Assembly: GCA_016200255.1 (NCBI GenBank) | Contig: JACQFA010000039.1 | Location: forward strand, 13,678 to 77,677 | DNA length: 64,000 nucleotides | Direction: 5' to 3' | DNA from: Nitrospirota bacterium | Lineage (GTDB): Bacteria > Nitrospirota > Nitrospiria > JACQBZ01 | Part shown: one piece after another, positions 1 through 64,000 of the stretch | How positions within the stretch are numbered: the stretch's first letter is position 1 | Layout of the letters: each line of letters starts with the position of its first letter | Made by a program: the position numbers and the translations under genes | Notes under the pieces: model-generated | What the model saw: only the letters and a program-made list of their open reading frames with translations | Databases searched by the model: none | Told to the model about the DNA's origin: nothing

Positions 1-804
1 CGCATCCAGTTGATGTTCCCCTTGAGGGTATTGATCTCGCCGTTGTGGCAGACATACCGGTACGGGTGGGCCCGGCTCCAGGTCGGAAAGGTGTTGGTCG
101 AAAAACGGGAATGGACGACGGCCAGGGCGCTCACGACACTCTCGTCGGCCAGATCCGGATAGAAAAGCGGGATCTGGTTCGGAAGCAGAAGACCTTTATA
201 GACCATCGTGTAGGCCGAGAGACTGGGGATGTAGAACGATCCGCGGCCTTCGAGCGCGGACTGCCGCACGGCATTTTCGATCCGTTTCCGGATCACGTAC
301 AACTTCCGTTCGAACTCGGCCTCGTTCAACGCGTCTCTTGCGATGAAGACCTGACGGATATACGGCCGGCTCTCCCGCGCCAGATCGCCCAGATGCGCCT
401 CTTTCACCGGCAGATCCCGCCAGCCCAAAAGCCGCTGGCCCTCCTCGCGGATGATCTTTTCAATCAGCGCTTCACACGGACTGCGCTGGGACGCTTCAGA
501 CGGAAGGAAAACCATTCCGACGCCGTACGCCCCGGCTCCGGGAAGACGGATCCCCGATTCTGCGCAGGCCCGTTTCAGGAATTCATGCGGAACCTGGATC
601 AGGATCCCGGCGCCGTCACCCGTGCAGGGGTCGCAGCCAACCGCACCACGGTGCGCCAGATTCTCAAGAACCTGAAGACCTTTTCGAACAATATCATGGG
701 ATTTATTGCCTTTGACGTTGGCAACAAATCCGATGCCGCAGGCCTCTTTCTCGAAACGGGGATCGTAGAGTCCCTGGGCGTCTGGAAGTCCGTTGGGATG
801 CATA
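1..804 (-). CDS. gltB: Glutamate synthase large subunit, N-terminal glutamine amidotransferase domain (partial; 3' end lies beyond window position 1)
   Basis: Reverse-strand translation gives MHPNGLPDAQGLYDPRFEKEACGIGFVANVKG...RFSTNTFPTWSRAHPYRYVCHNGEINTLKGNINWM. This contains the Ntn-amidotransferase catalytic Cys1 motif and the canonical HNGEINT motif of GltB. The start ATG is the complement of 802-804. This ORF is absent from the track because it runs off the window edge. Confidence 0.85.
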
Positions 805-913
805 TGTTAAAATTACTAAACTTGCACCCCTGGTGTCAATCTTTTTCCCTGATTGTCAGGGGCTTGCGTCGCCCCCTCTCTCTCGCCGCGCTCGCTGGGG
901 ATTTACTGACCCA

Positions 914-941
914 TTGCAATTAATATCTCTTTTGATATAAT
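914..941 (+). promoter_or_regulatory. Putative sigma70 promoter (TTGCAA-16-TATAAT) for the zinc-ribbon gene
   Basis: TTGCAA at 914-919, a 16-nt spacer, and TATAAT at 936-941, about 40 nt upstream of the ATG at 980. Confidence 0.45.
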
Positions 942-979
942 ACGTGGTACGAATTTCGAGGTTAATCAAGGAGAGCCAC

Positions 980-1303
980 ATGGCCAAGGAACTCGGCGAA
1001 CATGGATATGATCGGGAGGAAGAATATTTCTATAAGAAGAACAAGGAACTTCTGGACAAGATGCGCAAGGAATTGGATGCCAAGCGGGCCAAGCAGGAAG
1101 CCGAATCAAAGAAAAATCCGCACTGGATGAAATGCCCCAAGTGCGGCAAGGACCTGGAGGAGGTTCACCTGGCCGGAATCAAAGTGGATCAATGCACGAA
1201 CTGTCTGGGGATCTACTTCGATCAAAGCGAACTGGAGCTGCTTCTGGGCACGCAGGAGCGGGAGGGCTTTTTGGAAGGTCTAATACGACTCTTTCGGAAA
1301 TGA
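980..1303 (+). CDS. Small zinc-ribbon protein (zf-TFIIB-like CxxC...CxxC with YFDxxEL)
   Basis: MAKELGEHGY...MKCPKCGKDLEEVHLAGIKVDQCTNCLGIYFDQSELELL. An AAGGAGAG RBS lies 6 nt upstream of the ATG at 980, so the upstream in-frame ATG at 944 is probably not used. Confidence 0.6.
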   Translation: MAKELGEHGYDREEEYFYKKNKELLDKMRKELDAKRAKQEAESKKNPHWMKCPKCGKDLEEVHLAGIKVDQCTNCLGIYFDQSELELLLGTQEREGFLEGLIRLFRK

Positions 1304-1356
1304 GTCCCCGCCCGACCGTTTGAAAGCGAAGATTTAGGCACAACCCCGAGGAAACG

Positions 1357-3741
1357 ATGAAAGAGGGTGAGCGTTTTAAACGCGCATTCGAAGATGCCGC
1401 CATCGGCATCGCCCTCCTGGCCGTCAAACCTCTCGGTAAATACCTTGAGGTCAACCCGACCTTTTGCCGGATGACGGGCTACTCACGGGACGAACTGCTG
1501 GCCCGCGACTTTCAGAGCATCACGGCCTCTCAAGACATCGATAAAAACCTCGAACAGTTGCAATTACTGCTGCAAGGAAGCATCCCCTCCCTCCACTTGG
1601 AAAAACGGTACGTCAGAAAAGACGCCGGCTCGTTCTGGGCCCGCTTGTATGTCTCGTTTGTACGGAACGACCAGGGAGCCCCTCAATACTTTATCGTCCA
1701 AATTGAAGACATTGATGAGCGCAAGCGAGCGGAGGAGGCGCTACGCGCGAGTGAAGAGCGATTCCGCGCGTCATTCAAAAATGCGGTCGTCGGGATGGGA
1801 TTGGTTGATCGATCGGGACGGTTTGTCGAGACGAATCGAGCTTTATCCGATATTACCGGCTACTCGGAGGAGGAGCTGAAGAGGCTGACGTTCAGGGATA
1901 TCACCCATCCCGATGATCGGGCGGACAATAACGCCATTTATCAAAAAATGATGGAAGAAAAGCGGGAAGGGATCGTGATCGAGAAACGGTATCGCAGAAA
2001 GGATGGAGCAATCGTCTGGGTCACCGTCAGTGTGGGAGCGATTTTCGACATGCAAGGCAACATCACGCATACAATCGGGCTGATCGAAGACATCACCGAG
2101 CGCAAGCGGGCGGAGGAGGCGCTGGTCGAGTCGAGTCAATTCAATCAACAGGTCATCACCAATGCGCGCGAAGGCATCATCGTTTACGATCGTGAAATAC
2201 GATACAAGGTTTGGAACGCGTTCATGGAGGAACAGACCGGCCTGCGGAAGGAGGAGGTCTTGGGAAAACACCCCACGGACATCTTTCCGCTTCTCAAAGA
2301 GCGGGGGAGAATATTCGTCGAGAAAGAGACGATGGAAGGGATCCAGGCCTCGGCGAAACGGGCGTTGACTGGCGAGACCTTCACGTACTTTGACGTCCCA
2401 TTCCTTATACCCCAAACCGGCGCGACGGGTTGGAATTCGGTGCGATTCGGTCCGTTCCGCAACGCGCAGGGCGAGATCATCGGCGCCATCGCGACCGTGT
2501 GGGAGATCACCGAGCACAAACGGCTGGAAGAACAACTCCGCCATGCGCAAAAACTTGAAGCAATCGGCCAACTGGCCGGAGGCGTGGCTCATGAGTTCAA
2601 CAACATGCTGACGGCCATCATCGGCAATCTCGATCTGGCCATCGGTCAGATCCCCCCGGAATCGGATCAGCATTCCACCCTGACCGGTGCGTTGCAGGCC
2701 GCGCGCCGCGCCGCAATGCTGACGCAACAGCTGCTCACCTTCAGCCATCGAAGCCCGATGGATCCTCAACCTCAGAACTTGGGTCTCATCGCCGATGAAG
2801 TTGTACACCTGCTTCGTCAAACGATCGATCGCCGCATCCAGGTCTCCGTCCGGAACGGGAACGGTCTCTGGCCGGTTCTGGCCGATGCCGGCCAGTTGCA
2901 CCAGGTCATCATGAATCTCTGCGTCAATGCACGAGACTCCCTCGTGGAACACATGGAAGAACTCTCTCTCCCTTCCGTCCCGCCCGCATGGGAGCCCCGG
3001 ATCCTCATCGCTTCGGAGAATGTGCATCTCGATGAAGCCGATTGCAAGGGGCGTTTCGAAGCCCGTCCGGGAGAGTATGTCTGCCTCTCGGTCAGAGATA
3101 ACGGATGCGGCATTGATGAAGAGGTCCGCCATCGTATTTTCGAACCTTTCTTCACCACCAAGGAAGTCGGTCACGGCACGGGGCTGGGCCTGGCCGCGGT
3201 ACATGGGATCATCAAACAACATGAAGGATGGATCGAACTATCCAGCATGAAAAACCTGGAGACGACCTTCAAGATCTACCTCCCCCGCACGCATCGCACG
3301 ACCGTCCCGGTGCCTGCAAGCAGCACAGAGGAAGGGATCACGCGTGGGACCGAAATCATTCTGTTCGTCGATGACGAAGCGTCGATCCGCCGGCTGGGTC
3401 AAACCATACTGGAACATCACGGCTACAGCGTTCTGCTGGCGAAAAACGGCGAGGAAGCACTGGAGGTTTTTCAACGGGAGCACGATCGCATCAAGCTGGT
3501 TGTTCTTGACCTGACGATGCCCCGTATGTCGGGACTGGAAGTTTTAAAGCGGCTGCTGAAGCTCGATCCTAAAATCAGAGTTCTGATCTCAAGCGGCCAT
3601 CACATGGCCGGCGATTCCGGCGAACTTCAGAATCTCGGGGCGGTTGAATTTGTTCCGAAACCCTACCGGCCCGACGATCTGGTGCGAAGCGTGAGAAAAC
3701 TTTTGGACGCCTCCGCTTCTCCACAAAGACAAGCCTCTTGA
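1357..3741 (+). CDS. Hybrid sensor histidine kinase (multiple PAS/PAC, HisKA, HATPase_c, C-terminal receiver domain)
   Basis: Repeated PAS segments; H-box LEAIGQLAGGVAHEFNNMLTAI; ATPase G-boxes DNGCGIDEE...GHGTGLGLAAVHGI; C-terminal REC domain ILFVDDEASIRR...VVLDLTMPRMSGLEVLKRL. Confidence 0.9.
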   Translation: MKEGERFKRAFEDAAIGIALLAVKPLGKYLEVNPTFCRMTGYSRDELLARDFQSITASQDIDKNLEQLQLLLQGSIPSLHLEKRYVRKDAGSFWARLYVSFVRNDQGAPQYFIVQIEDIDERKRAEEALRASEERFRASFKNAVVGMGLVDRSGRFVETNRALSDITGYSEEELKRLTFRDITHPDDRADNNAIYQKMMEEKREGIVIEKRYRRKDGAIVWVTVSVGAIFDMQGNITHTIGLIEDITERKRAEEALVESSQFNQQVITNAREGIIVYDREIRYKVWNAFMEEQTGLRKEEVLGKHPTDIFPLLKERGRIFVEKETMEGIQASAKRALTGETFTYFDVPFLIPQTGATGWNSVRFGPFRNAQGEIIGAIATVWEITEHKRLEEQLRHAQKLEAIGQLAGGVAHEFNNMLTAIIGNLDLAIGQIPPESDQHSTLTGALQAARRAAMLTQQLLTFSHRSPMDPQPQNLGLIADEVVHLLRQTIDRRIQVSVRNGNGLWPVLADAGQLHQVIMNLCVNARDSLVEHMEELSLPSVPPAWEPRILIASENVHLDEADCKGRFEARPGEYVCLSVRDNGCGIDEEVRHRIFEPFFTTKEVGHGTGLGLAAVHGIIKQHEGWIELSSMKNLETTFKIYLPRTHRTTVPVPASSTEEGITRGTEIILFVDDEASIRRLGQTILEHHGYSVLLAKNGEEALEVFQREHDRIKLVVLDLTMPRMSGLEVLKRLLKLDPKIRVLISSGHHMAGDSGELQNLGAVEFVPKPYRPDDLVRSVRKLLDASASPQRQAS

Positions 3742-3780
3742 ACTACCGCATCCGGCGCCTGTATAATGAGACCAAACCTT

Positions 3781-3880
3781 CCCAGCGAGTAAAACGAGCG
3801 AGAGGGGGAGGCTCCATCCGGCTTTATCGGCCTGCACTCGGCGGTTTGCAGCCGATGTGTGGAGGGGGCGACGCGAGCCC
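3781..3880. repeat. Dispersed intergenic repeat, copy A (carries an extra internal hairpin), immediately upstream of the yggX RBS
   Basis: ccagcgagtaaaacgagcgagagggggaggctccatccggct...ggagggggcgacgcgagcccct matches 60641-60718 over about 65 nt. Copy A carries a 37-nt insert that forms the hairpin atcggcctgca/tgcagccgat. Confidence 0.7.
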
Positions 3881-3899
3881 CTAAACATAGGAGGATCGC

Positions 3900-4151
3900 A
3901 TGGCCGAGGTAAAGTGTGTGCATTGTCTTCAAACCCGCGAGGGGATTACGGGATACGCTTATGGGGGAAAGCTCGAGGCCGAGATCAAGTCGAAAATCTG
4001 CAATCCCTGCTGGCAGGAATGGAAGGCCATGTCGATCAAGGTCATCAACGAATACCGCCTGGATCTCAACGATCCGAACGCGAACAAGACGCTCATGGAG
4101 AATATGCGGGGCTTCCTCAATATGCCCAGCACCGAGGGCCAGCCGAAGTAA
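3900..4151 (+). CDS. yggX: Fe(2+)-trafficking / oxidative-damage protectant protein YggX
   Basis: MAEVKCVHCLQTREGITGYAYGGKLEAEI..CNPCWQEWKAMSIKVINEYRLDLNDP matches the YggX family pattern. A strong RBS (taGGAGGatcgcATG) precedes the start. Confidence 0.8.
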   Translation: MAEVKCVHCLQTREGITGYAYGGKLEAEIKSKICNPCWQEWKAMSIKVINEYRLDLNDPNANKTLMENMRGFLNMPSTEGQPK

Positions 4152-4166
4152 ACCGGCATTAGACGC

Positions 4167-4850
4167 TCAGGCGTAACGGTCTTCCGTCCAGGGATCGGCC
4201 GTATTGGAATAGCCGCGGACTTCCCAATATCCCGGACGGTCCTGGGCCAGAAAGATCATCGCCTTGATCCACTTGGCTCCCTTCCAGGCGTACAGCGTTG
4301 GAACGATCATCCTTGCCGGTCCGCCGTGTTCGCGCGTCAGCGGAAGATCGTTCCAGCGGTGGGCGATCACCACATCGTCGTGATCCAGAACGGACAACGG
4401 AACATTGACGGAATAGCCGTCATGTGAGGTGAACGAAACGAATTTCGCTTCGGGTTTCGGCCGGACCACCTGGAGGAGATGCTTGAAGGAGACCCCCTGC
4501 CAGCGATTATCGAAGGTGCTCCAGGTCGTGACGCAATGGAAATCCGACACGGAGGTGACCTGCGGTTGGGCCATGAAATCCTGCCAGTCCCATGTCACCG
4601 GATTCTCGACGAGCCCTTGAACATCCAGCGACCATTTCTCAAACGTCACATCGGGCTGGATGCCCAGATCCAGTACCGGAAAACCCTTCACCCTGTGCTG
4701 ACCGGGGGGCAGCCTCGGCTTTTCGATTGAAAGCGCGTCCGGATTCTGACGGACTGAAACCCCTTCCTCGCGGGCCTGCGGCGTCAGTCCCCGCTTCTCC
4801 CGCGCCCAGTCCTCTTTTTTCTTTATCAGTTTGTCGTTGGACTCGCTCAT
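4167..4850 (-). CDS. Sulfite-oxidase-like molybdopterin oxidoreductase (YedY/MsrP-type Mo-binding domain)
   Basis: FPVLDLGIQPDVTFEKWSLDVQGLVENPVTWDWQDF...SDFHCVTTWSTFDNRWQGVSF...HGGPARMIVPTLYAWKGAKWIK carries the sulfite-oxidase-family Mo-domain signature. Confidence 0.75.
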   Translation of the reverse strand: MSESNDKLIKKKEDWAREKRGLTPQAREEGVSVRQNPDALSIEKPRLPPGQHRVKGFPVLDLGIQPDVTFEKWSLDVQGLVENPVTWDWQDFMAQPQVTSVSDFHCVTTWSTFDNRWQGVSFKHLLQVVRPKPEAKFVSFTSHDGYSVNVPLSVLDHDDVVIAHRWNDLPLTREHGGPARMIVPTLYAWKGAKWIKAMIFLAQDRPGYWEVRGYSNTADPWTEDRYA

Positions 4851-4976
4851 CGCGTTTCATTCTAACATCGGCCATCCGCCTGTGCAAGATCAGTTCATTC
4901 CGCAATTTGACATACCGTTGCTGAACCCTTTATATTAGTCAGATTCTTTATTGAGTTCAGTCGAAGGACACGGCTT

Positions 4977-6950
4977 ATGATATCGATTCAAGAGATCTCA
5001 AAACGTTTCGGCGGCCGCACGCTGTTCCGCGAGGCCTCGCTCCGCATCGGCATCGAGGATCGCATGGCATTGGTCGGGCCGAACGGCGCCGGAAAAACGA
5101 CGCTGATCGAGATGATTGCCGGCCGGGTGTCGCCCGACAGCGGGACAATCGCGATCAACAAAAAAGCCGTGATCGGCTATCTGACTCAGGAGCTGGAGGC
5201 CCATCAGGGCAAAACCGTTTTGGACGAGGTGTTGTCGGGCGGCGCGGACGTCTCGTCCATCGAGCATCATCTGCGTCTTCTCGAAGAGGAGATCGCGACG
5301 GCCCCGCCTGAAACGGCCGAGGAGCTGCTGGCCCATTACGGCGAGCTCCAGGCGAAGTACGAACACCTCGGCGGCTATTCGCGCGAGGCCCGCGCACGGG
5401 AGGTTCTTTTCGGCCTCGGCTTCAAGGAAAAACATCTCTCGCGGCCGATGGAGGATCTTTCGGGCGGATGGCGGATGCGGGCCGCGCTGGCCCGGCTGCT
5501 ACTGTCCGGGCCGGATGTTTTGCTTTTGGACGAACCGACCAACCATCTTGATCTGGAATCGGTCGTCTGGCTCGAGACCTTCCTGTCCGACTACGCCGGG
5601 GCGATTCTGTTGATCTCCCATGACCGGAATTTCATGAACCGGCTTGCCACTCGCGTCGTCGAGATCGACCGGCAGCAACTGATCTCCTACACGGGAAATT
5701 ACGACCGGTTCGTCATCGCCAAGGCCGAGGCGCAGGAAATTCTTGAGTCGACCGCCAAAAACCAGCAGAAAAAGATCGACCAGACACAGGCCTTCATCGA
5801 CCGGTTCCGGGCCCAGGCCACGAAGGCCCGCCAGGTCCAGAGCCGGATCAAGATGCTGGACAAGATGGAAAAAGTCGATACGGGCCTTCAGCAAAAACGG
5901 GTCCGGTTCTCGTTCCCGGAACCGCCCCGCTCCGGCGAATCCGTGATCCGTTTGATCGAGATGGACAAATCCTACGACGACAACCCGATCTACCGCGGAC
6001 TGAATGTCGAACTCCGCCGCGGCGAGCGGGTCGCGCTGGTCGGGCCCAACGGGGCAGGGAAATCGACGCTGCTCAAACTACTGGCCGGCGTACTGCCGTT
6101 TGAGAAAGGCGAGCGGAAGCTGGGTCATAACGTGACACAGGCCTATTACGCGCAGCATCAGCTCGATCTTTTAAGCCCGGACAACACCGTTCTGGATGAA
6201 ATCATGCTGGCCGCGCCGATGGAAGAACAGTCCTTCCTCCGAGCCATTCTCGGCCGGTTTCTGTTTTCGGGCGACGACGCGAAAAAGAAGGTGGCCGTTC
6301 TCTCCGGCGGCGAGAAGAGCCGTCTCGCGCTGGCCAAGATGCTGATCCGTCCGGCGAACCTTCTCCTGATGGACGAACCGACGAACCATCTCGACATCCC
6401 GTCCCGCGACGTCCTCGAAGAGGCGCTCAACGGTTATTCCGGAACGCTTTGCTTCATCACGCATGACCGTCATTTCATCCGGTCCGTGGCGAACAGGATC
6501 ATCGATGTCCGGAACGGCGAGGCGACGCCCTACGCAGGCGACTACGATTATTACCTTTATAAGAAGAAGGCGATGGCCAATGGGATGGCTGCGGCTCTGG
6601 GCGAGCGGCCGGCGCAGGACGGCCCCCCGCCAACGGTTGATCCAAAATCCCAACCGGCAAAGATCCGGAAGACCAGGGAGCAAAAGCGGGCCGAGGCCGA
6701 GGCGCGCAATCGTCTGTACCGTGAAAAAAATCCGTTAAAGGACAAACTGTCCGGGATCGAGTCGGAGATTGACGAGGCGGAGAAAGTGTTTCAGGACCTT
6801 ACGACCGCTCTGGCTGATCCGGAATTGTACCGGGACAAGAAACGGTTTTTTGAAATGATGACGGCCCACACACAGGCCAAGCGCAAGGTGGAGGAACTCA
6901 CGGCCGAGTGGGAACGGCTGTCGGCCGAGGCGGAAAAAGAGAAGTCATAA
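4977..6950 (+). CDS. ABC-F family ATPase (Uup/YheS-like; tandem ABC domains plus C-terminal coiled coil)
   Basis: Two Walker A motifs (GPNGAGKTT and GPNGAGKST) and two LSGG signatures (LSGGWRMR and LSGGEKSRL). No transmembrane domain. Lys/Glu-rich C-terminal tail. Confidence 0.9.
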
Positions 6951-7322
6951 TCTTCTAAAAAGCGCAACAAGATCGCTGAAGCCGGACGCCTTCAGACGGC
7001 CTTCCGTCATCAGCCGGACGGCCTCTTCCTTGATCGCCGCCCGTTTCGGGTCCTTCGATCCTGTCTTCTCATGCCCGGCCGCGATCCGGAGCGCGTCGTT
7101 CAAATCTTTTTCGAGCTTGTCCTTCACAATCGCATTTTTTTCAAGCCGCGGCAGAAGCGAAGACCAGATAAGCCGGAGTTGTTCGGAAAACTGGTCCGGC
7201 GTGAACTGGTCCACCGCACTCTCCCCGGCGGCCGGCTGAAGCGACTTCCATAACAGGGTATAGAACCGCGTGAGTTCCGCGGCCAGATCCAAAAAAATCT
7301 TTTCCTTGCCCGTCTCGCTCAT
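6945..7322 (-). CDS. Hypothetical protein (125 aa)
   Basis: ORF immediately downstream of the transketolase subunit gene, coupled on the minus strand. No recognisable domain. Confidence 0.4.
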
Positions 7323-8246
7323 TTAACAGACCGTCTCGATCGCCTCGACGATCGCCTTCGCGGTAAGGCCGTATCGTTCGAACAACTGGGCCGGCATTCC
7401 CGACTCGGCATAGGTATTTTTCAAGCCCACGAACTCCATCGGGACAGGATGGTTCTGGACAACGACTTGGGCCACGCGGCTTCCCAATCCGCCATCAATC
7501 AGATGTTCCTCGGCCGTCACGATCGCGCCGGTCTCCCGGGCCGCCGCAATGACGGCCGCCTCGTCCAGCGGCTTGACGGTATGCATGTCGATCACGCGGA
7601 CATCGATCCCCTTCTCGACGCAGAGCTCGGCCGCCTCCAGCGCCTCCCAGACCATCATCCCGATCGCGATCACGGTCACGTCCTTGCCGGGCCGCAGGAG
7701 TTTGGCCCGTCCGATCTCAAACGACTCTCCCGGCGAATAGATCACCGGCGTATTCGGCCGGCTGGTCCGGATAAAGACCGGGCCCTGATATTCCGCGGCC
7801 CGTTTCACGAGCGCGCGCGCGGCGACTTCATCCGCCGGAACGAGCACCGTGAATTTCGGGAGCGAGCAGGCCAGCGCGATATCCTCCACGGCCATCTGAG
7901 ACGCGCCGTCCTGGCCGAGGCTGATCCCGCTGTGCGAGCCGCACAACTTGACGTTCAGGTGTGGGTTCGCGACCGACATCCGCAGCTGGTCGTAGGTCTT
8001 GCACATGAGGAAGGCCGAGAAGCTTGAGGCGAACGGAATCTTTCCGCAGGAGGCAAAGCCGGCCGCGGCTGAAACGAGGTTGGCCTCGGCGATGCCGAAA
8101 TTGAAAAACCGGTCCGGAAACTCCTTGGCGAACATCCGGCTCTTGGTCGATCCAGAAACGTCGCCGTCCAAGACCACAACGTTGGGATTTTCCTTCCCGA
8201 GCTCGGCCAGCGCAAGCCCGTAGGCATCCCGGGTCGCCAGCCCCAT
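7323..8246 (-). CDS. Transketolase, C-terminal (pyrimidine-binding) subunit of a split transketolase
   Basis: MGLATRDAYGLALAELGKENPNVVVLDGDVSGSTK...FNFGIAEANLVSAAAGFA...VKPLD. The likely start is at MGLATRD, preceded by GGGAGGG. No N-terminal subunit gene is adjacent in this window. Confidence 0.85.
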   Translation of the reverse strand: MGLATRDAYGLALAELGKENPNVVVLDGDVSGSTKSRMFAKEFPDRFFNFGIAEANLVSAAAGFASCGKIPFASSFSAFLMCKTYDQLRMSVANPHLNVKLCGSHSGISLGQDGASQMAVEDIALACSLPKFTVLVPADEVAARALVKRAAEYQGPVFIRTSRPNTPVIYSPGESFEIGRAKLLRPGKDVTVIAIGMMVWEALEAAELCVEKGIDVRVIDMHTVKPLDEAAVIAAARETGAIVTAEEHLIDGGLGSRVAQVVVQNHPVPMEFVGLKNTYAESGMPAQLFERYGLTAKAIVEAIETVC

Positions 8247-8420
8247 CTTTTTTTCGCGCGTCGTCACAGAGAAACCCTCCCATGAATTTCTTATCGAACA
8301 TGAACTGTCCCGATCATAATCGTGCGCCATTACGATGTCAAGTCATCTCCGGCCCGGGCCTTGACAAATAAAACCGCAACTTGTAACCTCTAATAGAAGA
8401 ACGTAGTATGGGGGATTCCT

Positions 8421-9551
8421 GTGGAAAACTTCAGTCCATCCAGACCGACATCATCGAAACCCTTGTTGAGACATATTGTCCTTGGGTTTATCAGTCTAAG
8501 CCTGATCTTTTTGTTTAACACCATGCCCCACACCGGTCCAACCGGACTGACCGCCAGCGCCATGAGCAGCGCGCGGATAGATACCCCATGGCTGGGGACC
8601 CGCCAACTGGGATCATCTGGTAACGATAACCCTTCTGCGGTCGCCGTGGACGGAAGAGGGAATATCTATATTGCGGGCTTCACCGATGGCGATCTCGATG
8701 GGAACACCAATGCCGGAGGTAACGACCTCTTCCTGGTCAAGTACAATGCCGCCGGCAAAAAGATTTGGACCCGCCAGTTTGGAACAGCCGGTAGCGACAG
8801 GGCTTGCGGCGTCGCCATAGATGAAAGAGGGAATATCTATCTATCAGTCACCACCTCCGGCGACCTCGATGGAAATACGAATGCCGGACTTGCTGACCTC
8901 TCCATCGTCAAGTACAACGCCGATGGCAAAAAGATTTGGACCCGCCAGTTGGGAACACCCTTTATAGATCACGCTCAGGGCATCGCCACGAATGGAAGAC
9001 GAAACATTTATGTGGCGGGCCATACCGACGGGGACCTCGATGGAAACACGAATACCGGACTCACCGACCCCTACCTCGTCAAGTACGATGCCGACGGCAA
9101 TAAACTTTGGACCCGCCAGGTCGGAACAGCCGGTAACGAGCAGGCTTTAGCGGTCGCCGAGGATGGAAGCGGGAATATCTATGTGACGGCCGACGGCAAT
9201 AAACTTTGGACCCGCCAGTTCGGAACAGCCGGTGACGATGAGGCTTCAGCGGTCGCCGTGGACGGAAGCGGGAATGCCTATGTGACGGGTTACACCTACG
9301 GCGATCTCGATGGAAACACGAATGCCGGACTCGCCGACCCCTTCCTCGTCAAGTATGATGCCGATGGCAATAAACTTTGGACCCGCCAGTTCGGAACAGC
9401 CGGTACCGACACGGCTACCGGCGTCGCCATAGATGGAAGCGGGAATATCTATGTGACGGGCTACACCTACGGCGACCTCGACGGAAACGCGAATGCCGGA
9501 CTCGCCGACCTTTTCCTCGTCAAGTACGATGCTGATGGCAATAAGCAGTAA
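8421..9551 (+). CDS. SBBP (beta-propeller) repeat protein with N-terminal signal anchor
   Basis: Repeats of the form ...AVAVDGxGNIYVTGYTxGDLDGNTNAGLADxFLVKYDADGNKLWTRQFGTAG...; N-terminal hydrophobic segment IVLGFISLSLIFLF. The track starts the ORF at a GTG. The ORF ends in mid-repeat. Confidence 0.7.
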   Translation: MENFSPSRPTSSKPLLRHIVLGFISLSLIFLFNTMPHTGPTGLTASAMSSARIDTPWLGTRQLGSSGNDNPSAVAVDGRGNIYIAGFTDGDLDGNTNAGGNDLFLVKYNAAGKKIWTRQFGTAGSDRACGVAIDERGNIYLSVTTSGDLDGNTNAGLADLSIVKYNADGKKIWTRQLGTPFIDHAQGIATNGRRNIYVAGHTDGDLDGNTNTGLTDPYLVKYDADGNKLWTRQVGTAGNEQALAVAEDGSGNIYVTADGNKLWTRQFGTAGDDEASAVAVDGSGNAYVTGYTYGDLDGNTNAGLADPFLVKYDADGNKLWTRQFGTAGTDTATGVAIDGSGNIYVTGYTYGDLDGNANAGLADLFLVKYDADGNKQ

Positions 9552-9784
9552 ATGGAACGACAACCAACCGCACCACGCTGGTCACGTAAAGGGGTAAAGG
9601 CTCAAGTCTGCTCTTGACTCATCTTGGATGATCGTGTTATCTTCCCGCCATGTCACGTCCCCTTTGCATTGAATATCCGGCGCCTACTATCACGTCATGA
9701 ACCGGGGCTTGGCCTACCAGTGGGAAGGTTGACGGACTTTTGATTTTTCGGCTCGCCGCATCGTGCAGTGAAATCCCGCGACTG

Positions 9785-9814
9785 TTGACAAACGAATTCG
9801 AGCTACACTACAAT
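9785..9814 (+). promoter_or_regulatory. Putative sigma70 promoter for acs (TTGACA-18-TACAAT)
   Basis: TTGACA at 9785-9790 and TACAAT at 9809-9814, about 80 nt upstream of the acs ATG. Confidence 0.45.
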
Positions 9815-9896
9815 AACTCCGTTTATTGTCGGCATCGTTTCTCAATTCAAGATCACACCCATTATCTCACCGTCAAGAGCACCCGGAGGTCTTTAT

Positions 9897-11846
9897 ATGA
9901 CTCAACCAACCATTGAATCGGTGTTGAGAGAGCGACGCGTCTTCAAGCCCCGCGCCGCTTTCAGCCGATGGGCCCACATCAAGAGTATGAAGGAATACAA
10001 AAAACTCGCCCAGGTGGCCGAGTCCAAACCGGAAGTCTTCTGGGGAAAGATCGCGGGCGAGCTCCACTGGTTTAAAAAATGGAAAAAAGTCCTTCAATGG
10101 GAGCCGCCTTTCGCCAGGTGGTTCGTGGGCGGGAAGATCAACATCGCCTACAACTGCATCGACCGCCACCTCCAGACCTGGCGACGGAACAAAGCCGCGA
10201 TCATCTGGGAAGGCGAGCCCGGCGACACCCGGGTCCTGACCTTCCAGGAACTTCATCGGGAGGTCTGCAAGTTTGCCAACGTGCTGAAGCGGCTGGGCGC
10301 CCGGAGCGGCGATCGCGTCGCGATCTACATGCCGATGATCCCGGAGCTGCCGATCGCAATGCTGGCCTGCGCTCGGATCGGGGCGACCCACAGTATCATC
10401 TTCGGCGGATTTTCGGCCGAGGCCTTGAAGGACCGGATCAACGACGCCAAGGCCAAACTCCTCGTCACGGCGGACGGCAGCTACCGCAAGGGTGCGGTCG
10501 TCCCGCTCAAGGAGAACGTGGACAAGGCCCTGTCCCAGACTCCCACCATCGAAAAAGTCGTGGTGGTCCGCCGCACCGGCTTGGCCATTCCCATGGAGTC
10601 GAACCGCGACCATTGGTGGCACGACGCCATGAAGGAGGCTTCGGCCGTCTGCGAGGCCGAGCCGCTCGATTCGGAGCATCCCCTCTTTATTCTTTACACC
10701 AGTGGGACTACCGGAAAACCCAAGGGGGTTGTACATTCCACAGCCGGATACCTCGTCCAGACCTATATCAGCAGCAAGTGGGTCTTCGACCTGAAGGACG
10801 AGGACACCTACTGGTGCACCGCCGACATCGGCTGGGTCACCGGCCACAGTTACATCGTTTATGGAATCCTCGCCAACGGGGCAACCTCCGTGATGTTCGA
10901 AGGCGCCCTGACGCATCCGGGCCCCGACCGGGGTTGGGAGATGATCGAAAAATATCGCGTGAATGTTTTCTACACCGCCCCGACTGCGATCCGGGCCCTG
11001 ATGAAGCTGGGAAACCAATGGCCCGAAAAACATGACTTGAGCAGCCTGCGTCTTTTGGGCACGGTTGGCGAGCCGATCAATCCCGAGGCCTGGATGTGGT
11101 ACAACACCGTGATCGGGAAAAACCGATGCCCGATCGTGGACACCTGGTGGCAGACCGAGACCGGGGCGATACTGATCACGCCGCTGCCCGGCGCGATCCC
11201 GACCAAACCCGGCTCGGCGACGCTGCCCTTCCCGGGCATTTCGGCCGATGTCGTCAACAAGGACGGCTCGCCGGTCGGACCGGATCAAGGCGGCTATCTC
11301 GTCATCAAAAAACCGTGGCCGGCGATGCTCCGGACGATTTACGGCGATCCGGAACGTTATCAATCCCAGTACTGGAGCTTCATCCCCGGTTGTTATTTTA
11401 CCGGAGACGGCGCCCGCCGCGACAAAGATGGTTATTACTGGGTGATGGGCCGCGTGGACGACGTGATCAATGTATCCGGCCATCGCCTCGGCACCATGGA
11501 AATCGAGAGCGCGCTGGTAAGCCATCCGACCGTGGCCGAGGCGGCCGTCGTTGGCAAACCGGACGACTTGAAAGGAACCGCGATCTCGGCCTTCGTGACG
11601 CTGAAAACCGGCAACACCCCTTCGGACTCGTTGAAAGAGGAGCTCCGCTCCCATGTCACGAAAGAGATCGGGGCAATCGCGAGGCCGGATGAGATCCGTT
11701 TCGCCGACAGTCTGCCCAAAACGCGCAGCGGGAAAATCATGCGACGGCTGCTACGGGATATCGCGTCCGGAAAAACGACCGTCGGCGACACCACGACGCT
11801 GGAAGATTACTCCGTCCTGACCAAACTGATGCAGGAAGAGGAATAG
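9897..11846 (+). CDS. acs: Acetyl-CoA synthetase (acetate--CoA ligase)
   Basis: 649 aa with an Acs-typical N-terminus, the AMP-binding motif [12 protein letters not shown], and the C-terminal [12 protein letters not shown]. Confidence 0.95.
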
Positions 11847-11875
11847 GGCCGGGCGATGGAAGATAGGCGGTCGGC

Positions 11876-12907
11876 ATGAAAGCAGTGGTCTTTCACGAAC
11901 ACGGCGGACCCGAAAAATTGGTTTATCAGGATGTCCCGACGCCGCAGCCCGGCGAGGATGAAGTCCTGATCCGGGTCAAGGCCTGCTCGATCAATCATGT
12001 GGACGTCTGGGTCCGTCAGGGAATCCCGGCCTATAAAACGACCTTCCCGCATATCTCGGGCTGCGACGTCGCCGGCCTGGTGGAGTCGGTCGGAAAAAAC
12101 GTCACCGGAATCAACCGGGGCGAGAAAGTCTTCGTGGCGCCGGGCCTGAGTTGTTTTCGGTGCGCCTACTGTCTTTCGGGACAGGACAACATGTGCATCG
12201 CCTATAAAATCCTCGGCGCACATACCAACGGAGGGTATGCCGAATATGTGACGGTCCCGGCGATCAATGTCATTACGATGCCCAACACGCTCCGTTTCGA
12301 AGAGGCGGCCTCCTTCCCGCTGGCCTTTGTTACGGCGTGGCATATGCTGATCACGCGGGCCGAACTCAAGGCCGGCCAGGAGGTGTTGGTGCTCGCGGCA
12401 GGAAGCGGGATCGGAACCGCGGCGATCCAGATCGCGAAGCTGGCCGGAGCCTGGGTGGTCGCCGCGGCCGGACGGGACGATAAGCTGGCAAAGGCCAAGG
12501 CCCTCGGGGCGGACGAGGTCATCAATTACCGACGGGAGGACTTCTCGAACAAGATTCGCGAATTCACCGGTGGGAAAGGGGTCGATGTCGTTTTCGAACA
12601 TGTCGGGCCGGATACCTGGGAGAAAAGCCTTACCTCACTGGCCAAAAACGGAAAGCTGGTCACCTGCGGCGCCAGTTCCGGGCCGGAGGCCAGGACAGAT
12701 CTCCGATACATTTTCTCCCGTCAGCTCTCGATTCTCGGCTCGATGATGGGAACGCGGAGCGACCTGCTGGAAGTGACCAAACTGATGGAAATCGGAAAAC
12801 TCAAGCCGGTCATTGATTCGGTCTTTCCCTTGAAGGAGGCGCGGACCGCCCAGGGACGGATGATGGAACGCAGCAACTTCGGCAAATTGATTCTCGTTCC
12901 ATCCTAA
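11876..12907 (+). CDS. Zinc-type alcohol dehydrogenase / quinone oxidoreductase (MDR family)
   Basis: A GroES-like N-terminus plus the Rossmann motif LVLAAGSGIGTAAIQIAK; 343 aa. Confidence 0.85.
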   Translation: MKAVVFHEHGGPEKLVYQDVPTPQPGEDEVLIRVKACSINHVDVWVRQGIPAYKTTFPHISGCDVAGLVESVGKNVTGINRGEKVFVAPGLSCFRCAYCLSGQDNMCIAYKILGAHTNGGYAEYVTVPAINVITMPNTLRFEEAASFPLAFVTAWHMLITRAELKAGQEVLVLAAGSGIGTAAIQIAKLAGAWVVAAAGRDDKLAKAKALGADEVINYRREDFSNKIREFTGGKGVDVVFEHVGPDTWEKSLTSLAKNGKLVTCGASSGPEARTDLRYIFSRQLSILGSMMGTRSDLLEVTKLMEIGKLKPVIDSVFPLKEARTAQGRMMERSNFGKLILVPS

Positions 12908-12929
12908 ACCGTCGGGACCCGCAGACCGC

Positions 12930-13211
12930 ATGGAGCCTTCAATCGGAAAACAACTGGGACTGGCGACCTTTGTCTGGATCCTCTATTTTCTTGTCGTCTT
13001 CCTCGTCTGCAACTTCGTCTACATCAAACTGCGGGGACAACCGCCGAAAAATCCCGACGCGCCGGTCATCCTCCGGGGAAGGCCGGCGCCGGACCGGACG
13101 GTCTGGCAGGAAAAGGACAAACGACTGCGACGTCTGTTTATCGCGATCGGCGCGGTCTTAATGCTCCTGCCGCTGTTGCTGCCGCTGGCCCTGAAACGGT
13201 TCTTCTCATGA
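12930..13211 (+). CDS. Small membrane protein (two predicted TM helices)
   Basis: LATFVWILYFLVVFLVCNFVYI and LFIAIGAVLMLLPLLLPLAL; no other similarity. Confidence 0.4.
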   Translation: MEPSIGKQLGLATFVWILYFLVVFLVCNFVYIKLRGQPPKNPDAPVILRGRPAPDRTVWQEKDKRLRRLFIAIGAVLMLLPLLLPLALKRFFS

Positions 13212-13279
13212 CTTGCGATGTTCCATCGGATTGAGTATAATGCGATCTATTGTTGACCCAGACGGAGGGAGAGTCGATC

Positions 13280-13678
13280 ATGTCGTTGGCACGCTTGATG
13301 AACCGGGAACTGAAAAAGATTTCGAACGGCACCACCATCCAGGAAACGGCGCGCATCATGGGAATCCAGAACGTCGGATCGCTGTTGGTCGAAAAAGACG
13401 GGCAGTTGGTCGGAATCCTCACCGAGACCGACATCGTCCGCAAGGCCGCGGCCAAGGGCATGGATCTCAAAAAAGAGACGGTGGAATCCATCGTCAGCAA
13501 GCCGATCATCTCGATCGAGATCACCCGATCGCCCCAGGATGCGTTTGATCTGATGGGCGAGGTGGGGGTAAGACATCTGGGGATTACCGATCGCGGGAAG
13601 GTGGTGGGAATTGTATCGGTGCGCGACCTGCTGATCCATTTCAAGAAACAGTCCGAGCCGCGCATGGGGATCGATTAA
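13280..13678 (+). CDS. CBS-domain pair protein
   Basis: MSLARLMNREL...GSLLVEKDGQLVGILTETDIVRK...VRHLGITDRGKVVGIVSVRDLL. A GGAGGGAG RBS precedes the ATG at 13280, and a TATAAT sits at about 13236. Confidence 0.75.
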   Translation: MSLARLMNRELKKISNGTTIQETARIMGIQNVGSLLVEKDGQLVGILTETDIVRKAAAKGMDLKKETVESIVSKPIISIEITRSPQDAFDLMGEVGVRHLGITDRGKVVGIVSVRDLLIHFKKQSEPRMGID

Positions 13679-14085
13679 GATCGGACCGCGGCCCGATCAC
13701 GCTTCTTGTCTGCATGATGCCGCTTATTCTCCAGCATCTTCTCCTTCGCCCGGCGGGAGCGCTTCCGTTTCTGCCGCCGGATCTTCTCGAATCTCTGCCG
13801 CTCCGCGCTGAGGGCCCCTAGCTTTTTCTCTTCAATCCGATCCAGCAACAACCGCCGGGCCAGAAAACGGTTCAACCCCTGCGAACGCGCCTCCTGACAT
13901 TTGACCGTCGTGCCGGTCGGCTTGTGAACCAATACGACACAGGTCGAGGTCTTGTTCACATTCTGTCCGCCGGCACCGGAGGATCGGATAAAGGATTCGT
14001 CCAGGTCATCCTCCCGGACGCCGAGCCGGCGCATCCGTTCGATCAGTTTGTTTTCCGTGGAGGGTGAAACGGGAAAGATCGGCAT
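13675..14085 (-). CDS. arfB: Peptidyl-tRNA hydrolase ArfB (alternative ribosome-rescue factor, RF-1 GGQ domain)
   Basis: SSGAGGQNVNKTSTCVVLVHKPTG GGQ motif plus a basic C-terminal tail. Confidence 0.8.
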   Translation of the reverse strand: MPIFPVSPSTENKLIERMRRLGVREDDLDESFIRSSGAGGQNVNKTSTCVVLVHKPTGTTVKCQEARSQGLNRFLARRLLLDRIEEKKLGALSAERQRFEKIRRQKRKRSRRAKEKMLENKRHHADKKRDRAAVRS

Positions 14086-14092
14086 GGATGTC

Positions 14093-14620
14093 CTATTTCC
14101 TCCTGCCCGTTTTGGTCTTCTCGCCCTTTCCGCCCGAGTCGGACAGGTCCTTGGTCGAAGCCATGAGGCGTTTGACGTTGGCGACCGAGAAGCTCTTGCT
14201 GCCTTTGCGCTGGATGATCTCGTGAATGATCCCGGTCTCGGGCGCCGGTTTCGTGAAGATCTGTGTCAGCTCCTCGCTGTCCAGGACATCCTCCGTGGTG
14301 AACTGAATCTTCTTGGCCTTCATCTCGGCCACTTCTTTTTTGATGTCATCCACCACATAGGCGATATGATGCAGCGCATTGCCGTGAAGCTTCACCCACT
14401 TCTTCACGACGCCGCCCTCCCCGACGCCCTCGCTCAAGAAAATCGAGATACCCTGGCCGTCTTTCGCTTTGAGCGCGGCGCAGCGGGCCTGGGTGTTGTC
14501 GTCAAAATCAATGAAGAACCGATCCGTCACTTCGAAATTCATCACCCCGGTGTAAAATTTTACGGCCTTCTCCAAATCCGCCACGCGGAATGCGATATGA
14601 TCGATATGCTTGCCGGCCAT
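14093..14620 (-). CDS. VOC-family (glyoxalase/bleomycin-resistance/dioxygenase fold) protein, possibly a methylmalonyl-CoA epimerase
   Basis: HIDHIAFRVADLEKAVKFY...LHHIAYVVDDI, followed by a Lys-rich C-terminal extension. Confidence 0.7.
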   Translation of the reverse strand: MAGKHIDHIAFRVADLEKAVKFYTGVMNFEVTDRFFIDFDDNTQARCAALKAKDGQGISIFLSEGVGEGGVVKKWVKLHGNALHHIAYVVDDIKKEVAEMKAKKIQFTTEDVLDSEELTQIFTKPAPETGIIHEIIQRKGSKSFSVANVKRLMASTKDLSDSGGKGEKTKTGRRK

Positions 14621-14623
14621 GGA

Positions 14624-15823
14624 TCACCTCTTTCTTTTATTCTTTATATATAACATTTTCTCTTTCACCGCTATTCCCCGCCGACTCAGTTCCTTCACGA
14701 ACGGTCCGGCCGGAACGGCCGTCTCAAGCGGCACGACGCCTTTGTCTTTTATATCGCCGCGGGCCAACATCGCGGCCACGATCGCGGTCGAAAAACCGGT
14801 CGTTCGCTCCATCGCCGAGAAGCCGGTTGCCGGATCATACAACTCGAGCACATCCAGAACCAGTTCGACCGGCTTTCGATTTTTCCTGCCCCGGCAGATC
14901 ACGCGAAGCACCACCAGGTCACTATCCTCCGGAAAGGCGATCTTATCCCCGACCACCTTCACGAACAGATCCCTCGGAACGACCGTTGCTCCTTTTACCG
15001 TCACAGGCCGCCGATCCAGAAGACCCATTTCGCGCATAAGCCTGATCTTCTCGTAATGGCCGGGATAGCGGACCGTTTTATAGTCGTACGAATTTAGCCG
15101 TCCTTCAAACGTCCAAGGACAAGTGGAAGTGGCGCCGGCCGTCACAAAGGCCTCGCATTCTCCCAACGGTTTCGGAAAACGGATCTCTTCGAGCTCGGTG
15201 AAGCTCTCGATCTCAATCACCTTGCCGTTTCGAAGCACAAAGGCCTTCCCGAAATAGTTGTTCAGCATCCCTTCCAGATTAAACACGAGACGGTAACCCA
15301 GCGGAGGCCTGGGGGTCTGCGGAAGCCCGCCGCACCGGATCTGGACCGAGCTCGTTTCATCCAATCGCTGCATTCCATAAACCGCCAGGAGGTTGTTCAT
15401 TCCGGGGGCCAGGCCGCAGTCCGGAATGATCGAAATGCCGGCGGCCTTCGCGAGATTGGACAGTCGCATTTCTTCAAGGACGACCTCGATATCCCCGCCC
15501 AGATCGCACATCGGGACGGCCGCCTCGATCGCGGCCTTCGCCACAAGCGGATTGAAATAGTACGGCACGGCGCTCATCACGGCCCCCGCGCCGCGCAGAC
15601 GATCGACCAATTCCGAATGGTTTTGGACCGCGACCGCAGCGGCTTCAAGTTGCGTCTTAGTTGAAGGGGAAAGCAGACGACGGAGCCGGTCGACCGATTT
15701 TTGGGCGTAGTCCCTGTTGGCATCGGCAAGAGTGATCCGGTCCGCCTCGCCAAACCGGGCCAGGTCATAGGCGCAGGCCGTGCCTTGACGGCCCGCTCCG
15801 AGAATGAGATAATAGTAACCCAT
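14624..15823 (-). CDS. Saccharopine dehydrogenase-family NAD(P)-binding protein
   Basis: N-terminal ILGAGRQGTACAYDL Rossmann motif; 399 aa, the usual length for the saccharopine dehydrogenase fold. Confidence 0.75.
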   Translation of the reverse strand: MGYYYLILGAGRQGTACAYDLARFGEADRITLADANRDYAQKSVDRLRRLLSPSTKTQLEAAAVAVQNHSELVDRLRGAGAVMSAVPYYFNPLVAKAAIEAAVPMCDLGGDIEVVLEEMRLSNLAKAAGISIIPDCGLAPGMNNLLAVYGMQRLDETSSVQIRCGGLPQTPRPPLGYRLVFNLEGMLNNYFGKAFVLRNGKVIEIESFTELEEIRFPKPLGECEAFVTAGATSTCPWTFEGRLNSYDYKTVRYPGHYEKIRLMREMGLLDRRPVTVKGATVVPRDLFVKVVGDKIAFPEDSDLVVLRVICRGRKNRKPVELVLDVLELYDPATGFSAMERTTGFSTAIVAAMLARGDIKDKGVVPLETAVPAGPFVKELSRRGIAVKEKMLYIKNKRKR

Positions 15824-15920
15824 TGCGTCCGCTCCCGACCGTATTCATTTTAAGTGTAAGTTGGATTGACAAAGACGTCAAGGAGAATATGGCGAGCCGA
15901 CGGATTTTTTCAGCAGCAGG

Positions 15921-16408
15921 CTATCGATTAACTTCTCTTACAAGGTGGCCCAGTTCAGGCAGGATCAGTTTTTCCATCGCCAGCCTCACCGCCGCTTCGG
16001 AACCCGGGATCGAGATCACGACTTTCCCACGATAGGCGCCGGCCACGGCCCGGCTCATCATCGCGGCCGAACCGATTTCCTGATAGCTCAGTGAACGGAA
16101 CAACTCGCCGAAACCGTCCAGCCGCTTTTCCAACAGTTCCACCACGGCTTCATACGTCCCGTCCCGTTTTGAAACGCCGGTGCCGCCCGTGAGGATAACA
16201 GCCTGAACATCGGGATTCAGCGTAACGGTATTAAGAAGTTTTTGGACCTCGGCCGGTTCATCTTTGATCAAATGAAAGGATGCGACGCGATGGCCTTGCA
16301 TCTCAAGAAGCTTTCGGAGTCCGTCTCGGACGTTCGCGAATCGCTCACCGTCACGATCACGCAGCCGACGACGGCGGGCGCATGGGCTCTATGCTCTTTG
16401 TGCCCCAC
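15921..16408 (-). pseudogene. moaB: Molybdenum cofactor biosynthesis protein MoaB/MogA with an apparent 1-nt frameshift
   Basis: The N-terminal frame starts at a GTG immediately after the ferredoxin stop and reads MGHKEHRAHAPAVVGCVIVTVSDSRTSETDSESF. The C-terminal frame (track ORF 15921..16301) reads ...LRKLLEMQGHRV...AVILTGGTGVSKRD.... The two frames join near 16300-16320, and the total length (488 nt) is not a multiple of 3. Confidence 0.55.
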
Positions 16409-16738
16409 TCACGGGCCCCAGACCGCATCGGGGAGGAACAATCTCTTAACCGGCTGGCCCTTGATGATATGCTGTTCCAGAATTTCGGGAACGTCATTTG
16501 GCGTGACTTTCTGGTACCAGACGCCGTCGGGATAGACCACGACCGTCGGCCCGAAGGCGCAGGGGCCCATGCAGGACGACTCCGTGACAATCAATTTAAA
16601 GACCAGGTTCAAGCGGGCCATCTCCATCATGAACCGCATGAGAACCTCTTTGGACCCGTTTGCGCTGCAGGATCCCCGGGGATGATCCGGAGGGCGGCTC
16701 TGCGTGCAGACCAAAATATGATGCATTGGTTTGGGCAT
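16409..16738 (-). CDS. Thioredoxin-like [2Fe-2S] ferredoxin (NuoE-like fold)
   Basis: HILVCTQSRPPDHPRGSCSANGSKEVL...SCMGPCAFGPTVVVYPDGVWY, the Cys pattern of thioredoxin-like 2Fe-2S ferredoxins. Confidence 0.7.
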   Translation of the reverse strand: MPKPMHHILVCTQSRPPDHPRGSCSANGSKEVLMRFMMEMARLNLVFKLIVTESSCMGPCAFGPTVVVYPDGVWYQKVTPNDVPEILEQHIIKGQPVKRLFLPDAVWGP

Positions 16739-16749
16739 GACACTCCTTT

Positions 16750-17058
16750 TTAAGTAAAGGCGATCTTGACCTGACCGTTCTCGACCTTGACCGAATAGGT
16801 CTTGACCTGCACGGAAGGATTGGCCGCACAGATGCCGGTCTTCACGTTGTATCTCCAGCTGTGCCAGGGACAGATGACATTTTCCCCTTCAACCAATCCC
16901 TCCCCCAGCGGGCCTCCCTGGTGGGCGCACATATTGTCGATGGCATAGTACGTCCCGTTGATATTAAAAAGAGCCACCTCATTCCCGTTGACTTCCACCA
17001 CACAGCCGTCGCCGGGCGCAAGATCCCCCGGCTTGGCAACGGTCACGTACTCGCTCAT
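16750..17058 (-). CDS. Small Rieske [2Fe-2S] protein (NirD-like)
   Basis: CAHQGGPL...CPWHSWRY Rieske boxes; 102 aa. Confidence 0.8.
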   Translation of the reverse strand: MSEYVTVAKPGDLAPGDGCVVEVNGNEVALFNINGTYYAIDNMCAHQGGPLGEGLVEGENVICPWHSWRYNVKTGICAANPSVQVKTYSVKVENGQVKIAFT

Positions 17059-17259
17059 CGCAACGTCTCCTCCTTAATCATTCGATGATGCAACAGACGT
17101 CGTCATCAATAATAAACGATCTGTATTTTATAAGAATGCTTCCGGCTATTCAATCAAAAAAAACGGATTTTCATGTCGGTCCCCACCATTCCCCAGATGA
17201 ACGCCTCCGCCCCCTTGATTTTTTGTTGGAAAGTTCTATAATATTGCGGTGGAGAGCCC

Positions 17260-17817
17260 ATGGAGATGACACTCCTTCTAAATACGACTTTTGAGCCGCT
17301 GCGCGTGGTGCATTGGAAACGGGCCATCACGCTGATGTGGCAGAAAAAGGTGGAGGTCCTTGAGGTCTACGACAAGGAAATCCATGCCGTTTCGATCACG
17401 ATCAAACTCCCCTCCGTCATTCGCCTGCTGAAGATGGTCCGACTCAAAGACAGCCACCACGCCGTGAAATTTTCACGGGCCAACATCTTTGCACGGGACA
17501 AATACCGCTGCCAGTATTGCGGCCAGAAATTCCGGACCGAGGAGCTGACGTTCGATCACGTCACCCCGACCTCGCGCGGCGGGAAAAAAGCCTGGGAAAA
17601 TATCGTGACGGCCTGCCTGTCCTGCAACAACAAAAAAAGCGGCCGCACCCCCGAAGAGGCCCGGATGCGGCTGATCAAGCCGCCCGTCAAACCGAAATGG
17701 AGTCCCACGTTCACGATCACGATCGGGCTGAAGACGCTCCCCGAAAGCTGGCGGGACTATCTTTACTGGAATGTGGAACTGGACCTGGACCGGATCGAAA
17801 CCGACCCATCTTTTTAA
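17260..17817 (+). CDS. HNH endonuclease family protein
   Basis: YRCQYCGQKF...LTFDHVTPTSRGG...NIVTACLSCNNKK HNH motif. Confidence 0.8.
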   Translation: MEMTLLLNTTFEPLRVVHWKRAITLMWQKKVEVLEVYDKEIHAVSITIKLPSVIRLLKMVRLKDSHHAVKFSRANIFARDKYRCQYCGQKFRTEELTFDHVTPTSRGGKKAWENIVTACLSCNNKKSGRTPEEARMRLIKPPVKPKWSPTFTITIGLKTLPESWRDYLYWNVELDLDRIETDPSF

Positions 17818-17922
17818 ATCCAGGCACTATAAAATCTCACGTCCGCCTTTCGCCCATCAAGCCAGGTCGCACACGGTCAATTTGACTGTGTTATAATAAT
17901 GCTCTCACAAGGAGAAGCGATC

Positions 17923-18231
17923 ATGGTATTATTGGAGTTCAGCATGTCCCCTATGGGCAAGGGCGAAAGCGTCGGGAAATATGTCTCCCGTTCACTGGCG
18001 ATCATCGACCGCTCCGGCATCGATTACCGGCTCAACCCCATGGGAACAGTGATCGAAGGAGACTGGGACCAGGTCTTCGCCGTCGTCAAGAAATGTTATG
18101 AGGCGATGAAGAAAGACTGCGGCCGGATCTCGCTCGGCATCAAGGTTGATTACCGGAAGGGCCATCGCGGCCGGTTGAACAGCAAGGTAGCCAGTATTGA
18201 AAAACGGTTGAAGCGGAAGTTAAAAACGTAA
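17923..18231 (+). CDS. MTH1187/YkoF-family (DUF77, thiamine-binding-like) protein
   Basis: MVLLEFSMSPMGKGESVGKYVSRSLAIIDRSGIDYRLNPMGTVIEGDWDQVFAVVKKCYEAM matches the YkoF/MTH1187 pattern. The start was chosen at the internal Met. Confidence 0.65.
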   Translation: MVLLEFSMSPMGKGESVGKYVSRSLAIIDRSGIDYRLNPMGTVIEGDWDQVFAVVKKCYEAMKKDCGRISLGIKVDYRKGHRGRLNSKVASIEKRLKRKLKT

Positions 18232-18261
18232 CGAGACCCATCCCGCAGAATACGGCGCGGA

Positions 18262-18768
18262 GTGAGATCGGAATTCATGACTGAAGAACGTGAGGAAGAA
18301 AGAAAACGGGCGCTCGAGCTTTTCAAAAGAGCCTACGAGCTCCAGATGAGTGGAGCGCTGGATGAGGCCTGCGACCATTACAGGAAATCCCTCGCGCTCT
18401 ATCCCACGGCCGAGGCCCATACATTTCTGGGTTGGACCTACAGCTTCATGGGGCGTTACGACGACGCCATCCAGGAATGTCACAAGGCAATCGAGGTCGA
18501 CCCGGATTTCGGAAACCCCTATAACGATATCGGGGCCTACCTGATCGAGAAGGGGCGGCTGGACGAGGCCATCCCCTGGCTTGAAAAAGCGACGAAGGCG
18601 GTCCGGTACGAGAGCTACTGCTTCCCTCATCTTAATCTTGGTCGGATCTGGGAAAAAAAGGGGGAGTGGTATCAGGCCATGGAAGAATATCAGAAAGCGC
18701 TGAAGCACAATCCGGATTATTCCCTGGCCGCCAAGGCCCTTGGCCGGATCAGAGGAATGTTAAACTGA
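18262..18768 (+). CDS. TPR-repeat protein
   Basis: Several 34-aa TPR-like units (AL.LYP...A....G..Y...G.YD.A.....KA....P). Confidence 0.7.
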   Translation: MRSEFMTEEREEERKRALELFKRAYELQMSGALDEACDHYRKSLALYPTAEAHTFLGWTYSFMGRYDDAIQECHKAIEVDPDFGNPYNDIGAYLIEKGRLDEAIPWLEKATKAVRYESYCFPHLNLGRIWEKKGEWYQAMEEYQKALKHNPDYSLAAKALGRIRGMLN

Positions 18769-18780
18769 TCCAACGAGGTT

Positions 18781-19173
18781 TTGATGACGAATCCAACCAT
18801 CCTGGTCGCAATCGACGACCTTTTCTTTTTGTCCAAGATTACGACCGCTCTTAAAGCCCAGGGCTGCACGGCTCGAGTGGCCACGCAGCTTCAAGCGATC
18901 CTGAAGGACGCGGTTGACCAAAAACCGTCACTGGTGATTTTAGACCTGGGTATAGGCACGCTAGATCCTGCACAGCTGATCCAGGAAGTCCGCCGTCTGC
19001 CTCAACTCATCGATCTGCCCGTTCTGTGCTACACCAACCATACCCAAGTCCCAAGTTGGGAAGAAAAATTAAAAGATACAGCAGTTAAAGTGGTTCCTAA
19101 TTCATATATATCTTCAAATATTTGCAGCGTAGTGGGGTTGATTAGTCTATTTATTAGCAAAAATATCGATTAA
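18781..19173 (+). CDS. Receiver (REC)-like single-domain protein
   Basis: ILVAIDDLFFLSKIT...PSLVILDLG... has receiver-domain topology, but the acidic pocket is not clearly intact. Confidence 0.5.
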   Translation: MMTNPTILVAIDDLFFLSKITTALKAQGCTARVATQLQAILKDAVDQKPSLVILDLGIGTLDPAQLIQEVRRLPQLIDLPVLCYTNHTQVPSWEEKLKDTAVKVVPNSYISSNICSVVGLISLFISKNID

Positions 19174-19182
19174 AGTGGGATT

Positions 19183-20307
19183 ATGAATAAAACAAGGCTG
19201 TTTGAAATCCAAAAGGCTGCAGGCGCTGTTTTCGAACCATCGGATGAAAGAGAACTCGTCCGCTCTTACGGAAACACCGTGGCCGAACATCTAACCGTCA
19301 GGAAAAAAGCCGGCCTGATCGACCGGTCCCATCGCGGAAAACTCCGACTGAAAGGCAAAGACCGCACCGAGTTTCTGCACGGCATGGTCACGAACGATAT
19401 CCAGAAGCTCGCGCCCGGAAACGGCCTTTACGCCGTCTTCACGACCGACAAGGCTAAGATGCTGGCCGATGGCCGGGTTTATTGCCTCCCGGACGCGCTT
19501 TGGATCGACCTTGAACCCGAAGCAACCGGGAAGATATACAAACATCTTGATAAATACACGCTTGCCTCGGATGTCACGGTCGAAAACCTGACCGAAACCC
19601 AGGGCCTCCTTTCCATTTATGGACCGTCGTCATCCGGGATCATCTCTCAAATCGTTCCATCCGCATCTATGCCGCCAAATGAGTATTCAACGTCTTCATT
19701 GTCACTGGACGGCACTGCATTACTGATGGCGCGAAACGAGATCACGGGCGAGGTGGGTTACGATCTCTATCTTCCAGCCGACAAACTGGCGTCAACCTGG
19801 AATCGGCTCTTGCAAATCGGCGACCCGCATGGACTCCAACCCGTTGGGCTGGAAGCACTGAACTCTCTCAGGATCGAAGCCGGTATCCCGAATTATGGGA
19901 TCGATATGGACGAATCGAATTTTCCGATGGAGGCCGGGCTGGAAGCAAGAGCGATCAGTTATACAAAGGGCTGCTATATCGGCCAGGAAACGATCGCGCG
20001 GGCGGATGCACAGGGCCAGATGAACAAACGGTTGATGGGACTCGAGCTTGCCGGAGAATCCGTTCCGAAAAAGGGCCAATCCATTCAGGCCCGACCGGAA
20101 AGTTCGGGAGCCGAAGGGCGTTTGGTAGGAACCATCACAAGCGCCGTCAAGTCTCCGACATTCGAAAAAGTGATCGCGATGGGCTACCTCCATCGCGACT
20201 TCATCAAGCCCGGCACGGAAGTCTTCATCGCCGGACAATCCGCCAAGGTCATCTCGCTGCCGTTTTATACACGATCAGGCCAATCAAAGACCTCGTCTGG
20301 AGCTTAG
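19183..20307 (+). CDS. Glycine-cleavage T-protein family (aminomethyltransferase/YgfZ-like folate-binding) protein
   Basis: GcvT-fold motifs: ...AGLIDRSHRGKLRLKGKDRTEFLHGMVTNDIQKL.... Confidence 0.75.
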   Translation: MNKTRLFEIQKAAGAVFEPSDERELVRSYGNTVAEHLTVRKKAGLIDRSHRGKLRLKGKDRTEFLHGMVTNDIQKLAPGNGLYAVFTTDKAKMLADGRVYCLPDALWIDLEPEATGKIYKHLDKYTLASDVTVENLTETQGLLSIYGPSSSGIISQIVPSASMPPNEYSTSSLSLDGTALLMARNEITGEVGYDLYLPADKLASTWNRLLQIGDPHGLQPVGLEALNSLRIEAGIPNYGIDMDESNFPMEAGLEARAISYTKGCYIGQETIARADAQGQMNKRLMGLELAGESVPKKGQSIQARPESSGAEGRLVGTITSAVKSPTFEKVIAMGYLHRDFIKPGTEVFIAGQSAKVISLPFYTRSGQSKTSSGA

Positions 20308-20414
20308 CCCTTCGTTCCTTAACGGCTCTCCTTCTCTCTGATTTTTAAATCTACGCCTAATCCAGCCTTCGATCCCGGAAAAGCGGCTGAACCGGATCGA
20401 TCTGCAGCCATCGG

Positions 20415-21497
20415 TTATCGCTCGGCTCCCCGTTTCCGCAAAAGTTTAACCAGATCGGTCTTGCCCATCTTCTCGGCCTGCATCAGCACCGTCTGGCCGG
20501 AGTTGTCGGCGGCTCCAACATTGGCCCCTCGATCCAGAAGAAGCGCAACCTCGGCGGTTTTGCCCATCTCCACCGCACGCATCAATGCCGTACGACCCAG
20601 AAGGTCCTTGTCCTCGATACTGGCTCCTCGATCCAGTAAAACCTTAACCAGATCCGCATGGCCCATTATGACGGCCTGGCTCAACGGCGTCTGGCCGATG
20701 TTGTCTTTGGCCCTGACGTCGGCCCCCCGATTAAGCAGGAACCCGGCCACATCAACCCGGCCTGCTGTGGCCGCCTGATATAACGCGGTCTGGCCAAGGT
20801 CGTTCTTGTCGTCAATGCTGGCCCCATTATCCAGCAGTCTCCTAACCATCTCCTTTTGGCCCACTCCATACATCAGCGCAGTCTGGCCCATGTTCCCCTT
20901 GGCCTCAATATGCGCGCCTTTCACGAGCAAAAGCCTGACGACCTCAGGCTGGCCTTCAACCACCGCTTGATCCAGCGCTGTAAAACCATTTTTGTCTCTG
21001 GCGTCGAGATTGGCCCCTTTATCCAGTAGAACCTTGACTACATCCATCTTGCCAAAATTCACCGCCCGGATCAATACCGTCTGACCGATATTGTTCCTGG
21101 CCTCAATATTGGCTCCTTTGGCCAGCAGGAGCCCCACCACATCCGCACTTCCCAGCGCATGCAGTAATGCAGTCTGGCCGAAGTTGTCCCTGGCCTCGAG
21201 GTTGACCCCTTTATCGAGTAGAAGCCGGGCGACATCCGCCCGGCCCACCATCACGGTGTACATCAGGACGGTGTAGCCCAGATTATCCTTGGCCTCGCCA
21301 TTGGCCCCCCGATCCAACAGAAGACCGACCTTATCCGCCTTACCCTCCGCCGCGGCCCTCCACATCTCCGTGTCGAAGTCGCCTGGACTTGTGTAGGCCC
21401 ATGGAGTTCCGCCGAAAAGAGCCGTGAAAAAGAGAGCCATGCTCCACAACCTGAACCATTGGAAAACAGAAACAGCCAGAACAGGTTTAATTCTCAT
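20415..21497 (-). CDS. Secreted ankyrin-repeat protein (about 10 ANK repeats, N-terminal signal peptide)
   Basis: Tandem G-TPL/G.TAL...A...GH..VV..LL..GA..... units. The start MRIKPVLAVSVF... is preceded by a GAGAGGA RBS. The N-terminus is hydrophobic. Confidence 0.85.
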   Translation of the reverse strand: MRIKPVLAVSVFQWFRLWSMALFFTALFGGTPWAYTSPGDFDTEMWRAAAEGKADKVGLLLDRGANGEAKDNLGYTVLMYTVMVGRADVARLLLDKGVNLEARDNFGQTALLHALGSADVVGLLLAKGANIEARNNIGQTVLIRAVNFGKMDVVKVLLDKGANLDARDKNGFTALDQAVVEGQPEVVRLLLVKGAHIEAKGNMGQTALMYGVGQKEMVRRLLDNGASIDDKNDLGQTALYQAATAGRVDVAGFLLNRGADVRAKDNIGQTPLSQAVIMGHADLVKVLLDRGASIEDKDLLGRTALMRAVEMGKTAEVALLLDRGANVGAADNSGQTVLMQAEKMGKTDLVKLLRKRGAER

Positions 21498-21657
21498 AAT
21501 TCCTCTCTCAAATAAAGATTTATTTTCCGAAGATCCACAAGAAATTAAAAAACCCGGGCGGATCATGGAGGCACCCCTATAATTGCGGGATGTGGTTTAT
21601 TGTCAGTGTAATGAAATTTTCTATGGGTCAATGGATGAAGCATGTCCCTCTCATCCG

Positions 21658-22065
21658 TCAGCTCGCACTGCTCATCACGGGCGAGCCGTGGTGGTGGATC
21701 ATCTTCCAGTCGGTCGGCTGTTTCGAGTAGAGATTGGTCGCCAGGACGCGGCTGATATGCGGTTCTCCGTTAACAAGCATATTGACCTTCTCGGTGCAGA
21801 TCACCCAGGCCAGGTCCCCGTTCACGACGATTTCGACATCCGTCACCTCGAACCGCATCCCGGTCGTGTGATTGAAGATCAGGACCCAGCTGTCCCGCAC
21901 ATCGGGCCATCCGGACCGGAGTTCCCAACCGGGATGGATGCATTTGACCGGTTTGTCCGTGGCCCAGACGTCTTCCATCATATGAATATCAAGGCTCTCA
22001 AAAGCCCGGTAGAACCGCTCGTTCGCCTGTTCAACTTCGAACTCTTGACTTTCAAGCGATGCCAT
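21658..22065 (-). CDS. SnoaL-like/NTF2-fold protein (DUF4440-like)
   Basis: 135 aa; FYRAFESLDIHMMEDVWATD...GDLAWV pattern typical of the ketosteroid isomerase-like fold. Confidence 0.5.
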   Translation of the reverse strand: MASLESQEFEVEQANERFYRAFESLDIHMMEDVWATDKPVKCIHPGWELRSGWPDVRDSWVLIFNHTTGMRFEVTDVEIVVNGDLAWVICTEKVNMLVNGEPHISRVLATNLYSKQPTDWKMIHHHGSPVMSSAS

Positions 22066-22142
22066 CTGACCACCTCACTATCGGTTGCAATGGCCCTTCA
22101 GCTTCGTGATATAATACCACCGCCCGCAATGAAGGACAACCG

Positions 22143-23066
22143 ATGAATCCCTATTATCGTTCCTACAGCCGGTACCTTAAGGAAACTTTTCCGTACAAAG
22201 TCTACAAAGTCGCGATCGATGCCGGCTTCTCCTGCCCGAACATTGACGGAACGGTCGCCACCGGTGGCTGCAGCTACTGCGACAACAAAAGCTTCTCGCC
22301 CAATTCCCGCACGGTGCCGCGGCCGATTCGCGAACAGATTCTCTCCGGCATGGAGTTTTATCACAGACGCTTCGGCGCCGAAAAGTTCATCGTCTATTTT
22401 CAGGCCTTCACGAACACCCACGGACCGGTCGGGCAGCTCAAGCGGCTGTATGACGAGGCGCTGACCTTCCCGGATGTGGTCGGGCTTTCGATCGGAACCC
22501 GGCCGGACTGCGTCCCCGAACCCGTGCTGGATCTCCTGTCCGATTATCACTGTCGAACGCAGCTCTGGATCGAGTACGGCCTACAGAGCATTCATGATGT
22601 CACGATGGCTTCACTCAACCGCGCCCATACTTATGACCAGTTTCTGGATGCGGTCGGACGGACCCGACGCCGGGGGCTGCGCATCTTCACGCATGTCATA
22701 CTGGGCCTGCCGGGTGAAACTCCGGCGATGATGATGCAGACCGCGGATGAGGTGGCCCGCCTGAATCTGGATGGGATCAAGATCCATCATCTCTATATCT
22801 CCAAAAACACGGCGCTGGCCAAACTCCATCAACACCAGCCGATCAAGACACTGCCGCTGGAGGAATATATCCCTCTGGCCTGTGACTTCCTTGAGCGGAT
22901 ACCGTCCGCCGTCGTGATTGAACGCCTCATGGGCGAATTAAACGAGGATTACGTCGTGGCGCCGCGCTGGGGCAAGACCAAATCGGAGATACTGCGATTG
23001 ATCGATCTCGAGTTCGAGCGCCGCGGGAGCCGCCAGGGAATCCACCGCCTGTCGCCCGTTGCTTAA
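22143..23066 (+). CDS. TIGR01212-family radical SAM protein (YhcC-like)
   Basis: The N-terminal YKVYKVAIDAGFSCPNIDGTVATGGCSYCDN is the characteristic YhcC radical SAM signature. Confidence 0.85.
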   Translation: MNPYYRSYSRYLKETFPYKVYKVAIDAGFSCPNIDGTVATGGCSYCDNKSFSPNSRTVPRPIREQILSGMEFYHRRFGAEKFIVYFQAFTNTHGPVGQLKRLYDEALTFPDVVGLSIGTRPDCVPEPVLDLLSDYHCRTQLWIEYGLQSIHDVTMASLNRAHTYDQFLDAVGRTRRRGLRIFTHVILGLPGETPAMMMQTADEVARLNLDGIKIHHLYISKNTALAKLHQHQPIKTLPLEEYIPLACDFLERIPSAVVIERLMGELNEDYVVAPRWGKTKSEILRLIDLEFERRGSRQGIHRLSPVA

Positions 23067-24222
23067 GATGCCGTCCCGACGACCCTATCGCGCCGGTCTG
23101 AAGCGGCTGCAGAAACAGCTGCTGAGCTGGTATCGTCGCAATAAGCGAGACCTCCCCTGGAGAAAGACCGGCAACCCCTACCGGATCCTCGTCTCTGAAA
23201 TCATGCTTCAGCAGACCCAGGTCGTCACGGTGATTCCGTACTATCGCCGTTTCATCAAAACTTTTCCGACCGTATTGTCGCTGGCCCGCGCCCCGCTGCA
23301 AAAAGTCTTTAAACTTTGGGAAGGACTGGGCTACTACTCACGCGCCCGAAACCTGCACCGGGCCGCGCAGGCGGTCCGGGACCAATGGAATGGAATCATT
23401 CCGAATACCGTCGAGGGACTGACTTCCCTGCCCGGAATCGGACGATACACGGCCGGCGCCGTCGCCAGCATCGCTTTCGGGATCAGAGCGCCTATTCTGG
23501 ACGGCAATGTCCGCCGCATGCTCTGCCGGATTTTCGCGATACGGAAGGATCCGCGGCAGGCCGATGTTCAGGACCGGCTCTGGACTCTCGCCGATGACAT
23601 TCTCCCAGAGAAGAACGTCGGCGATTTTAACCAGGCCATGATGGAACTCGGCGCACTGATCTGTCTTCCTCGAACGCCGGCCTGCCCGGTCTGTCCGGTA
23701 CGCGAATCCTGTCGGGCCTATCAGGCCGGCATTCAAGACCGCATTCCGGTCCGGACCGCAAAAAAAATCATTCCGCACAATACAATGATTGTGATGCTGA
23801 TCCGGAACGGTCAAGGCCTTCTGATCGGGCCAAGACCAGAACGGGGGTTACTGGCCGGACTGTGGAGTTTTCCGGAAATGGACGGAAAAGATGCGATGAC
23901 GCCACGGCAGATCGAGAAGGCAATCGAAAAACGGTTCGGGCTCAAAACCGACCTGCTCCCGCCGCTCGATCCGGTCGTGCATACGTTCTCGCACAAACAA
24001 ATCACCTATTATCCTTTTCTGTTTAACTGCGTCTCGACAAAAAATAGACTCCCCGGCCCATGGCAATGGATTCCATTGGACAAGATTGCCGATTATCCGC
24101 TTCCCAATGCGACACGGAAAATTTTTGATCAAATTACAATAGACCGTCTCCCGCTGGCCGCAGAAACACCGACCCTATACCGAACATCGAAAACGATCCG
24201 CCGAGAGAAACGGCATGCCTGA
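23059..24222 (+). CDS. mutY: A/G-specific adenine DNA glycosylase MutY
   Basis: LLSWYRRNKRDLPWRKTGNPYRILVSEIMLQQTQV, a HhH-GPD domain, the 4Fe-4S Cys cluster C-x6-C-x2-C-x5-C, and a C-terminal NUDIX-like domain. It overlaps the upstream gene by 8 nt. Confidence 0.9.
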   Translation: MLKMPSRRPYRAGLKRLQKQLLSWYRRNKRDLPWRKTGNPYRILVSEIMLQQTQVVTVIPYYRRFIKTFPTVLSLARAPLQKVFKLWEGLGYYSRARNLHRAAQAVRDQWNGIIPNTVEGLTSLPGIGRYTAGAVASIAFGIRAPILDGNVRRMLCRIFAIRKDPRQADVQDRLWTLADDILPEKNVGDFNQAMMELGALICLPRTPACPVCPVRESCRAYQAGIQDRIPVRTAKKIIPHNTMIVMLIRNGQGLLIGPRPERGLLAGLWSFPEMDGKDAMTPRQIEKAIEKRFGLKTDLLPPLDPVVHTFSHKQITYYPFLFNCVSTKNRLPGPWQWIPLDKIADYPLPNATRKIFDQITIDRLPLAAETPTLYRTSKTIRREKRHA

Positions 24223-24620
24223 GATCCCCGATTTAGAAGCGGTCAAGTTCGTATTGTAAAACCGCATCGACCCTTGACCGTTCTTACGATCTCTAATTTA
24301 TCTTGACATAGCAGGTACAGGGGACTACCCTAACTTTAGTATCATTTAGAAGGCAACGACACCTCCCTCGATTAAAGAACCATCCGAAGTTAACTGACCC
24401 GGTGCCGTTCCTGCGGTCGTAATTTTCCATCCGGGCCTGACAATCAGGCCGTGATTTAAATCCCAGAGCCCAACAAAGGAGGCTCTGATGGAAAGAAACC
24501 TCTCTTCTCTTTTTTCCTCCCCGCTCACCGGAGACCCTTATACCTCTCGTGCTCCTCCCATGCTGCCTCGCCAACGTCGCCGTATAGAGAGAGGTACTCT
24601 TGAAGTAAAGGAGGTCTGCG

Positions 24621-25571
24621 ATGAAGCTGACCCAGATAAAATCGATCAAGACCAATTCAGAAGATCTAAACACGGGAGGTTTCTTCCTTCTCCTGTCAGT
24701 GGTCGTGATTCTTTCATTCACTGTTTTCTTGTGGCGCGCCGATCACTTCTCCCAAAAACGGATCGATAACGGCAAGGTACAGGAAACCGTCGGAGATCGG
24801 ATCCAGGCCCTGGGACGTTTCGATCAGGAGCGGCAGACCCGACTCCAACAACAATGGGACAACACGGTTCGGCAGTTCACCGTATTTACAAACAGCCGAG
24901 AAGGAAGATTGCAGGAGATTCTCGGACAGTCCATTGTAGGAATGACCCAAACGATTCTCATGGAGCAAAATCGGCTCAGAGGCGCCGTGGTCCGGGCGCA
25001 GAAAGACCTCCGGCTGTTCAACGAGGGAAGGGACGCCCGCTGGCAGGAAAAACTGTGCGGGGCCGTGATGAAGGCATATCGGCGCGCCCCTGAAGGAGGC
25101 GTCGCATTTCAGTTGACCTTCGAACGAGAAACGATCCGACTTGGTAAACTCGAGGCGCGAACCACCCGCAATCTGCAGTCCACCCTGGGCGCCCTGATGG
25201 CTCAAGAGGCCCGGTTCCATATGGCCATCCCCGGAATGTATCGGGATGCGATCGAATCCGCCCAACGATCCGCCCAGCTACTCGAGGCCTCTTACATGGC
25301 CTCGACCGGTCGAATCCTCGATGGACTCAAAACCGATTTATCCTGGCAGAGGCGACCTGAAGATTACACGCGGCTCATTGGAGTCGTTCAGGAAGTGCTC
25401 AGAAATCATCGGGGCGCAGGCGGATTTGTGGAGTACGGCTGGCCGGCGCTTACCGGATTACTGGTGGCCATGGTTTGGATGGGTTTGACCATCCCAAAGG
25501 GTCCTTCGGCGGATGTGGATGCAGCCAAGGAGGAGATGGCCATCGATTTAAGTATGCCCAAGGCGGCCTAA
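24621..25571 (+). CDS. Hypothetical membrane protein (N- and C-terminal TM segments)
   Basis: AAGGAGG RBS; TM segments FFLLLSVVVILSFTVFLW and WPALTGLLVAMVWMGL; no identified domain. Confidence 0.5.
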   Translation: MKLTQIKSIKTNSEDLNTGGFFLLLSVVVILSFTVFLWRADHFSQKRIDNGKVQETVGDRIQALGRFDQERQTRLQQQWDNTVRQFTVFTNSREGRLQEILGQSIVGMTQTILMEQNRLRGAVVRAQKDLRLFNEGRDARWQEKLCGAVMKAYRRAPEGGVAFQLTFERETIRLGKLEARTTRNLQSTLGALMAQEARFHMAIPGMYRDAIESAQRSAQLLEASYMASTGRILDGLKTDLSWQRRPEDYTRLIGVVQEVLRNHRGAGGFVEYGWPALTGLLVAMVWMGLTIPKGPSADVDAAKEEMAIDLSMPKAA

Positions 25572-25620
25572 AAAACGACCTCTGATCAGCCGAACAGAAG
25601 GGCGGGTTGATAACCCGTCC

Positions 25621-26289
25621 CTACAGCGATGCATACAACTTTCCTATCTCGGTCATGACGGCCTCGACAATCTGTTGCGATGTCTCAACGCTCTCGGGTT
25701 GATTATAAAACCGGCTGAGATCCATCGGCGGACCGTAGATGATCTTCGCCCGTCGGCCGATCCGGGGGATCCAGGCCCCGCGCGGAAGAATGCCATCCGT
25801 TCCTTTCACGGCTACCGGAATGACCTTGTTCGGCCGGGCGTCATGAATCACCTTGCCGACACCGGGATGGCCCGGAAGCAGTTCACCCGTCGTGGACCAG
25901 GTCCCTTCCGGATAAACGATGAGCATGTCCGTCTTGAGAACCTCGGCCATGCGCCCCATCGATTGGATGTCGCGCTGTCGCCGCCTGACCGGAAAAGCCC
26001 CGATCAAATACATCACGGCCCTTGAAAAAGCGTTGGTGAAAAGCTCTTCCTTGGCCGCGGCCCGCCACCAGACGGGCGAAAAGCGCGGCATCGCCGTGAT
26101 CCCGAAAAGAAGCGGATCGAGGGCCGAGATATGATTCGACAGGAACAACACCCCCCGCTCGCCCCGCAACGGAATGTTTTCACGGCCGAGGACCTCGACG
26201 CGATTGAGAACCCGGAAGAGAATATCCAGAAGTGACAGGCCGACAAAATGCAGCAGGTTGACCCAGAATCCCGGACCGGTTCGCCTCAT
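25621..26289 (-). CDS. plsC: 1-acyl-sn-glycerol-3-phosphate acyltransferase (PlsC family)
   Basis: HxxxxD motif (LSNHISALDP) and a PEGT block. Confidence 0.8.
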   Translation of the reverse strand: MRRTGPGFWVNLLHFVGLSLLDILFRVLNRVEVLGRENIPLRGERGVLFLSNHISALDPLLFGITAMPRFSPVWWRAAAKEELFTNAFSRAVMYLIGAFPVRRRQRDIQSMGRMAEVLKTDMLIVYPEGTWSTTGELLPGHPGVGKVIHDARPNKVIPVAVKGTDGILPRGAWIPRIGRRAKIIYGPPMDLSRFYNQPESVETSQQIVEAVMTEIGKLYASL

Positions 26290-26352
26290 ATTTGCTTTAT
26301 CTATTCCTTGCGGAATAAAATGTCAATAAAGATTTTTAATAAAGGAGATCCC

Positions 26353-26640
26353 ATGGCCCGAAAATTATCAACCACCGAGATTCAACAAAAACTAAAGGAA
26401 CTGGACGGCTGGCGGCAGGAGGACGACTCGATCAAAAAGCAGTATGTCTTCGAATCCTTTATGCCGGCCGTTCAATTCGTCAACCGCGTGGCCGGCAAGG
26501 CCGAGGCGGCGGATCATCATCCCGACATCACGATTCTTTACCGAAAGGTGACGATGGTTCTCTCGACTCATTCCGAAGGAGGTCTGACGGAGAAGGATTT
26601 CGCACTGGCCAAACAGATCGACGCGGCCGTTACACCCTAA
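26353..26640 (+). CDS. Pterin-4a-carbinolamine dehydratase (PCD/DCoH)
   Basis: [20 protein letters not shown]...AADHHPDI... PCD signature; AAAGGAG RBS. Confidence 0.8.
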
Positions 26641-26642
26641 TC

Positions 26643-27314
26643 ATGCATATTTTAATCGTGGAAGACGACCGTAAGACCGCGGCCTATCTTCGGAAGGGAC
26701 TCACCGAAAACGGATTCGTCGTGGATGTCGCCGACAAGGGGGAGGATGGATTGTTTCTCGCCCGTACCGGCGATTACGACCTGATCATCCTGGACGTGAT
26801 GCTTCCGGAACAGGACGGCTGGTCGGTCATGGCCGGCATTCACCAAAGCGGCAAGCCGGTCCCTGTTCTCTTTCTGACGGCGCGTGATTCGGTGCAGGAT
26901 CGCGTCAAAGGGCTGGAACTGGGCGCGGATGATTATCTGGTCAAGCCCTTCGCCTTCTCGGAACTGCTGGCCCGCATCCATTCCATTCTCCGCCGGGGCC
27001 CCGGACGGAATGCCGACATCCTCCGGATCACGGATCTGGAAATCGACCTCCCGAGACACCGGGCGATGCGGGGCGGTAAGCGCCTCGATCTGACGCCCAA
27101 AGAGTTCGCGCTCCTTTCCTTCCTGGCCCGCCGGACCGGCGAGGTGCTATCACGGACCTTGATCTCGGAACAGGTCTGGGATATGAATTTCGACAGCGAC
27201 ACCAATGTCGTGGATGTGGCTATTCGAAGACTTCGAAGAAAGGTGGACGATCCGTTTGATAAAAAACTGATTCACACGGTTCGCGGCGTGGGGTATGTTC
27301 TTGAAGACCGCTGA
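26643..27314 (+). CDS. OmpR-family response regulator (CusR/CopR-like)
   Basis: [25 protein letters not shown]...[10 protein letters not shown] receiver domain plus a winged-helix C-terminus. Confidence 0.85.
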
Positions 27315-28737
27315 AGAAACAAAAGACCGCCGGCCGGCATGGACCCGGCCCGGCGGATGGTCCATCACGGGGCGATTGACCGTTTTATATACGCTGTCAA
27401 CGGTGGGAATGTTCCTTGTGGCGACCGGGCTTCTCTACTGGGTGCTGGTCAGCGATCTGGAAAAGGCCGACAAACAGTTTCTGAACGACAAGATCCGGGT
27501 TCTCCGCGCCATTTTACGGGAGCATCCGGACAAGGCGGAAGGGTTGGAGGAGGAGGTGTCCTCCGCGGGAGCCTACGATGTCAGGGTTCTGGATCAAGAG
27601 AAGCGTGTCCTGATCGAAACCCCCGGCATGGTCTACATTCTGCCCGTCCCTCTGTTTCCGGCCCCGATCGGGCCAAACGAGATGCCGGTCGCCGGAGTCA
27701 AATGGAAATCGTCGCGGGGTCGTTCGTATCGCGTGGTCTCGGCATGGGCCGAAGTCGGACGCTCCATCCAAAATCAGCGACTTCTGCAGGTCGCCCTGGA
27801 CATCACAAGCGAGCAGACCCTCATTATCGGCTATCGACGACGGTTGATGGTCGCACTCCTGGGCGGAATCCTGTTCTCGGCCGGAAGCGGCATCGCGGTG
27901 GCCCGTCGGGGCATGCGGCCCGTGAAAGAGATTACGCAGACCGCGGAGCGGATCACGGCCGCTCAGCTTCACGAACGGATTGATCCGGCGCGATGGCCCA
28001 AGGAGCTGACCGCGCTGGCGACCGCGTTCGACCAGATGCTCGACCGGCTTCAGGAATCCTTCACCCGTCTTTCCCGGTTTTCGGCCGACCTAGCCCACGA
28101 ACTTCGCACCCCGATCCATAACTTGATGGGCGAGGCCGAAGTAGCGCTCTCCCGGAACAGAGCGCCGGAAGAATACCGGGAGGTACTGGAATCCAGTCTG
28201 GAGGAATTCGCAAAGCTGTCCCGCATGATTGACGGTCTGCTTTTCCTGGCCCGCGCCGAAAATCCGGAATGCACGATCGAACGGCAAACGGTCGAGGCGC
28301 GGAAGGAGATCGAAACCGTGGCGGACTTTCACGACGCCGTCGCCAAGGAGCAGGGCATCGAGATCGCCTGTGAAGGGGCCGCGTCGTTATCCGCCGATCC
28401 GATACTCCTGCGCCGGGCCCTGAGCAATCTATTGTCCAACGCCCTCCAGTACACCCCTCGCGGCGGACGGATCGTCGTCTCCGCAAGACCCGTGGCCGAT
28501 CTCGGGGTCGAAATCCGGGTGAAAGACACCGGATCCGGCATCGCGCCGGAGCATCTTCCAAAAATCTTCGACCGGTTCTATCGGGCCGACAGCGCGCGAT
28601 CCCCCTTCCCCCAGGGCTTCGGGCTCGGGCTGGCGATCGTCAAATCCATCATGGACCTGCACGGCGGTGCCGTCGCCATCCAGAGCGAGCCGTCCAAGGG
28701 AACCACCGTCACGTTAACGTTTTCTTCACCGTCATAA
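27295..28737 (+). CDS. Heavy-metal-type sensor histidine kinase (CusS-like; two TM helices, HAMP, HisKA, HATPase_c)
   Basis: [12 protein letters not shown]-box and the G-boxes [20 protein letters not shown]...GFGLGLAIV. It overlaps the regulator gene by 20 nt. Confidence 0.85.
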
Positions 28738-28755
28738 CATCTTGTACCGAAGCCG

Positions 28756-28790
28756 GATGACAGAATTGTAATCTTTCTGTCATCTTTTTG
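28756..28790 (+). terminator. Intrinsic terminator after the sensor kinase gene
   Basis: Perfect 9-bp stem GATGACAGA / TCTGTCATC with a 12-nt loop, followed by TTTTTG. A second imperfect hairpin (GGAGAGGgtgtgc...gcacatCCTCTCC plus a T6 run) lies at about 28826-28870. Confidence 0.7.
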
Positions 28791-28907
28791 TGCGGCTATA
28801 CCTGCTAGGATGGTTTCGTCAAGAGGGTTGGGAGAGGGTGTGCGGTGCGGGCTGCACATCCTCTCCTTTTTTACAAAACCCAGATCGCGGCGGAAAAGGA
28901 GCGTCCA

Positions 28908-29092
28908 TGAAGCGGAACCTGGACAACGTCCGGTTGAAAACAAAGAATGACCGATTGATCTGTCCGCACTGCAGGTCCGGCAACGACGGAATAACGCTCG
29001 GACTCTTCTGGGAACTCGGAGAGTGCTGCTGGCGATGCGTCATCTGTGGTTACCGGTCTTTCGTGGATTTCGTGCCGGCCAGAACGGCTTGA
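28908..29092 (+). CDS. Small Cys-rich (zinc-ribbon-like) protein, 61 aa
   Basis: AAAAGGAG RBS 6 nt upstream of the ATG; CPHC...CCWRCVICG Cys pattern. No family assigned. Confidence 0.4.
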
Positions 29093-29109
29093 TCGATGGA
29101 AAGGCTTTC

Positions 29110-29565
29110 TTACGAAGCCGGTTTTTCAAAGGTGAGGAGATACTGCGCCACCTGGTGCACGGCCTTTTCGGGACTGGAAAGATCCAGCCGGGTCTGGAAG
29201 GTGATCGCATAATGATCCGGCGTCGCCTCGATCCCCTCCTCGAATCCCTGACTGAGAAGCGCCGCGCGGTATCGGTCCACGATCGCTTTGAGATGGTACC
29301 GGGCCACGCGGACCAGTTCATCGTCCGCCATGTCCTCCGTCTGGTCGCCGGTCAGCAGGTTGCGCATCTCCTCCATATCGACGCCGAACTGGCAGGCAAA
29401 CCGCCCGTCCGAAAAGAGCTCCACCAGACAGTCCGTATCGGGAAGAACCAACAGCAACGAACCGCCGTTGTCGATATAACCTTCAAGCCGTTCATACGAC
29501 CAGCCCAATTTTTTAATCGTCGCTTCGATCGGATCCAGTGCGGAAGTCTGTTTAGGTTCGGACAT
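29110..29565 (-). CDS. Hypothetical protein (151 aa)
   Basis: A clean ORF coupled to the upstream TPR gene with a 14-nt overlap. Confidence 0.45.
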   Translation of the reverse strand: MSEPKQTSALDPIEATIKKLGWSYERLEGYIDNGGSLLLVLPDTDCLVELFSDGRFACQFGVDMEEMRNLLTGDQTEDMADDELVRVARYHLKAIVDRYRAALLSQGFEEGIEATPDHYAITFQTRLDLSSPEKAVHQVAQYLLTFEKPAS

Positions 29566-30439
29566 GTTTTCCGCCCTCCCTGATTTGCATCAACTGTTTC
29601 AACCGCCTCCTGTTTTCTTCCAATTTGGGGAGGGTATATCGCTCATCCACCGCCACAACCCGCGCGAGCAAATCAATCGCTTCATCCAGGCGGCCCATAC
29701 CTTCATGAACCGCGACCAGGTTATACCAGGCCGCCGCCATGCCGAGGTCATCGTTCAGCCCCCGGCTCATCGCCAGGGCTTCTTGGCAGCATTTCAATGC
29801 CTCTTCCGCTCGGGCCTGCATCAGGTGTGTCTTTCCAAGACTGTTGATCGTCCGGGCCAGTTCCGAACTGTCCCCCAGTCGTCGAAGCTGAAGAATCGCC
29901 TTTTCAAAATAGTCGACCGCCGACGGCAGATCCCCTTCGTCCCGGACCACGAGGGCCAGATTGCCGTACAACATCGCGAGTCCCCGAACATCGCCGGACG
30001 GCTCCAGGAAATCCGCCGCCTCCAGATAGAAGGCCTTGGCGCGCTCCGTTTCATGACGATCGGCATGGAGGTTGCCCATATTGACCAGCGTAATTCCGAT
30101 CACCTGCCGGTTCCCCAGTTTTCGATGAATGCCGAGCACTTCACGATAACAGGTCAGCGCCTCCTCGTTTTTCCCAGTGGCGGCATAGACATTGGCCAGA
30201 TTTCCAAGCGTGGCGGCCATGTCCCAGGGATTTTCGGTCCGACGGTCCAGTTCGAGCGCCCGCCGATAGTAGGCCATCGCCTCGCCGTACTGTCCCTGCT
30301 GGAAGAAGCGATTACCTTCCTGGTTTAAGGGAGAAGAGGACATGGTGTCTCCGAACCACCCGACGGATAATAAAAGGCGAAAAAATTTAGGGCTTGAGTT
30401 CCGAAATCGTCTCCCGGATACGATCTTCGACCTCGTCAT
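29552..30439 (-). CDS. TPR-repeat protein
   Basis: Multiple A..Y..AL....G repeats. Confidence 0.75.
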   Translation of the reverse strand: MTRSKIVSGRRFRNSSPKFFRLLLSVGWFGDTMSSSPLNQEGNRFFQQGQYGEAMAYYRRALELDRRTENPWDMAATLGNLANVYAATGKNEEALTCYREVLGIHRKLGNRQVIGITLVNMGNLHADRHETERAKAFYLEAADFLEPSGDVRGLAMLYGNLALVVRDEGDLPSAVDYFEKAILQLRRLGDSSELARTINSLGKTHLMQARAEEALKCCQEALAMSRGLNDDLGMAAAWYNLVAVHEGMGRLDEAIDLLARVVAVDERYTLPKLEENRRRLKQLMQIREGGKHVRT

Positions 30440-30632
30440 GGATCAGATCGTCCAACGCAATATCCACAATATCGTCTTCCGAAACCGTCATGAACTTGCG
30501 CGCCCTGCCTTTGGAGAGCGAAATCAGAAAAAGACTGTTGCTGGCCACGGTGGGGATCACAACGGTTACCGCGGGGTCCACGGCCTTGACCATTTCGATG
30601 AATCTTTGCTTGCCGTCCTCAATTTCCGACAT
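30387..30632 (-). CDS. Small hypothetical protein
   Basis: ORF upstream of the TPR gene. The start is uncertain. Confidence 0.3.
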   Translation of the reverse strand: MSEIEDGKQRFIEMVKAVDPAVTVVIPTVASNSLFLISLSKGRARKFMTVSEDDIVDIALDDLIHDEVEDRIRETISELKP

Positions 30633-30726
30633 GATCCCCCCTCGGTTCGTCATTCATTTTTTCTCACAGACAGCAGTCTATAGGCAGGCGCCCGTATCTG
30701 TCAAGCCGGCAGCCGCCGACCGTGCG

Positions 30727-31122
30727 TCATGGACCGGACCGGCCGAACAGCCGATACCGGTTGCGTGCGAGCCATTCATAAAACCGGGAGGCCAGCCAGG
30801 GAACGCCGGGAAGATAAAACAGGATCGCCAGCAGCCGCCAGCCCGCCAATTGCGGCAGCATCGCTCGAAAGGCATCCATGCCGACCCGGACCCGTCCGAC
30901 GCCGTCGATAAACAACATCGCGCGCGGCGGTTCTCCATGCGGCCACAAACCGGCCGGATCGTCGCGGTCCAGATCGGGAAACCAGTCCCTGAATTCCGGG
31001 TCCTGAAATGCCAGATACCGGATTCGGCCGCGACGGTCCCACCGGACTATCATTCCCTGCGTCCAGCGGCACAGCTCGCAATCACGGTCATAGACCAGCG
31101 TGTAAGGACTAAGACGGCTCAT
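30727..31122 (-). CDS. DCC1-like thiol-disulfide oxidoreductase family (DUF393) protein
   Basis: YTLVYDRDCELCRWTQGMIVRWDRRGRIRYLAFQ matches the DUF393 DGxCxLC signature. The start was chosen at the internal Met MSRLSPYT. Confidence 0.65.
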   Translation of the reverse strand: MSRLSPYTLVYDRDCELCRWTQGMIVRWDRRGRIRYLAFQDPEFRDWFPDLDRDDPAGLWPHGEPPRAMLFIDGVGRVRVGMDAFRAMLPQLAGWRLLAILFYLPGVPWLASRFYEWLARNRYRLFGRSGP

Positions 31123-31265
31123 GGTCGATATAGGTCCAATGGCCCATAACCGATACAATGTAGGTCTTCTGCAATCCCGATTCGGGCCTTCCGACCGATT
31201 GTCTAACGGACGGAAGGCATCTACAGTAAAAGGTACGATCACCCCGATTCCCGGGGCTCTTCAAC

Positions 31266-31664
31266 TCAACAAGGAGGCGGCCCATGACCTGCCCGCGCTG
31301 TGATGGATTTATGGTGCAAGAACGGCTTTCGGATCTGTACGATGATACCGGCCAGGACGCAGACCGGACACGGGCAGATACTCCGCAAAAGATCAAAGGC
31401 GTAAATACCCGTGGAATGCCCATCGCTCCATTCGATATGAATGGCGTACTGCCCCACCGCGCTGATCTGAAGCGGCCGGATATCCTTCGGAATCGCTTCC
31501 GGGCGGATCACCTTTCGGCCGGTCCATTCCTCGATGCAGGACGCGCAATGACAACTCTCCCGTAAATACGGCGCGGGATAAATTCCTTCATGTCCGTCGC
31601 TCCAGGCGACTCGGATCGACCCATCCCCCCGCTTCTCGATCTCAACCGGCTGCACTTTGTACAT
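31266..31664 (-). CDS. DUF971-family protein
   Basis: IRVAWSDGHEGIYPAPYLRESCHCASC and IHIEWSDGHSTGIYAFDLLRSICPCPVC are duplicated DUF971 motifs. Confidence 0.6.
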   Translation of the reverse strand: MYKVQPVEIEKRGDGSIRVAWSDGHEGIYPAPYLRESCHCASCIEEWTGRKVIRPEAIPKDIRPLQISAVGQYAIHIEWSDGHSTGIYAFDLLRSICPCPVCVLAGIIVQIRKPFLHHKSITARAGHGPPPC

Positions 31665-31678
31665 CCATCACCCCTAAT

Positions 31679-32995
31679 TTATGACTGTTTTATCGGAAAC
31701 TCAAGCCGCACCCATGCCATCGCCTCGTCACGGCTCGTGAGACGCCCTTCCAACTGGGCGTCTTCAAGCTGCGTCAGAATCTTGGAAAACAAGGGCCCCG
31801 GTTCGTAACCGATCCGGATCAGGTCATCCCCGGTCAGCAACCGAACCGGTCTCATCTCCTCCGGCCCGATCTCGGCCAGTTTCCTTTTACAAAATTCCCA
31901 CAACGTCAGATCCCCGTGGCTTGCAAGACAATCCAGCCGATGCAACTCCAGATGTTCCGGAAAATCGGGCCGTCGGAGGAACCGTTTGAGCGTGCTTTCC
32001 CGCATCTGCCGAACGTCCTTGAACCTCAGATGATCCCGGACCAGTTCAACAACCAGCCCGGTCTGCTCGTTTGAAAGACGCAGACGCTCACATATCGCCC
32101 CGGCCATCCGGGCGCCGACTTCACAGTGGTTATCGAAACGGATCCGGTCGCGAATCGTAAAGGTCGACGGCTTTCCAATGTCGTGCAGCAGAGCCGCCAG
32201 CGCCAGTTCGAACGACGGGCGGTTGAGATTCTTGAGCAGAAGCAGCGTATGCGTCAGTACATCCCCTTCCGGGTGGAATTCCTTCGGCTGCTCGACCCCG
32301 GCCATCGCCGTGACTTCAGGCAGTATCGGCTTCACTAGCCCGGTCTCCAGCAGAAGCGAGAGGCTGCCGGAAGGGTTCGGCCCGGTCAGCATTTTCTTTA
32401 ACTCGTCACGAATCCGCTCGGCGCTGACCTGAGTGATTTCCCCGGCCCGCTCGATGACCGCCTCATAGGTCTGCGGTTCGATCCCGTAATTGAACCGGGA
32501 CGCAAACCGTACGGCGCGCAACAACCGGAGCTTGTCCTCCTCAAACCGTTCCCGTGGATTCCCGATCGCCCGGATCAGGCCGGCCTTGATATCCCGCTGT
32601 CCGTCCAAATAATCGATGATCTCTTTTTTGACCGGGTCGTAAAACATCCCGTTGATCGTGAAGTCCCGGCGGGCGGCATCCTCCCGATCGTCCGAGTAAT
32701 GGACCTCGATTGGGTGGCGGCCGTCGAGATAACGTCCATCCGAACGGAAGGTCGCCACCTCAAACTCGCACTCCTCCGCAAGCACCTTCACCACACCGAA
32801 GCTCACGCCGACCGGAACGGTTTTGGGGAACAGACTCATCACCTGCTCCGGGCGCGCGTCCGTCGCGATGTCATAGTCCTGGGGCTCATGGCCCATCACA
32901 AGATCACGCACGCATCCCCCCGCCCAGTAGGCTCGAAAACCGGCCTTCCGAAGAATACGGACGATCTCGACGGCCTTGTCATGCAGAGGAGTCAT
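31679..32995 (-). CDS. cca: CCA tRNA nucleotidyltransferase with HD domain
   Basis: N-terminal GGCVRDLVMGHEPQDYDIATDARPEQV polymerase-beta head plus an HD domain (HDIGK). Confidence 0.85.
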   Translation of the reverse strand: MTPLHDKAVEIVRILRKAGFRAYWAGGCVRDLVMGHEPQDYDIATDARPEQVMSLFPKTVPVGVSFGVVKVLAEECEFEVATFRSDGRYLDGRHPIEVHYSDDREDAARRDFTINGMFYDPVKKEIIDYLDGQRDIKAGLIRAIGNPRERFEEDKLRLLRAVRFASRFNYGIEPQTYEAVIERAGEITQVSAERIRDELKKMLTGPNPSGSLSLLLETGLVKPILPEVTAMAGVEQPKEFHPEGDVLTHTLLLLKNLNRPSFELALAALLHDIGKPSTFTIRDRIRFDNHCEVGARMAGAICERLRLSNEQTGLVVELVRDHLRFKDVRQMRESTLKRFLRRPDFPEHLELHRLDCLASHGDLTLWEFCKRKLAEIGPEEMRPVRLLTGDDLIRIGYEPGPLFSKILTQLEDAQLEGRLTSRDEAMAWVRLEFPIKQS

Positions 32996-33053
32996 GCCGT
33001 GTATTCTACAGGAAGGACCGTCGACTTGTCATCAAGGGGTTGATGGATTCGGG

Positions 33054-33278
33054 TCAACGCGAAGCGGCTCTCACGATGGTAGCGACCAAGGCCTTGGGCG
33101 TGGTCTGTCCTCGAAACTCGTCGAACTCAAACTCCACCTCATCCCCCGGACGCAATTTTTGGAAGTCCAGTCCTTCCAGGTGAGAACGATGGAAAAAGAA
33201 TTTGCGGCCGTCGTCGGACTGAATAAAACCGTTGCCCCGATCGGCCTCGATCTTTTTGATTTTGCCTTTTAACGTCAT
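33054..33278 (-). CDS. Cold-shock domain protein
   Basis: MTLKGKIKKIEADRGNGFIQSDDGRKFFFHRSHL matches the CSD RNP motifs. Confidence 0.8.
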   Translation of the reverse strand: MTLKGKIKKIEADRGNGFIQSDDGRKFFFHRSHLEGLDFQKLRPGDEVEFEFDEFRGQTTPKALVATIVRAASR

Positions 33279-33449
33279 TCAGATTTCTTCCGGGCGCAAC
33301 TCTTCTGACCCATCACTTGCACCATCTACCGTATACTCCCACCCAGCAATATCCGTCAAGTGAAAAAGAACGATACGAATGATCTGAAATGCCTGTTGCT
33401 TTTTAGATCGGAGATGGAGTATTCTAAGCCCGAAATTTTGGGACATTCG

Positions 33450-34082
33450 ATGATACCGCTGCAACAATTTTATGAAGAGATCAAGGATTGCCAGAAGTGC
33501 GGGTTATGCAAATCACGGACGCATGTGGTATTCGGGGAAGGGAACCCCCATGCCGAGATCATGTTCGTGGGCGAGGCTCCAGGTGAGAATGAAGACCTTC
33601 AAAACCGGCCGTTCATCGGCATGGCCGGAAAACTGCTCACGGATCTACTCGCAAGCATCGGAATGAAACGCGAGGACGTCTATATCGCCAATGTCGTCAA
33701 ATGCCGTCCGCCGGAGAACCGCAACCCCGCGCCGGATGAGATCGAGTCCTGCAAACCGTATTTATGGAAGCAGATCGAGATGATCAAGCCCCGTGTCGTC
33801 TGCACGCTCGGAAATTTCGCGGCCCAGGCGGTTCTGGATAAAAAAGTGGCGATCACCAAGGTTCGCGGCCAGCATCTCCAGGTCAAAAATTTTCTGGTTT
33901 TTCCCATGCTCCATCCCGCCGCCGCGCTTCACCAGGGGAACCTTCGCCCCGCCCTTTTGGAAGACTTCCAGAACCTGAAGAAATTTCTCGGCCAAGGAAT
34001 ACAGCCGGCACCGCAGCCCGAACAGACCAGTTTTTTCTACATCATCCCCGTACTTCATGAAAATCACACCCTCCATCCCTGA
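33450..34082 (+). CDS. Uracil-DNA glycosylase, family 4 (paralog 1)
   Basis: [36 protein letters not shown]...GMAGKLL...NVVKCRPP. The track ORF starts at an upstream GTG (33360). Family alignment favours the start at MIPLQQ. Confidence 0.85.
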   Translation: MIPLQQFYEEIKDCQKCGLCKSRTHVVFGEGNPHAEIMFVGEAPGENEDLQNRPFIGMAGKLLTDLLASIGMKREDVYIANVVKCRPPENRNPAPDEIESCKPYLWKQIEMIKPRVVCTLGNFAAQAVLDKKVAITKVRGQHLQVKNFLVFPMLHPAAALHQGNLRPALLEDFQNLKKFLGQGIQPAPQPEQTSFFYIIPVLHENHTLHP

Positions 34083-34131
34083 TAATTTTATATATTGACA
34101 TTATTTTTTCAATCTCTTACAATTTAACTCT

Positions 34132-34632
34132 ATGACTCTCAAGACCTTGGTCATCTGTCTCTGCGCCGTTTCAATCGTCCAGTTTTCGGCGGCCTCGTCT
34201 GCCGAAGATGGACCCAAACCGGCCGACGTCCCCGATCCAACCGAGGCCGCAAAACCGGTCGAAGCTCCAAAACAGCCTCCCAGACCGAACATCAACGTCG
34301 ATATCCTTGCTTATTCCTGGAAGAGCGGTTACGTATGGGAAAACTTCAATAAGACCGAATGCACCTGGACGGCCAAGGTCAAAAACAACAACCCGGAACC
34401 CCGCCATATCTGCCTCAATTATGAATTCCTGGATGAAGATAGCCTTCCGGTGTTCCAGAACGGAAAATGCGAGGTGGTGCTCGGAAACTCGGAAGGAAGC
34501 ATTTCAGGCAGCATCATGGTAAAAAGCCCCCTGGTGCAGGACGTGAAGAAAAGCAATGTCGTCGCCTTGGAAGCCCACAAACTCCATTCATTTGTTCCCG
34601 CCGCCACCCTTCCCGCCCCGGCACCACCGTAA
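34132..34632 (+). CDS. Secreted hypothetical protein (signal peptide)
   Basis: MTLKTLVICLCAVSIVQFSAASSAEDG. It is preceded by a near-consensus promoter TTGACA-17-TACAAT at about 34095-34125. Confidence 0.5.
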   Translation: MTLKTLVICLCAVSIVQFSAASSAEDGPKPADVPDPTEAAKPVEAPKQPPRPNINVDILAYSWKSGYVWENFNKTECTWTAKVKNNNPEPRHICLNYEFLDEDSLPVFQNGKCEVVLGNSEGSISGSIMVKSPLVQDVKKSNVVALEAHKLHSFVPAATLPAPAPP

Positions 34633-34712
34633 CGGACGGAAAAAGTCCATCCGCACTGCGGGACCTTCGGGAATCCCCGGCGTCTTCAACAGGACGCTGC
34701 CGGTATTAAATT

Positions 34713-35738
34713 TTATCGCAGGGGATCGTGTGCCGGTTGGAGGGACTCATGCGTCTTTTCGGATGCGGCGGGGCCCGAAGCTTCTTTGGGCAACTCAATT
34801 TGGTCGTTTTGTAACGGAACGTCCGATGAGATGCGAATGCGGAATTTTCCATTCTTCAGATCCCGGATGTTTTCCAGCTTAAGATGCTTGGCCTTCTGAA
34901 CAACGGCCTCGTTTTTACGCTCCTCCGGCCGGAGCAAAGACAGCAGATCAATTCCCATTTTGTGAATGACGGGATGATTGAGACCGTCCGAAAGATCAAC
35001 CACGACCACGTAGGTTTCGTCTCCGATGTGATCGCCGAATGCGATCTTGCGATCGTGGTCGAACCAGAAAAACCCGTTTGGGATGACCGTGTGACGATTG
35101 TTTTCTTCGCGGACCCAGACCCGATAATGCTTTTTGCCGGCGTTGACTTCAGGATAGATCGGATGCCCAACTTCGATTAATCGTCCACTTGGGTCATTCT
35201 TATAGGACTCTTCTCCGCGTATCCGGTTGCCGTCTGCCGAATCGCCCAGATCGTAAATCAGGATCAGATCGCTCATGACCTCGGGTTCCGCCGTCTGGAG
35301 CGGATAGAATTTTCGGTAACTGAAAAACCGGCCGGTTTCGGACAAGGTTTGCCCAAAACCGATAAAGGAGTCCCTCTCTTCCCGGCTGTCCAGATCAATC
35401 GAGCTCGTAACGGATGAATGAAGCGTCGCATCCTCCCCCATCACGACTAGTTTCCCCTGATAAATGGCGATCTGATCAACCTTCGCTGTAAGATTGTCCA
35501 GATAAACAGGATAGGGGTGATCATTCGTTTTATCGATGACTGAGAAAGTAAATTTGACCCTTCCGCCGGTCTTGGGATCAAACGAGGGCTCGCCCGGACC
35601 GGTTAATGAAACATGGTATCGGCCGTCTTCAGCCATGATGGATTTCGAAGGGGCGTCACTCGCATAAAGATCGGCCGCCGGATGAATCAGCAGAATCGCC
35701 GACAGCCACATGAGGGTCCGCAAGATCAAGTACATCAT
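34713..35738 (-). CDS. Secreted hypothetical protein (341 aa, signal peptide)
   Basis: MMYLILRTLMWLSAILLIHPAADLYAS signal peptide; no identified domain. Confidence 0.5.
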   Translation of the reverse strand: MMYLILRTLMWLSAILLIHPAADLYASDAPSKSIMAEDGRYHVSLTGPGEPSFDPKTGGRVKFTFSVIDKTNDHPYPVYLDNLTAKVDQIAIYQGKLVVMGEDATLHSSVTSSIDLDSREERDSFIGFGQTLSETGRFFSYRKFYPLQTAEPEVMSDLILIYDLGDSADGNRIRGEESYKNDPSGRLIEVGHPIYPEVNAGKKHYRVWVREENNRHTVIPNGFFWFDHDRKIAFGDHIGDETYVVVVDLSDGLNHPVIHKMGIDLLSLLRPEERKNEAVVQKAKHLKLENIRDLKNGKFRIRISSDVPLQNDQIELPKEASGPAASEKTHESLQPAHDPLR

Positions 35739-35825
35739 GCCTCCAGAACCTTGTCGTTCTCAACTCCTTATCATTATAGCAGGTTTTGAACCATAGCAGG
35801 TTTCAAACCGACGGTCCGGCATTAT

Positions 35826-36668
35826 TCATCGGAGGGCGGACGATTTTGCGATCACACCGGCGATCCGTTTCAAGCGCCACCGGATGATCCAGTCGGCCCA
35901 TCGGGGCGCCACACTATTGAGCCGGATCACCATCTTGGTGGAAAACGGAAGGATCACCTCAACTCGCTCCTCCTCAACCGCCTTCAGCACCCAGGATGCA
36001 ATGAGTTCGGCCGAGAGCGGATGAACCTCCTCACGGATGCCCGGGAGGCTTAAAAAATCCCTCGCCATCGGGGTATCCACGATACCGGGACTTAGAAGGG
36101 AGATATGAACGCCCGTGCCATGCAACTCCATGCGCAACGCTTCCGAGAAACCCGCTACGGCGAATTTCGATGCGCAGTAGCCGGTCTCCATCGGAAAACC
36201 CCGTCGTCCCGCGGTCGAACCGATATTCACAATATGGCCGGTTTTCTGTCGGAGCATCACCGGCAAAACAGCCCGGACACAGGCGACAGTCCCGAAATAA
36301 TTGACCGACATCATCGCATCGATCTCGTCGAGGGTCAATTCCAAAAAGGGTTTATAGGAAATAATCCCCGCGACGTTGACCAGATAATCGATCCGTCCAT
36401 GGCGATCCATCACCTGCTCGATCGCCTTCCGAATCTCCGCGGGCGACCGGACATCGGCCGACAGGATCAGACTCTCCCGATGGGTTTTCGCCCGGATTTC
36501 TCCGGCCAGGTTTTCCAACCGATCCCGGTTTCGCGACAGAAGCGCCACGGATGCGCACTGATCCGCAAAGGCCAGCGCGATTGCCCGGCCGATGCCGCCG
36601 GAGGCACCGGTGACGATCGCGATCTTGTTTTCGGGTTTTTGCGCGGGTCCCACAGCCGGGTTATTCAA
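35826..36668 (-). CDS. SDR-family short-chain dehydrogenase/reductase
   Basis: TGASGGIGRAIA Rossmann motif and the YCASK catalytic motif. Confidence 0.85.
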   Translation of the reverse strand: MNNPAVGPAQKPENKIAIVTGASGGIGRAIALAFADQCASVALLSRNRDRLENLAGEIRAKTHRESLILSADVRSPAEIRKAIEQVMDRHGRIDYLVNVAGIISYKPFLELTLDEIDAMMSVNYFGTVACVRAVLPVMLRQKTGHIVNIGSTAGRRGFPMETGYCASKFAVAGFSEALRMELHGTGVHISLLSPGIVDTPMARDFLSLPGIREEVHPLSAELIASWVLKAVEEERVEVILPFSTKMVIRLNSVAPRWADWIIRWRLKRIAGVIAKSSALR

Positions 36669-36939
36669 CTACCATGCCGATCTTGATCCGTTCGCCTTCG
36701 ATCTGCACGGGATAGGTTTGGACCTGAACGACGGGATTCAAGGGAGAGCGGCCCGTTTTCAGATCAAATTGCCAACGGTGCCAGGGACAGGTCAACACCC
36801 TTCCCCCGATCGTTCCGGCCACCAACGGGCCGCCCTCGTGCGGACACAGATTGTCCACGGCATAGAAATCGCCGTTCACATTGAACAGCGCGATTTCTAT
36901 TCCCCGCAGATAAATGACGCGGGCCCGGCCGGACGCCAT
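36661..36939 (-). CDS. Small Rieske [2Fe-2S] protein (NirD-like), paralog of 16750..17058
   Basis: CPHEGGPL...CPWHRWQF Rieske boxes. The N-terminal 87 aa of the track ORF look non-coding (Arg/Ala-rich), so the start was chosen at MASGRARV. Confidence 0.7.
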   Translation of the reverse strand: MASGRARVIYLRGIEIALFNVNGDFYAVDNLCPHEGGPLVAGTIGGRVLTCPWHRWQFDLKTGRSPLNPVVQVQTYPVQIEGERIKIGMVVE

Positions 36940-36991
36940 TTCGGTCGTTCGGGCCACTTCAAAAAACTGGGGCTTGCGTTCACCCTCCTCG

Positions 36992-37210
36992 TCAGGCACA
37001 GCCGCAGCCGCCCGAACCGCAGCCGTGGGAACCCGTGTTCGGCGGTGGGCCGGCACTCCCCTCAACTTTGGAGGCAAACGTTGAGAACAGACGTTGAATC
37101 TTGCCGGCCCCGCAGTGAGGGCAGATCGTCTCCCCCGCTTTGACATGAACGCTTTGAAGTAATGTGAATGACTGTGCGCAACGATCGCACCGGTATTCAT
37201 ACATGGGCAT
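36992..37210 (-). CDS. FmdB-family zinc-ribbon protein
   Basis: MPMYEYRCDRCAQSFTLLQSV...CPHCGAG matches the FmdB MPxYEYxCxxC signature. Confidence 0.7.
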   Translation of the reverse strand: MPMYEYRCDRCAQSFTLLQSVHVKAGETICPHCGAGKIQRLFSTFASKVEGSAGPPPNTGSHGCGSGGCGCA

Positions 37211-37310
37211 GGAATCGTACCTCCTGAATTTAATGTTCCGCTGGGTCTATTTTAGTATGGGCGGGTCTGAATTACAAGACCCAATCAACCGGGTCGGTCT
37301 GATTTAGGAT

Positions 37311-37883
37311 CTACGCGGGCAGGCTTTTGGGGAAAGCACCTTCAAAGAAATTCCGTTCGGCATCGGTTAACACAATGCGCGACGAGGGGTCCGGCGGGAT
37401 GACCAAGACGGGAACGGCAGGCGGGCCGGCTCTGCGGCGGGGAACCCCGACTGGATCCAACAGCAGCGTCTGTTGATGTTCGAACCCAAGAACGCGATAT
37501 TGATAAAGTTCGATATCCAGACCCGTCAGGGCAACGGCTTCCTGAAAAACAGATGAAAAGCCGGGGGCGATCAAAACGACGCGGGGAGATTGAGACGACT
37601 CCGCCCCGCACTTGGAAAACAACCGGACCAGCAACGACCGGTGCCGGTTCAGCCAGCCGATCTGTCCGAGGGCCCTGACCAAGATCGCATCGTCTTCATG
37701 AAGGGTGGAAATCAACAGCACAAAACACCGATCCTGATCAATGGCCAGACAAAGCGGACCTGACTCGGAGCTCAAACCCGATTCCAGCAATTCTAGCCCC
37801 CCGGTCAGATCATCCAACTGGGTCAGGATCATGTTCTGAAGGACGGCGGGATCATGAAGAGAAACTCGATGCAGTTTCATCAT
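37311..37883 (-). CDS. Hypothetical protein, last gene of the ParA-like operon
   Basis: Translationally coupled to the upstream gene by an ATGA overlap. 190 aa with no confident domain. The segment GPLCLAIDQDRCFVLLISTLHEDDAILV is weakly roadblock/LC7-like. Confidence 0.5.
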   Translation of the reverse strand: MMKLHRVSLHDPAVLQNMILTQLDDLTGGLELLESGLSSESGPLCLAIDQDRCFVLLISTLHEDDAILVRALGQIGWLNRHRSLLVRLFSKCGAESSQSPRVVLIAPGFSSVFQEAVALTGLDIELYQYRVLGFEHQQTLLLDPVGVPRRRAGPPAVPVLVIPPDPSSRIVLTDAERNFFEGAFPKSLPA

Positions 37884-38824
37884 CCACCGATCATATCCAC
37901 GGTGCGTTGCAGACGGCCAAAAAACGAATAGGCGGTTCCCGACCGATTCGAGTCCCCCCCGACTCCCGCGAGCAGATTCCTCGCCACGCCTGAAAAACCG
38001 GCGGCGGCTTTCGAAGCCTGAGACAGAATGGTCAGAGGAACCTTCGCGGTCAAAGAACGCTCAATGAAGGGATCATCCGGAATCATCCCGTACCATTCCA
38101 GCGATTTTCCGAGAAATTGAAGGACCGCATCGCTCAATCGTTTCATGCCGGCCGCCGCCGCGGCCGCGTCACGATCTCCAAACACCACGAGCCCGATCCG
38201 GAGATCCTGTTGAAGCTGATACAAATACTTACAGACCTGATAGGTCTGCAAGAGCGTCTCGGAGTCCAGATCCACCGTCAGAACCACTCCCTGAACAAGG
38301 CGCACCCATCTCTGAAATGCGCCGCTCTCCTCATAAACGGCATGGATCAATATCAATTCGGCATCCTCTTCCTCCTTGCGAAGGACCTGCGAGAGAATAT
38401 CCCGCTCCTCCGCGGCGAATCCCTGAAGATCGTCCGATCGCAGTTGAAAGCTCAAGAGTTTCATTCCCAGGGGTCCTTCGACCGCGATCTGTTTCTGAGG
38501 CTGCTCCAGCAAGTCGTTGAGTGACGGATGGATCTGCACGGTTCCCAGCACCTCGTCCATCGACGGCACGGGCGCCGTTTCGATCGCCAATACGCGTTTG
38601 CCGGCCCGCGCCAATTCAACACCCAGGTTGGCCGTAAAAAAAGCCGACGGCCATCGAGGCACAAGGCTCATGGCCAGCCAAACCCGGGTATCGGATGTCG
38701 GTCGCTTCGCCTGTTTCCGAGCATCGGGCCGGGCCCGGTCCAGGGACGGAGCGGAAGAAACACCGGACAGAAACAGATGGGAAATGTCTTCGAGACCTTT
38801 CCCCAGTCTTTTTTTAGCACTCAT
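37880..38824 (-). CDS. Degenerate ParA/MinD-like protein lacking a Walker A motif, with a ParB-like N-terminal peptide
   Basis: The N-terminus MSAKKRLGKGLEDI resembles the ParB/Spo0J N-terminal ParA-activating peptide. Residues ~40-100 (WLAMSLVPRWPSAFFTANLGVELARAGKRVLAIE) align with ParA [34 protein letters not shown], but the P-loop is replaced. There is an ATGA overlap with the upstream parA-like gene. Confidence 0.55.
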   Translation of the reverse strand: MSAKKRLGKGLEDISHLFLSGVSSAPSLDRARPDARKQAKRPTSDTRVWLAMSLVPRWPSAFFTANLGVELARAGKRVLAIETAPVPSMDEVLGTVQIHPSLNDLLEQPQKQIAVEGPLGMKLLSFQLRSDDLQGFAAEERDILSQVLRKEEEDAELILIHAVYEESGAFQRWVRLVQGVVLTVDLDSETLLQTYQVCKYLYQLQQDLRIGLVVFGDRDAAAAAAGMKRLSDAVLQFLGKSLEWYGMIPDDPFIERSLTAKVPLTILSQASKAAAGFSGVARNLLAGVGGDSNRSGTAYSFFGRLQRTVDMIGG

Positions 38825-39723
38825 CCATTCGTCTCCGATTTAAAGACGGATCGTTTCGACGGATCCGTCAGGATTTCCTCGATCAGAATCGGTCCCAGGT
38901 ACTTTTCGGCCTCGTTTTCGTACAGTACCGACATCGTTTGAGCCGCGGTCGCGCCCACCGGCAGACTTTTTTCCAGCGCAACAACCTCCTGAGCCAGCGC
39001 GGCATAGTCCGCGGCGCCGTGGGCCCCGGGATCATACTCGGTGATCGGCAGCCCGTGGCTTGCGGCCTCGCGCAACCGGGTATTATTACGGATCACGGTT
39101 TTGAACGTACGCTCCGAAAAATGCCGCTGCACCTCGCCCAAAACCTCCCGGGTGAAACGCACGCGCAGGTTGACCATGGTCGCCAAGGCCCGAACCGTCA
39201 CTTCATGACCGGTATGCCGTGCCACGACATCCACGATCTCGATCAACTTGGCCAAACCATGCAGAGAAAAGAAACCCATCTCGACCGGAACGATGGCTTC
39301 ATCGCTGGCGCGCAACGCGTTGAAGGTCAGCAGGCCCAGACTCGGCGGCGAGTCGATGATGACATAATCATACGAGTGACGGGAAGATTGAATCGCGGAG
39401 AGCAACCGTTGCTCCTTCTGTGGAACGGAGCTTAAAAGCTGTTCGACCGAACTGAGGGTCACATTGGCGGGAGCGACGTCCAGGTTGGGACTGATCGCCC
39501 CGCAAATCACATCGTCGATGCAGGTTTCCTGCGTCAAGACCTCGGTCATCCCTTTCAAAAGATGCTCCGGTTTCAGATTCAATCCCAGGGACGCATGGCC
39601 CTGGGGGTCCAGATCCACCAGAAGCACCCGCCGGTTGAGCCGCGCGAGACAGGCCGACAGATTAATGGCCGTTGTGGTCTTGCCGCAGCCCCCCTTTTGA
39701 TTAATGACGGCGATCGTGCGCAT
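38821..39723 (-). CDS. ParA/MinD-family P-loop ATPase (deviant Walker A KGGCGKTT)
   Basis: MRTIAVINQKGGCGKTTTAINLSACLARLNRRVLLVDLDPQGHAS...; Walker B YVIIDSPPS. The start ATG is preceded by AAAGGAGGAG. The track ORF starts at an upstream TTG. Confidence 0.85.
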   Translation of the reverse strand: MRTIAVINQKGGCGKTTTAINLSACLARLNRRVLLVDLDPQGHASLGLNLKPEHLLKGMTEVLTQETCIDDVICGAISPNLDVAPANVTLSSVEQLLSSVPQKEQRLLSAIQSSRHSYDYVIIDSPPSLGLLTFNALRASDEAIVPVEMGFFSLHGLAKLIEIVDVVARHTGHEVTVRALATMVNLRVRFTREVLGEVQRHFSERTFKTVIRNNTRLREAASHGLPITEYDPGAHGAADYAALAQEVVALEKSLPVGATAAQTMSVLYENEAEKYLGPILIEEILTDPSKRSVFKSETNG

Positions 39724-39746
39724 CGGCTCCTCCTTTTTCAAAAGGA

Positions 39747-40226
39747 TTATGACGCCTGATCAATCTTTCGGGTCGGAGCATCTCTCCGCCGGACCTTCCG
39801 ATGCTTTTTAAGCTCCTCGACTCGCTTCTGCCATTTGTCGACGGACTGCCGAACCTCGGCCACTTCAACAATCCATTCCTGGCCGGAGATCGCTTCAAAA
39901 ACGGTTCCTTCATAAAAAACCAGGACCATATCGCCCGTTGCAACCAGCGTCAACTCGGCCAGCGGCCGCTTAATGGTGGGAAGGAGTCTTTGCAGGTGGG
40001 CGATGCTTTGGCGTATGCGTTGAACCGAGACGCCCGCATCCAATAATTTCTTCGCCGTCTTGAACGAAACGAGGTCCTGAAAGGTGTAGCGCGAATGCCC
40101 TCCGGGTGTTCGAAGACCCGGCTTGATCAGATCGGTCCGATCCCAGTGCTGCACCTGCCTCCGACTCAGACCAATGATCTCGCCGACCTCATGGGAGGTA
40201 AAAAAACCTTTTTCATGATTGCTCAT
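39747..40226 (-). CDS. MerR-family HTH transcriptional regulator with an uncharacterised C-terminal domain
   Basis: FFTSHEVGEIIGLSRRQVQHWDRTDLIKPGLRTPGGHSRYTFQDLVSFKTAKKLLDAGVSVQRI matches the MerR HTH. It is the first gene of the operon. Confidence 0.75.
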   Translation of the reverse strand: MSNHEKGFFTSHEVGEIIGLSRRQVQHWDRTDLIKPGLRTPGGHSRYTFQDLVSFKTAKKLLDAGVSVQRIRQSIAHLQRLLPTIKRPLAELTLVATGDMVLVFYEGTVFEAISGQEWIVEVAEVRQSVDKWQKRVEELKKHRKVRRRDAPTRKIDQAS

Positions 40227-40254
40227 TGATCGCCCATAAACCCGTCTTTTTGGT

Positions 40255-40290
40255 TAGGTATAATACGTCACAATTTAAATGTCAAGAAAA
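40255..40290 (-). promoter_or_regulatory. Putative promoter and operator in an AT-rich region upstream of the MerR-like gene
   Basis: Minus-strand cTTGACAtttaaattgtgacgtatTATACc has a consensus -35 and a palindromic ATTTAAAT core in the spacer. The region 40227-40412 is strongly AT-rich compared with the flanks. Confidence 0.4.
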
Positions 40291-40412
40291 AAGCACATTT
40301 TGTTGAAAAGATGTGTAAATTATAATCAGGCATTATATAACCAACTGTTTTATAACAAATAAAAACACTTAAAGATATGCACAGATTATTGTGGATATGA
40401 TTATGGCAACCG

Positions 40413-41132
40413 CTATAGAAAATGGACCAAAGAGAGTATCTCGATCAGATTACTGATTGAGACCACCCCCTCGGGTTTGTTCGGACCCCGAGATCGATCA
40501 AGATAAATCGGGGTGAGTCCGGCCCCGCCTGCGCCCCGGACATCGTCCTCGACACTATCGCCGACATGAACCGCTTCACGGGGCAGAAGACCATTTTGCT
40601 GAAGCGCCTTCCGAAAGATGACTGGATCCGGTTTTGCGGCGCCTTCCCGACTGGAGATTTGAATGGAGTCAAGATACTCAAAAATCTCGAGATCCGTGCA
40701 GACCGTCAGAAGTCGGGAATCGAAATTTGAGATGATTCCCAGGATAAAACCCGCCTTCCTGAGACTCTGCAGCGCCTCGCGTGTTTCGGGATAAAGCTCC
40801 CATCCCCGAATGCCGGCAAACGCCCGGAAAACCCCTTCAAAGTAGTCGTCAAATTTTCGGATCATCCCGACCCGCTGGAAAACCTCCCGGACAACCCCGT
40901 GCCACCATTCTTTTTCAGAATGCCTGAGAAGACCGGACTGGAGTCGTGAAAACGCCAGCGGCGGCGCTTTGGGAAAGATATCGCGAAAGGCCGCTTCAAT
41001 GGCCTCCGGGGAGGCCTTCACCCCGTAGGGTTTTGCAAGCTCCCAGTAAATCTGTCCGACGCCGCCCCGCACACGGAACAGCGTTCCCACCGCATCGAAA
41101 AAAATGGCCTTGGCATAAATCGGGCTGGACAT
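40413..41132 (-). CDS. HAD-superfamily hydrolase
   Basis: AIFFDAVGTLF motif I and ...HVGDSVEDDVRGAGGAG motif IV. The start was chosen at MSSPIY. Confidence 0.75.
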   Translation of the reverse strand: MSSPIYAKAIFFDAVGTLFRVRGGVGQIYWELAKPYGVKASPEAIEAAFRDIFPKAPPLAFSRLQSGLLRHSEKEWWHGVVREVFQRVGMIRKFDDYFEGVFRAFAGIRGWELYPETREALQSLRKAGFILGIISNFDSRLLTVCTDLEIFEYLDSIQISSREGAAKPDPVIFRKALQQNGLLPREAVHVGDSVEDDVRGAGGAGLTPIYLDRSRGPNKPEGVVSISNLIEILSLVHFL

Positions 41133-41133
41133 A

Positions 41134-41682
41134 CTATAGTCGGGCCAGGACGCCCCGATTGACCTCCTCCATCTTGGAGCGTCCTTCCAGAATCTCAACC
41201 AGTTTCATCGCAAACTCCATGGCCGTGCCGGGAGAGCGGCTCGTGACGATGGAACCGTCCACCACAACCCGTTCCTCGCTGTACTTTGTCTCCGATAGAT
41301 CCCCCTGAACCGACGGATGACTGGTGACCTTTTTGCCCTGAAGAAGTCCGACGGCCGAAAGAACGGTCGGCGCCGCACAGATGGCCGTGATGTAGCCGCC
41401 CCGGGCCGCCAGCTCCTGAAGAATTTTATGGACGCGCGGATCGTTCTTTAAATGTTCCGCTCCGGCCGATCCTCCCGGGAGAACGATCATGTCAAACCGG
41501 CGAACGGCCACGTCATCCAACAAGACATCCGGCGCCACCTTGATTTTGCTTCTGCCTTCGATTTCACCCCGAACCGTTCCGGCCACCGTCACCTCGATTC
41601 CGGCCCGGCGAAGAATGTCGATCACGGTGATCGCCTCGATCTCTTCGAATCCAGGCGCCAACGGAATCAGAACCTTTTTCAT
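41134..41682 (-). CDS. DJ-1/PfpI-family protein
   Basis: MKKVLIPLAPGFEEIEAITVIDILRRAG...ICAAP conserved nucleophile-elbow Cys. Confidence 0.85.
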   Translation of the reverse strand: MKKVLIPLAPGFEEIEAITVIDILRRAGIEVTVAGTVRGEIEGRSKIKVAPDVLLDDVAVRRFDMIVLPGGSAGAEHLKNDPRVHKILQELAARGGYITAICAAPTVLSAVGLLQGKKVTSHPSVQGDLSETKYSEERVVVDGSIVTSRSPGTAMEFAMKLVEILEGRSKMEEVNRGVLARL

Positions 41683-41820
41683 GACTCACCTCCACACGAT
41701 CGCCATTGTATGAAGCCGAGGGTAGGGATGTCAATGCCGTCCGGGCCAAGGCAGGTCACAAAATAAAAGGCCCGGATTCTGCGATGAGAGTCCGGGCCTT
41801 CAGATTGGACAGAAAGGGAT

Positions 41821-42177
41821 TTATTTGTAGCGGGGCACCTTTGGATCGATCTGAACCGACCAGGCCTCGATTCCACCGGCCAGGTTCATCACATTTTTGA
41901 ATTTCTGGTCCTTGAGAAATCGGGTCGCTTTCAGGCTTCGGACGCCCATGTGGCAATACACGATGATCTCGTCATCCGGTGTGAGTTCCGAAAACCGCTG
42001 TCCCAACACCCCCAGGGGAATATGCACCGCGCCTTCCAGACGGTTGATCGCCACTTCCCAGTCTTCGCGAACATCCAGGAAGATGATCTTTTCCTTCCGG
42101 TCCAACTTGGCCTTCACATCGTTCGGCGAAAGGTTCAGTGCCGGGTCGGATTGAGATTGAAAAAGGTTGAACAACAT
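41821..42177 (-). CDS. Single-domain rhodanese (sulfurtransferase)
   Basis: IIVYCHMGVRS active-site Cys loop. The track ORF begins at a TTG (42228) that abuts a terminator hairpin, so the first ATG (MLFNLF) was chosen. Confidence 0.7.
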   Translation of the reverse strand: MLFNLFQSQSDPALNLSPNDVKAKLDRKEKIIFLDVREDWEVAINRLEGAVHIPLGVLGQRFSELTPDDEIIVYCHMGVRSLKATRFLKDQKFKNVMNLAGGIEAWSVQIDPKVPRYK

Positions 42178-42228
42178 GAGCTCATCATAAGACAGACGAT
42201 CCGGTTGGTCAACTGTTTTTTGGAGCAA

Positions 42229-42263
42229 AACAAAAGGCTCATCCGAACAGGCATGAGCCTTTT
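42229..42263 (-). terminator. Bidirectional intrinsic terminator (GGCTCAT-N10-ATGAGCC flanked by A- and T-runs)
   Basis: A 7-bp perfect stem at 42236-42242 / 42253-42259, with aaaacaaaa upstream and ttttgtt downstream. On the minus strand it follows the 120-aa secreted-protein gene. Confidence 0.65.
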
Positions 42264-42295
42264 GTTAAAATTACACGGGACGATTTAAAATACGG

Positions 42296-42658
42296 TTATT
42301 CCTTCACCTTGATGATATTGGCCAGCCGCTTCCCATCGCGCTCCAGATAGCTCACGGTCACTTCCGATTCCAGTCTCAATCCGTCCAGTCTCAGATGCTG
42401 GCGCCCCCGTTTAAGCTGAGTATCGGGAGTGATCACGAAACTCTGGTCCCCGTGCCGGCTCTTAAGACTCATCGTATGGCCCACCAGATCGACCTCCTTC
42501 ACCGTCCCGGTCATATGATGCAGCGAAGCCGTCTTCAACCGACCGTCGATAACGGGCCTGACCTCCAATGAACCGCTTGCCAGTTGCTGAGCCACCACCG
42601 TCCCGACCAGAAGAAAACTGACAAGACCGGATGCAAAAAACACAAACGCTCGATACAT
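42296..42658 (-). CDS. Small secreted protein (signal peptide)
   Basis: MYRAFVFFASGLVSFLLVGTVVAQQ; no identified domain. Confidence 0.5.
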   Translation of the reverse strand: MYRAFVFFASGLVSFLLVGTVVAQQLASGSLEVRPVIDGRLKTASLHHMTGTVKEVDLVGHTMSLKSRHGDQSFVITPDTQLKRGRQHLRLDGLRLESEVTVSYLERDGKRLANIIKVKE

Positions 42659-42889
42659 AATCCACCTCCTATGGTTGTTGGATCTTGTTGTTCATCCATC
42701 CCGTGCAGCAAGTCCATAGTGCAGAGTCCGTGCCAATGCATATTGAAGGGATAGAAGGGTGTCCACTTCATGAATTGTGCGATATATTCGAGGAGAAAAC
42801 AGGAAAGCAGAGACGGCAAGCGGAACGGATATGTCTCGTGATTCAGGTCGGCAGTCGGAATCATGCGTCAGCGTTCATAAGAAAATCCC

Positions 42890-42918
42890 TTGACACCATC
42901 CGACCCGTTTGGTAGCAT
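42890..42918 (+). promoter_or_regulatory. Sigma70-like promoter P1 (TTGACA-17-TAGCAT) upstream of the FecR-domain gene; duplicated at 44779-44807
   Basis: TTGACAccatccgacccgtttggTAGCAT. The same ~45-nt sequence occurs at 44770-44815 with 3 substitutions. Confidence 0.55.
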
Positions 42919-43031
42919 CGCGCGGACCGTCCGCACCTGTCGGTGACCGCCGACACCCGGCTGCGCAGATGCATACTTGATTCTTCCTCCCCATCGGGAT
43001 CATAATCTCCTTGGGTAAGGAGAACCTGACC

Positions 43032-44771
43032 GTGTCTGTGATCATCCGGGTGCTGGCCGTGCTGTTGTTGTTGAACCTGGCGAGCGTGTTTCCGCCACTG
43101 GCCTACGCAGAAGAAGAAACGTCCGACCCCTACGGAACGGTGCGGCTTTCCCGCATCAGCCTCATCGAGGGGGAGGTACTCCTTCAGCGGGGCGATGATG
43201 AAGAGTGGGTGGCGGCCTCCGTCAACATGCCGCTTCGCCCTCACGATAAACTCTGGGCGACCGACGACGCTCGTGCCGAAATCCAGTTTGACGACGGGAC
43301 CGCGGTTCGCCTTGCCGAAAATTCCAATCTGGACCTCGTAAGCCTGGAGCCGGACTGGATCCATCTCCAGCTCACATTGGGCGTGGCCAGTTTCGCGGCC
43401 CGGGCCTCTTTCCGCGCGGGCGCGCGCCAGCCCTTTCTCGAGATCGACACCCCGCAGGCCACGGCCCAGGTCACTCGTTCGACGGCGTTTCGGGTGGATG
43501 TGGCGGAGGACGGTTCAACCGTCATCACGGTCCGTGACGGTGAGGTGGAACTGAGCCGCGATGAGGAGCCGATCATGATCGCCGCCGATCAACGCGTCGC
43601 GATCGAGGGAGGCGACTCCCCGGACTATCTATTGGAAGCGGCCGAGCCGCCGGATGACTGGGACCGATGGAATAAAGATCGCGATACCCAACGGGCCCGG
43701 GCCGCGGACCATGAGCATCTCCCCTCCGGTACCGAGATGGGGGTGACGGAGTTGAATACCTACGGCAACTGGAATCAGGTCCAGACCTACGGCTGGGTTT
43801 GGATCCCCCAAGTGACCGCGGGTTGGACTCCCTATCATATCGGCCGATGGGTCTGGATGGAGCCGTGGGGCTGGACCTGGGTCTCCTACGAACCATGGGG
43901 TTGGCTCCCCTATCACTATGGCCGGTGGGTCATGGTCGGAGGCAGGGGATGGGTCTGGGTGCCGGGTCCGACTCTTGGAATTTGGACGCCAGGCTGTGTT
44001 CGATTTTTTTATGGGCCGAACTGGGTGGGCTGGGTGCCGCTCGGACCGGGCGAGGTCTACTATTACTATCCCGGCGCTTCCGTGAATATCGATATCAACC
44101 TCGTCAACTATCCTGTCCCGGGGGCGGCGATCGTGATGTCCCGGCGTCGCTTCGTCACGGGCCTGCCGGAGGAAGAAAGGTTTATTCCGCCCAAAGATCC
44201 GATTCGGGCCGGGCGGGTGGCGGTCGGTCCGCCGCCGGTCGTGCCGACACGCGCCAGCCTGCATCCCGCGCCCGAGACAGCGGTCCCGGCGGATCGGCTT
44301 CCGCCCCAAACGATCCATCGCCCGGTGGTCTATACCCGCACCCCGCCGGCTCCGCCGCCCCTCTTCGAGAACCGGGTAAAGGAAATTCAGGGCGTCGTCA
44401 CGCAAGGCCGTCCCCCCGCCGCGCCCTCGCTTCCGGAGAAAGGTGTACCGGGTGCCGAAGAGCGTCGCGCCGCAAGCGGGAAAATCCGCAAAGACATCAC
44501 GGTCAGGAAAATGATCGCACCCTCTACGCTCTCGACCTTTCCAAACCGGACGCCGCGCCCGCCGGAGGAGCGCGCCGCGCCGAGTCATGAAGCCAAGAAA
44601 AGGCAACCCTCTCCTCCCAAGAACGTTAAGTTGGCGAGGACACCTTCGGAACCCTCCGCTCCGCAAACATTGGAGGGACGAACACAACAAGGCCGGCCCC
44701 TCTATCGGAAGCCGCCATCCAACCCCGCCCCCGCGGTTGTTCCTCCCCCCCAAGGCGACGGATCGCACTAA
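43032..44771 (+). CDS. FecR-domain secreted protein with a Trp-rich repeat region and a Pro-rich C-terminal tail
   Basis: An N-terminal signal peptide, then FecR-like VRLSRISLIEGEVLLQRGDDEEW...AEIQFDDGTAVRLAENS. The middle reads WVWIPQVTAGWTPYHIGRWVWMEPWGWTWVSYEPWGWLPYHYGRWV and the C-terminal 200 aa are Pro/Ala-rich. The start was chosen at the GTG after an AAGGAG RBS; the track ORF begins at a TTG at 43011. Confidence 0.65.
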   Translation: MSVIIRVLAVLLLLNLASVFPPLAYAEEETSDPYGTVRLSRISLIEGEVLLQRGDDEEWVAASVNMPLRPHDKLWATDDARAEIQFDDGTAVRLAENSNLDLVSLEPDWIHLQLTLGVASFAARASFRAGARQPFLEIDTPQATAQVTRSTAFRVDVAEDGSTVITVRDGEVELSRDEEPIMIAADQRVAIEGGDSPDYLLEAAEPPDDWDRWNKDRDTQRARAADHEHLPSGTEMGVTELNTYGNWNQVQTYGWVWIPQVTAGWTPYHIGRWVWMEPWGWTWVSYEPWGWLPYHYGRWVMVGGRGWVWVPGPTLGIWTPGCVRFFYGPNWVGWVPLGPGEVYYYYPGASVNIDINLVNYPVPGAAIVMSRRRFVTGLPEEERFIPPKDPIRAGRVAVGPPPVVPTRASLHPAPETAVPADRLPPQTIHRPVVYTRTPPAPPPLFENRVKEIQGVVTQGRPPAAPSLPEKGVPGAEERRAASGKIRKDITVRKMIAPSTLSTFPNRTPRPPEERAAPSHEAKKRQPSPPKNVKLARTPSEPSAPQTLEGRTQQGRPLYRKPPSNPAPAVVPPPQGDGSH

Positions 44772-44778
44772 AAATTTC

Positions 44779-44807
44779 TTGACACCTTCCGACCCGTTTG
44801 ATAGCAT
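44779..44807 (+). promoter_or_regulatory. Promoter P2, a duplicate of P1 (TTGACA-17-TAGCAT), at the left edge of a lower-GC island
   Basis: TTGACAccttccgacccgtttgaTAGCAT, followed by about 300 nt with no convincing ORF before the gene at 45125. Confidence 0.5.
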
Positions 44808-45124
44808 CGCGCCGTCTGAAGCATCCAGTCCGTTTTTTATAGTTTAACGTTGCTGCGCACCACATCGGCCGAGACGGGCATGCCACTGCCCGATCCGAGC
44901 GGTCGAGGGAGATTACGTCCCCCGGCTTCAAAACCGATCACGCTTTTTCGCACCTTGCCCCCAATTGAATTCTATCCGGACATGGGCCTCAAGTTCACCT
45001 CAATCGTCTTTGGGCTTGTTTTAAATTTTTCGAAGGTCAAAAACCCTTTTCCAATTCCAAGATCTGTAGTTTGATTTTCTGAAGGAATTGGCTTATCCTT
45101 TTATGGGTTCAAAAACAAATCATT

Positions 45125-46141
45125 TTGGACAACGTAACAAGACCTGCCTTGCTAACGATAGAACATAAAAAAATGACACCTGTCCGCCTTCGCCCAAATG
45201 TGCCAATAAAATTAGCCCAGGTCGCTGCGGATCTTGAACCGTACACGGGTCGATGGCATGTGTTCCTCTTAAGGCCCCCACGTTTTCATGGATGCCTTAC
45301 TGACTTCTTGCAAGGGCATCCCGATTTTCAGAAGCGCTTTCTGCCGAGATCTCAAAGAGCCGTTACGCTCCTAAATCGGCTTCTTGGCGATAGAGGCAAG
45401 TTTATTCCTCCAAGCACGACGACAAGATCTAAACGGATATATGGTTCCGTTGGGCTCGTCGTCGATCGTGCGGCGATCCATTTGATCGGCGAGGACGTCA
45501 TGGTTAGGCCTAGGAGTTATCTGCAACAAGGAAAAACAAAGAAAAGGATTCTCAAGGCTCTTGAATACCAATCCCGGCGAGAGTCACCTGGATGTCTCAG
45601 CCCAGAGCGTCCAGAGACTCTGGGTTGGTTATGGGTTCTCGGCAATCTTGAGCCCGTATTTCGCGGCTTTCGCCCGCTCTCAGACATTGACGGCGCCGCG
45701 CTGGGGTCGGCACCCGTCACCCCACGAAGCGCCATGCGTTGGCTGGCCAATCTGGTGACCGAGGACCTCGCCAGCGAACTGACCGCACTCATTCGTTCCC
45801 TCGCTTGCATTATTCCGAAGGGCCCCTATCGCTCGAATCCGATCTTTGGCGGCTATGGTTTTGTCATCGGCTCCGATGGGGATTTCATGGCCGGTCACAC
45901 GCTCGTCGAGATCAAGTGCTCTGTCTCGGGTGTCAGGAGAAATTCCGTGTCACAGATGCTATCGTATTTCGCAATCGATCGACTCAACCATGGGACCCAT
46001 GGCTATGGAGTACGTCAACTGGCACTCTGTCTACCGAGGCAGCAAGCGACTATCATCGGAACGGTCGATGAATGGTTGAGCTTCTTCGGCGGCCCATCTC
46101 CAAAACGCTTTATAGCCATGTTCGCAGAATATGTGAAATAA
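45125..46141 (+). CDS. Hypothetical protein with a possible C-terminal PD-(D/E)xK nuclease-like motif
   Basis: GC (~50%) and codon usage are lower than in the surrounding genes. The C-terminal GYGFVIGSDGDFMAGHTLVEIKCS fits a D...E-x-K motif. The start is ambiguous (45125, or the internal ATG at about 45173). Confidence 0.4.
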   Translation: MDNVTRPALLTIEHKKMTPVRLRPNVPIKLAQVAADLEPYTGRWHVFLLRPPRFHGCLTDFLQGHPDFQKRFLPRSQRAVTLLNRLLGDRGKFIPPSTTTRSKRIYGSVGLVVDRAAIHLIGEDVMVRPRSYLQQGKTKKRILKALEYQSRRESPGCLSPERPETLGWLWVLGNLEPVFRGFRPLSDIDGAALGSAPVTPRSAMRWLANLVTEDLASELTALIRSLACIIPKGPYRSNPIFGGYGFVIGSDGDFMAGHTLVEIKCSVSGVRRNSVSQMLSYFAIDRLNHGTHGYGVRQLALCLPRQQATIIGTVDEWLSFFGGPSPKRFIAMFAEYVK

Positions 46142-46268
46142 TCTCATGACACAAATTTCTTGGTCAGATTTCTATAGAGGTTCTAAAACAGTTCATTTTG
46201 AACCATGTGCTGGATTGTAAAGATGGCTAATGTTCTCGCCACAATTTGAATCTGAAATCAAAAAGGTT

Positions 46269-46287
46269 TTTGACACAGCTGTGTCAA
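46269..46287. promoter_or_regulatory. Perfect 18-bp palindrome TTGACACAG|CTGTGTCAA upstream of the NHL-repeat gene
   Basis: Exact inverted repeat centred on CAGCTG in an AT-rich intergenic region, about 80 nt upstream of the ATG at 46366. Confidence 0.5.
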
Positions 46288-46365
46288 AGAGTCAAAAATG
46301 AACCGTATCGGGTTTAAGTAGAGAAATAGCTAACAGGGTTTCCGATGTACACGGGAGGCCTTTGC

Positions 46366-47340
46366 ATGAACTACAAAGCTAAATTGACTAAAGGACTTCG
46401 TAGTGCAGGGTTGCTGGGCTGGTTGCTTGCCTTGGGATTATTGTATGGCTCTGGTGGGGAAAGTGCTGGTGGTAGTAGCGGTGCCACACCGCAGATCTAC
46501 GTGGCAGACGTTTTCAACCACCGGATCGTGCGGATCAATGACATGACCGGTGCGGGCTGGACCACTCTCGGCACCGAAGGCAACGGGGCCAACCAGTTTC
46601 GCAATCCTGACGGCATTTTTGTAGATGCGGCCGGGAAGATCTACGTGGCAGACTCTTTTAACAACCGGATCGTGCGGGTCGATGACATGACCGGTGCGGG
46701 CTGGACTACATTCGGCACCGTTGGCGCTGGGACCAATCAGTTTTCCAAGCCAACTGGCATCTTTGTCGACACAGCCGGGAAGATCTATGTGACAGACTTT
46801 GTCAGAATCGTGCGGGTCGATGACATGACCGGCACGGGCTGGACTACATTCGGCACCGTTGGCGCTGGGACCAACCAGTTTCATAATCCTGGCGGCATTT
46901 TTGTAGATGCGGCCGGGAAGATCTACGTGGCAGACTCTTTTAACAACCGGATCGTGCGGGTCGATGACATGACCGGCGCGGGTTGGACTACATTTGGTGC
47001 CTCCGGCAATAGGTCCAACCAGCTTAGCGGTCCGGAGGGCATCTTTGTGGATGCAGCCGGGAAGATCTACGTGGCAGACCCCGACAACCACCGCATTGTA
47101 CGGATGAATGACATGACCGGCGCGGGTTGGACCACTCTCGGCACCCCTGGCAGCGGGACAAACCAATTTAGATACCCGTTTGGCATTTCTATAGACACGG
47201 CCGGGAAGATCTACGTGGCAGATGAAAGCAACCGTATTGTGCGGATGAATGACATGACCGGTGCGGGTTGGATCACACTCGGCACCCCTGGCAGCGTGAC
47301 AAATCAATTTCACGTTGCAAGGAACATCTTTATCCGATAG
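46366..47340 (+). CDS. NHL-repeat (six-bladed beta-propeller) protein with signal peptide
   Basis: Repeats of ...GKIYVADSFNNRIVRVDDMTGAGWTTFGT.G.G.NQF..P.GIFVD.A...; N-terminal hydrophobic segment LLGWLLALGLL. One repeat is shortened (KIYVTDFVRIVRVDD). Confidence 0.75.
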   Translation: MNYKAKLTKGLRSAGLLGWLLALGLLYGSGGESAGGSSGATPQIYVADVFNHRIVRINDMTGAGWTTLGTEGNGANQFRNPDGIFVDAAGKIYVADSFNNRIVRVDDMTGAGWTTFGTVGAGTNQFSKPTGIFVDTAGKIYVTDFVRIVRVDDMTGTGWTTFGTVGAGTNQFHNPGGIFVDAAGKIYVADSFNNRIVRVDDMTGAGWTTFGASGNRSNQLSGPEGIFVDAAGKIYVADPDNHRIVRMNDMTGAGWTTLGTPGSGTNQFRYPFGISIDTAGKIYVADESNRIVRMNDMTGAGWITLGTPGSVTNQFHVARNIFIR

Positions 47341-47522
47341 CTTCAGGATTGAAGAAATTCTTTGTGCTCATTTTGTGCTCAAGCCCGCCACTCTCAGGCC
47401 TATTCCAGCCCACTCCAGCCAATTTAGTCTTCCAGTATAATTCTTTGACAGAGTTGGTTTTAGTTGGATAGAATGGGCCAGAGTAGGCAACACTGTGCTA
47501 AAATTGCGATTAAATTATTCGA

Positions 47523-47804
47523 GTGGATTCGAAAATGATGCACAAACCAATCCGAATTCTCTCAGTCACTTTCTTCGTGCTCCTGATTTTGACGTATAGC
47601 CAGGGAGCCGGAGCCGAGCAACAACCTAAATTTACAATCGAGACTCTTCCGGGCGATAAGGGGCCCATCGTTTCTAAAGGCCGAGGGTCAGGTCTTGCAA
47701 TCACGCATCGAGAAACCAACCGATTGCTGAATTCAGAACTTGCCTCGCATGCGCGCGCGGGTAAAAGGAACACTATATTCGATCCTGCATCATTATATAT
47801 ATAG
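47523..47804 (+). CDS. Small secreted protein (93 aa, signal peptide)
   Basis: MDSKMMHKPIRILSVTFFVLLILTYSQGAGA. It is preceded by TTGACA-17-ATAGAAT at about 47447-47480. Confidence 0.4.
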   Translation: MDSKMMHKPIRILSVTFFVLLILTYSQGAGAEQQPKFTIETLPGDKGPIVSKGRGSGLAITHRETNRLLNSELASHARAGKRNTIFDPASLYI

Positions 47805-47935
47805 GCCGCAGAGTGGTCTTGCCACTGTGCTATCGGTCGAGTCCTCAGGCGTCAAAGACCCGGCCCAGAACGAAATAATTAAGTATGGTGTCCCCGGAAT
47901 TTAAGACGGTTCCACGGGAGATAGGCCAATCTTTG

Positions 47936-48364
47936 TCAAGGCGTCCCTTCCGAGCCATTTTGAGAAGGTTGTTGAACCTCTGCACATTCTAGTGAGGCGT
48001 AAACTGGATCGGGATCTAAGTAGTAAGCCCCACCACTCACCAAATCAATAACCGTTCCAACAAAAAACCCCACAAAAAGGAATGGGATGAGATTGGCGAA
48101 CACGATAGGTGAATTATAGCTAAATACCAATACCTGCTTTCGTTCACATCCTGTTTTGTTAAATTCAACTAATGCGCTTTTTCCCCGAGGCAGATCCCTT
48201 TTAACAGGCGTTTTTCCAATCGCTGCGCCATCAACGCTTACTTCTGCTCCTTCGGGATGGGAATTAAAAAGGACTTCTTGTTTGCTGCCATGGATAAGCG
48301 TTCCGTAAGCACATCCATTTAAAATCATTGCCACAAGTACTATATAGGCAATTAATCTTTTCAT
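47936..48364 (-). CDS. PEGA-domain lipoprotein
   Basis: Lipobox MKRLIAYIVLVAMILNGC, and a PEGA-like VSVDGAAIGKTPVKRDLPRGKSALVEFNKTGCERKQVLVF. The locus is lower in GC (~45%). Confidence 0.55.
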   Translation of the reverse strand: MKRLIAYIVLVAMILNGCAYGTLIHGSKQEVLFNSHPEGAEVSVDGAAIGKTPVKRDLPRGKSALVEFNKTGCERKQVLVFSYNSPIVFANLIPFLFVGFFVGTVIDLVSGGAYYLDPDPVYASLECAEVQQPSQNGSEGTP

Positions 48365-48407
48365 GTCTTCACCCACTAAATGCAAATACTTGCTCGCTGA
48401 ACGTAAC

Positions 48408-50630
48408 CTAAAGAAGAAGTAGTCCGGCCTCACGGACGGCCTTCCACTCCCTGCTTTTTAAAAATGTTCCAAACGATTTTTTCGACTTGGCAGGGCAGCG
48501 CCGGGCCGCCTCCGCGAGTTTCAAGTAAGCGGCGCCTTTTCGGCCGCGCGGCTGAGACTCTTTTAAGATCGACTGAAGCCACTCGGCGATTAACGGCTCG
48601 ACTCGGATTTTGCGATCCTCTCCCCGGCCGGGGAGGAATAGAGAGGACCCCTTTGAAATCGACGGAACGCCGCCGAGCCAGACCAGCCTCCGTTCCAGAT
48701 CGTCTCGATAAGAAGGCGCGGCCGCCAGCGCGGTCGTGATGAGGTTCCGCGAGACCTTCGGTTTGGAAAGGGGGGAATCAAAAAAAGTCCGGACGTCGAC
48801 GTCTAATTTGACCCCGTGCATGTAGTTGTAGATCGCCTTGGCGAGTCCTGGCCCGAATCGTTCCGGATCGCTTCCGGTTGGATCGACATGGGTCAGATCG
48901 TTGTTCGCGAAGCGGCCGGGGGCGGGGCCGGTGATCTCGATTCCGTACGCGCCGGGGTTGAGACCGACGGGGCTGTGCCGTGTGGCCGTGAACCGATGCC
49001 AGAAGGCGGAATGGAGTATCCCGGCTTCAAAGAGTTGCCGCACCCGCTCCAGACTTGCTATCGTCTCCACGGCCGTCTCGGTCGGAAATCCGTACATCAG
49101 GTAGGCATGGACCATGATCCCGGCTTCGGTAAAAGCATGCGCGACGCGTGCAACCTGCGCGACGGTGATCCCTTTTTCCATCAGGGCGAGAAGACGGTCG
49201 GAGGCGACCTCCATCCCGCCGGTGACGGCGATGCAGCCGGAGGCGGCCAGCAGACGGCAGAGGTCGGGCGTGAAGGCCTCTTCGAACCGGATATTCCCCC
49301 ACCAGGAAATCGCGCGGCCCCGGTCCAGCAGCTCCAGCGCCAGATCGGCCAGGCGCGATGGCGGCGCGGCCTCGTCCACAAAATGAAACCCCGTCTCTCC
49401 GGTCTCTTCGATCAGGATGTCGATCCGGTCGGCCAATAGCGTCGCCGGCGTCGGCTCGTAGCGCTGGATATAATCGAGCCCGATGTCGCAGAAGGCGCAT
49501 TTTTTCCAGTAACAGCCGTGCGCCACGGTCAGCTTGTTCCAGCGGCCATCCGACCAGAGCCGATGCATCGGGTTGAGCATCTCGACCAGCGACAGGTACG
49601 ATCGAAGCGGAAGGCCGCGATAGGTGGGCGTCCCGGTCTCGGCAAAGGGAACTTCCTGCTCCGGCGCGGTATTGATGTACTGAACCTTGCCATCGCGTCG
49701 CAGGAAGGTCCGGCACAGCCGCCCCATCTCCGGTTCATCGAAGGATTCCAAGAGGGCGAGGAGGGGCCGCTCTCCGGCGTCGAGTGTGACATAGTCCACA
49801 TAATCGAAGAGACGCGGCTCGGCGAGTTCACGCAGCTCGGTATTGACGTAGCCTCCTCCGAGCGCGATTTTGACGCCGGGATACCGCCGGCGGATGAAAG
49901 CGGCCGAGCGGAGCGCACCGTAAAGATTTCCGGGGAAGGGAATCGTGATCCCGACGAGATGAGGCTTGACCGTTTTCATCTGTCGATCCAGGACTTCTTC
50001 CAACATCCGGTCGATCAGGCCGGGCGGATCTTTAAGCGCCTGGTCGAGCGGATCGAAGGAGGTCGCGGAGGCCGCAAGACGCTCGGCATAACGGCTGAGC
50101 CCGAAGCGGGGATCGACCGTCGCCTGGATGAGGTCGGCCAGATCGTCCAGATATAGGGAGGCGAGATGTTTGGCCCGGTCGGTCAGGCCGAGGCTTCCGA
50201 AGGCCCAAAGATCGTCGTCCAGTTTTGAAAAACGGGGCCCTTCCGGCAAAAACCGGCGACGGCTTATCTGGGTCGCCCAGGAAGGATCATTTCCCTGGAG
50301 AAACCGGATCACCGGATCGATCGTGTCGAGGTAACGATCCCTCAATGAGACGGCCCGCTCAATCACCGGGTCGGACGTCCGAGTCCGCGCCCGGCTCGAA
50401 TCAATCGCCTCAAAAAGGCGGGCCAGCCCCGGACCGGAAAAAAGCGCCAGAAACGTTTCGATTCCCAGATCGGCCTGGAAGACTGTCTCGGTTTTGGATT
50501 GAAGATAACCGGTCAGATAGGCCGTCGCGGGATACGGGGTGTTCAACTGGGTGAAGGGAGGGGTCAGGAGAAGGAGGCGCGGCATGACGGAACGCGACGG
50601 AAAAGCGTCAGTAACCGCCGGGGCTGCCAT
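48408..50630 (-). CDS. B12-binding-domain radical SAM protein (740 aa)
   Basis: N-terminal B12-binding-like (...VKIALGGGYVNTELREL...) and the radical SAM CxxxCxxC motif VAHGCYWKKCAFC; large C-terminal region of unknown function. Confidence 0.7.
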   Translation of the reverse strand: MAAPAVTDAFPSRSVMPRLLLLTPPFTQLNTPYPATAYLTGYLQSKTETVFQADLGIETFLALFSGPGLARLFEAIDSSRARTRTSDPVIERAVSLRDRYLDTIDPVIRFLQGNDPSWATQISRRRFLPEGPRFSKLDDDLWAFGSLGLTDRAKHLASLYLDDLADLIQATVDPRFGLSRYAERLAASATSFDPLDQALKDPPGLIDRMLEEVLDRQMKTVKPHLVGITIPFPGNLYGALRSAAFIRRRYPGVKIALGGGYVNTELRELAEPRLFDYVDYVTLDAGERPLLALLESFDEPEMGRLCRTFLRRDGKVQYINTAPEQEVPFAETGTPTYRGLPLRSYLSLVEMLNPMHRLWSDGRWNKLTVAHGCYWKKCAFCDIGLDYIQRYEPTPATLLADRIDILIEETGETGFHFVDEAAPPSRLADLALELLDRGRAISWWGNIRFEEAFTPDLCRLLAASGCIAVTGGMEVASDRLLALMEKGITVAQVARVAHAFTEAGIMVHAYLMYGFPTETAVETIASLERVRQLFEAGILHSAFWHRFTATRHSPVGLNPGAYGIEITGPAPGRFANNDLTHVDPTGSDPERFGPGLAKAIYNYMHGVKLDVDVRTFFDSPLSKPKVSRNLITTALAAAPSYRDDLERRLVWLGGVPSISKGSSLFLPGRGEDRKIRVEPLIAEWLQSILKESQPRGRKGAAYLKLAEAARRCPAKSKKSFGTFLKSREWKAVREAGLLLL

Positions 50631-50802
50631 GCCGGTCTTCCTCGCGCTTCAGGTCCTGCATCCCCTTGTCGGAGTCCTGTTTGATCTTGTCCTGATCCGG
50701 CCGCTCGGGCGGCGACGAGGCGCAGCCGACAAGTCCCAACGTCAGCGCCGTGGCAAGAACAGCCGGGAACAGGATCCCCTTTTTGAATAAATCGTTCTTC
50801 AT
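50608..50802 (-). CDS. Small lipoprotein (64 aa)
   Basis: Lipobox LTLGLVGCASS; overlaps the upstream gene's 3' end. Confidence 0.45.
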   Translation of the reverse strand: MKNDLFKKGILFPAVLATALTLGLVGCASSPPERPDQDKIKQDSDKGMQDLKREEDRHGSPGGY

Positions 50803-51863
50803 TTTTCTTCCTTTCCATAGATGAATTCGGCGATCTGGCGGCCGACTTCCTCCGTCACTTCCTGCCCGGCCGCGCGAAGCGCGCGGGCCTCGGCCTCGGA
50901 AGCGGTCAGATGCCCTTCGCGCCCCTGCCGCGTCATGCTCCCGATCACCTGCTGCGTCGCCCGGTCGGTGAGATCAATGGCCGCCGTCCATCGGACGAAC
51001 CGCGTCGGGGGCGATCCGCCCGCGGGCATCTGGACCGGCTCAAAGGTCACGGCGCCTTTGACCGTCAAATCGGGCTGCAGATCGGGCGCGGCGGAACCGG
51101 CCGGCACGACGGGCAGCCCCTGCCGGTTCAATCCCTCGACGATCGCGGCCCGCATCTCATTGTTGTGCGGACCGCCGACCTCGACCACGATCTTGAAATT
51201 TTGGGCCAGGAACTGGCGCAGGTCCTGACTGATCACGGCCAGGCTGACCATGCTCTCGGAGCCTTTTCCGGTGGGACTGACGACCCGGAGCTCCGTGTTA
51301 TAGGCGTCCCGCAGCAATAAATTCTCGACCGTCGAATGAAACGCCCTCACGGTTTTCAGTTTGTCTCCGGACTGCCGGGCCTGCTTCAGCCGCTCTTCGA
51401 TTTGAAGATCCAGCGAGGTGATCCGGTCTCTCAAGGACGAGGCGGCATGCTGCCGGTCCATCACGGCCAGCGCATAGTAGACCGCCTTGGACTCGTCCAT
51501 CCATCTCTCCGCGATGCTCACGTTCTCCAACACTTTTTTGGTCGAGACCTGCGTCACCTGCTCGATGTTGATCTGCCGGCTGTCCTCCGATCGTACCTTG
51601 GAATCCGACTGGAGATATTTTTCCCATTCCTGCGTCTTGGAATTGATCTCGGCCGTGAAGATTTTTGAAACCGCGGCGTAGGCCCGGTCCTCGGCCGCCT
51701 GACGGGTGTCCGCATAGCCGACGCCGGTCAGGTACAGCGCTTCCGGATATTTTTTGCTCGATCCGTTGACCCAATCCGGAGAACCTGCCGCGATAACCGG
51801 GGAAGAAACGCCGATCCATACGATCAGTCCGGCAGCCACGATGCTTAAAACACTTTTTTTCAT
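50799..51863 (-). CDS. LPP20-domain periplasmic protein (signal peptide)
   Basis: MKKSVLSIVAAGLIVWIGVSSPVIAAG...YLTGVGYADTRQAAEDRAYAAVSKIFTAEI LPP20-like N-terminal domain. Confidence 0.55.
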   Translation of the reverse strand: MKKSVLSIVAAGLIVWIGVSSPVIAAGSPDWVNGSSKKYPEALYLTGVGYADTRQAAEDRAYAAVSKIFTAEINSKTQEWEKYLQSDSKVRSEDSRQINIEQVTQVSTKKVLENVSIAERWMDESKAVYYALAVMDRQHAASSLRDRITSLDLQIEERLKQARQSGDKLKTVRAFHSTVENLLLRDAYNTELRVVSPTGKGSESMVSLAVISQDLRQFLAQNFKIVVEVGGPHNNEMRAAIVEGLNRQGLPVVPAGSAAPDLQPDLTVKGAVTFEPVQMPAGGSPPTRFVRWTAAIDLTDRATQQVIGSMTRQGREGHLTASEAEARALRAAGQEVTEEVGRQIAEFIYGKEEK

Positions 51864-51887
51864 CCTGTCTCCACCATCCAATTTGTT

Positions 51888-53246
51888 TTATTGCGGCCCA
51901 AGGACCCGGTACCCCAAAAACCGTTTCTCTCCGGCCTTCAGCGTCATGGCCGGAAATGTTTTCCGTTCGATCAAGCCGTCCGTGGTATCGTAATACTCGA
52001 CGGCAACCGTGTACGTTCCCGGAGGAACGGCCAGCCGGGCCAATTGAATCTGCCCCGGCAGCGTGCGCCAGCTCCGCTTGTCCGTTTGCTCCGTAGCCAC
52101 GGCGGCCACGTTGGCCAGGAGACCGGCCACCGGCCCGCCCTTCTTTTCAGCCTCCCGCGTCGCCTGATACTTGACCACGGCCCTCGCAATCGACTTGGCC
52201 GTGATCCGGGCGATGCGGTCCTCCAGGTTTTTCTTGGCAATCGCCGTGACGTCCTCGGCCAAAAAGGTCCGTTGGGAAACGGCCCCGCCCGAACCGGCCG
52301 CCGGGATCAGATGCACCTCGGCCGTCTTGACCTTGTTGGACCGCGGCACGAACTTCGGAAGGGCCACGCGAAGAACATACACGCCGCCCTTCTTTTCCGG
52401 GATCGGCGCCTCGATGAAAAAATCTTCCTTGATCGGCGATCGGCCGGTATAACTGACGAAGACCAGTTCGCTCTGGCCTTTCAATTCCTTCTCGGTCGTC
52501 CAGCGCGCGCTCGGAAATTGCTTGAGGTAGTCCTGATGCTCTTCCTCCAGGTGGAGTGCCGCCGTTACCCGCAAGAGATCGGCCGGAAGCGTCGGCGGCA
52601 TCGGCGTGCCGTAGTTCTTTCGATAATCGCCGTAGGCTTCATAGGCCTTGCGATACGAGATAAAGGCGTCGTTCAGTTCGCCCTTCGCCTCGAACAGGAT
52701 CCCGCTCAGATACTGGGCCAACGCATCCTGTTTATAGACATTCTTTTTTTCATACTTGTCGTTAAACAGATTGAGTTTATGATCCACCTTTCGGGCCTCG
52801 ACCAGCGCCTCGTCCCATTGTCCGAGATAACCGTAGTTGAGCGCCGCGATCACGTTGATCATGACCTTTTCGAAATCCTCCCCTTCGTACGGCAGGGCAT
52901 TGTCGTTGGTCAGCATGGCGCCGGCCCCGGCCGCGACGCTCTGGGTGTAGAGTTCGTCGATCCGGTTCTCGGCCTGGGTCAGGGATTGATTGCTCTCGTT
53001 GTACTGCCCGGCCAGATGAAGCATCATGCCCCGATCGAAATCGTATAAGACGGCATTGCGGTCGCCGTAGTCGGACTGGTGCTTCACGATCACGGCGTCG
53101 GCCTCGGCGAACTGCTGCCGGGACTGGAGGTTGTCCACGAGGATGTAATGGTGCACACCCGGCCCGCAGCCCGACAGGACCAGCAAACCGACGAGGACAG
53201 GAATCGACAACCATGTTTGCATCACGCCCCGATGGATGGATGTCAT
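51888..53246 (-). CDS. Lipoprotein with TPR-like helical region (452 aa)
   Basis: Lipobox LVLSGCGP. The central region is helical-repeat-like with no family assignment. Confidence 0.5.
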   Translation of the reverse strand: MTSIHRGVMQTWLSIPVLVGLLVLSGCGPGVHHYILVDNLQSRQQFAEADAVIVKHQSDYGDRNAVLYDFDRGMMLHLAGQYNESNQSLTQAENRIDELYTQSVAAGAGAMLTNDNALPYEGEDFEKVMINVIAALNYGYLGQWDEALVEARKVDHKLNLFNDKYEKKNVYKQDALAQYLSGILFEAKGELNDAFISYRKAYEAYGDYRKNYGTPMPPTLPADLLRVTAALHLEEEHQDYLKQFPSARWTTEKELKGQSELVFVSYTGRSPIKEDFFIEAPIPEKKGGVYVLRVALPKFVPRSNKVKTAEVHLIPAAGSGGAVSQRTFLAEDVTAIAKKNLEDRIARITAKSIARAVVKYQATREAEKKGGPVAGLLANVAAVATEQTDKRSWRTLPGQIQLARLAVPPGTYTVAVEYYDTTDGLIERKTFPAMTLKAGEKRFLGYRVLGPQ

Positions 53247-53248
53247 GG

Positions 53249-53890
53249 TTAGAATCCGAAACGGCTCTTCTCGACCACCTTCTTGATTTTTTTCTGCCCG
53301 GCCCAGACCTTCAGGTTCTTCTCCATATCAAAGAACTCCAGGTCCACCTGGTAGTAAACAACCTTGGTCCCCTTGGACTCGTCCAGAATCGAATTGATCG
53401 TGCCCTTGAGCATGTAGTCGGCCCCGATCTCCTTGCCCAGGCCCTTGGCCGTTTCCTGGGATGACTGGGACTGTTGATCCTGCCGCTCCTCACGGACCTC
53501 GTCACGCTCGGACTTCGACGCCACGAACTGGACCCGGCCGTCGTTCGTCAGTTCGCGCTCCAGGTCCTTGGTAAAGGTCTGTACGTTGATATGTTCCGTA
53601 CTCCGGTTCATCACGGTCCCGACGATCACGGTCGGGGTCTTGCCGGAATGCTGCTTGCCGAATTTATCAAGCCAGGGACGGGACAGCACGTCCTTGATCA
53701 TCTCCTCGGCCACCATCCGGGAATCGGCGTCGTTCCACCGGCCCGACAGATCGATCGTCGTATCGGCTCCGACCCGCTCCACTTTCGTTGTCGCGCAACC
53801 CGCCGCCCCGACCAGCAACAGGATCAACAGGGTTCCGGTCAGCGACATCGGAATCATTTCAAAAACGTTTTTCAAAGACATTCGTCTCAT
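53249..53890 (-). CDS. LpoB-like lipoprotein (PBP-activator LpoB/COG3417 family)
   Basis: Lipobox LLVGAAGC. VIVGTVMNRSTEHINVQTFTKDLERELTNDGRVQFV...GADYMLKGTINSI...YQVDLEFFDMEKNLKVWAG matches the LpoB pattern LLVDSVNNRTNGSLNA...LRNALANNGKFTLV...GAHYVLYSSASGN. It is the same length as E. coli LpoB (213 aa). Confidence 0.6.
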   Translation of the reverse strand: MRRMSLKNVFEMIPMSLTGTLLILLLVGAAGCATTKVERVGADTTIDLSGRWNDADSRMVAEEMIKDVLSRPWLDKFGKQHSGKTPTVIVGTVMNRSTEHINVQTFTKDLERELTNDGRVQFVASKSERDEVREERQDQQSQSSQETAKGLGKEIGADYMLKGTINSILDESKGTKVVYYQVDLEFFDMEKNLKVWAGQKKIKKVVEKSRFGF

Positions 53891-53921
53891 CGGTTCTCTC
53901 CTTCATACATTAAAAAAATCC

Positions 53922-54923
53922 CTATCGAAATTTTCCCCGCATCTCTTTCATCAGGTCTTCCATTTCCTTCATCCGGTCCGCGATCAGCCGGTCCAGATCG
54001 TACGGACGTTTCTCGGTCAGAATCTGAACCGCCGGTTTTTCCTCTTGGGCCGGCTTCTTCGAACCAGACGGAGGACTCTTGGGCGCGGCTTCCGATTTTT
54101 GAACCGGCGTGACCGGTTTATCCACGGCCGGAGGAGGTGACGGAGCCGGCGCCGATGACACCGGCGGCTTTGTCGGTGATTCGTACGGAACGGCCACGCC
54201 CTGCGTCGCCAGCCACTGCCGGGCGACGCTGGATTTGACCGCAAAATTGATTGAAGTAATCGTCAGCCCGTCGGCCGCCTTCCGGGAGATCATCGTATTC
54301 ACGCCCACCATGGCCCCCCGCCCGTCCAGCAGAGGTCCGCCGGAATTGCCGCGGTTCAGGCTGGTCTCGGTCTGAAAAATATCCTTTCCCTTCACGCCGT
54401 TGAAATTCTCGATCTCGGCGCTGATCGTCCCCGTGGTCAGGGTCCAGAGCCCGCCGGTTTCCGGATGTCCGATCGCCACGACCGGATCCCCGATCGCGAC
54501 CTGATCGGGATCTCCCAGAGACACGACCGTCAGACCTGCCGGCGGATTTTCCATCCGAAGCAACGCCATGTCCAGGGCCGCATCGTAGCCCAGAAGCTTC
54601 GCCTCGACACGTCGGGTCAGGTCCTTGTCCATGTTGCCGGTCACACGGTCCGGTTTTAAAAACAGGCTGACATGGCGATACGGCCGGTTCGTTTCCTTGT
54701 TGATCACGACATGGGCGTTCGTAATCACCAGCCCGTCGGTCCGGATGATCGAGCCGGTCCCCCCGCTGCCCATGCGGCCGTCATCGCTGGCCAGTATCAG
54801 GACCACCCCCGGCCCGATGCTCTGATAGATCTCCTTCGGACTATTGGCCCATGCGGCAGTCGCACAAAACACGACGACCGCCAAAAACAGAAGGCCGGTT
54901 TCTATGCAAACGCTCCGCTTCAT
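53922..54923 (-). CDS. Trypsin-like (S1) serine protease, secreted, with a Pro-rich C-terminal tail
   Basis: Catalytic triad context TNAHVV...D...GNSGGPLLD; signal peptide; no PDZ domain. Confidence 0.8.
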   Translation of the reverse strand: MKRSVCIETGLLFLAVVVFCATAAWANSPKEIYQSIGPGVVLILASDDGRMGSGGTGSIIRTDGLVITNAHVVINKETNRPYRHVSLFLKPDRVTGNMDKDLTRRVEAKLLGYDAALDMALLRMENPPAGLTVVSLGDPDQVAIGDPVVAIGHPETGGLWTLTTGTISAEIENFNGVKGKDIFQTETSLNRGNSGGPLLDGRGAMVGVNTMISRKAADGLTITSINFAVKSSVARQWLATQGVAVPYESPTKPPVSSAPAPSPPPAVDKPVTPVQKSEAAPKSPPSGSKKPAQEEKPAVQILTEKRPYDLDRLIADRMKEMEDLMKEMRGKFR

Positions 54924-54944
54924 GACCCAGACTCCAACCGTGGA

Positions 54945-55538
54945 CTACTTCGCCCGCTTCTCTTCCTCGGCGGCAAGACCCTCGAATGATTTTTCGGCGT
55001 TCTTCTTCACATAATCCCGAACGGCCGAGTTCAGCTCCTTGATCTTGTCCAGGCTGTTTTTGAAACTCTCCAGATCGAGACGCGCCAGCGCAAAGAGCTC
55101 GCTGGTCGAAGGATCGGTCCAGTGATCAATGATCATCACGCCGTTCAAGGTCGCGGAGGAGAAGGTCTTGATCGCCTGTTCGATATACTGTTCCTCGCTC
55201 GTGGCCGACGCGCCCGTCACGGCCCCTCCGCCCGTCGTCGAGGCGGCGTAATCCTTCATGAGCGAAGCGGTGTAGGTTTCAAAGATCTTGGTGATCTCAG
55301 CCCGCGCGCGGTTTTCCGCAGCGGTCCGCGCCAGCGGCGGATTGCGGACGCCGATCACGGATCCGACGCCATAGAACACCTTGCTGCCCGAGTCCTTGAA
55401 CGCCCCGCTGCCCTTGGTCACCCATTCCGGCGGTTGAGCGCCGGCAGGCTGTTTGCCGGCACAGCCCGTCATTGAAACCGGCAGCAGCGCCGCCAGGATG
55501 ATTCCCAAAACCACAACCCTTGCATTCATTCGCTTCAT
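54945..55538 (-). CDS. LPP20/FlgP-family lipoprotein
   Basis: Lipobox VSMTGCAG; LPP20-like GVGSVIGVRNPPLARTAAENRARAEITKIFETY. Confidence 0.6.
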   Translation of the reverse strand: MKRMNARVVVLGIILAALLPVSMTGCAGKQPAGAQPPEWVTKGSGAFKDSGSKVFYGVGSVIGVRNPPLARTAAENRARAEITKIFETYTASLMKDYAASTTGGGAVTGASATSEEQYIEQAIKTFSSATLNGVMIIDHWTDPSTSELFALARLDLESFKNSLDKIKELNSAVRDYVKKNAEKSFEGLAAEEEKRAK

Positions 55539-55600
55539 GGCATCCTCCTCTTGATTTGAATAGCGTTGACCGAAATGAACGTCCTCCGTTCCGATGTCTT

Positions 55601-56347
55601 TCAGAAAATATAATTCACCGCCAGGATCGGGCCGCTGAACACATCCTTCTCCCTGAAACAGAGAAAACCGGTCTGGCCGCAGGAGACTTGATTCGCAGGA
55701 TAATCAATCCGTCGATAAGCGAATCCCGCCACCCCCACGAGCGGCCAGCGGATGCCGGCATAACTCAGTCCTCCCTCGATTGAAAAGCCCTGGATCAAGG
55801 CCAGATTCAAGTAACCGGCCCAGCGCGTGTCCGCCATGGGATGGTCAAGAAGGATCCCCGGACCGACACGGCCCAGTTCAACCGTCGTCGTACAACCCGT
55901 GCAACGGAGATCGGTCGTTTGCCCGTGTCGTAAATAACCCACGTAAGGACTCACCCCCCGCATGACCGTATAACCGACGGCGAGATTCACTTCCGTCAGA
56001 TCGACCTTCGACTTTTGAAGAAACAACGGATCCGAGAAGGAAGACGGCTGCTCTGAAATAGTGAGACTCACGGCCGCCGCCTCGGCGCCGACGAACCAAT
56101 GGTCATAGGAGGCATTCAGCGCCACCGCCGTCATCCAGTTTCCATCGGAAACGGGTGTTTCGATGCGGCGCGTTTCCGAGCCGTCCGTTTTTTCAATTTT
56201 TAACGTCCGTCTCAATGAGAAAAATTGTTCCTTGAGCCCCAGCGCAAACGTCAGTTCGCCCGCGGTCGCCGGCGGGATCGTCGCAGCGAGACCGACCGGC
56301 CCGATCAGAGCGATCAGAAAAACAGCGGCCCCGCCGAATCTCACCAT
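55601..56347 (-). CDS. Putative outer-membrane beta-barrel protein
   Basis: Signal peptide, alternating amphipathic beta-strand pattern, and a C-terminal aromatic terminus ...ILAVNYIF. Confidence 0.5.
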   Translation of the reverse strand: MVRFGGAAVFLIALIGPVGLAATIPPATAGELTFALGLKEQFFSLRRTLKIEKTDGSETRRIETPVSDGNWMTAVALNASYDHWFVGAEAAAVSLTISEQPSSFSDPLFLQKSKVDLTEVNLAVGYTVMRGVSPYVGYLRHGQTTDLRCTGCTTTVELGRVGPGILLDHPMADTRWAGYLNLALIQGFSIEGGLSYAGIRWPLVGVAGFAYRRIDYPANQVSCGQTGFLCFREKDVFSGPILAVNYIF

Positions 56348-56448
56348 GGATGGACGCTTCCCCGGTTTTCAGACAGAAAATCGGGTGTCATGATATCACA
56401 CCATCGTTGCCGTGTCGAACCTGCATGCTGCGAACCGCAGCAGACATG

Positions 56449-57171
56449 TCACCGTGCCGGACGTTGACCGGGTTTCATGCGGCCCGATCCATCCCCTCGA
56501 TGGGCCCGACGGAGCATCTCCTCGCCTTTTTCGATAATCAACATCCGGCCGCTGTTCCGAACCACGCCGCGGCGGGTCAGATCGGCCAGGACCCGTGAGA
56601 CGGTTTCCCGCGAGGCGCCGACCATGTCGGCCAGTTCATGGTGCGTCGGCAGTCGGGTGATGATAAACCCGTCCTCCAGCGGCTTGCCGTGCAGCCGCGC
56701 CAGACGAAGCAGCATGCGCGCCACGCGCCCATAGACGTCCAGGAGCACCAGATCCTGAATCTTCTCATCCGCCCGGCGCAACCGCCGGCTCAACTCGATC
56801 AACATCTTGATCGCGATCTTCGGCTCGCGTTCGACCTGGTTCAAAAACGCGGATCGTTCCAGCACCAAAAGCTCCGTGGGCTCGACCGCGGTCACATGGG
56901 CCGAACGGGGTTCCTGATCCAGAAGCGCCATTTCGCCGAAGAAATCGCCCTGGCCCAGCATGTCCAGAATGATCTCGCGGCCGTCCTCGGATAGATGGAC
57001 CACCTTGGCCCGTCCCGAGACGATCATGAACATGGCCTCCCCCGGATCATCCTCCTGCAGGATGATTGCCCCCTTTGAATAGGCGCGGGTCTTGACCAGC
57101 CGGTAGAGAAGATCAATCTCGGCCGCTTCCAGATCGGCAAAGAGGGGGATCTTTTGAAGCAGATTTTTCAT
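56449..57171 (-). CDS. Crp/Fnr-family transcriptional regulator (cNMP-binding domain plus HTH)
   Basis: cNMP-binding domain (...ILQEDDPGEAMFMIVSGRAKV...) and C-terminal HTH RLPTHHELADMVGASRETVSRVL. The start was chosen at MKNLLQ; the upstream 67 codons of the track ORF are unlikely to be coding. Confidence 0.8.
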   Translation of the reverse strand: MKNLLQKIPLFADLEAAEIDLLYRLVKTRAYSKGAIILQEDDPGEAMFMIVSGRAKVVHLSEDGREIILDMLGQGDFFGEMALLDQEPRSAHVTAVEPTELLVLERSAFLNQVEREPKIAIKMLIELSRRLRRADEKIQDLVLLDVYGRVARMLLRLARLHGKPLEDGFIITRLPTHHELADMVGASRETVSRVLADLTRRGVVRNSGRMLIIEKGEEMLRRAHRGDGSGRMKPGQRPAR

Positions 57172-57352
57172 TTTTAAATTTCCGGCGCAAAGAGGGGGCC
57201 ATTCACTCTCGCTGACGGAAGCAGAACCGGTTTTTGATCTTTCAGAACTATAAGGGGTTTCCTTCCGATTGTCAAAGCAAATTTGTCCCGAAAAAGACCT
57301 TGCTAAGTTCCCGGGATTTTTGAGATAATGAGCCCGCTGATCGGAGAAAATA

Positions 57353-58072
57353 ATGGCCCGACTGGGAGTCAATATTGATCATATCGCCACGCTGCGGCAG
57401 GCCCGCGGCGGAGCCGAACCGGACCCGATCGCGGCCGCCGTGTTGGTGGAACTCGCTGGCGCGGACGGTATCGTGGTCCATCTCCGCGAAGACCGCCGCC
57501 ATATCAAGGACCGCGATCTGCATCTTCTGCGGGAGATGCTCCAGACCAAACTGGATTTAGAGATGGCCCCGGTGGAGGAAATCGTCAAGATCGCGCTGGA
57601 CGTCAAGCCCCACATGGTCACACTGGTACCGGAACGGCGCGAAGAGCTCACGACCGAGGGAGGACTGGACGTCGCCGGAAACCGGGAAGCGCTCCGCGGT
57701 ACGATCAACCTTCTCCATGACGCCGGTATCGCGGTCAGTCTTTTCATCGACTCGGATCTGGATCAGGTGAAGGCCTCGCACCGGATCGGCGCCGACTATA
57801 TCGAGATCCATACCGGCCGATACGTCAATGCCAAGCTGCTCAAGGAACAGGACGCCGAACTGGAGGCGATCCAGCAAACCGCCAAGATGGCCTACAAAGT
57901 CGGGATGGGCGTCAATGCCGGTCACGGGCTCAACTACCGAAACATCAAGCGCCTTCTCCCGATCCATGAAATTGTCGAGTACAATATCGGCCACAGCATC
58001 ATCTCGAGGGCCGTCATGGTCGGACTTCAACAGGCCGTACGGGAAATGAAAGACCTGTTGAACAAAGGTTGA
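57353..58072 (+). CDS. pdxJ: Pyridoxine 5'-phosphate synthase
   Basis: MARLGVNIDHIATLRQARGG.EPDP...HLREDRRHI is the PdxJ signature. Confidence 0.9.
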   Translation: MARLGVNIDHIATLRQARGGAEPDPIAAAVLVELAGADGIVVHLREDRRHIKDRDLHLLREMLQTKLDLEMAPVEEIVKIALDVKPHMVTLVPERREELTTEGGLDVAGNREALRGTINLLHDAGIAVSLFIDSDLDQVKASHRIGADYIEIHTGRYVNAKLLKEQDAELEAIQQTAKMAYKVGMGVNAGHGLNYRNIKRLLPIHEIVEYNIGHSIISRAVMVGLQQAVREMKDLLNKG

Positions 58073-58455
58073 TTCCCATCATCCTCGGCATCGGCATAGA
58101 CCTTGTGAAGAGCGATCGCATCAAGAACGCTGTCCGGAAATGGGACAAGCGGTTCTTGAACCGCATCTTCACCCCGCTGGAACAAGAATACGCCTTCGCA
58201 CATAAACTCCCCCACCTCCATCTGGCCGGGCGGTTCGCCGTCAAGGAGGCCGTCTTAAAGGCACTCGGCACCGGCTGGAGCGGCGGCATTCGGTGGACCG
58301 AAATCAGCGTGATCAACGAACCCGTCGGCAAACCGCGCGTGGAAGTCGCCGGCACCGTCAAAAAACTAATGGACGAACGCGGCGTCAAAGAAATTCAGGT
58401 CAGCATCAGCCACGACACCGACTACTCGATCGCACAAGTGGTCTTGATCGCATGA
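58069..58455 (+). CDS. acpS: Holo-[acyl-carrier-protein] synthase
   Basis: IGIDLV...FTPLEQEY...RFAVKEAVLKALGTG; 4-nt overlap with pdxJ. Confidence 0.85.
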   Translation: MIPIILGIGIDLVKSDRIKNAVRKWDKRFLNRIFTPLEQEYAFAHKLPHLHLAGRFAVKEAVLKALGTGWSGGIRWTEISVINEPVGKPRVEVAGTVKKLMDERGVKEIQVSISHDTDYSIAQVVLIA

Positions 58456-58471
58456 AGAGGAAAAAACCCGG

Positions 58472-60025
58472 GTGATTGTGGTCACCGCCCAAGAGATGCA
58501 GCAACTGGATCGCCGGACGATCGAGGAGTTTCATATTCCAGCCGGCACTCTGATGGAAAATGCCGGTCTCCGCGTCGTGGAGGAGATCGAGAGCGCCTGG
58601 GGTTTCCTGAAGGGAAAGGTCGTTACGATCGCAGCCGGTAAAGGGAACAACGGCGGCGACGGACTGGTCGTCGCGCGGCTGTTGCTTGAGCGATCCGCCC
58701 GCGTCTCGGTCTTTCTTCTGACCCCGTCCGACCAATTGACCGGCGAAGCCTGGGTCAACCTCGAACGCTTTCAAAAAATCTCGGGCCGGATCCATATTCT
58801 AAAAGAGGGAACGCTCGGCGAACTGGAACGGGACCTGTCGCAGAGCGATCTGATCGTGGACGCCCTTTTCGGAACCGGCCTTTCATCCCCGGTCACAGGC
58901 CTTGCGGCCAACGTCATCGCTTCGATCAATGCCTCCGGAAAACCGGTCGTCGCGGTGGATCTCCCGTCCGGAATCCATACCGATACCGGCCGGGTAATGG
59001 GAATCGCGGTCAAGGCCGCGATGACCGTGAGCTTTGCGCTTCCCAAACGGGGTCTCCTGCTTTATCCCGGATCCGACTACACCGGCCGACTGAAGATCGT
59101 GGATATCGGAATCCCCCAGGCCTTGATCCGTCAACTTCCGGCCGATCTCGAATGGATCACCCCGGCTGATGTCGCCGACTCGCTCAAGCGCCGGCCGATC
59201 AGCGCCCACAAGGGAAGCTTCGGCCATGTCCTCGTGATCGCGGGCTCCGGCGGAAAAAGCGGCGCGGCCGTTATGGCCAGCCTGTCCGCGCTTCGGGCCG
59301 GGGCCGGCCTGGTCACGCTCGCGCTTCCATCCGGCCTGGAAGGGACGCTGCCCGACCGGCCGAATGAGATCATGACACTGCCCCTGCCCCAAACAGGTGA
59401 TCGGTCTGTTGGAAAGGCCGCACTGGAACCTCTGATAAAGTTTTCGCAGGGCAAAACAGTCGCGGCAATCGGGCCGGGGCTATCGACCCATCCCGAAACA
59501 GCCGAGCTGGTCCGCGGCCTGATCGCGCAGCTTTCAATCCCGATGGTGATCGATGCCGACGGGCTGAACAACCTCGTCGGCCGCCTGGATTTATTAAAAC
59601 AGGCCCGGGCGCCGATCGTGCTGACGCCGCATCCCGGCGAGATGGCCCGGCTGATCGGAGCGGCCGTTCCGGAGGTGCAGTCCGACCGTTTCGGGGTCGC
59701 GGCCGAGTTTGTGCGGCGCCACTCTGTCACACTTGTGCTGAAAGGCGCGCGAACGATAGTCGCCTCGAAATCCGGCACGATGACGATCAATTCGACCGGC
59801 AATCCCGGCATGGCTACGGCCGGCACGGGAGATGTCTTGACCGGCATGATCGCCGGTCTGATCGCACAGGGCCACGCGCCGGAGCAAGCGGCCCGCCTCG
59901 GAGTTTATCTGCACGGACTGGCCGGGGATCTGGCCGCGGCCGAGATCGGTGAAATCGGGCTTCTTGCCGGAGATTTGATTCATCGCATTCCGGCCGCGAT
60001 CACGAAGGCGCTGGGTCCCGCATGA
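58472..60025 (+). CDS. nnr: Bifunctional NAD(P)H-hydrate epimerase / ADP-dependent dehydratase (YjeF N- and C-terminal domains)
   Basis: N-terminal GKGNNGGDGLVVARLL, C-terminal GSGGKSGAAVM...GTGDVLTG. Confidence 0.9.
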   Translation: MIVVTAQEMQQLDRRTIEEFHIPAGTLMENAGLRVVEEIESAWGFLKGKVVTIAAGKGNNGGDGLVVARLLLERSARVSVFLLTPSDQLTGEAWVNLERFQKISGRIHILKEGTLGELERDLSQSDLIVDALFGTGLSSPVTGLAANVIASINASGKPVVAVDLPSGIHTDTGRVMGIAVKAAMTVSFALPKRGLLLYPGSDYTGRLKIVDIGIPQALIRQLPADLEWITPADVADSLKRRPISAHKGSFGHVLVIAGSGGKSGAAVMASLSALRAGAGLVTLALPSGLEGTLPDRPNEIMTLPLPQTGDRSVGKAALEPLIKFSQGKTVAAIGPGLSTHPETAELVRGLIAQLSIPMVIDADGLNNLVGRLDLLKQARAPIVLTPHPGEMARLIGAAVPEVQSDRFGVAAEFVRRHSVTLVLKGARTIVASKSGTMTINSTGNPGMATAGTGDVLTGMIAGLIAQGHAPEQAARLGVYLHGLAGDLAAAEIGEIGLLAGDLIHRIPAAITKALGPA

Positions 60026-60540
60026 ACAAAACCAGGGCCCGCCGCAATCGTTCTACCGGAACTTCAAAACCGATCAAACTGGGCTGGGTCAGCCGCTCCC
60101 CGGAGGAAACACGCGCATACGGCGAACGGATCGGAAGGCTCCTGACCGGGGGCGAGTGGCTTGCGCTGGAAGGAAAACTCGGAGCCGGAAAGACGCAGTT
60201 CATCCAGGGACTGGCGCGGGGATTGGAGATTACGGATCGTCCGGTCACCAGCCCCACCTTCGTGTTCGTCCATGAATTCCGAGGACGCCGCCCGTTCGCC
60301 CATGTGGATCTGTTTCGGATCGAGCGCGAGGAGGATCTGCTGGATCTCGGCATACTGGAATATCTTGACAGCCCATGGGTGGTTGCGATTGAATGGGCCG
60401 ACAAGGCGGGACGTTTCCTGCCGGCCGAACGACTCACCATCCGACTGACCCACCTGAGCGAGACAAGCCGGACGATCGAGATCGAAGCGGCCGGCGCACG
60501 GGCAAAAAAAATACTGGATGATCTAAAAAGAAAGAATTGA
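60022..60540 (+). CDS. tsaE: tRNA threonylcarbamoyladenosine biosynthesis ATPase TsaE
   Basis: LEGKLGAGKTQFIQGLARGL Walker A and SPTFVFVHEF; ATGA overlap with nnr. Confidence 0.8.
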   Translation: MNKTRARRNRSTGTSKPIKLGWVSRSPEETRAYGERIGRLLTGGEWLALEGKLGAGKTQFIQGLARGLEITDRPVTSPTFVFVHEFRGRRPFAHVDLFRIEREEDLLDLGILEYLDSPWVVAIEWADKAGRFLPAERLTIRLTHLSETSRTIEIEAAGARAKKILDDLKRKN

Positions 60541-61343
60541 TGGATAAAGAATCCGCACGCATCGTCCTCGACAACCTCAGGACCTACATTCAGATGTACC
60601 GGGAATGGGGATTGGAGGGGATAAGCGTAAACCTGAACATCGAAAAACCAGCGAGCAAAGCGAGCGAAAGGGGGAGGCTCCATCCGGCTGTGCCGGTGGA
60701 GGGGGCGACGCGAGCCCCTATGATAATATCAAAATCCGCCGCGCTCGCCGCCCTTCGAACCGAGATCGGCGACTGCACGCGGTGCAAACTGCACACCGGC
60801 CGGACCCATCTCGTGTTCGGGACGGGCGACCCGGAAGCTGGACTGATGTTCGTGGGCGAAGCGCCGGGCGAGGATGAAGACCGGCAGGGCCTGCCCTTTG
60901 TGGGCAAGGCCGGACAGCTCCTCACCCGCATCATCGAGGCGATGGGACTCAAACGGGAGAGCGTTTATATCGCGAACATCATCAAATGCCGTCCGCCCCG
61001 CAACCGGAATCCGGAGCCGGATGAAATCGCCTCCTGCTCCCCGTTCATCCAACGGCAGATCGAGATCCTGCGGCCCAAGGTGGTCTGCGCGCTGGGAAGC
61101 TTCGCGGCCCGGACCCTTCTGGGCACGGGACAAAAGATCTCGCAGCTCCGCGGACGATTTCATGATCTGCCGATCCTGTCGTCCGACGGCTCCACGGCCG
61201 GGATCAAGGTCATGCCGACCTTTCATCCGGCTTACCTGCTGAGAAACCCGGACGATAAAAAACGGGTCTGGGAGGACATGAAAATGATCATGCGTGAACT
61301 GAATCTGCCTGCGCGGACGGCCGGAAGCGGGGCGCCCCCATGA
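60537..61343 (+). CDS. Uracil-DNA glycosylase, family 4 (paralog 2)
   Basis: [38 protein letters not shown]...GKAGQLL...NIIKCRPP. The longest ORF starts at 60537, but the first 61 codons contain the dispersed repeat, so an alternative start at 60720 ([12 protein letters not shown]) is plausible. Confidence 0.8.
60641..60718. repeat. Dispersed repeat, copy B (short form), in the 5' leader / N-terminal extension of the second UDG gene
   Basis: ccagcgagcaaagcgagcgaaagggggaggctccatccggctgtgccggtggagggggcgacgcgagcccct matches 3782-3876. It ends in the hairpin GGGGC-gacgcga-GCCCC, which lies 2 nt before an in-frame ATG (60720). Confidence 0.7.
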
Positions 61344-61846
61344 AACGTCTCTGGGCGCCGTGGCGCATGCCGTATCTGAAAAAAAGCCAACCCAAAAGCT
61401 GCATCTTTTGCGTAAAGACAAAACAGAACGATGATCGGGCCAACCTGATCCTGTACCGGGGGCGGCATGCGTTTGCGATGATGAACCTCTACCCCTACAG
61501 CAACGGGCATCTCCTCGTCTCGCCGTACCGCCACGTCGGCTCCATCGAGGATCTCGACCCGGCAACGCTGACGGACCTGATGCGGACCGCACAACGGGCG
61601 CTCCGGGCGGTCCGGCTCGTCTTCAAGCCGGACGCCTTCAACCTCGGCATCAATCAGGGCCGCGAGGCCGGCGCCGGAATCGAGTCTCACGTCCATCTTC
61701 ATGTCGTTCCCCGCTGGAACGGCGACACCAACTTCATGCCGGTGTTGACCGACACCCGCGTCATCCCGGAGCACCTCGAATCCAGTTACGACAAACTGCT
61801 TCCCCTGTTTCAGATCGCCCGGCGAAAAATAAAGGTGAAACGATGA
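61340..61846 (+). CDS. HIT-family protein (Ap4A-phosphorylase-like N-terminus)
   Basis: [13 protein letters not shown]...HVHLHVVPR HIT histidine triad. Confidence 0.75.
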   Translation: MKRLWAPWRMPYLKKSQPKSCIFCVKTKQNDDRANLILYRGRHAFAMMNLYPYSNGHLLVSPYRHVGSIEDLDPATLTDLMRTAQRALRAVRLVFKPDAFNLGINQGREAGAGIESHVHLHVVPRWNGDTNFMPVLTDTRVIPEHLESSYDKLLPLFQIARRKIKVKR

Positions 61847-62166
61847 TTCGCGTTCTGATCTTCATCCTGGTCCTGCTTCTGGGTTTCACGGTCGTCGTCA
61901 AGAACACCGATCAGACGGTGGTGCTCCAGTACTTCTTCAGTCTGGCCACCCCGCCGATTCCGGTCTATCAACTCGTCGCCAGCGTATTCATCCTGGGAAT
62001 GCTTCTGACCGGCCTGATGATTTTTCCGGAATGGGTCCGGATGCGTCTGGAAATACGTCGCCAGCGGAAATCCCTCCAGCGCATCGAGGATGAAATGGCC
62101 CGCCTGCGCCCCCCGAGTCCCGAGATGAGTTCCAAGCCACGGGAATCCAGAGGAGAAGAGACGTAA
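61843..62166 (+). CDS. LapA-like (DUF1049) inner-membrane protein
   Basis: Two TM helices followed by a charged helix (EIRRQRKSLQRIEDEMARLR); ATGA overlap with the upstream gene. Confidence 0.5.
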   Translation: MIRVLIFILVLLLGFTVVVKNTDQTVVLQYFFSLATPPIPVYQLVASVFILGMLLTGLMIFPEWVRMRLEIRRQRKSLQRIEDEMARLRPPSPEMSSKPRESRGEET

Positions 62167-62183
62167 ACGGACGTTCTAAAACC

Positions 62184-64000
62184 ATGACCGACCTCACCCC
62201 CCTGATGAAACAATACAAAGACATCAAGCAGCGTCACACGGACGCCGTCCTGTTTTTTCGCGTGGGCGATTTCTACGAGATGTTTTTCGAGGACGCCGTG
62301 ATCGCCTCCAAGATACTCGAGATCGCGCTGACCTCCCGCGACAAATCCAAGGAAGACGCGGTGCCGCTCTGCGGCATTCCCTATCACGCCGCCTCGACCT
62401 ACATCGCCAAACTGATCCGGGCCGGAAAGAGCGTCGCGATCTGCGACCAGGTTGAGGACTCCGCGACGGCCAAGGGGCTGGTCCGCCGCGAAGTGGTCCG
62501 GGTCGTCACCCCGGGCACATTGATCGAACCGGAGCTTCTGACCGCCGATGAAAACAACTACCTTGCGTCCGTCGCTTTTTCCAAGACCGGCTGCGGTTTG
62601 GCCTTCGTGGATCTCTCGACGGGCGAGTTCAACCTGACCCAGTTCGACGGCCCCGCCGCGGAAGACGAACTGCGTTCCGAACTGAGCCGCCTGGAACCCA
62701 AAGAGATCCTTCTACCCGAATCGGAGCAGGCACGGGTTGAGGCCTGGATGAAGCAGCCGGCCGACGCTTCGACGTCGGCGGCGCAGCTACGCCGGTTTAC
62801 CGACACGGCCTTTCATCCCGGAACGGCCCGGCAGGCGCTTCTGGATCATTTCCACCTTCAGTCCCTGGCCGTTTTCGGCTGCGAGGAAATTCCGACGGCC
62901 GTCGCGGCCGCAGGCGCGCTCCTGCGTCATCTTCAAGAGACCCAGCTCACGGCCCTGGGACATTTAAACCGTTTAAGACAGTACCGGCGCGCGGATCATC
63001 TCATTCTGGACTCGATCGCGCAACGGAATCTGGAGCTGACCCGGCGTCTGATTGACGGCCGGCCGGATGGCTCGCTGCTCTGGGCGCTGGACCGGACTCT
63101 TACGCCGATGGGTGCGCGCCTTCTCCGAAACTGGCTGCTTCAGCCGCTGCTGGATATCGCCGCGATCCGGATGCGACAGTCCGCGATCGAAACCTTCCTG
63201 ATCGAGACGACACGGCGCGCCCGTCTCCGCGCTATCCTGAAGAAGATCGCCGACCTGGAACGAATCATCGGACGGATTTCGCTCGGATCGGGCGGTGCCC
63301 GCGATCTGGTTCAACTCAAGACCTCGATCACACAGCTTCCGGCCGTCTACAAAGGTCTGTCGGAACAAGACCCCTCGGACCCGGGATCGGCCGGGCCTTC
63401 CATTCTGGAATCGATCCGCACCGGGTGGGACGATCTCACCGATCTCCAGTCTCGTATTGAACAAACGCTGGTGGACGACCCGCCGCCGGGGCTGCGCGAC
63501 GGCGGATTCATCCGGGACGGCGTGGATCCGGCCCTGGACGAGTTGAAAATGATCTCCCGTGATGGAAAACGCTGGCTCTCGGCGCTGGAAGCGAAAGAGC
63601 TGGAGCGGACCGGGATCGACTCGCTCAAGGTTCGCTATAACCAGGTGTTCGGTTACTACATCGAGGTGACGAAAACGCACCTCTCGCGCGTGCCGCCGGA
63701 TTACCACCGCAAACAGACGCTGGTCAATGCCGAGCGGTTCATCACGCCCGAACTAAAAGAACTGGAAACCAAGGTCATCGGGGCGGAGGAACGCAGCCGG
63801 GGGCTTGAAACCGAAATCTTCGAGCGGCTGCGGGTCGAAATCGCGGCCGCGGCGTCGCGTGTCCAGACGATGGCCCGGTCGGTCGCCCTTCTGGATGTTT
63901 TAGCCGCGCTGGCCGAGGTCGCGGCCGCGGAGCATTATGTCAAACCGGAGGTTCACGACGGCGACGATATCCGGATCACCGACGGCCGCCATCCGATGCT
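62184..64000 (+). CDS. mutS: DNA mismatch repair protein MutS (partial; extends past the window end)
   Basis: Translation from the ATG at 62184 gives MTDLTPLMKQYKDIKQRHTDAVLFFRVGDFYEMFFEDA, the MutS domain I. The frame stays open to 64000. It is absent from the track because no stop lies within the window. Confidence 0.9.
   Translation, partial: MTDLTPLMKQYKDIKQRHTDAVLFFRVGDFYEMFFEDAVIASKILEIALTSRDKSKEDAVPLCGIPYHAASTYIAKLIRAGKSVAICDQVEDSATAKGLVRREVVRVVTPGTLIEPELLTADENNYLASVAFSKTGCGLAFVDLSTGEFNLTQFDGPAAEDELRSELSRLEPKEILLPESEQARVEAWMKQPADASTSAAQLRRFTDTAFHPGTARQALLDHFHLQSLAVFGCEEIPTAVAAAGALLRHLQETQLTALGHLNRLRQYRRADHLILDSIAQRNLELTRRLIDGRPDGSLLWALDRTLTPMGARLLRNWLLQPLLDIAAIRMRQSAIETFLIETTRRARLRAILKKIADLERIIGRISLGSGGARDLVQLKTSITQLPAVYKGLSEQDPSDPGSAGPSILESIRTGWDDLTDLQSRIEQTLVDDPPPGLRDGGFIRDGVDPALDELKMISRDGKRWLSALEAKELERTGIDSLKVRYNQVFGYYIEVTKTHLSRVPPDYHRKQTLVNAERFITPELKELETKVIGAEERSRGLETEIFERLRVEIAAAASRVQTMARSVALLDVLAALAEVAAAEHYVKPEVHDGDDIRITDGRHPM

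Follow-up and report, generated by a model that had tools for sequence, protein, structure and literature searches.

Organization of the locus and copies of the repeat

The window, the whole 64,000-nucleotide stretch analysed here, contained three copies of a dispersed structured repeat, designated A, B, and C. Copy A lay in the leader of yggX, copy B within the reading frame of udg, and copy C, in a shortened form, upstream of gltB. The features of the locus were as follows.

858–898, minus strand: copy C, shortened, composed of P1, GAGAGAG, and P3 (sequence matches; 32-bit covariance-model match)
3738–3767, plus strand: sigma-70 promoter predicted for yggX, TTGAAC-18-TATAAT, located 15 nt 5′ of copy A (promoter scan)
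3782–3882, plus strand: core of copy A (sequence matches; 55-bit covariance-model match)
3785–3790/3794–3799, 3800–3811, 3812–3864, 3865–3881, plus strand: P1, linker, P2, and P3 of copy A, followed by T3882
3826–3856, plus strand: extra hairpin of copy A, ATCGGCCTGCA...TGCAGCCGAT, nested at the P2 apex (the model aligned 40 nt here, versus 11 in the consensus)
3883–3890, plus strand: A/T-rich tail AAACATAG, directly 3′ of copy A
3900–4151, plus strand: yggX, YggX-like Fe(2+)-trafficking protein (ORF list; homologues carry PF04362)
60540–61343, plus strand: udg, family-4 uracil-DNA glycosylase, with copy B in the inter-domain linker (ORFs)
60648–60719, plus strand: copy B, canonical 72-nt core (92.9-bit covariance-model match; protein and DNA alignments with homologues)
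60651–60656/60660–60665, 60666–60677, 60678–60701, 60702–60718, plus strand: P1, linker, P2, and P3 of copy B

The 20-mer GGGGGAGGCTCCATCCGGCT of the 5′ half of the element occurred exactly twice in the window, at 3804 and 60670 (0.01 in shuffled sequences), and the 22-mer GGAGGGGGCGACGCGAGCCCCT of the 3′ half was found at 3861 and 60698 (0.00 in shuffled sequences). The 22-mer was also present with 2 mismatches on the minus strand at 858–879, which revealed the third, shorter copy. A covariance model built from relatives matched copy B at 60644–60728 with 92.9 bits, copy A at 3785–3885 with 55 bits, and copy C at 849–902 on the minus strand with 32 bits. With filters off, the model gave nothing more in the window at E<2. 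The repeat reported by the initial annotation was therefore real and non-random, with a copy number of three instead of two. Its coordinates, given there as 3781–3880 and 60641–60718, were replaced by cores at 3782–3882 and 60648–60719.

Sequence and secondary structure of the element

The unit was ~72–82 nt long and was composed of a ~72-nt core and an ~8-nt A/T-rich tail. From the 5′ end it contained a P1 hairpin, a G-rich linker GAGGGGGAGG, a variable P2 hairpin, a P3 hairpin (GGGGC-GACGCRA-GCCCC), and the tail. The consensus of the 5′ part was yCA-[P1: GCnnnC-loop-GnnnGC]-G(t)tGA-GGGGGAGG, and that of the 3′ part was [P2: CTCCa..GGC-ttt-GCC..tGGAG]-[P3: GGGGC-GACGCRA-GCCCC]-T-ATAAtAG. The terminal hairpin GGGGC-GACGCGA-GCCCC was present exactly as the initial annotation had described it. 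P2 was variable in length and tolerated nested inserts, and the centre of P1 often contained a tandem G.A/A.G mismatch.

The element started with yCAGC and ended with GCCCCT and the A/T-rich tail, and P3 was preceded by GGAG, not GTAG. Conservation began at −3 on the 5′ side, with nothing conserved leftward beyond yC, and the information content of the 3′ flank (consensus T-ATAATAG) ended at +9. Terminal inverted repeats were absent, since the 5′ end CCAGCGAGC bore no relation to the 3′ end read as its reverse complement, AGGGGCTCGCG. By inspection, all six reading frames of the element were open; therefore, a copy can sit in frame within a protein linker, as in udg of the window.

The initial annotation had proposed covariation across copies as a check for conserved structure, and P1 and P2 covaried strongly. 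In 124 model-aligned copies, 235 double-sided compensatory cells were counted, and compensatory change was found in 16 of the 21 pairs. The covariation score was 0.248, compared with 0.02–0.04 for controls with slid partners, and none of 500 shuffles matched any of the measures. In P3, the compensatory variants GGGGA/TCCCC and GGGGT/ACCCC were found in copies beyond the exact-match set. The stems contained 44–51 G.U pairs versus 13–18 A.C pairs (~3:1). The excess of G.U over A.C and the tandem G.A of P1 indicate that the folding strand is the strand as written and not its complement. The secondary structure supported by covariation was thus located on the transcribed strand. The MFE folds of single sequences were no more stable than those of shuffled sequences (z −0.4 to −1.0), and these MFE structures differed from the covarying structure.

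The linker and P3 were invariant across phyla, and the P3 loop varied only at R within the exact-match set. Such invariance exceeds that of most selfish repeats, and a functional RNA or a protein-binding site would show the same. Two GGAGG motifs were invariant, and in the covarying structure the 3′ GGAG was paired inside P2. GTAGAT...ATCTAC hairpins adjoined many copies. An outer closing stem ATCTA...TAGAT, considered as a general feature, was rejected because it occurred in some Nitrospirota copies only and derived from the adjoining hairpin.

Copy A in the yggX leader

The predicted promoter upstream of copy A places the copy within the transcribed leader of yggX, in agreement with the leader position assigned to it initially. 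From the end of copy A, the distance was 7 nt to the GGAGG (3890) and 17 nt to the ATG (3900). A 37-nt insertion with its own hairpin had been attributed to copy A. The hairpin was present at 3826–3856 on the apex of P2, and this region was also paired in the single-sequence fold of copy A, whereas the length excess over copy B was 29 nt. Other family members contained unrelated inserts at the same position of P2.

Three orthologous yggX loci (L124, L125, and L126), encoding proteins 94%, 86%, and 83% identical to that of the window, did not contain the element and kept the same promoter, short leader, and GGAGG site. The filled site of the window was ...AAACCTTCC[CAGCGAG...GAGCCCCT]AAACATAGGAGG..ATG, and in the empty site of the relatives ...AACTTTCC was joined directly to ACAAACGGGAGG..ATG. 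The junctions were clean, with ...CCTTCC[element]AAACATAGG in the window versus ...CTTTCC followed directly by ACAAACGGG. No target duplication was found at copy A, the one insertion compared with empty sites. The A/T-rich sequence at 3883–3890 could be the 3′ tail of the element or native leader sequence; the empty sites already carried ACACACAG, ACAAACGG, or ACGTACGG at this position. Because the orthologous loci retained promoter, leader, and Shine–Dalgarno (SD) site without the element, copy A is, from these alignments, a lineage-specific insertion ~15 nt into the transcribed yggX leader.

Copy B within the udg reading frame

Copy B had been described as a second leader copy ending before the start codon of a UDG gene. 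That start codon, ATG 60720, was an internal in-frame codon, and the reading frame of udg opens at 60540 and includes copy B. At 60540, the udg ATG shares nucleotides with the stop codon of tsaE (TGATG), and relatives showed the equivalent arrangement, a 4-nt ATGA start/stop overlap. The 36 residues ahead of copy B were conserved in Udg homologues as far as Acidobacteria, the gene order tsaE-udg-HIT-LapA was conserved, and an identical 267-aa protein is annotated in NCBI.

Copy B formed a 24-codon in-frame insertion in the hypervariable linker of Udg. A homologue 74% identical to the window protein contained the same element-encoded peptide, and the distribution among other Udg homologues was patchy, with different repeat-derived linker segments or none. 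The udg annotation should retain the long form, with a 24-residue repeat-encoded linker insertion.

Copy C upstream of gltB

Copy C lay upstream of the gltB promoter, in the spacer that separates it from the divergently oriented promoter of a small zinc-ribbon gene. The copy lacked P2 and one GAGGGGG repeat, and the missing part was exactly the interval between two GAGGGGG direct repeats. At the same site upstream of gltB, the element was full-length in one relative (L130), reduced to a decayed remnant in a second (L129), and missing from a third (L131). The same short form recurred in the unrelated genomes L030 and L101. Copy C is thus a deletion derivative that lost the part between the GAGGGGG repeats, with a full copy at the same site in a relative.

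The three copies of the window are therefore a recent insertion (A), a translated insertion (B), and a decaying relic outside any leader (C), and none of them supports a dedicated regulatory role. There is no evidence that the element is a dedicated regulator of yggX or udg. The initial annotation had offered a shared cis-regulatory RNA controlling translation initiation as one explanation. For this window it did not hold: the yggX orthologues with 83–94% identical proteins kept promoter and SD site without the element, copy B was coding sequence, and copy C was decaying upstream of a promoter.

Family size, hosts, and derivatives

The exact 21-mer GAGGGGGCGACGCRAGCCCCT of the element 3′ end was found in at least 118 genome stretches in a search with one genome per species. 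Among the matches listed, the hosts were mostly Nitrospirota metagenome-assembled genomes (Troglogloeales, Manganitrophaceae, and Nitrospiria). Further hosts among these matches were Syntrophorhabdaceae, Syntrophus, and other 'Deltaproteobacteria', four uncultured 'Pseudomonadota', one Bdellovibrionales bin, and one Patescibacteria bin. Three of the listed matches were complete chromosomes, from a Syntrophorhabdaceae bacterium, a Manganitrophaceae bacterium, and a 'Deltaproteobacterium'. None of the listed matches came from the organism of the window, and their similarity to the window was limited to the element.

The covariance model gave 124 matches in 100 loci. Copies ranged from ~41 nt (the core of the short form) to ~170 nt, and the larger ones contained unrelated hairpins or a 90-nt sequence nested in P2. 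An apparent 'second family' with the 3′ module only was the same element with an ~90-nt insert nested in P2. A perfect tandem array of 4.9 copies with a period of 86 nt was present on the Syntrophorhabdaceae chromosome. The GC content of the element was 64 ± 4% regardless of host GC (39–65%). Some insertions were conserved between species, for example at alaS in L024 and L048.

No Rfam family matched at gathering thresholds or at E-value thresholds: the check suggested initially gave zero matches at gathering thresholds over the whole window, and only noise at E up to 10 around copy A. Literature searches with sequence strings and keywords (REP, RAYT, MITE, Nitrospirota, and Syntrophus) returned no description of the element, and the three-hairpin family is apparently undescribed. 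A protein search with a 70-residue concatenate of the three-frame translation of the element gave 2 weak matches only. A phage-borne element was rejected, because viral contigs gave one exact match only. In the fetched loci, no full-length parent with 5′ and 3′ modules separated by a gene was found. A tblastn search of low power, in which IS200 and IS608 TnpA served as queries against 0.93 Mb of sequence surrounding the copies, gave no match better than E=0.4, with single-copy genes elsewhere in the genomes beyond its reach.

Orientation and position relative to genes

A positional bias relative to start codons, which had been proposed as a check of the repeat, was real across the family and was accompanied by a bias in orientation. 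The downstream gene was co-oriented with the element in 71 cases and opposite in 18 (80% sense), and the upstream gene was co-oriented in 61 and opposite in 19. The gap to the following start codon was shorter than that to the stop codon before the element, and the start was often 5–25 nt away. The median gap between the model end and the next start codon was ~13 nt, where the model end includes ~10 nt past GCCCCT. For some downstream genes, the start was taken to be the earliest start codon in the open frame, so that the gaps are approximate and biased downwards. The downstream genes were unrelated housekeeping genes and tRNAs, and a conserved position upstream of orthologous or functionally related genes was not found. 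As a separate observation, GC skew in element orientation was positive in 72 of 95 loci, a figure confounded with gene orientation.

The genes asnB-like (with an obligatory Cys2), coaX, queA, guaA, alaS, radC, ribH, and fabH started 5–10 nt past GCCCCT. Their N-termini were recognisable, and the interval before these eight starts contained an A/T-rich spacer only, with no SD site. This arrangement suggests that translation can at least initiate next to the element and that the element may itself provide for initiation. In addition, some copies were located 5–7 nt upstream of tRNA genes.

These positions bear on the possibility that the element is a portable cis-acting RNA module, in which the folded element would lie at the 5′ edge of the ribosome-binding region. 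The module would offer its own GGAGG, either in the linker or 5′ of P3 with P3 bridging to the AUG, or would protect the mRNA 5′ end. Its spread would be tolerated or favoured for supplying translation initiation or stability. The sense orientation of 80% of the copies, the median gap of ~13 nt, and the eight SD-less starts agree with such a module. So do the two invariant GGAGG motifs, the strand-specific fold with G.U well above A.C, and the transcription of copy A in the yggX leader that is predicted from its promoter. However, the yggX orthologues used the same SD site without the element, copy C was decaying outside a transcript, and copy B was translated. Furthermore, translation is irrelevant for the copies before tRNA genes, the 3′ GGAG was paired within P2, and start-codon calling shortens the measured gaps. 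A module of this kind is therefore considered unlikely as the explanation of the family, although some effect of the element at the RNA level is conceivable, given the sense bias and the closeness to start codons.

The 3′ flank also resembled a −10 box, (GCCCC)TATAAT within the consensus T-A-T-A-A-T-A-G, and the element could act as a promoter cassette driving the downstream gene or tRNA. Copies were co-oriented with and near downstream genes, and some lay directly before tRNA genes, in line with such a cassette. We regard this as highly improbable. There was no −35 element at the right spacing, since the 17 nt upstream of the box are P3, preceded by GTGGAG, and the −11 A and −7 T were only 46% and 52% conserved. 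The space before starts located 5–10 nt past GCCCCT, or before tRNA 5′ ends at +5/+6, is too short for a TSS. Moreover, a conserved promoter belonging to yggX itself lies ahead of copy A, and covariation of stems is unnecessary for a promoter in double-stranded DNA.

Duplicated gene ends beside the element

Long direct repeats of 17–73 nt flanked ~12 of 127 copies (~10%). These repeats were composed of the last codons and the stop codon of the upstream gene, in the layout gene..[A]-stop-spacer-[element]-~8 nt-[A′]-stop. Genes with duplicated ends were rplL, secE, grpE, udg, a NifU-like gene, an acyl-CoA dehydrogenase gene, and a tRNA. In these flank-carrying copies, the right junction was mostly ~8–9 nt past P3 (range ~3–10), and the upstream flank was 17–73 nt long.

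The two ends, A and A′, differed almost only at synonymous positions. In L092, GCG AAG ACT AGC GGC CTT TAA was found versus GCA AAA ACA TCA GGA TTA TAA; in L049, 3 of 3 changes were synonymous, and in L046, 8 of 9 codon changes. At rplL, AAGAKVELK-stop was present in three stacked versions, one after another. Target duplication was rejected as the source of the gene-end repeats, because duplicated ends would begin identical and the non-coding copy would decay randomly, which was not observed. In L092 and L049, what resembled tandem arrays of a mini-ORF and the element proved to be single elements flanked by a duplicated gene 3′ end.

This pattern suggests that the resident gene underwent one homologous crossover with a small circle composed of a foreign gene end and the element. 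In L092, the change-over from one codon type (host-like or foreign-like) to the other fell within a 17-nt identical core. The comparison of the two ends suggests that the element may be transferred from one genome to another along with the 3′ end of its upstream gene. Such transfer would account for the presence of the element in distant hosts of different composition.

A more far-reaching reading, with a modest chance of being correct, is that the family represents a new kind of mobile element. A unit of gene 3′ end and element would cross species and phyla and would integrate by host homologous recombination. Its sense-strand fold, with exposed GGAGG, would serve as a ribosome-binding leader against start codons. 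The unit would contain the 3′ end of one conserved housekeeping gene, a role in which rplL, secE, grpE, udg, the NifU-like gene, and a tRNA were seen, and integration would leave the displaced native gene end as a duplicate with mainly synonymous differences.

Nature and significance of the family

The family probably consists of small non-autonomous structured mobile DNA elements. Mobility is indicated because copies were gained, lost, or decayed at orthologous sites, and because nested inserts, recurrent short forms, and a tandem array were present. The REP- or MITE-like reading of the initial annotation was thus correct in kind: the family was multicopy and dispersed, differed in presence and absence at orthologous sites, and included nested inserts, deletion derivatives, and one in-frame insertion in a coding linker. 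Membership of the classical REPs or of TIR-type MITEs did not follow, as there was no GTAG or CGTC tag, no terminal inverted repeat, and no target duplication.

Mobilisation would occur in trans, by an enzyme that recognises the folded single strand and would resemble the HUH-type single-strand transposases of IS200/IS605, RAYT, or IS91. Sense copies would survive because the G-rich strand carries neither stop codons, nor a terminator, nor a C-rich Rho-loading tract. Spread between genomes may sometimes proceed as the small unit of upstream gene 3′ end and element, through homologous recombination.

Annotation of the repeat as a riboswitch or leader regulator is not warranted. The family is an abundant structured repeat common to Nitrospirota and several Desulfobacterota lineages, without a curated model, and it will produce false calls of 'conserved RNA motifs' and of N-terminal extensions in metagenome-assembled genomes. 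A covariance model would allow the element to be masked or tracked. If confirmed, the hitch-hiking of gene ends would give a selfish element an unusual, enzyme-light way to cross large phylogenetic distances, and would also replace alleles at core-gene 3′ ends.

Comparison with known systems

Integron attC sites are imperfect palindromes in which the ends RYYYAAC ... GTTRRRY pair together. An attC site was rejected, because the ends of the present element were not complementary and three hairpins were arranged in series.

The BOX repeats of Streptococcus pneumoniae and the ERIC/Correia-type repeats are modular, a variable middle being enclosed by conserved 5′ and 3′ modules, and are co-transcribed with their neighbours. 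They have internal indel variants and complementary or inverted termini, several have short target duplications, and they are restricted to a genus or family. The present element shared the modular build, the variable middle, the co-transcription with neighbours, and the internal indel variants. However, its ends were asymmetric, and no duplication was present at the simple insertion (copy A).

The Rickettsia palindromic elements also occur as in-frame insertions at tolerant surface or linker sites, as seen here for copy B and for protein P0005. They are, however, confined to Rickettsia and unrelated in sequence, and most copies of the present family were intergenic.

REPs are defined by an unpaired GTAG/CGTC tetranucleotide tag at one end of a 20–40 nt palindrome (PMC3733652). 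Like REP, BIME, and REPIN sequences, the element was short, GC-rich, hairpin-forming, and multicopy, and mostly occupied intergenic regions flanked by genes of the same direction. Also shared were the lack of terminal inverted repeats and target duplications, G.T pairing within stems, and the occasional in-frame copy inside a repair gene. A classical REP/BIME mobilised by RAYT, or a derivative of IS200/IS605, would in addition agree with the hairpins at both ends, the one-strand fold, and the documented occurrence of REPs inside DNA-repair genes (PMC3733652). Furthermore, the same genomes contained GTAG-tagged palindromes GTAGGGGCGACGCATGCGTCGCCCCTAC, of which the arm GGGGCGACGC equals the P3 5′ arm and loop start, and GTAGAT...ATCTAC hairpins adjoined many copies of the element. 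Nevertheless, this origin is quite improbable. The element itself was untagged, with neither GTAG nor CGTC, and was composed of three different hairpins in a fixed order with invariant linkers, not of a 20–40 nt palindrome or inverted dimer, and was biased to a single orientation. Its core was near-identical across several phyla, whereas REPIN–RAYT systems are lineage-specific and vertically inherited. No Y1 transposase was found near the copies by the tblastn search of 0.93 Mb with IS200/IS608 TnpA.

The miniatures of IS200/IS605 and the IS91/ISCR/Helitron-type elements share with the present element asymmetric ends, terminal or subterminal hairpins, a strand-specific structure, and the absence of terminal inverted repeats and target duplications. 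As in an IS200/IS605 miniature, the fold was strand-specific, with P1 nearest the 5′ terminus and P3 nearest the 3′ terminus. In contrast to these systems, the present element had no defined target tetranucleotide: in the fetched loci, no fixed tetra- or pentanucleotide was present at the left flank, and no matching full-length IS bearing tnpA was found. The same tblastn search gave no IS200- or IS608-type transposase in the 0.93 Mb. The one-ended capture of IS91/ISCR/Helitron elements was resembled in that the end ~8 nt past the 3′ hairpin appeared precise, whereas the other end was variable and carried upstream DNA. The carried flank was, however, always the 3′ end of the adjacent gene and appeared to integrate by homology.

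The prophage e14 and phage 21 integrate at icd and bring a substitute 3′ end of the target gene. The insert of the present family was only ~100 nt and encoded no integrase, unlike these phages. The arrangement was nevertheless alike, with the gene, the new 3′ end, the insert, and the displaced old end in succession (L092, L049, L046, L047, and L051), and in both systems the two gene ends differ mainly at synonymous sites.

Gene ends and gene starts bordering the element

At loci in seven of the genome stretches fetched from relatives and other carriers (L numbers, with coordinates counted within each stretch), the 3' end of the upstream gene was present twice, once on each side of the element. 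The upstream genes with duplicated ends were ACAD, NifU-like, rplL, udg, grpE, secE, and a tRNA.

Duplicated gene ends around the element
L041, 1483-1600
L046, 785-870 and 4267-4351
L047, 4560-4790
L049, 3200-3350
L051, 7540-7760
L078, 4300-4450
L092, 449-640

The differences between the paired copies were nearly all synonymous, which suggests that a foreign unit, composed of the gene end and the element, was integrated via homologous recombination.

Housekeeping genes (asnB-like, coaX, queA, guaA, alaS, radC, ribH, and fabH) started 5-10 nt after GCCCCT, the 3' arm of hairpin P3 and the next T, across an A/T-rich spacer without a Shine-Dalgarno (SD) site. These close starts were located in L007, L018, L075, L077, L024/L048, L084, L050, and L093. 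The closest GGAGG at these SD-less junctions was just 5' of the 17-nt P3 hairpin.

The native yggX leader contains a CUUUCC/CCUUCC tract that is complementary to, and able to pair with, the GGAGG of the SD site, which follows it within a few nucleotides (window 3775-3781 with 3890-3894; L126 ~1170-1190). The element in the yggX leader of the window was positioned between these pairing halves.

Related and adjoining repeats

A perfect tandem array of the element, with 4.9 copies at a period of 86 nt and 100% identity, occupied L001 4304-4722, between two co-oriented genes of a complete Syntrophorhabdaceae chromosome. Many Nitrospirota copies were adjoined by a different repeat, a hairpin of sequence GTAGATACCCACGGGC-aag-CCCGTGGGTATCTAC, which was located immediately 5' of the element in L056, L057, L010, L014, L035, L067, and L075; some hairpins of this type (L037, L021, L018, and L033) carried a ~85-nt insert in the loop.

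Two paralogues of the family-4 uracil-DNA glycosylase gene (udg), at 33360-34082 and 60540-61343, were present within the 64-kb window, and their cores shared 71-76% DNA identity. The conserved segment at the N-terminus and the linker that bears the repeat were confined to the second paralogue. The udg linkers of L120 (~920-950) and L121 (~1600-1630) contained a GTAG-tagged palindrome, GTAGGGGCGACGCATGC(C/G)TCGCCC(G/C)TAC, which encodes VGATHASP(V/L) and whose arm, GGGGCGACGC, is identical to the 5' arm of P3 together with the start of its loop.

Elsewhere in the window, a promoter-like 42-nt sequence (TTGACACC...T(G/A)GTAGCAT...) was duplicated at 42882-42923 and 44771-44812, with 90% identity and 1.9 kb between the copies. 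Tandem repeats at 8577-9659 (period 171 nt) and 46493-47334 (period about 144 nt) are presumably repeat domains inside coding sequence.

Host assignment

The contigs of L028 (CAYZSU01, 'Myxococcales') and L040 (CAYZUL01, Nitrospirota) were both exactly 32101 bp and came from different co-assembly bins. They may be one contig binned twice, and the 'Myxococcales' label of L028 is therefore doubtful.

Follow-up and report, generated by a model that had tools for sequence, protein, structure and literature searches.

A candidate pseudo-ATPase adaptor with a portable ParB-like N-terminal tag beside an orphan Soj-like ParA of Nitrospirota

Organization of the locus

The window analyzed in this study, i.e., the whole 64-kb stretch of a Nitrospirota genome, carries a cassette in which genes for a MerR-type HTH protein, an orphan Soj-like ParA ATPase, a MinD-like protein without a functional-looking active site (pseudo-MinD), and a protein of NucS/EndoMS-like fold follow each other (Table 1). 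The gene that had originally been predicted for pseudo-MinD is a real open reading frame, and a GGAGA Shine-Dalgarno sequence lies ca. 8 nt upstream of its start. Its start codon overlaps the stop codon of the ParA gene in the sequence ATGA, and its own stop overlaps the start of the third gene in another ATGA, so that ParA, pseudo-MinD, and the third protein would be linked by translational coupling, which in turn suggests stoichiometric complexes. ParA itself starts from an ATG at 39723 with an AGGAGG ribosome-binding site, and its reading frame could be extended to a TTG at 39741. The MerR-type gene is found directly upstream of ParA also at loci L004 and L012-L015, and a shorter version of 66 aa is present at L008, L009, and L020. 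A HAD-family hydrolase gene is likewise kept upstream at L004 and L012-L015, though it is uncertain whether it forms part of the system. Taken together, the genes around pseudo-MinD encode the MerR-type protein, ParA, the NucS-like protein, the HAD hydrolase, Rieske and SDR proteins, and similar functions.

Since both ParB and parS are absent, we rejected the possibility that the locus is a chromosomal parAB locus. The parS consensus had no match with up to three mismatches in the whole 64-kb window, and only two short two-copy matches came up when the flanks of the cassette were searched for arrays of centromere-like repeats. Similarly, phmmer found no GH57, CBM48, DUF4912, or DUF3467 domain anywhere in the window.

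Table 1. Coordinates of the cassette and its features in the window.
Feature	Position	Strand	Description and basis
MerR-type HTH protein, 159 aa	39747..40226	minus	Pfam MerR_1, E=6e-14; opens the cassette in the Nitrospirota subclade of the window
Orphan Soj-like ParA ATPase, 300 aa	38821..39723	minus	AAA_31, E=7e-54; intact, without CBM48
Pseudo-MinD gene (main finding), 314 aa	37880..38824	minus	ATG start; tag, disordered linker, dead ATPase fold, and C-terminal FF helix
Third gene, NucS/EndoMS-like PD-(D/E)xK-fold protein, 190 aa	37311..37883	minus	AF2 and Foldseek
HAD-family hydrolase	40413..41198	minus	Pfam Hydrolase, E=1e-23; upstream syntenic neighbor in the Nitrospirota subclade
Conserved portable tag KKRLGKGLEDISHLFLS, pseudo-MinD residues 4-20	38765..38815	minus	Near-invariance in alignments A1, A2, and A7
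Pro/Ser/Arg-rich disordered linker, pseudo-MinD residues 21-43	38696..38764	minus	No conserved columns; low pLDDT
PRWPSAFF, pseudo-MinD residues 56-63, at the deviant Walker A (KGGxGK[ST]) position	38636..38659	minus	Columns compared with FlhG P0051 and the window ParA
C-terminal helix YSFFGRLQRTVDMIGG, pseudo-MinD residues 299-314	37883..37930	minus	Near-invariant FF
Acidic-FF tail VLTDAERNFFEG, third-gene residues 171-182	37338..37373	minus	Comparison of tails in the family

Pseudo-MinD combines a MinD-like fold with a replaced active site

Several lines of evidence assign pseudo-MinD to the SIMIBI/MinD alpha-beta fold of ParA/MinD ATPases. The NCBIfam model minD_arch matches residues 63-285 with E=7e-8, a score below its curated cutoff, and in an AF2 model of the monomer (pLDDT 80) residues 1-43 are disordered with pLDDT <50. 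Foldseek finds FlhG (4rz2) as the best structural match with E=2.7e-17 and a TM score of 0.82, followed by MinD, FleN, and Soj, the E-values of these matches including FlhG ranging from 1e-17 to 1e-10. In the columns of the deviant Walker A motif xKGGxxGK[ST], the window protein reads SLVPRWPSAF, with PRWPSAFF filling the column of GKGGVGKT/KGGCGKT, and it has AIETAP and ILIHAVYE at switch I/Motif 2 and Walker B, respectively. Neither the signature Lys nor the Walker A Lys/Thr is kept, and both the Asp-x-Asp of switch I and the Asp of Walker B are replaced as well. Among the 38 tagged MinD-like cluster representatives (see below), none keeps KGGxGK[ST], and it is only in some distant clades that the Asp-x-Asp of switch I and the Asp of Walker B persist. 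This loss of catalytic residues, read directly from the sequence, predicts that pseudo-MinD no longer binds or hydrolyzes ATP and has also lost ATP-dependent sandwich dimerization.

Both the replacement of the P-loop by PRWPSAFF and the catalytically dead ParA fold had been part of the original prediction, and both are confirmed by these data, including the profile similarity to the ParA/MinD fold on which the second claim depended. The same prediction had further described a residue-by-residue alignment of pseudo-MinD with the neighboring ParA. BLASTP does recover the segment quoted for it as a single 20-residue match with 9/20 identical residues, but this match is not significant (E=0.05) and the claim is therefore overstated at the level of pairwise sequence comparison. 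Because its nearest canonical relatives are FlhG and MinD and not the adjoining ParA, we also rejected the idea that pseudo-MinD is a recent duplicate of this ParA.

At the C-terminus, the model shows a helix at residues 301-313 that begins with F301 and F302, which are near-invariant across orthologues. In the alignment, this helix, SFFGRLQRTVDMI, falls on FFWKRLLDF at the C-terminus of P0051, a canonical FlhG-like protein, i.e., on the position of the MinD/FlhG membrane-targeting helix, and it is acidic in distant clades; FlhG has a membrane-targeting sequence (MTS) at its C-terminus (PMC12826062). The pseudo-MinD family is intact as an open reading frame across at least five phyla and has conserved motifs outside the catalytic ones. 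JGI pipelines annotate relatives as FlhG or MinD-like, and the names given to these proteins by their sources are only "hypothetical" or "chromosome partitioning protein".

The N-terminal tag reproduces the motif by which ParB binds ParA

Pseudo-MinD begins with MSAKKRLGKGLEDISHLFLS, a basic and disordered N-terminus whose conserved part, the tag, contains L7-G-K9-G-L11-x-x-I14. The tag is near-invariant in 21 orthologues down to 23% identity, the linker behind it is unconserved, and no other gene start in the 64-kb window has an in-frame LG[KR]GL. ParB proteins use a motif of the form L-G-R/K-G-L-x-x-hydrophobic to bind ParA, with aliphatic residues placed around a central Arg or Lys (PMC12462528). 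For Myxococcus xanthus ParB, the hydrophobic residues L11, L15, and L18 together with the central R13 bind and activate ParA, ca. 50% of ParBs have Lys in the center of the motif, and a 20-mer ParB peptide is enough to activate ParA (PMC12462528). The tag reproduces the M. xanthus sequence L11-G-R13-G-L15-x-x-L18 at the motif level, and the N-termini of ParBs in the PDB fit the motif too (Helicobacter pylori MAKNKVLGRGLADIF, Thermus thermophilus GLGRGLEALL), so that the proposed likeness to the ParA-activating motif of ParB holds at this level. It spans only ca. 8 residues: The tag has an invariant Ser in place of I19, the fourth hydrophobic residue in the motif of ParB, and continues into a hydrophobic extension of its own, SHLFLS.

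A 24-residue profile of the tag retrieved no ParB from the PDB sequences, where the only result was a chance peptidase match at E=1.9, and no ParB was among its matches in 1.84e9 representative proteins. Homology of the tag to ParB cannot be shown in this way and the match stands at the motif level; as the profile searches do not join the two, their likeness may be due to convergence or to the ancient capture of a peptide.

The tag is found on unrelated proteins beside the same ParA

To take a census of the tag, 1.84 billion representative proteins (i.e., cluster representatives) were exhaustively searched with its profile, while a word-indexed homologue search with the tag profile yielded three fragments only. 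The exhaustive search revealed 69 representatives with the tag, nearly always at the N-terminus, which together with its near-invariance among the 21 orthologues excludes a chance low-complexity match. Dead MinD proteins account for 38 of the 69 and NucS-like folds for 20, with a few others including a DUF4912 protein. The tag is thus carried by at least four unrelated bodies, i.e., pseudo-MinD, the NucS-like fold, a DUF4912/glucodextranase-B (Glucodextran_B) protein, and a coiled-coil protein, and its carriers share no other domain. Judged by this distribution, the tag is portable between protein bodies.

The gene of the tagged protein adjoins an orthologous Soj-like ParA at all 31 fetched loci and in the window. 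The pair of tag and ParA recurs in several uncultured phyla, and the lineages in which the system is present are Nitrospirota, Zixibacteria, Gemmatimonadota, Omnitrophota, Rokubacteria, and Acidobacteria, plus one Pseudomonadota metagenome-assembled genome (MAG).

The orphan ParA is intact, and its orthologues outside the window suggest a link to glycogen

Chromosomal ParA/Soj proteins are the closest solved structures of the window ParA (8ray, 5e-50; 1wcv, 3e-42), which keeps the signature Lys, the Walker A Lys, D58/D60, the Walker B Asp, and the equivalent of the DNA-binding R238. With the residues for ATP hydrolysis, dimerization, and non-specific DNA binding all in place, this ParA, like others, probably cycles on the nucleoid. 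Its pocket for the ParB peptide is mostly kept (L150/G151/L152/L155(F)/L187). In M. xanthus ParA, the central Arg/Lys is received by Y81 and E117; Thr and Leu stand at these positions in the ParA of the window's subclade, and neither D110 nor V116 is conserved in any part of this ParA family.

The window ParA is 42-68% identical to orthologues with a C-terminal CBM48, a glycogen-binding domain (CBM_48/AMPK1_CBM) that is present on all ParAs outside the window's Nitrospirota subclade except the one at L030. Moreover, GH57+BE_C branching enzymes are encoded adjacently at the Zixibacteria/Gemmatimonadota and Omnitrophota loci, and there are tagged DUF4912+Glucodextran_B proteins. By comparison with these relatives, the window cassette is best described as a derived form, without CBM48, of a system that spans several phyla. 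The window contains neither CBM48 nor any glycogen-related gene, and what these neighbors suggest about the cargo consequently does not transfer to the window locus. The clade with loss of CBM48 from its ParA still has the tag in unaltered form, which indicates that the CBM is not the target of the tag.

A NucS-like protein carries either the tag or an acidic-FF tail

The AF2 model of the third protein as a monomer (from alignment A4; pLDDT 77) matches 5gkj and 2vld in Foldseek with E of about 1e-4. It shares the PD-(D/E)xK fold of the C-terminal domain of NucS/EndoMS but has no NucS N-terminal domain, and the catalytic D...E-x-K residues are all replaced in the window protein, where C, I, and T take their positions. 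In other clades of the family two acidic residues persist but the Lys is always absent, and the protein is, by its sequence, probably not a nuclease.

At most loci the third gene is kept after pseudo-MinD, while in Rokubacteria and Acidobacteria the NucS-like fold itself bears the tag. Every full-length untagged NucS-like protein has a C-terminal L[TS]xxE[RI]xxF[FM] tail and is encoded after pseudo-MinD, whereas the tagged ones have no such acidic-FF tail and their loci have no pseudo-MinD. Tag and tail are thus mutually exclusive, and pseudo-MinD is missing where the NucS-like protein is tagged, which makes pseudo-MinD probably an adaptor.

Comparison with known ParA partners and FlhG

The peptide of ParB/Spo0J and the tag are alike in being basic, unstructured, and located at the extreme N-terminus with a core of L-G-[R/K]-G-L-x-x-[aliphatic], and the partner ATPase of the tag is a close relative of chromosomal Soj. 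Unlike ParB/Spo0J, pseudo-MinD lacks the ParB/Srx CTPase domain (no ParBc match) and an HTH, there is no parS in the 64-kb window, and the tag differs in its Ser and its SHLFLS extension as described above.

A basic and disordered N-terminus is a general property of ParA partners (PMC10241942). McdB, PomX, MinE, and others are encoded beside their ATPase and have a charged N-terminal peptide that confers specificity and stimulates hydrolysis, with the remainder of the protein serving the cargo (PMC10241942; PMC11407121). Pseudo-MinD has the same gene position and the same kind of N-terminal peptide. However, it differs from these partners in being of ParA/MinD fold itself and in sharing its tag with several unrelated clients.

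FlhG (YlxH/FleN) combines an N-terminal helix by which another SIMIBI NTPase is stimulated with a MinD fold and, at the C-terminus, an amphipathic helix of FF type, and pseudo-MinD would share this architecture. Besides having this NTPase-stimulating helix, FlhG binds the short EIDAL motif of FliM (PMC12826062; bioRxiv 10.1101/2022.04.21.489128), and this binding of a short acidic-hydrophobic motif would parallel the binding that we propose for the tail of the third protein. In contrast to pseudo-MinD with its dead active site, its ParB-like motif, and ParA as its likely target, FlhG has KGGVGK[ST] and ATPase activity, and its enhancer helix, of the motif DQAxxLR (PMC12826062), is aimed at the GTPase FlhF. 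The canonical P0051 has DQAxxLR, the pseudo-MinD family has KKRLGKGLEDISHLFLS instead, and there is no flagellar gene context with flhF. Because this motif and this context are absent, we rejected the identification of pseudo-MinD as a flagellar FlhG.

A probable pseudo-ATPase adaptor and its alternatives

Overall, the explanation that we favor, at somewhat better than even chances, is that pseudo-MinD is a pseudo-ATPase adaptor for the adjoining orphan Soj-like ParA. Its basic, disordered N-terminus with L-G-K-G-L-x-x-I, arranged as in ParB, would contact ParA, a step suggested by the match of the motif, the conservation of the pocket, and the strict linkage of the genes. The body would have lost its use of ATP and act as a scaffold that probably holds the NucS-like pseudo-nuclease via the acidic-FF tail of the latter, as the exclusivity of tag and tail across the gene patterns and the analogy to FlhG and the EIDAL motif of FliM suggest. 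The original prediction that pseudo-MinD could serve the neighboring ATPase as a dedicated partner or adaptor is thus strongly supported by comparative genomics, i.e., by constant ParA adjacency, the portability of the tag, and tag-tail exclusivity.

Two alternatives deserve more than a passing mention, and we consider both of them unlikely. In the first, pseudo-MinD is a regulatory pseudo-subunit that pairs with a ParA monomer via the canonical dimer face into a heterodimer in which at most one active site is competent, which would sequester or inhibit ParA without any link to cargo and leave the tag only to raise the local concentration. This would agree with the fold shared by the two proteins, with the stoichiometric complexes suggested by translational coupling, and with the partial persistence of the switch I DxD, the Walker B D, and the P-loop K-S in less degenerate clades. 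However, a ParA/MinD dimer sandwiches ATP and depends on the signature Lys and the P-loop from each subunit, both of which are missing in every tagged member. Furthermore, Rokubacteria and Acidobacteria can dispense with pseudo-MinD because their tag sits directly on the NucS-like protein, which fits an adaptor better than an obligatory half-dimer.

The second of these alternatives, just as doubtful in our judgment, is that the tag does not contact ParA and instead directs the proteins that carry it to one shared location, for example the membrane, a glucan surface, or another hub protein, or serves as a degradation or localization signal, with ParA as a mere co-functioning neighbor. The hydrophobic SHLFLS extension, the altered equivalents of Y81 and E117 in the pocket of the window ParA, and the failure of the tag profile to retrieve ParB are in line with it. 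Yet the spacing of the tag is that of the ParA-binding helix of ParB, and it lies at the extreme N-terminus with a disordered linker behind it, a placement also seen in ParB, McdB, and further ParA partners. In addition, the same ParA orthologue adjoins it at every locus, it outlasts the loss of the glucan-binding CBM48, and its carriers have no other domain in common. Finally, it is very improbable that pseudo-MinD is a degenerating FlhG/MinD paralogue or a regulator of flagella or division without a special relation to ParA, an idea that could draw on the FlhG or MinD-like labels of its relatives and on FlhG as best structural match but is largely refuted by the missing DQAxxLR motif, the lack of flagellar or min genes nearby, the strict synteny with ParA, and the conserved, intact reading frames in at least five phyla.

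Implications for the positioning of cargo by ParA

ParA/MinD ATPases are the general bacterial means of positioning large cargos, and many of them remain "orphans" because their partners are too diverse to be recognized. We know of no described ParA partner that is itself a pseudo-ATPase of ParA/MinD fold, and literature searches found none either, nor do we know of a partner peptide that is a near-invariant 17-mer common to several unrelated clients in one locus. Our literature searches also found no paper describing this tag-plus-ParA system, no description of a glycogen-organizing mechanism of this kind, and nothing relevant on ParA with glycogen or CBM48, on DUF4912, or on pseudo-ATPase partners of ParA.

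Beyond the window, the system would comprise a CBM48-bearing ParA, one tag on several clients, and, often adjacent, GH57 glycogen-branching enzymes; its ancestral job was probably the organization or partitioning, relative to the nucleoid, of glycogen granules or of the enzymes on them. We tentatively extend this, at somewhat less than even chances, to a multi-phylum positioning system in which a nucleoid-binding Soj-like ParA-CBM48 organizes or partitions glycogen granules and their enzymes, the near-invariant 17-residue tag of ParB type recruits interchangeable clients, and pseudo-MinD reuses the peptide-binding mode of FlhG to hold a second pseudo-enzyme.

In this extended reading, a ParA partner would for the first time be a dead ParA/MinD-fold protein itself, and pseudo-MinD would represent a new class of partner, a pseudo-ATPase with the same fold as its motor. 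In the lineage of the window, three proteins of one cassette have degenerated stepwise, with the loss of CBM48 from ParA, of ATPase motifs from the MinD-like protein, and of catalytic residues from the NucS-like protein. Being short, portable, and sharply conserved, the ParA tag lends itself to direct searches and might serve as a "luggage tag" for synthetic positioning, while ParA-CBM48 fusions next to GH57 branching enzymes offer a testable candidate for the spatial organization of glycogen granules or enzymes.

The pseudo-MinD gene in its cassette

The original prediction had given the correct coordinates for the gene of an unusual ParA-like protein, here called pseudo-MinD, which lies on the minus strand, third among four genes that read in one direction (see table). 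Both junctions, ParA/pseudo-MinD and pseudo-MinD/third gene, consist of ATGA start-stop overlaps, which are typical of translationally coupled subunits. The neighbours are ordinary chromosomal genes (UDG, SDR, Rieske, Zn-ribbon, HAD, DJ-1, rhodanese, and FecR), and the window's Nitrospirota subclade (the window and comparison loci L004 and L012-L015) keeps both the MerR gene and a HAD hydrolase upstream. A 140-kb Nitrospirae MAG contig already on file encodes a protein identical to pseudo-MinD. A 16-nt direct repeat occurs twice, 32 nt apart (GGGCGGGTCTGAATTA / GGGTCGGTCTGATTTA), in the short gap directly after the third gene; it may be due to chance or may serve as a regulatory or terminator element. 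The window also encodes a 586-aa FecR + DUF6600 protein, Pro-rich over its long C-terminal half, that is unrelated to pseudo-MinD.

Positions of genes and sequence features (window coordinates unless a comparison locus is named)
Feature	Position	Details
MerR-type HTH protein	39747..40226	co-directional with pseudo-MinD; first of run
ParA	38821..39723	co-directional; ATG after AGGAGG; ORF extendable to TTG 39741
Pseudo-MinD	37880..38824	minus strand; 314 aa
Third gene	37311..37883	co-directional with pseudo-MinD; 190 aa
Direct repeat pair	37259-37306
FecR + DUF6600 protein	43011-44771
Tagged DUF4912 + glucodextranase domain B proteins	L021:8523-9965, L022:7758-9230, L023:8592-10130, P0084	Omnitrophota
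GH57 branching enzyme	L021:10126-11751	tagged DUF4912/glucodextranase-B protein directly upstream
Tagged NucS-like proteins	L025:5911-6588, L026, L028, L029:5938-6588, L030:5947-6588	Rokubacteria/Acidobacteria
ParA-CBM48 (examples)	L020:3262-4362, L023:4868-5980
Split ParA-CBM48	L010:1042-2102	two ORFs, 122 aa + 232 aa
Pseudo-MinD with repeat linker	L024:6001-7119	Pseudomonadota MAG
Stand-alone CBM48 protein	L024:2020-2499	2 kb upstream

A degenerate MinD/FlhG-like body next to an intact ParA

Pfam yields just a sub-threshold CbiA match for pseudo-MinD, and NCBIfam minD_arch matches residues 63-285 (E=7e-8). In an AlphaFold2 model built with 22 homologues (pLDDT 80), residues 1-43, which include the tag, are disordered, and a Foldseek search of the PDB with this model places FlhG on top (4rz2, E=2.7e-17, TM 0.82), followed by MinD, FleN, and Soj. 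The C-terminal FF helix of pseudo-MinD may be a membrane anchor or an intramolecular latch. The ParA-type fold proposed for the body is thus borne out, but the body is FlhG/MinD-like and no copy of the neighbouring ParA: BLASTP between the two recovers the 20-residue stretch quoted originally (E=0.05) and no further match.

The P-loop is indeed replaced, with SLVPRWPSAF standing in the Walker A column (canonical SGKGGVGKTA), AIETAP in Switch I (canonical ILDADLG), and ILIHAVYE in Walker B (canonical VLIDTEAG). By the same motif-column comparison, KGGxGK[ST] is kept by none of the 38 tag-bearing MinD-like representatives, though some distant clades still have K-S, DxD or the Walker B Asp, so that degeneration is graded and goes furthest in the window's clade. 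Motif columns and model together show an ATPase fold that is predicted to be dead.

The adjacent ParA shows the sequence hallmarks of an intact, competent Soj-type ATPase. Among solved structures it is closest to chromosomal ParA/Soj proteins (M. xanthus 8ray, 5e-50; T. thermophilus Soj, 3e-42), and mapping M. xanthus ParA residues onto it and 18 orthologues showed D58, D60, the Walker B Asp, and both the signature and the catalytic lysines to be invariant, with R or K at the DNA-binding R238 position. The peptide-pocket residues L150, G151, L152, L155 (here Phe), and L187 are conserved as hydrophobic, and most orthologues retain Y81 and E117, which accommodate the central Arg/Lys and are changed to Thr/Leu only in the window's subclade, whereas D110 and V116 show no conservation in this family. 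The pocket is therefore related to that of chromosomal ParA yet distinct from it, as one would expect where cross-talk with chromosomal ParAB has to be avoided. The family's motif 2 is DPQGH, in which an invariant His replaces the catalytic-site Asn of chromosomal ParA (M. xanthus N64).

A ParB-like tag on different protein bodies

Near its N-terminus, pseudo-MinD carries a 17-residue tag (KKRLGKGLEDISHLFLS; core L7-G-K9-G-L11-x-x-I14) that is near-invariant among orthologues down to 23% identity while the next ca. 25 residues show no conservation, so that the N-terminal resemblance seen originally is a conserved feature. The sole canonical relative with an intact P-loop (P0051) carries the FlhG motif DQAxxLR in its place. 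In M. xanthus ParAB, the ParA-binding motif has a central R13 amid hydrophobic L11, L15, L18, and I19, a 20-mer peptide suffices for DNA-dependent ATPase stimulation, and the central position is Lys in about half of ParBs (2025; PMC12462528). The window's L7, K9, L11, and I14 are spaced identically, and their distance to Met1 equals that in H. pylori ParB (MAKNKVLGRGLADIFPEI; C. crescentus, RGLGRGLSALLGEV; T. thermophilus, SGLGRGLEALLPK; all from PDB sequences). Unlike ParB, the tag has an invariant Ser in place of a fourth hydrophobic residue, after which the helix runs on as HLFLS. However, the tag profile retrieved no ParB from PDB sequences or 1.84e9 representative proteins, so this real and specific motif is ParB-like at motif level only, without demonstrable homology.

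An exhaustive HMMER search of these 1.84e9 proteins with a 40-column N-terminal profile (E<=1e-3) retrieved 69 cluster representatives, nearly all with an N-terminal tag. Body-only HMMs assigned 38 to pseudo-MinD, 20 to the NucS-like fold of the third gene, and 11 to other or fragmentary bodies, including a DUF4912+Glucodextran_B protein and a coiled-coil protein; at sequence level, this shows the tag to be portable between bodies. Three Omnitrophota loci carry it on both pseudo-MinD and a DUF4912/glucodextranase-B protein beside a GH57 enzyme, so one ParA may serve several tagged clients. In P0109 (636 aa, DivIVA domain), the profile matches four internal stretches (best 388-415) rather than the N-terminus, perhaps as an artefact of low complexity, perhaps as one more client.

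The third gene and the adaptor reading

The confident third-gene model (pLDDT 77) matches the PD-(D/E)xK domain of NucS/EndoMS (E about 1e-4). At the catalytic D...E-x-K positions, the window protein has C, I, and T; both acidic residues survive in other clades, the Lys in none. The NucS-like fold itself bears the tag in Rokubacteria and Acidobacteria, where the pseudo-MinD gene is absent, a two-component version of the system. All full-length untagged members terminate in a conserved acidic-aromatic tail (LTDAERNFFEG in the window; LTPEEIAEFM or ISDEELSALLE elsewhere) that co-occurs with pseudo-MinD, whereas tagged members end directly after the domain, so that the alignments show tag and tail to be mutually exclusive. 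On the simplest reading, the pseudo-MinD body would bind the third-gene tail and supply the ParA tag in trans. As a lead, the tail may resemble the EIDAL motif of FliM, whose context is LSQxEIDALL. FlhG, the closest structural relative of pseudo-MinD, binds this short motif much as proposed for the tail, and its N-terminal helix activates another NTPase, FlhF, mirroring the proposed role of pseudo-MinD (PMC12826062; bioRxiv 10.1101/2022.04.21.489128).

ParA linkage and glycogen-related genes

From contigs encoding relatives and a scan of GTDB species genomes, we assembled 31 loci (L001-L031) from Nitrospirota, Zixibacteria, Gemmatimonadota, Omnitrophota, Rokubacteria, Acidobacteria, and one Pseudomonadota MAG. 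The tagged gene directly adjoins an orthologue of the window ParA in all 31 (ParAs 42-68% identity), a linkage that gene order shows to be strict. A C-terminal CBM_48/AMPK1_CBM domain is present on ParA in L001-L003, L005-L011, L016-L029, and L031; a short unrelated tail replaces it in the window, L004, L012-L015, and L030. This domain includes the pattern FNNW...YKF...DGxW...N, which we take to be the AMPK-beta glycogen-binding residues. In Zixibacteria/Gemmatimonadota and Omnitrophota loci, the cassette has a GH57 branching enzyme gene (Glyco_hydro_57+BE_C) beside or near it, and one locus has a stand-alone CBM48 protein; none of GH57, CBM48, DUF4912, or DUF3467 occurs in the 64-kb window.

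Individual loci show further peculiarities. The split ParA-CBM48 gene of L010 could be a frameshift, assembly error or pseudogene. In L024, a ca. 100-residue Pro/Ser-rich repeat linker joins tag and body of pseudo-MinD, and a stand-alone CBM48 protein has a Ser/Thr/Ala-rich repeat N-terminus. In Zixibacteria/Gemmatimonadota (L001, L005, L007, L016, and L018), a small DUF3467 protein lies upstream of ParA at the position held by MerR in Nitrospirota.

A variation on the ParA-partner theme

The earlier interpretation holds overall, refined by the FlhG/MinD-like body, the motif-level likeness to ParB, and the probable adaptor role within a cassette. The tag would dock on the ParA-ATP dimer and stimulate hydrolysis, the pseudo-MinD body would hold the NucS-like protein, and the nucleoid would serve as ParA's matrix; in the wider family only, the system may act via CBM48 on glycogen granules or glycogen enzymes. 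It is a well-established principle that ParA works with a partner whose N-terminal peptide activates it, but the literature searched gave no description of a ParA/MinD-fold pseudo-ATPase in the partner role, of the 17-residue tag or of ParA-CBM48 fusions, and databases name these proteins "hypothetical" or generic "chromosome partitioning protein". The pseudo-MinD system would thus vary a known theme: pseudo-MinD is best seen as an adaptor in a three- or four-gene cassette, which in the window is best seen as derived from a glycogen-linked system.

Follow-up and report, generated by a model that had tools for sequence, protein, structure and literature searches.

The window, by which we mean the whole 64-kb stretch of Nitrospirota DNA analysed here, contains a gene with FecR and DUF6600 domains (43032-44771, + strand; hereafter FecR) that is flanked by two near-identical promoter-like sequences, R1 and R2. 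The gene begins with a GTG codon preceded by an AAGGAG ribosome-binding site (43017-43022), and its 579-aa product carries both domains (Pfam PF04773, 5e-14; PF20245, 2e-29) and is 100% identical to P0001. To the left lies the conserved upstream region (42659-42884, - strand) of a 120-aa gene (42296-42658), the right end of which, ...CGTTCATAAGAAA, forms the left synteny breakpoint. The first gene after R2 (45173-46141, + strand) encodes 322 aa from its ATG, with a C-terminal part resembling PD-(D/E)XK nucleases (PADLOC RTasPDDEXK, 6e-15). The start at 45173 was set by homologues of 310-318 aa, which occur in methyltransferase, MazE/PIN and MksEF contexts, and corrects the public annotation of 219 aa. 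No homology was found between this gene and those following FecR in the related loci L004 and L008, which encode TPR proteins. Further to the right are a gene for a secreted NHL-repeat protein (46345-47340, + strand; Pfam NHL, 1e-27) that is missing from all related loci, two intergenic remnants (47774-47904), a gene for a PEGA-domain lipoprotein (47936-48364, - strand, ATG at 48364; Pfam PEGA, 2e-6), which like the NHL gene belongs to the island, and a B12-binding radical SAM gene (rSAM; 48408-50585, - strand) with 90% amino-acid identity to its counterpart in L001, the closest relative. There is no tRNA or tmRNA in the 64-kb window, and a literature search for DUF6600 and for the literal core sequence returned no match.

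R1 (42882-42923, + strand) and R2 (44771-44812, + strand) form a direct repeat with starts 1889 nt apart and FecR as the one gene in between; R2 overlaps the stop codon of FecR (TAA, 44769-44771) by a single base, its first. The sequence-only reading of this DNA had described a near-identical promoter of about 45 nt duplicated with three substitutions. The repeat is real, but it measures 42 nt and 38 of the 42 positions are identical, the four substitutions being CC>TT, which directly precedes the -35, a change within the spacer (A>T) and one at the n of TGn (G>A). All four fall outside the 14 key promoter positions, an arrangement with a chance probability of p = 0.18. The same reading had assigned to each copy a consensus TTGACA -35 and a TAGCAT -10 at 17-bp spacing, and this assignment holds, with a TGn element in addition: both copies read TTGACA-17-TGnTAGCAT and score 10/12 against TTGACA-17-TATAAT. 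The hexamers occupy 42890-42895 and 42913-42918 in R1, where a 17-nt spacer and TGG are seen, and 44779-44784 and 44802-44807 in R2, with predicted transcription starts at ~42925 and ~44814, respectively. A degenerate 35-nt pattern allowing up to 3 mismatches finds exactly two sites in the window, R1 and R2, where 100 shuffles give an expectation of 0, and a 22-nt core pattern has the same outcome.

Promoters of the E. coli type are known in tandem P1/P2 arrangements and with extended -10 (TGn) elements. With hexamers 17 ± 1 bp apart and a TG, both copies fall into the extended -10 class of sigma-70-type promoters, and they resemble such tandem promoters, or reused paralogous promoter-leaders, in the consensus -35, the 17-bp spacing, the TGn and the TAnnnT form of the -10. 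R1 and R2 are near-consensus sigma-70-type promoters, with promoter activity predicted from sequence and comparative conservation.

R1 sits exactly at the synteny breakpoint (42884/5). The sequence at 42659-42884 matches L054, L055 and L056 as far as 42884, beyond which they diverge, and in the relatives a MoxR-DUF58-TgpA operon precedes FecR, so that the neighbourhood at the window junction is a different one. R1 also lies 54 nt upstream of FecR's own conserved promoter-like site, TTGATT-18-CATAAT (42977-43006, + strand), both hexamers of which are invariant in six genomes whose FecR proteins are 72-84% identical; tandem P1/P2 promoters are similar in this respect. The five relatives without R1 upstream of FecR (L001, L003, L004, L008 and L066) all retain this proximal site. 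As R1 is absent there from these five and the left-flank homology to L054, L055 and L056 ends at 42884, the comparison suggests that R1 is the derived copy.

The opposite holds for R2. L001 is without the segment 44840-48407 and has one decayed R copy downstream of FecR and none upstream. This orthologue of R2 (L001 positions 11803-11844) reads AAAACTCCTCGACACCTTCCGACCCG followed by a T-run and occupies the same place after FecR, and because it stands there without the island, R2 is read as occupying the ancestral 3' flank of FecR. The rSAM gene follows FecR by 115 nt in L001, and its DNA homology to L001 is limited to 48409-50594, with the stop codon at one end and a point 9 nt before the ATG at the other. 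The remnants within 47774-47904, of which 47774-47803 is collinear and 47877-47904 inverted, derive from the intergenic region that joins the 62-aa and 120-aa genes in L056. Such old remnants between the FecR side and the rSAM side are at odds with FecR and rSAM having been translocated as one block in a single step.

A rival model, which builds on the sequence-only reading, has the 42-nt promoter duplicated once and locally when an insertion or duplication introduced the island at 44830-48400, for instance as att-like or target-site repeats or as a tandem-duplication relic of leader-FecR-R; that reading itself had proposed that the stretch after the second copy could be a remnant of such an event. 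The direct repeats, 1889 nt apart around a single gene, agree with this, as does the island, which is missing in L001 and has a GC content of 0.50, below that of the window (0.57) and of the flanking genes (0.61-0.64); R1 and R2 are moreover the closest promoter pair found. The absence of 44830-48400 from a relative with a single promoter copy, which that reading had proposed to look for, is matched in L001, where 44840-48407 is missing and the single copy is decayed. What lies between the repeats, however, is a conserved core gene instead of inserted DNA, the repeats do not enclose the island, which has no R copy at its far end, and L001 carries the R2 orthologue without the island. Near-identical promoters also occur in other genomes (L065b matches R2 at 37/42), no recombinase is present in the Pfam-scanned 39.7-51.9 kb, and 42 nt exceeds the length of a target-site duplication. 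The idea of a private duplication made by the island event fails on the same L001 orthologue and on the existence of at least 13 modules of the same family in related genomes. Repeats of the att type that bound an integrative element were also considered and rejected, FecR alone lying between the repeats and being present in all relatives. We consider a one-off local duplication very unlikely. The R1-R2 identity of 38/42 is barely above the 37/42 between R2 and L065b, and R1 need therefore not descend from R2 itself.

R2 heads a module of ~165 nt that consists of the promoter, a variable linker of ~40 nt (44813-44851, + strand), which contains the T-run GTCCGTTTTTT common to L001, and a conserved 84-nt hairpin motif (44852-44935, + strand; covariance model "CM R1", 84.2 bits, E 9e-22). 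The core of the motif, TGCCCGATCCGAnCGGTCGAG, is near-invariant across the family and reads TGCCCGATCCGAGCGGTCGAG in the window; the hairpin begins 44 nt past the R2 -10, inside the 29-47 nt range that defines a module. The remainder of the ~360-nt leader (44936-45172, + strand) is AT-rich and homologous to the sequence following the module L008b, and the window aligns at 44770-45121 with L008 18873-19195 (68%, blastn). None of the six frames has a convincing ORF in the ~300 nt after R2, as the sequence-only reading had stated, and its suggestion of a long leader is sustained by a long non-coding stretch with a conserved structured motif. With a folding z-score of -0.99, the leader as a whole has no special stability. 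A small ORF in the leader or hairpin was rejected because each of the three frames is interrupted, no codon position varies in the hairpin core and the changes in the apical loop would be non-synonymous. Long-range pairing of the transcript 5' end (CCGUUCG) with CGAACGG of the hairpin was looked at by eye and dropped, since the window and several other copies do not preserve the CGAACGG pairing.

The 84-nt motif matches no Rfam 15 family. The window gave no match at gathering scores, 44760-45180 gave only noise matches at E<=10 (ceN82, CRISPR-DR21), and the loci L067 and L063 gave none at E<=1. Orphan 5'-leader motifs and riboswitch candidates in Rfam are similar in having a conserved stem-loop with a variable apical loop, a fixed distance to the promoter and a long 5' leader; the module differs from them in lacking an Rfam 15 match, in downstream genes that share no metabolic theme and in weak covariation. 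A further possibility is that hairpin and promoter constitute an independent family of small-RNA genes, the downstream genes being unrelated neighbours and R1 a dead or orphan promoter. A strong promoter, a short conserved structured segment (~120 nt) and downstream genes unrelated to each other would suit such a family. Within 44813-45172, however, the + strand holds no terminator-like site (a GC-rich hairpin with a T-run), so that the window copy has no intrinsic terminator after the hairpin and does not qualify as a stand-alone sRNA. The next ORF is, moreover, always co-oriented, and the tail following the hairpin changes together with the kind of gene that lies downstream. The small-RNA explanation appears quite improbable.

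Neither linker nor hairpin follows R1. The covariance-model search gives no match there, and a decayed hairpin was rejected, as the local alignment of 42924-42962 with the module is no better than that of shuffled sequences (310/500). R1 is, in this respect, a solo copy of the family promoter.

The family comprises at least 13 promoter-hairpin modules in six other metagenomic loci. An R-like promoter with the conserved downstream motif was found in L004, L008, L063, L065, L066/L069, L067 and L071, and the covariance model yields 12 distinct strong matches (82-106 bits) and three divergent ones (30-36 bits), all on one strand within each locus. Twelve of 13 hairpins are preceded, 29-47 nt upstream, by TTGACA/TTGAAA-17/18-TAGCAT/TAACAT/TAGACT. 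The promoter consensus consists of an A-tract, CTTGACAC, a 17-nt spacer and TGnTAGCAT, and the recurring 42 nt include part of the spacer (CGAYCCGTTTG). Mean pairwise identity across the copies is 0.96 for the -35 and 0.88 for the -10, compared with 0.44 each for the spacer and the upstream flank, and among 11 family promoters the respective values are 0.97, 0.885, 0.52 and 0.43; the hexamers are selectively conserved relative to the surrounding bases. Over ~220 kb of loci, the TTGACAC...TAGCAT form is essentially confined to modules and R1. Reused promoter-leaders differ from this family of predicted promoters, in which the whole 42 nt recurs and a conserved hairpin follows at a fixed spacing.

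All family members found belong to one syntenic neighbourhood. The modules form co-oriented arrays in a variable region downstream of the orthologous FecR/DUF6600 gene of this Nitrospirota clade, each module being placed just past one stop codon, with 60-440 nt between it and the gene that follows; in L004, L008, L066 and L069, the arrays are a few kb downstream of FecR. The genes headed by modules are co-oriented but mutually unrelated and encode 23S_rRNA_IVP four-helix-bundle proteins, OMP-like proteins (244/262 aa), small proteins (91-93 and 170 aa), a TPR protein and the PD-(D/E)XK-like protein. The R core occurs a single time in the L001 genome, and its scan of GTDB recovered the L001 contig alone among Nitrospirota, the other 44 matches being chance occurrences in GC-rich taxa. 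A first metagenome scan with the strict R pattern gave 0 matches, plasmid and phage collections held nothing matching 44771-45172, and one match among viral contigs, L072, was judged to be chance. The sequence-only reading had named membership in a larger, genome-wide common repeat as grounds against it, and this applies in part: R1 and R2 do belong to a wider family, but one that is lineage-specific, apparently locus-specific and not a genome-wide repeat. Because look-alike promoters belong to a conserved Nitrospirota family that usually heads a hairpin motif, the pair would point to a candidate new regulatory or recombination module and not to a one-off duplication.

The hairpin is invariant in sequence in the loops as well as the stems, with the apical loop alone free. 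Its structure has limited support: the main-type copies show no covariation, the divergent subtype shows two compensatory pairs that amount to one event, and folding z-scores are between -0.4 and -1.9. Several rearrangements coincide with modules. L066b is a mosaic of two module types, a sulfatase insertion/deletion between L004 and L066 has its breakpoint at the hairpin 5' edge, the sequences of L008b and L065b part within the hairpin, and the copy in L001 breaks off in the linker. Judging from these junctions, the modules are recombinogenic.

It can be speculated that the modules are DNA recombination sites bounding gene cassettes in an integron- or Xer-like manner, R1 and R2 enclosing a FecR cassette that is expressed from the promoter as a passenger. 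The co-oriented arrays with modules abutting the preceding stop codon would agree with such a role, and so would the insertion/deletion and gene-swap breakpoints at or inside the hairpin, the L066b mosaic, the movement of single genes with minimal flanks, as seen for rSAM, and the invariance of the hairpin outside its apical loop. Neither the Pfam-scanned 39.7-51.9 kb nor the gene lists of the array loci L004 and L008 contain a tyrosine or serine recombinase, however, the sole candidate being an IS3 transposase in L008. The R''/R' boxes of attC are absent in 12/13 modules, and R1 is entirely without a hairpin. The breakpoints are scattered (5' edge, 3' third, linker and promoter edges), a pattern that fits homologous recombination within conserved segments. 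Cassette recombination is, in our judgement, distinctly unlikely, and we prefer to regard the hairpin as a 5'-leader RNA element, with a DNA recombination site as the alternative.

Integron cassette arrays and CALINs (PMC4889954) are comparable to the module arrays in their co-oriented, unrelated small genes, in the conserved imperfect hairpin after each ORF and in a gene content that varies between relatives. The modules differ, however, in lacking R''/R' boxes (RYYYAAC / GTTRRRY) on either strand in 12/13 cases, and no integrase was found nearby (39.7-51.9 kb, L004, L008), although a CALIN does not require one. Most integron cassettes lack a promoter, whereas 12 of 13 module units carry one of their own, and the hairpin is highly conserved in sequence and not in structure only. 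An identity as attC/CALIN was rejected on the boxes and on the promoterless-cassette and integrase features. Correia repeat-enclosed elements of Neisseria (PMC2649163) and pneumococcal BOX/RUP elements (PMC3049150), which can supply promoters, form RNA hairpins and alter the expression of adjacent genes, are likewise short, multi-copy and intergenic. The modules, in contrast, have a strict orientation to the downstream gene and are confined to arrays at one locus, with R1 and R2 only in the 64-kb window. Terminal inverted repeats joining the module ends are absent in the window, L008 and L004, where internal hairpin arms alone were found, and a MITE/Correia-like element was rejected for want of them.

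We contend that R1 and R2 are probably members of a lineage-specific family of strong sigma-70-type promoters, the usual form of which is a promoter-linker-hairpin module, with R2 a complete module and R1 the promoter part alone. The repeats themselves, their family, the synteny and the preferential conservation of the hexamers are observations, whereas transcription, the direction of the rearrangements and what the hairpin does are inferred. A transcript from R2 would begin near 44814, carry the hairpin within its first ~120 nt and, past the end of the ~360-nt leader, include the PD-(D/E)XK-like gene and probably also that for the NHL-repeat protein. R1 extends no further than its predicted transcription start and is joined there to the FecR leader; it may be the product of recombination or gene conversion among modules and may now serve as a second promoter 54 nt upstream of the native one.

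A bolder proposal, which we hold to be rather unlikely, is that the module represents a previously undescribed device of a Nitrospirota clade, either a new class of 5'-leader RNA or a promoter-carrying recombination site, with R1-FecR-R2 as a FecR gene captured into an array. As a leader RNA, it could respond to a ligand or protein and bring the unrelated envelope and defence-type genes of an array under common control. As a recombination site, it could assemble and reshuffle single-gene cassettes beside FecR/DUF6600, similar to an integron but without attC or an integron integrase.

The promoter pair around one gene marks conserved promoter-plus-hairpin units in uncultivated groundwater and soil Nitrospirota, which stand ahead of variable genes and are found at breakpoints of rearrangements. 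The pair accounts for the way in which FecR/DUF6600, once relocated, could have acquired a second promoter, and it provides a concrete consensus for strong, predicted promoters of a phylum in which genetics is nearly absent. Acting in RNA, the hairpin would be a new leader motif with its target genes ready at hand; acting in DNA, it would offer a new route to building expressed gene arrays.

The sequence-only reading had described a promoter repeated with three substitutions on both sides of the FecR-domain gene. The repeat is real, but its two 42-nt direct copies, R1 (42882-42923) and R2 (44771-44812), share 38 of 42 positions and differ at four: CC to TT just 5' of the -35 hexamer, A to T in the spacer, and G to A at the n of TGn. 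Both copies do carry the consensus TTGACA and the TAGCAT -10 at 17-nt spacing that had been described, together with a TG extended -10. They flank a gene for a 579-aa FecR and DUF6600 protein (43032-44771, plus strand; Pfam assignment), which is 100% identical to database entry P0001 from a Nitrospirae MAG, and the final base of its stop codon is the first base of R2. A gene for a 120-aa exported protein (42296-42658, minus strand) lies to the left. Searches of the 64 kb with a degenerate 35-mer (up to three mismatches) and with a 22-nt core returned only these two sites, and none in shuffled sequence. Other repeats in the window are a 49-nt direct repeat (3782-3830 and 60648-60696, 88% identical, 57 kb apart) and three collinear blocks at 33516-33837 and 60801-61122 (71-76% identical, constant offset of 27,285 nt), probably a paralogous gene pair.

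The closest FecR locus, L001 (GCA_016194285.1), encodes a FecR 84% identical to that of the window in the order MoxR-DUF58-TgpA, FecR and, after 115 nt, the same radical-SAM gene (90% identical), so that window segment 44840-48407 is absent there. TgpA-FecR or FecR-TPR adjacency is also found in L004/L005, L008 and L066/L069, two extra genes separate TgpA from FecR in L003, and the window FecR has lost its upstream operon partners. No R was found upstream of FecR in any of these relatives. Every one of them retains a proximal TTGATT-18-CATAAT site (window 42977-43006), with hexamers invariant across six genomes, which argues that this is FecR's own conserved promoter-like site and that R1 was added 54 nt further upstream. 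At the R2 position, L001 has a decayed R, AAAACTCCTCGACACCTTCCGACCCG..., followed by the same GTCC(C/G)TTTTTT run. This decayed copy after FecR, and the lack of R before FecR in relatives, point to R2 as an ancestral part of the FecR 3' flank and to R1 as a derived copy. It had been expected that a relative without the downstream island would hold a single promoter copy, and L001 does so at the R2 position, although in decayed form. The proposal that 44830-48400 is an insertion agrees with its absence from L001 and with its lower GC content (0.50 versus 0.57); however, the island lies outside the repeat pair and R2 has an orthologue in the island-less L001, so the island cannot have created R2.

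A larger, common genome-wide repeat was the other possibility to be considered. The 19-nt core of the decayed R occurs once in the L001 genome, and among 185,579 species representatives it was found in no Nitrospirota besides L001, the other 44 matches being due to chance; a family does, however, exist in relatives. A relaxed scan of their fetched loci revealed R-like sites elsewhere in the contigs, each followed by ~40 nt of variable linker and a strongly conserved segment, an 84-nt hairpin motif, that is also present 3' of R2. When metagenomes were scanned with the core TGCCCGATCCGANCGGTCGAG, 10 loci matched, six of them real; the remaining four, which lie within genes of GC-rich organisms that are not related, were rejected as chance matches. 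A covariance model was derived from 10 hairpin copies; run on the fetched sequences, it recovered one copy in the window (44852-44935; 84.2 bits, E 9e-22), one in L067, two each in L004, L008 (= L071) and L063, three in L066 (= L069) and four in L065, always on one strand within a locus and spaced 0.8-1.8 kb apart. Three orthologous copies make up a divergent subtype.

Twelve of the 13 distinct hairpins have TTGACA (once TTGAAA), 17 or 18 nt and TAGCAT, TAACAT or TAGACT located 29-47 nt upstream. Identity across the family is 96-97% in the -35 and 88% in the -10, against 44-52% in the first 14 spacer positions and about 43% in the upstream flank, as would be expected if the promoters are functional. 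Over about 220 kb of loci, sites of the form CTTGACAC...TAGCAT are essentially confined to modules and R1. R1 and R2 are barely closer to each other than R2 is to L065b of another genome (37/42), and the pair is therefore more aptly viewed as two representatives of a promoter subtype that evolves slowly than as the outcome of a recent duplication. Each module lies close behind the stop codon of the previous gene, with a co-oriented ORF 60-440 nt downstream. These ORFs are mutually unrelated (23S_rRNA_IVP four-helix-bundle proteins, OMP-like proteins of 244 and 262 aa, proteins of 91-93 aa and 170 aa, and a TPR protein), the one in the window being a PD-(D/E)XK-like gene. Arrays are found a few kb downstream of orthologous FecR genes in L004, L008, L066 and L069, and the window module with its AT-rich leader is collinear with module L008b (68% over 352 nt of non-coding DNA), which continues into an IS3 element. 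Promoter spacers are semi-conserved (CGAYCCGTTTG; window 44790-44800) and the main-type hairpin holds CGATCCGAACGG (CGATCCGAGCGG in the window; 44890-44901). In some copies (e.g., L008a) spacer and hairpin have the 7-mer CGATCCG in common, about 100 nt apart, the window R2 spacer reading CGACCCG; this may be chance or may reflect two sites for one DNA-binding protein.

RNAalifold predicts three stacked helices in the hairpin, GCGC/GUGC, UCGACC/GGUCGA and CGGGCA/UGCCCG, the apical loop being the sole freely varying part. Main-type copies are too similar for covariation to be visible. The divergent subtype shows two compensatory pairs within the apical helix and, from an alignment read by eye, an alternative 8-bp helix, CGCGUUCG/CGAACGCG, in place of UCGACC/GGUCGA; these are suggestive but correspond to roughly a single evolutionary event. 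Folding energies do not stand out (z from -0.4 to -1.9). The conservation pattern does not fit coding sequence. The window hairpin and three others had no match in Rfam 15, the module contains neither attC R boxes nor terminal inverted repeats, no counterpart was found in plasmid, phage and viral collections, and its literal sequence had no match in the literature. The hairpin may act in RNA or in DNA.

Modules are also places of rearrangement. L066b is a mosaic with promoter and tail from one module type and linker and hairpin from another; where L004 and L066 differ by insertion or deletion of a sulfatase gene, the right-hand breakpoint coincides precisely with the 5' edge of the hairpin; L008b and L065b are alike through OMP gene, promoter, linker and the hairpin's first ~60 nt, and then diverge; the L001 copy ends within the linker at the radical-SAM stop codon; and R1 is cut at an A-tract on its left and at the predicted transcription start on its right. 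Because these breakpoints fall at different positions, a single site-specific crossover point fits less well, and homologous recombination or gene conversion within conserved segments appears to be the better explanation.

To the left of R1, the genes (120-aa gene, rhodanese, DJ-1, HAD, MerR, ParA and others) are syntenic with L054, L055 and L056; L056 and L001 are two contigs of one genome. A 413-nt intergenic region in L056 separates the 120-aa gene from 62-aa, LPP20, 471-aa, LpoB and trypsin-like genes, the same genes that occupy window 50609-54923; about 7.7 kb of the window (42885-50608) thus stands where L056 has intergenic DNA only. Homology to all three contigs ends at ...CGTTCATAAGAAA (42884), the exact left edge of R1. 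At the same spot L054 and L055 have a different gene, Kelch/Big_5, so the site adjoining the 120-aa gene looks like a recurrent insertion point. The Kelch/Big_5 gene (L054 1389-1747, L055 1985-2343, minus strand) has its own perfect TTGACA-17-TATAAT promoter and a short hairpin in place of R1 and FecR. Two remnants of the L056 intergenic DNA survive in the window, one collinear (47774-47803, 27/28) and one inverted (47877-47904, 26/28), between the FecR-side and the PEGA/radical-SAM-side genes; their position marks the insert as composite, and the present arrangement would have needed more than one event. Homology of the radical-SAM gene to L001 (48409-50594) runs from its stop codon to only 9 nt upstream of the ATG (50585), and in the window the gene starts 23 nt past the stop of the 62-aa gene, a relocation on the scale of a single gene that took hardly any flanking DNA along; the ORF start at 50630 in the mechanical listing is probably incorrect. 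Some 220 nt of non-coding DNA 5' of the 120-aa gene (42659-42881, minus strand) is as conserved as the neighbouring genes (76-81% in L054, L055 and L056); it had no Rfam match and may correspond to a long 5' UTR or to a regulatory RNA.

Beyond R2, a six-frame search of 44813-45172 found no ORF, in agreement with the sequence-only reading. The PD-(D/E)XK-like gene follows (45173-46141, plus strand), with its C-terminal half matched by the PADLOC model RTasPDDEXK (6e-15). Public annotation of ORF 45125-46141 (P0135) covers the C-terminal 219 aa only; homologue lengths (310-318 aa) and a common GGTTCAAAAACAAAT box support a 322-aa product starting at ATG 45173. Its homologues neighbour a DNA methyltransferase, a MazE/PIN pair or MksEF genes. 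Next in order are genes for an NHL-repeat protein, a 93-aa secreted ORF, a PEGA lipoprotein (minus strand) and the B12/radical-SAM protein (minus strand). The AT-rich gap 5' of the NHL-repeat gene contains a perfect 20-nt palindrome, TTTGACACAGCTGTGTCAAA (46269-46288), overlapping a promoter-like site at 46270. A TTGACA-18-TAGAAT site (47445-47474) before the 93-aa ORF is overlapped by an 86-nt non-coding stretch (47373-47457) 73% identical to 6448-6532 of L058, an unrelated contig also with a PD-(D/E)XK-like homologue.

R2 thus appears to be the promoter of a complete module in the ancestral 3' flank of FecR. Since no terminator was found between R2 and the PD-(D/E)XK-like gene, it would most likely drive a leader of ~360 nt, hairpin first, into that gene. 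R1, as a putative promoter-only member at the junction of the relocated FecR segment, would most likely act as a second, upstream promoter of FecR with a predicted 5' UTR of ~107 nt.
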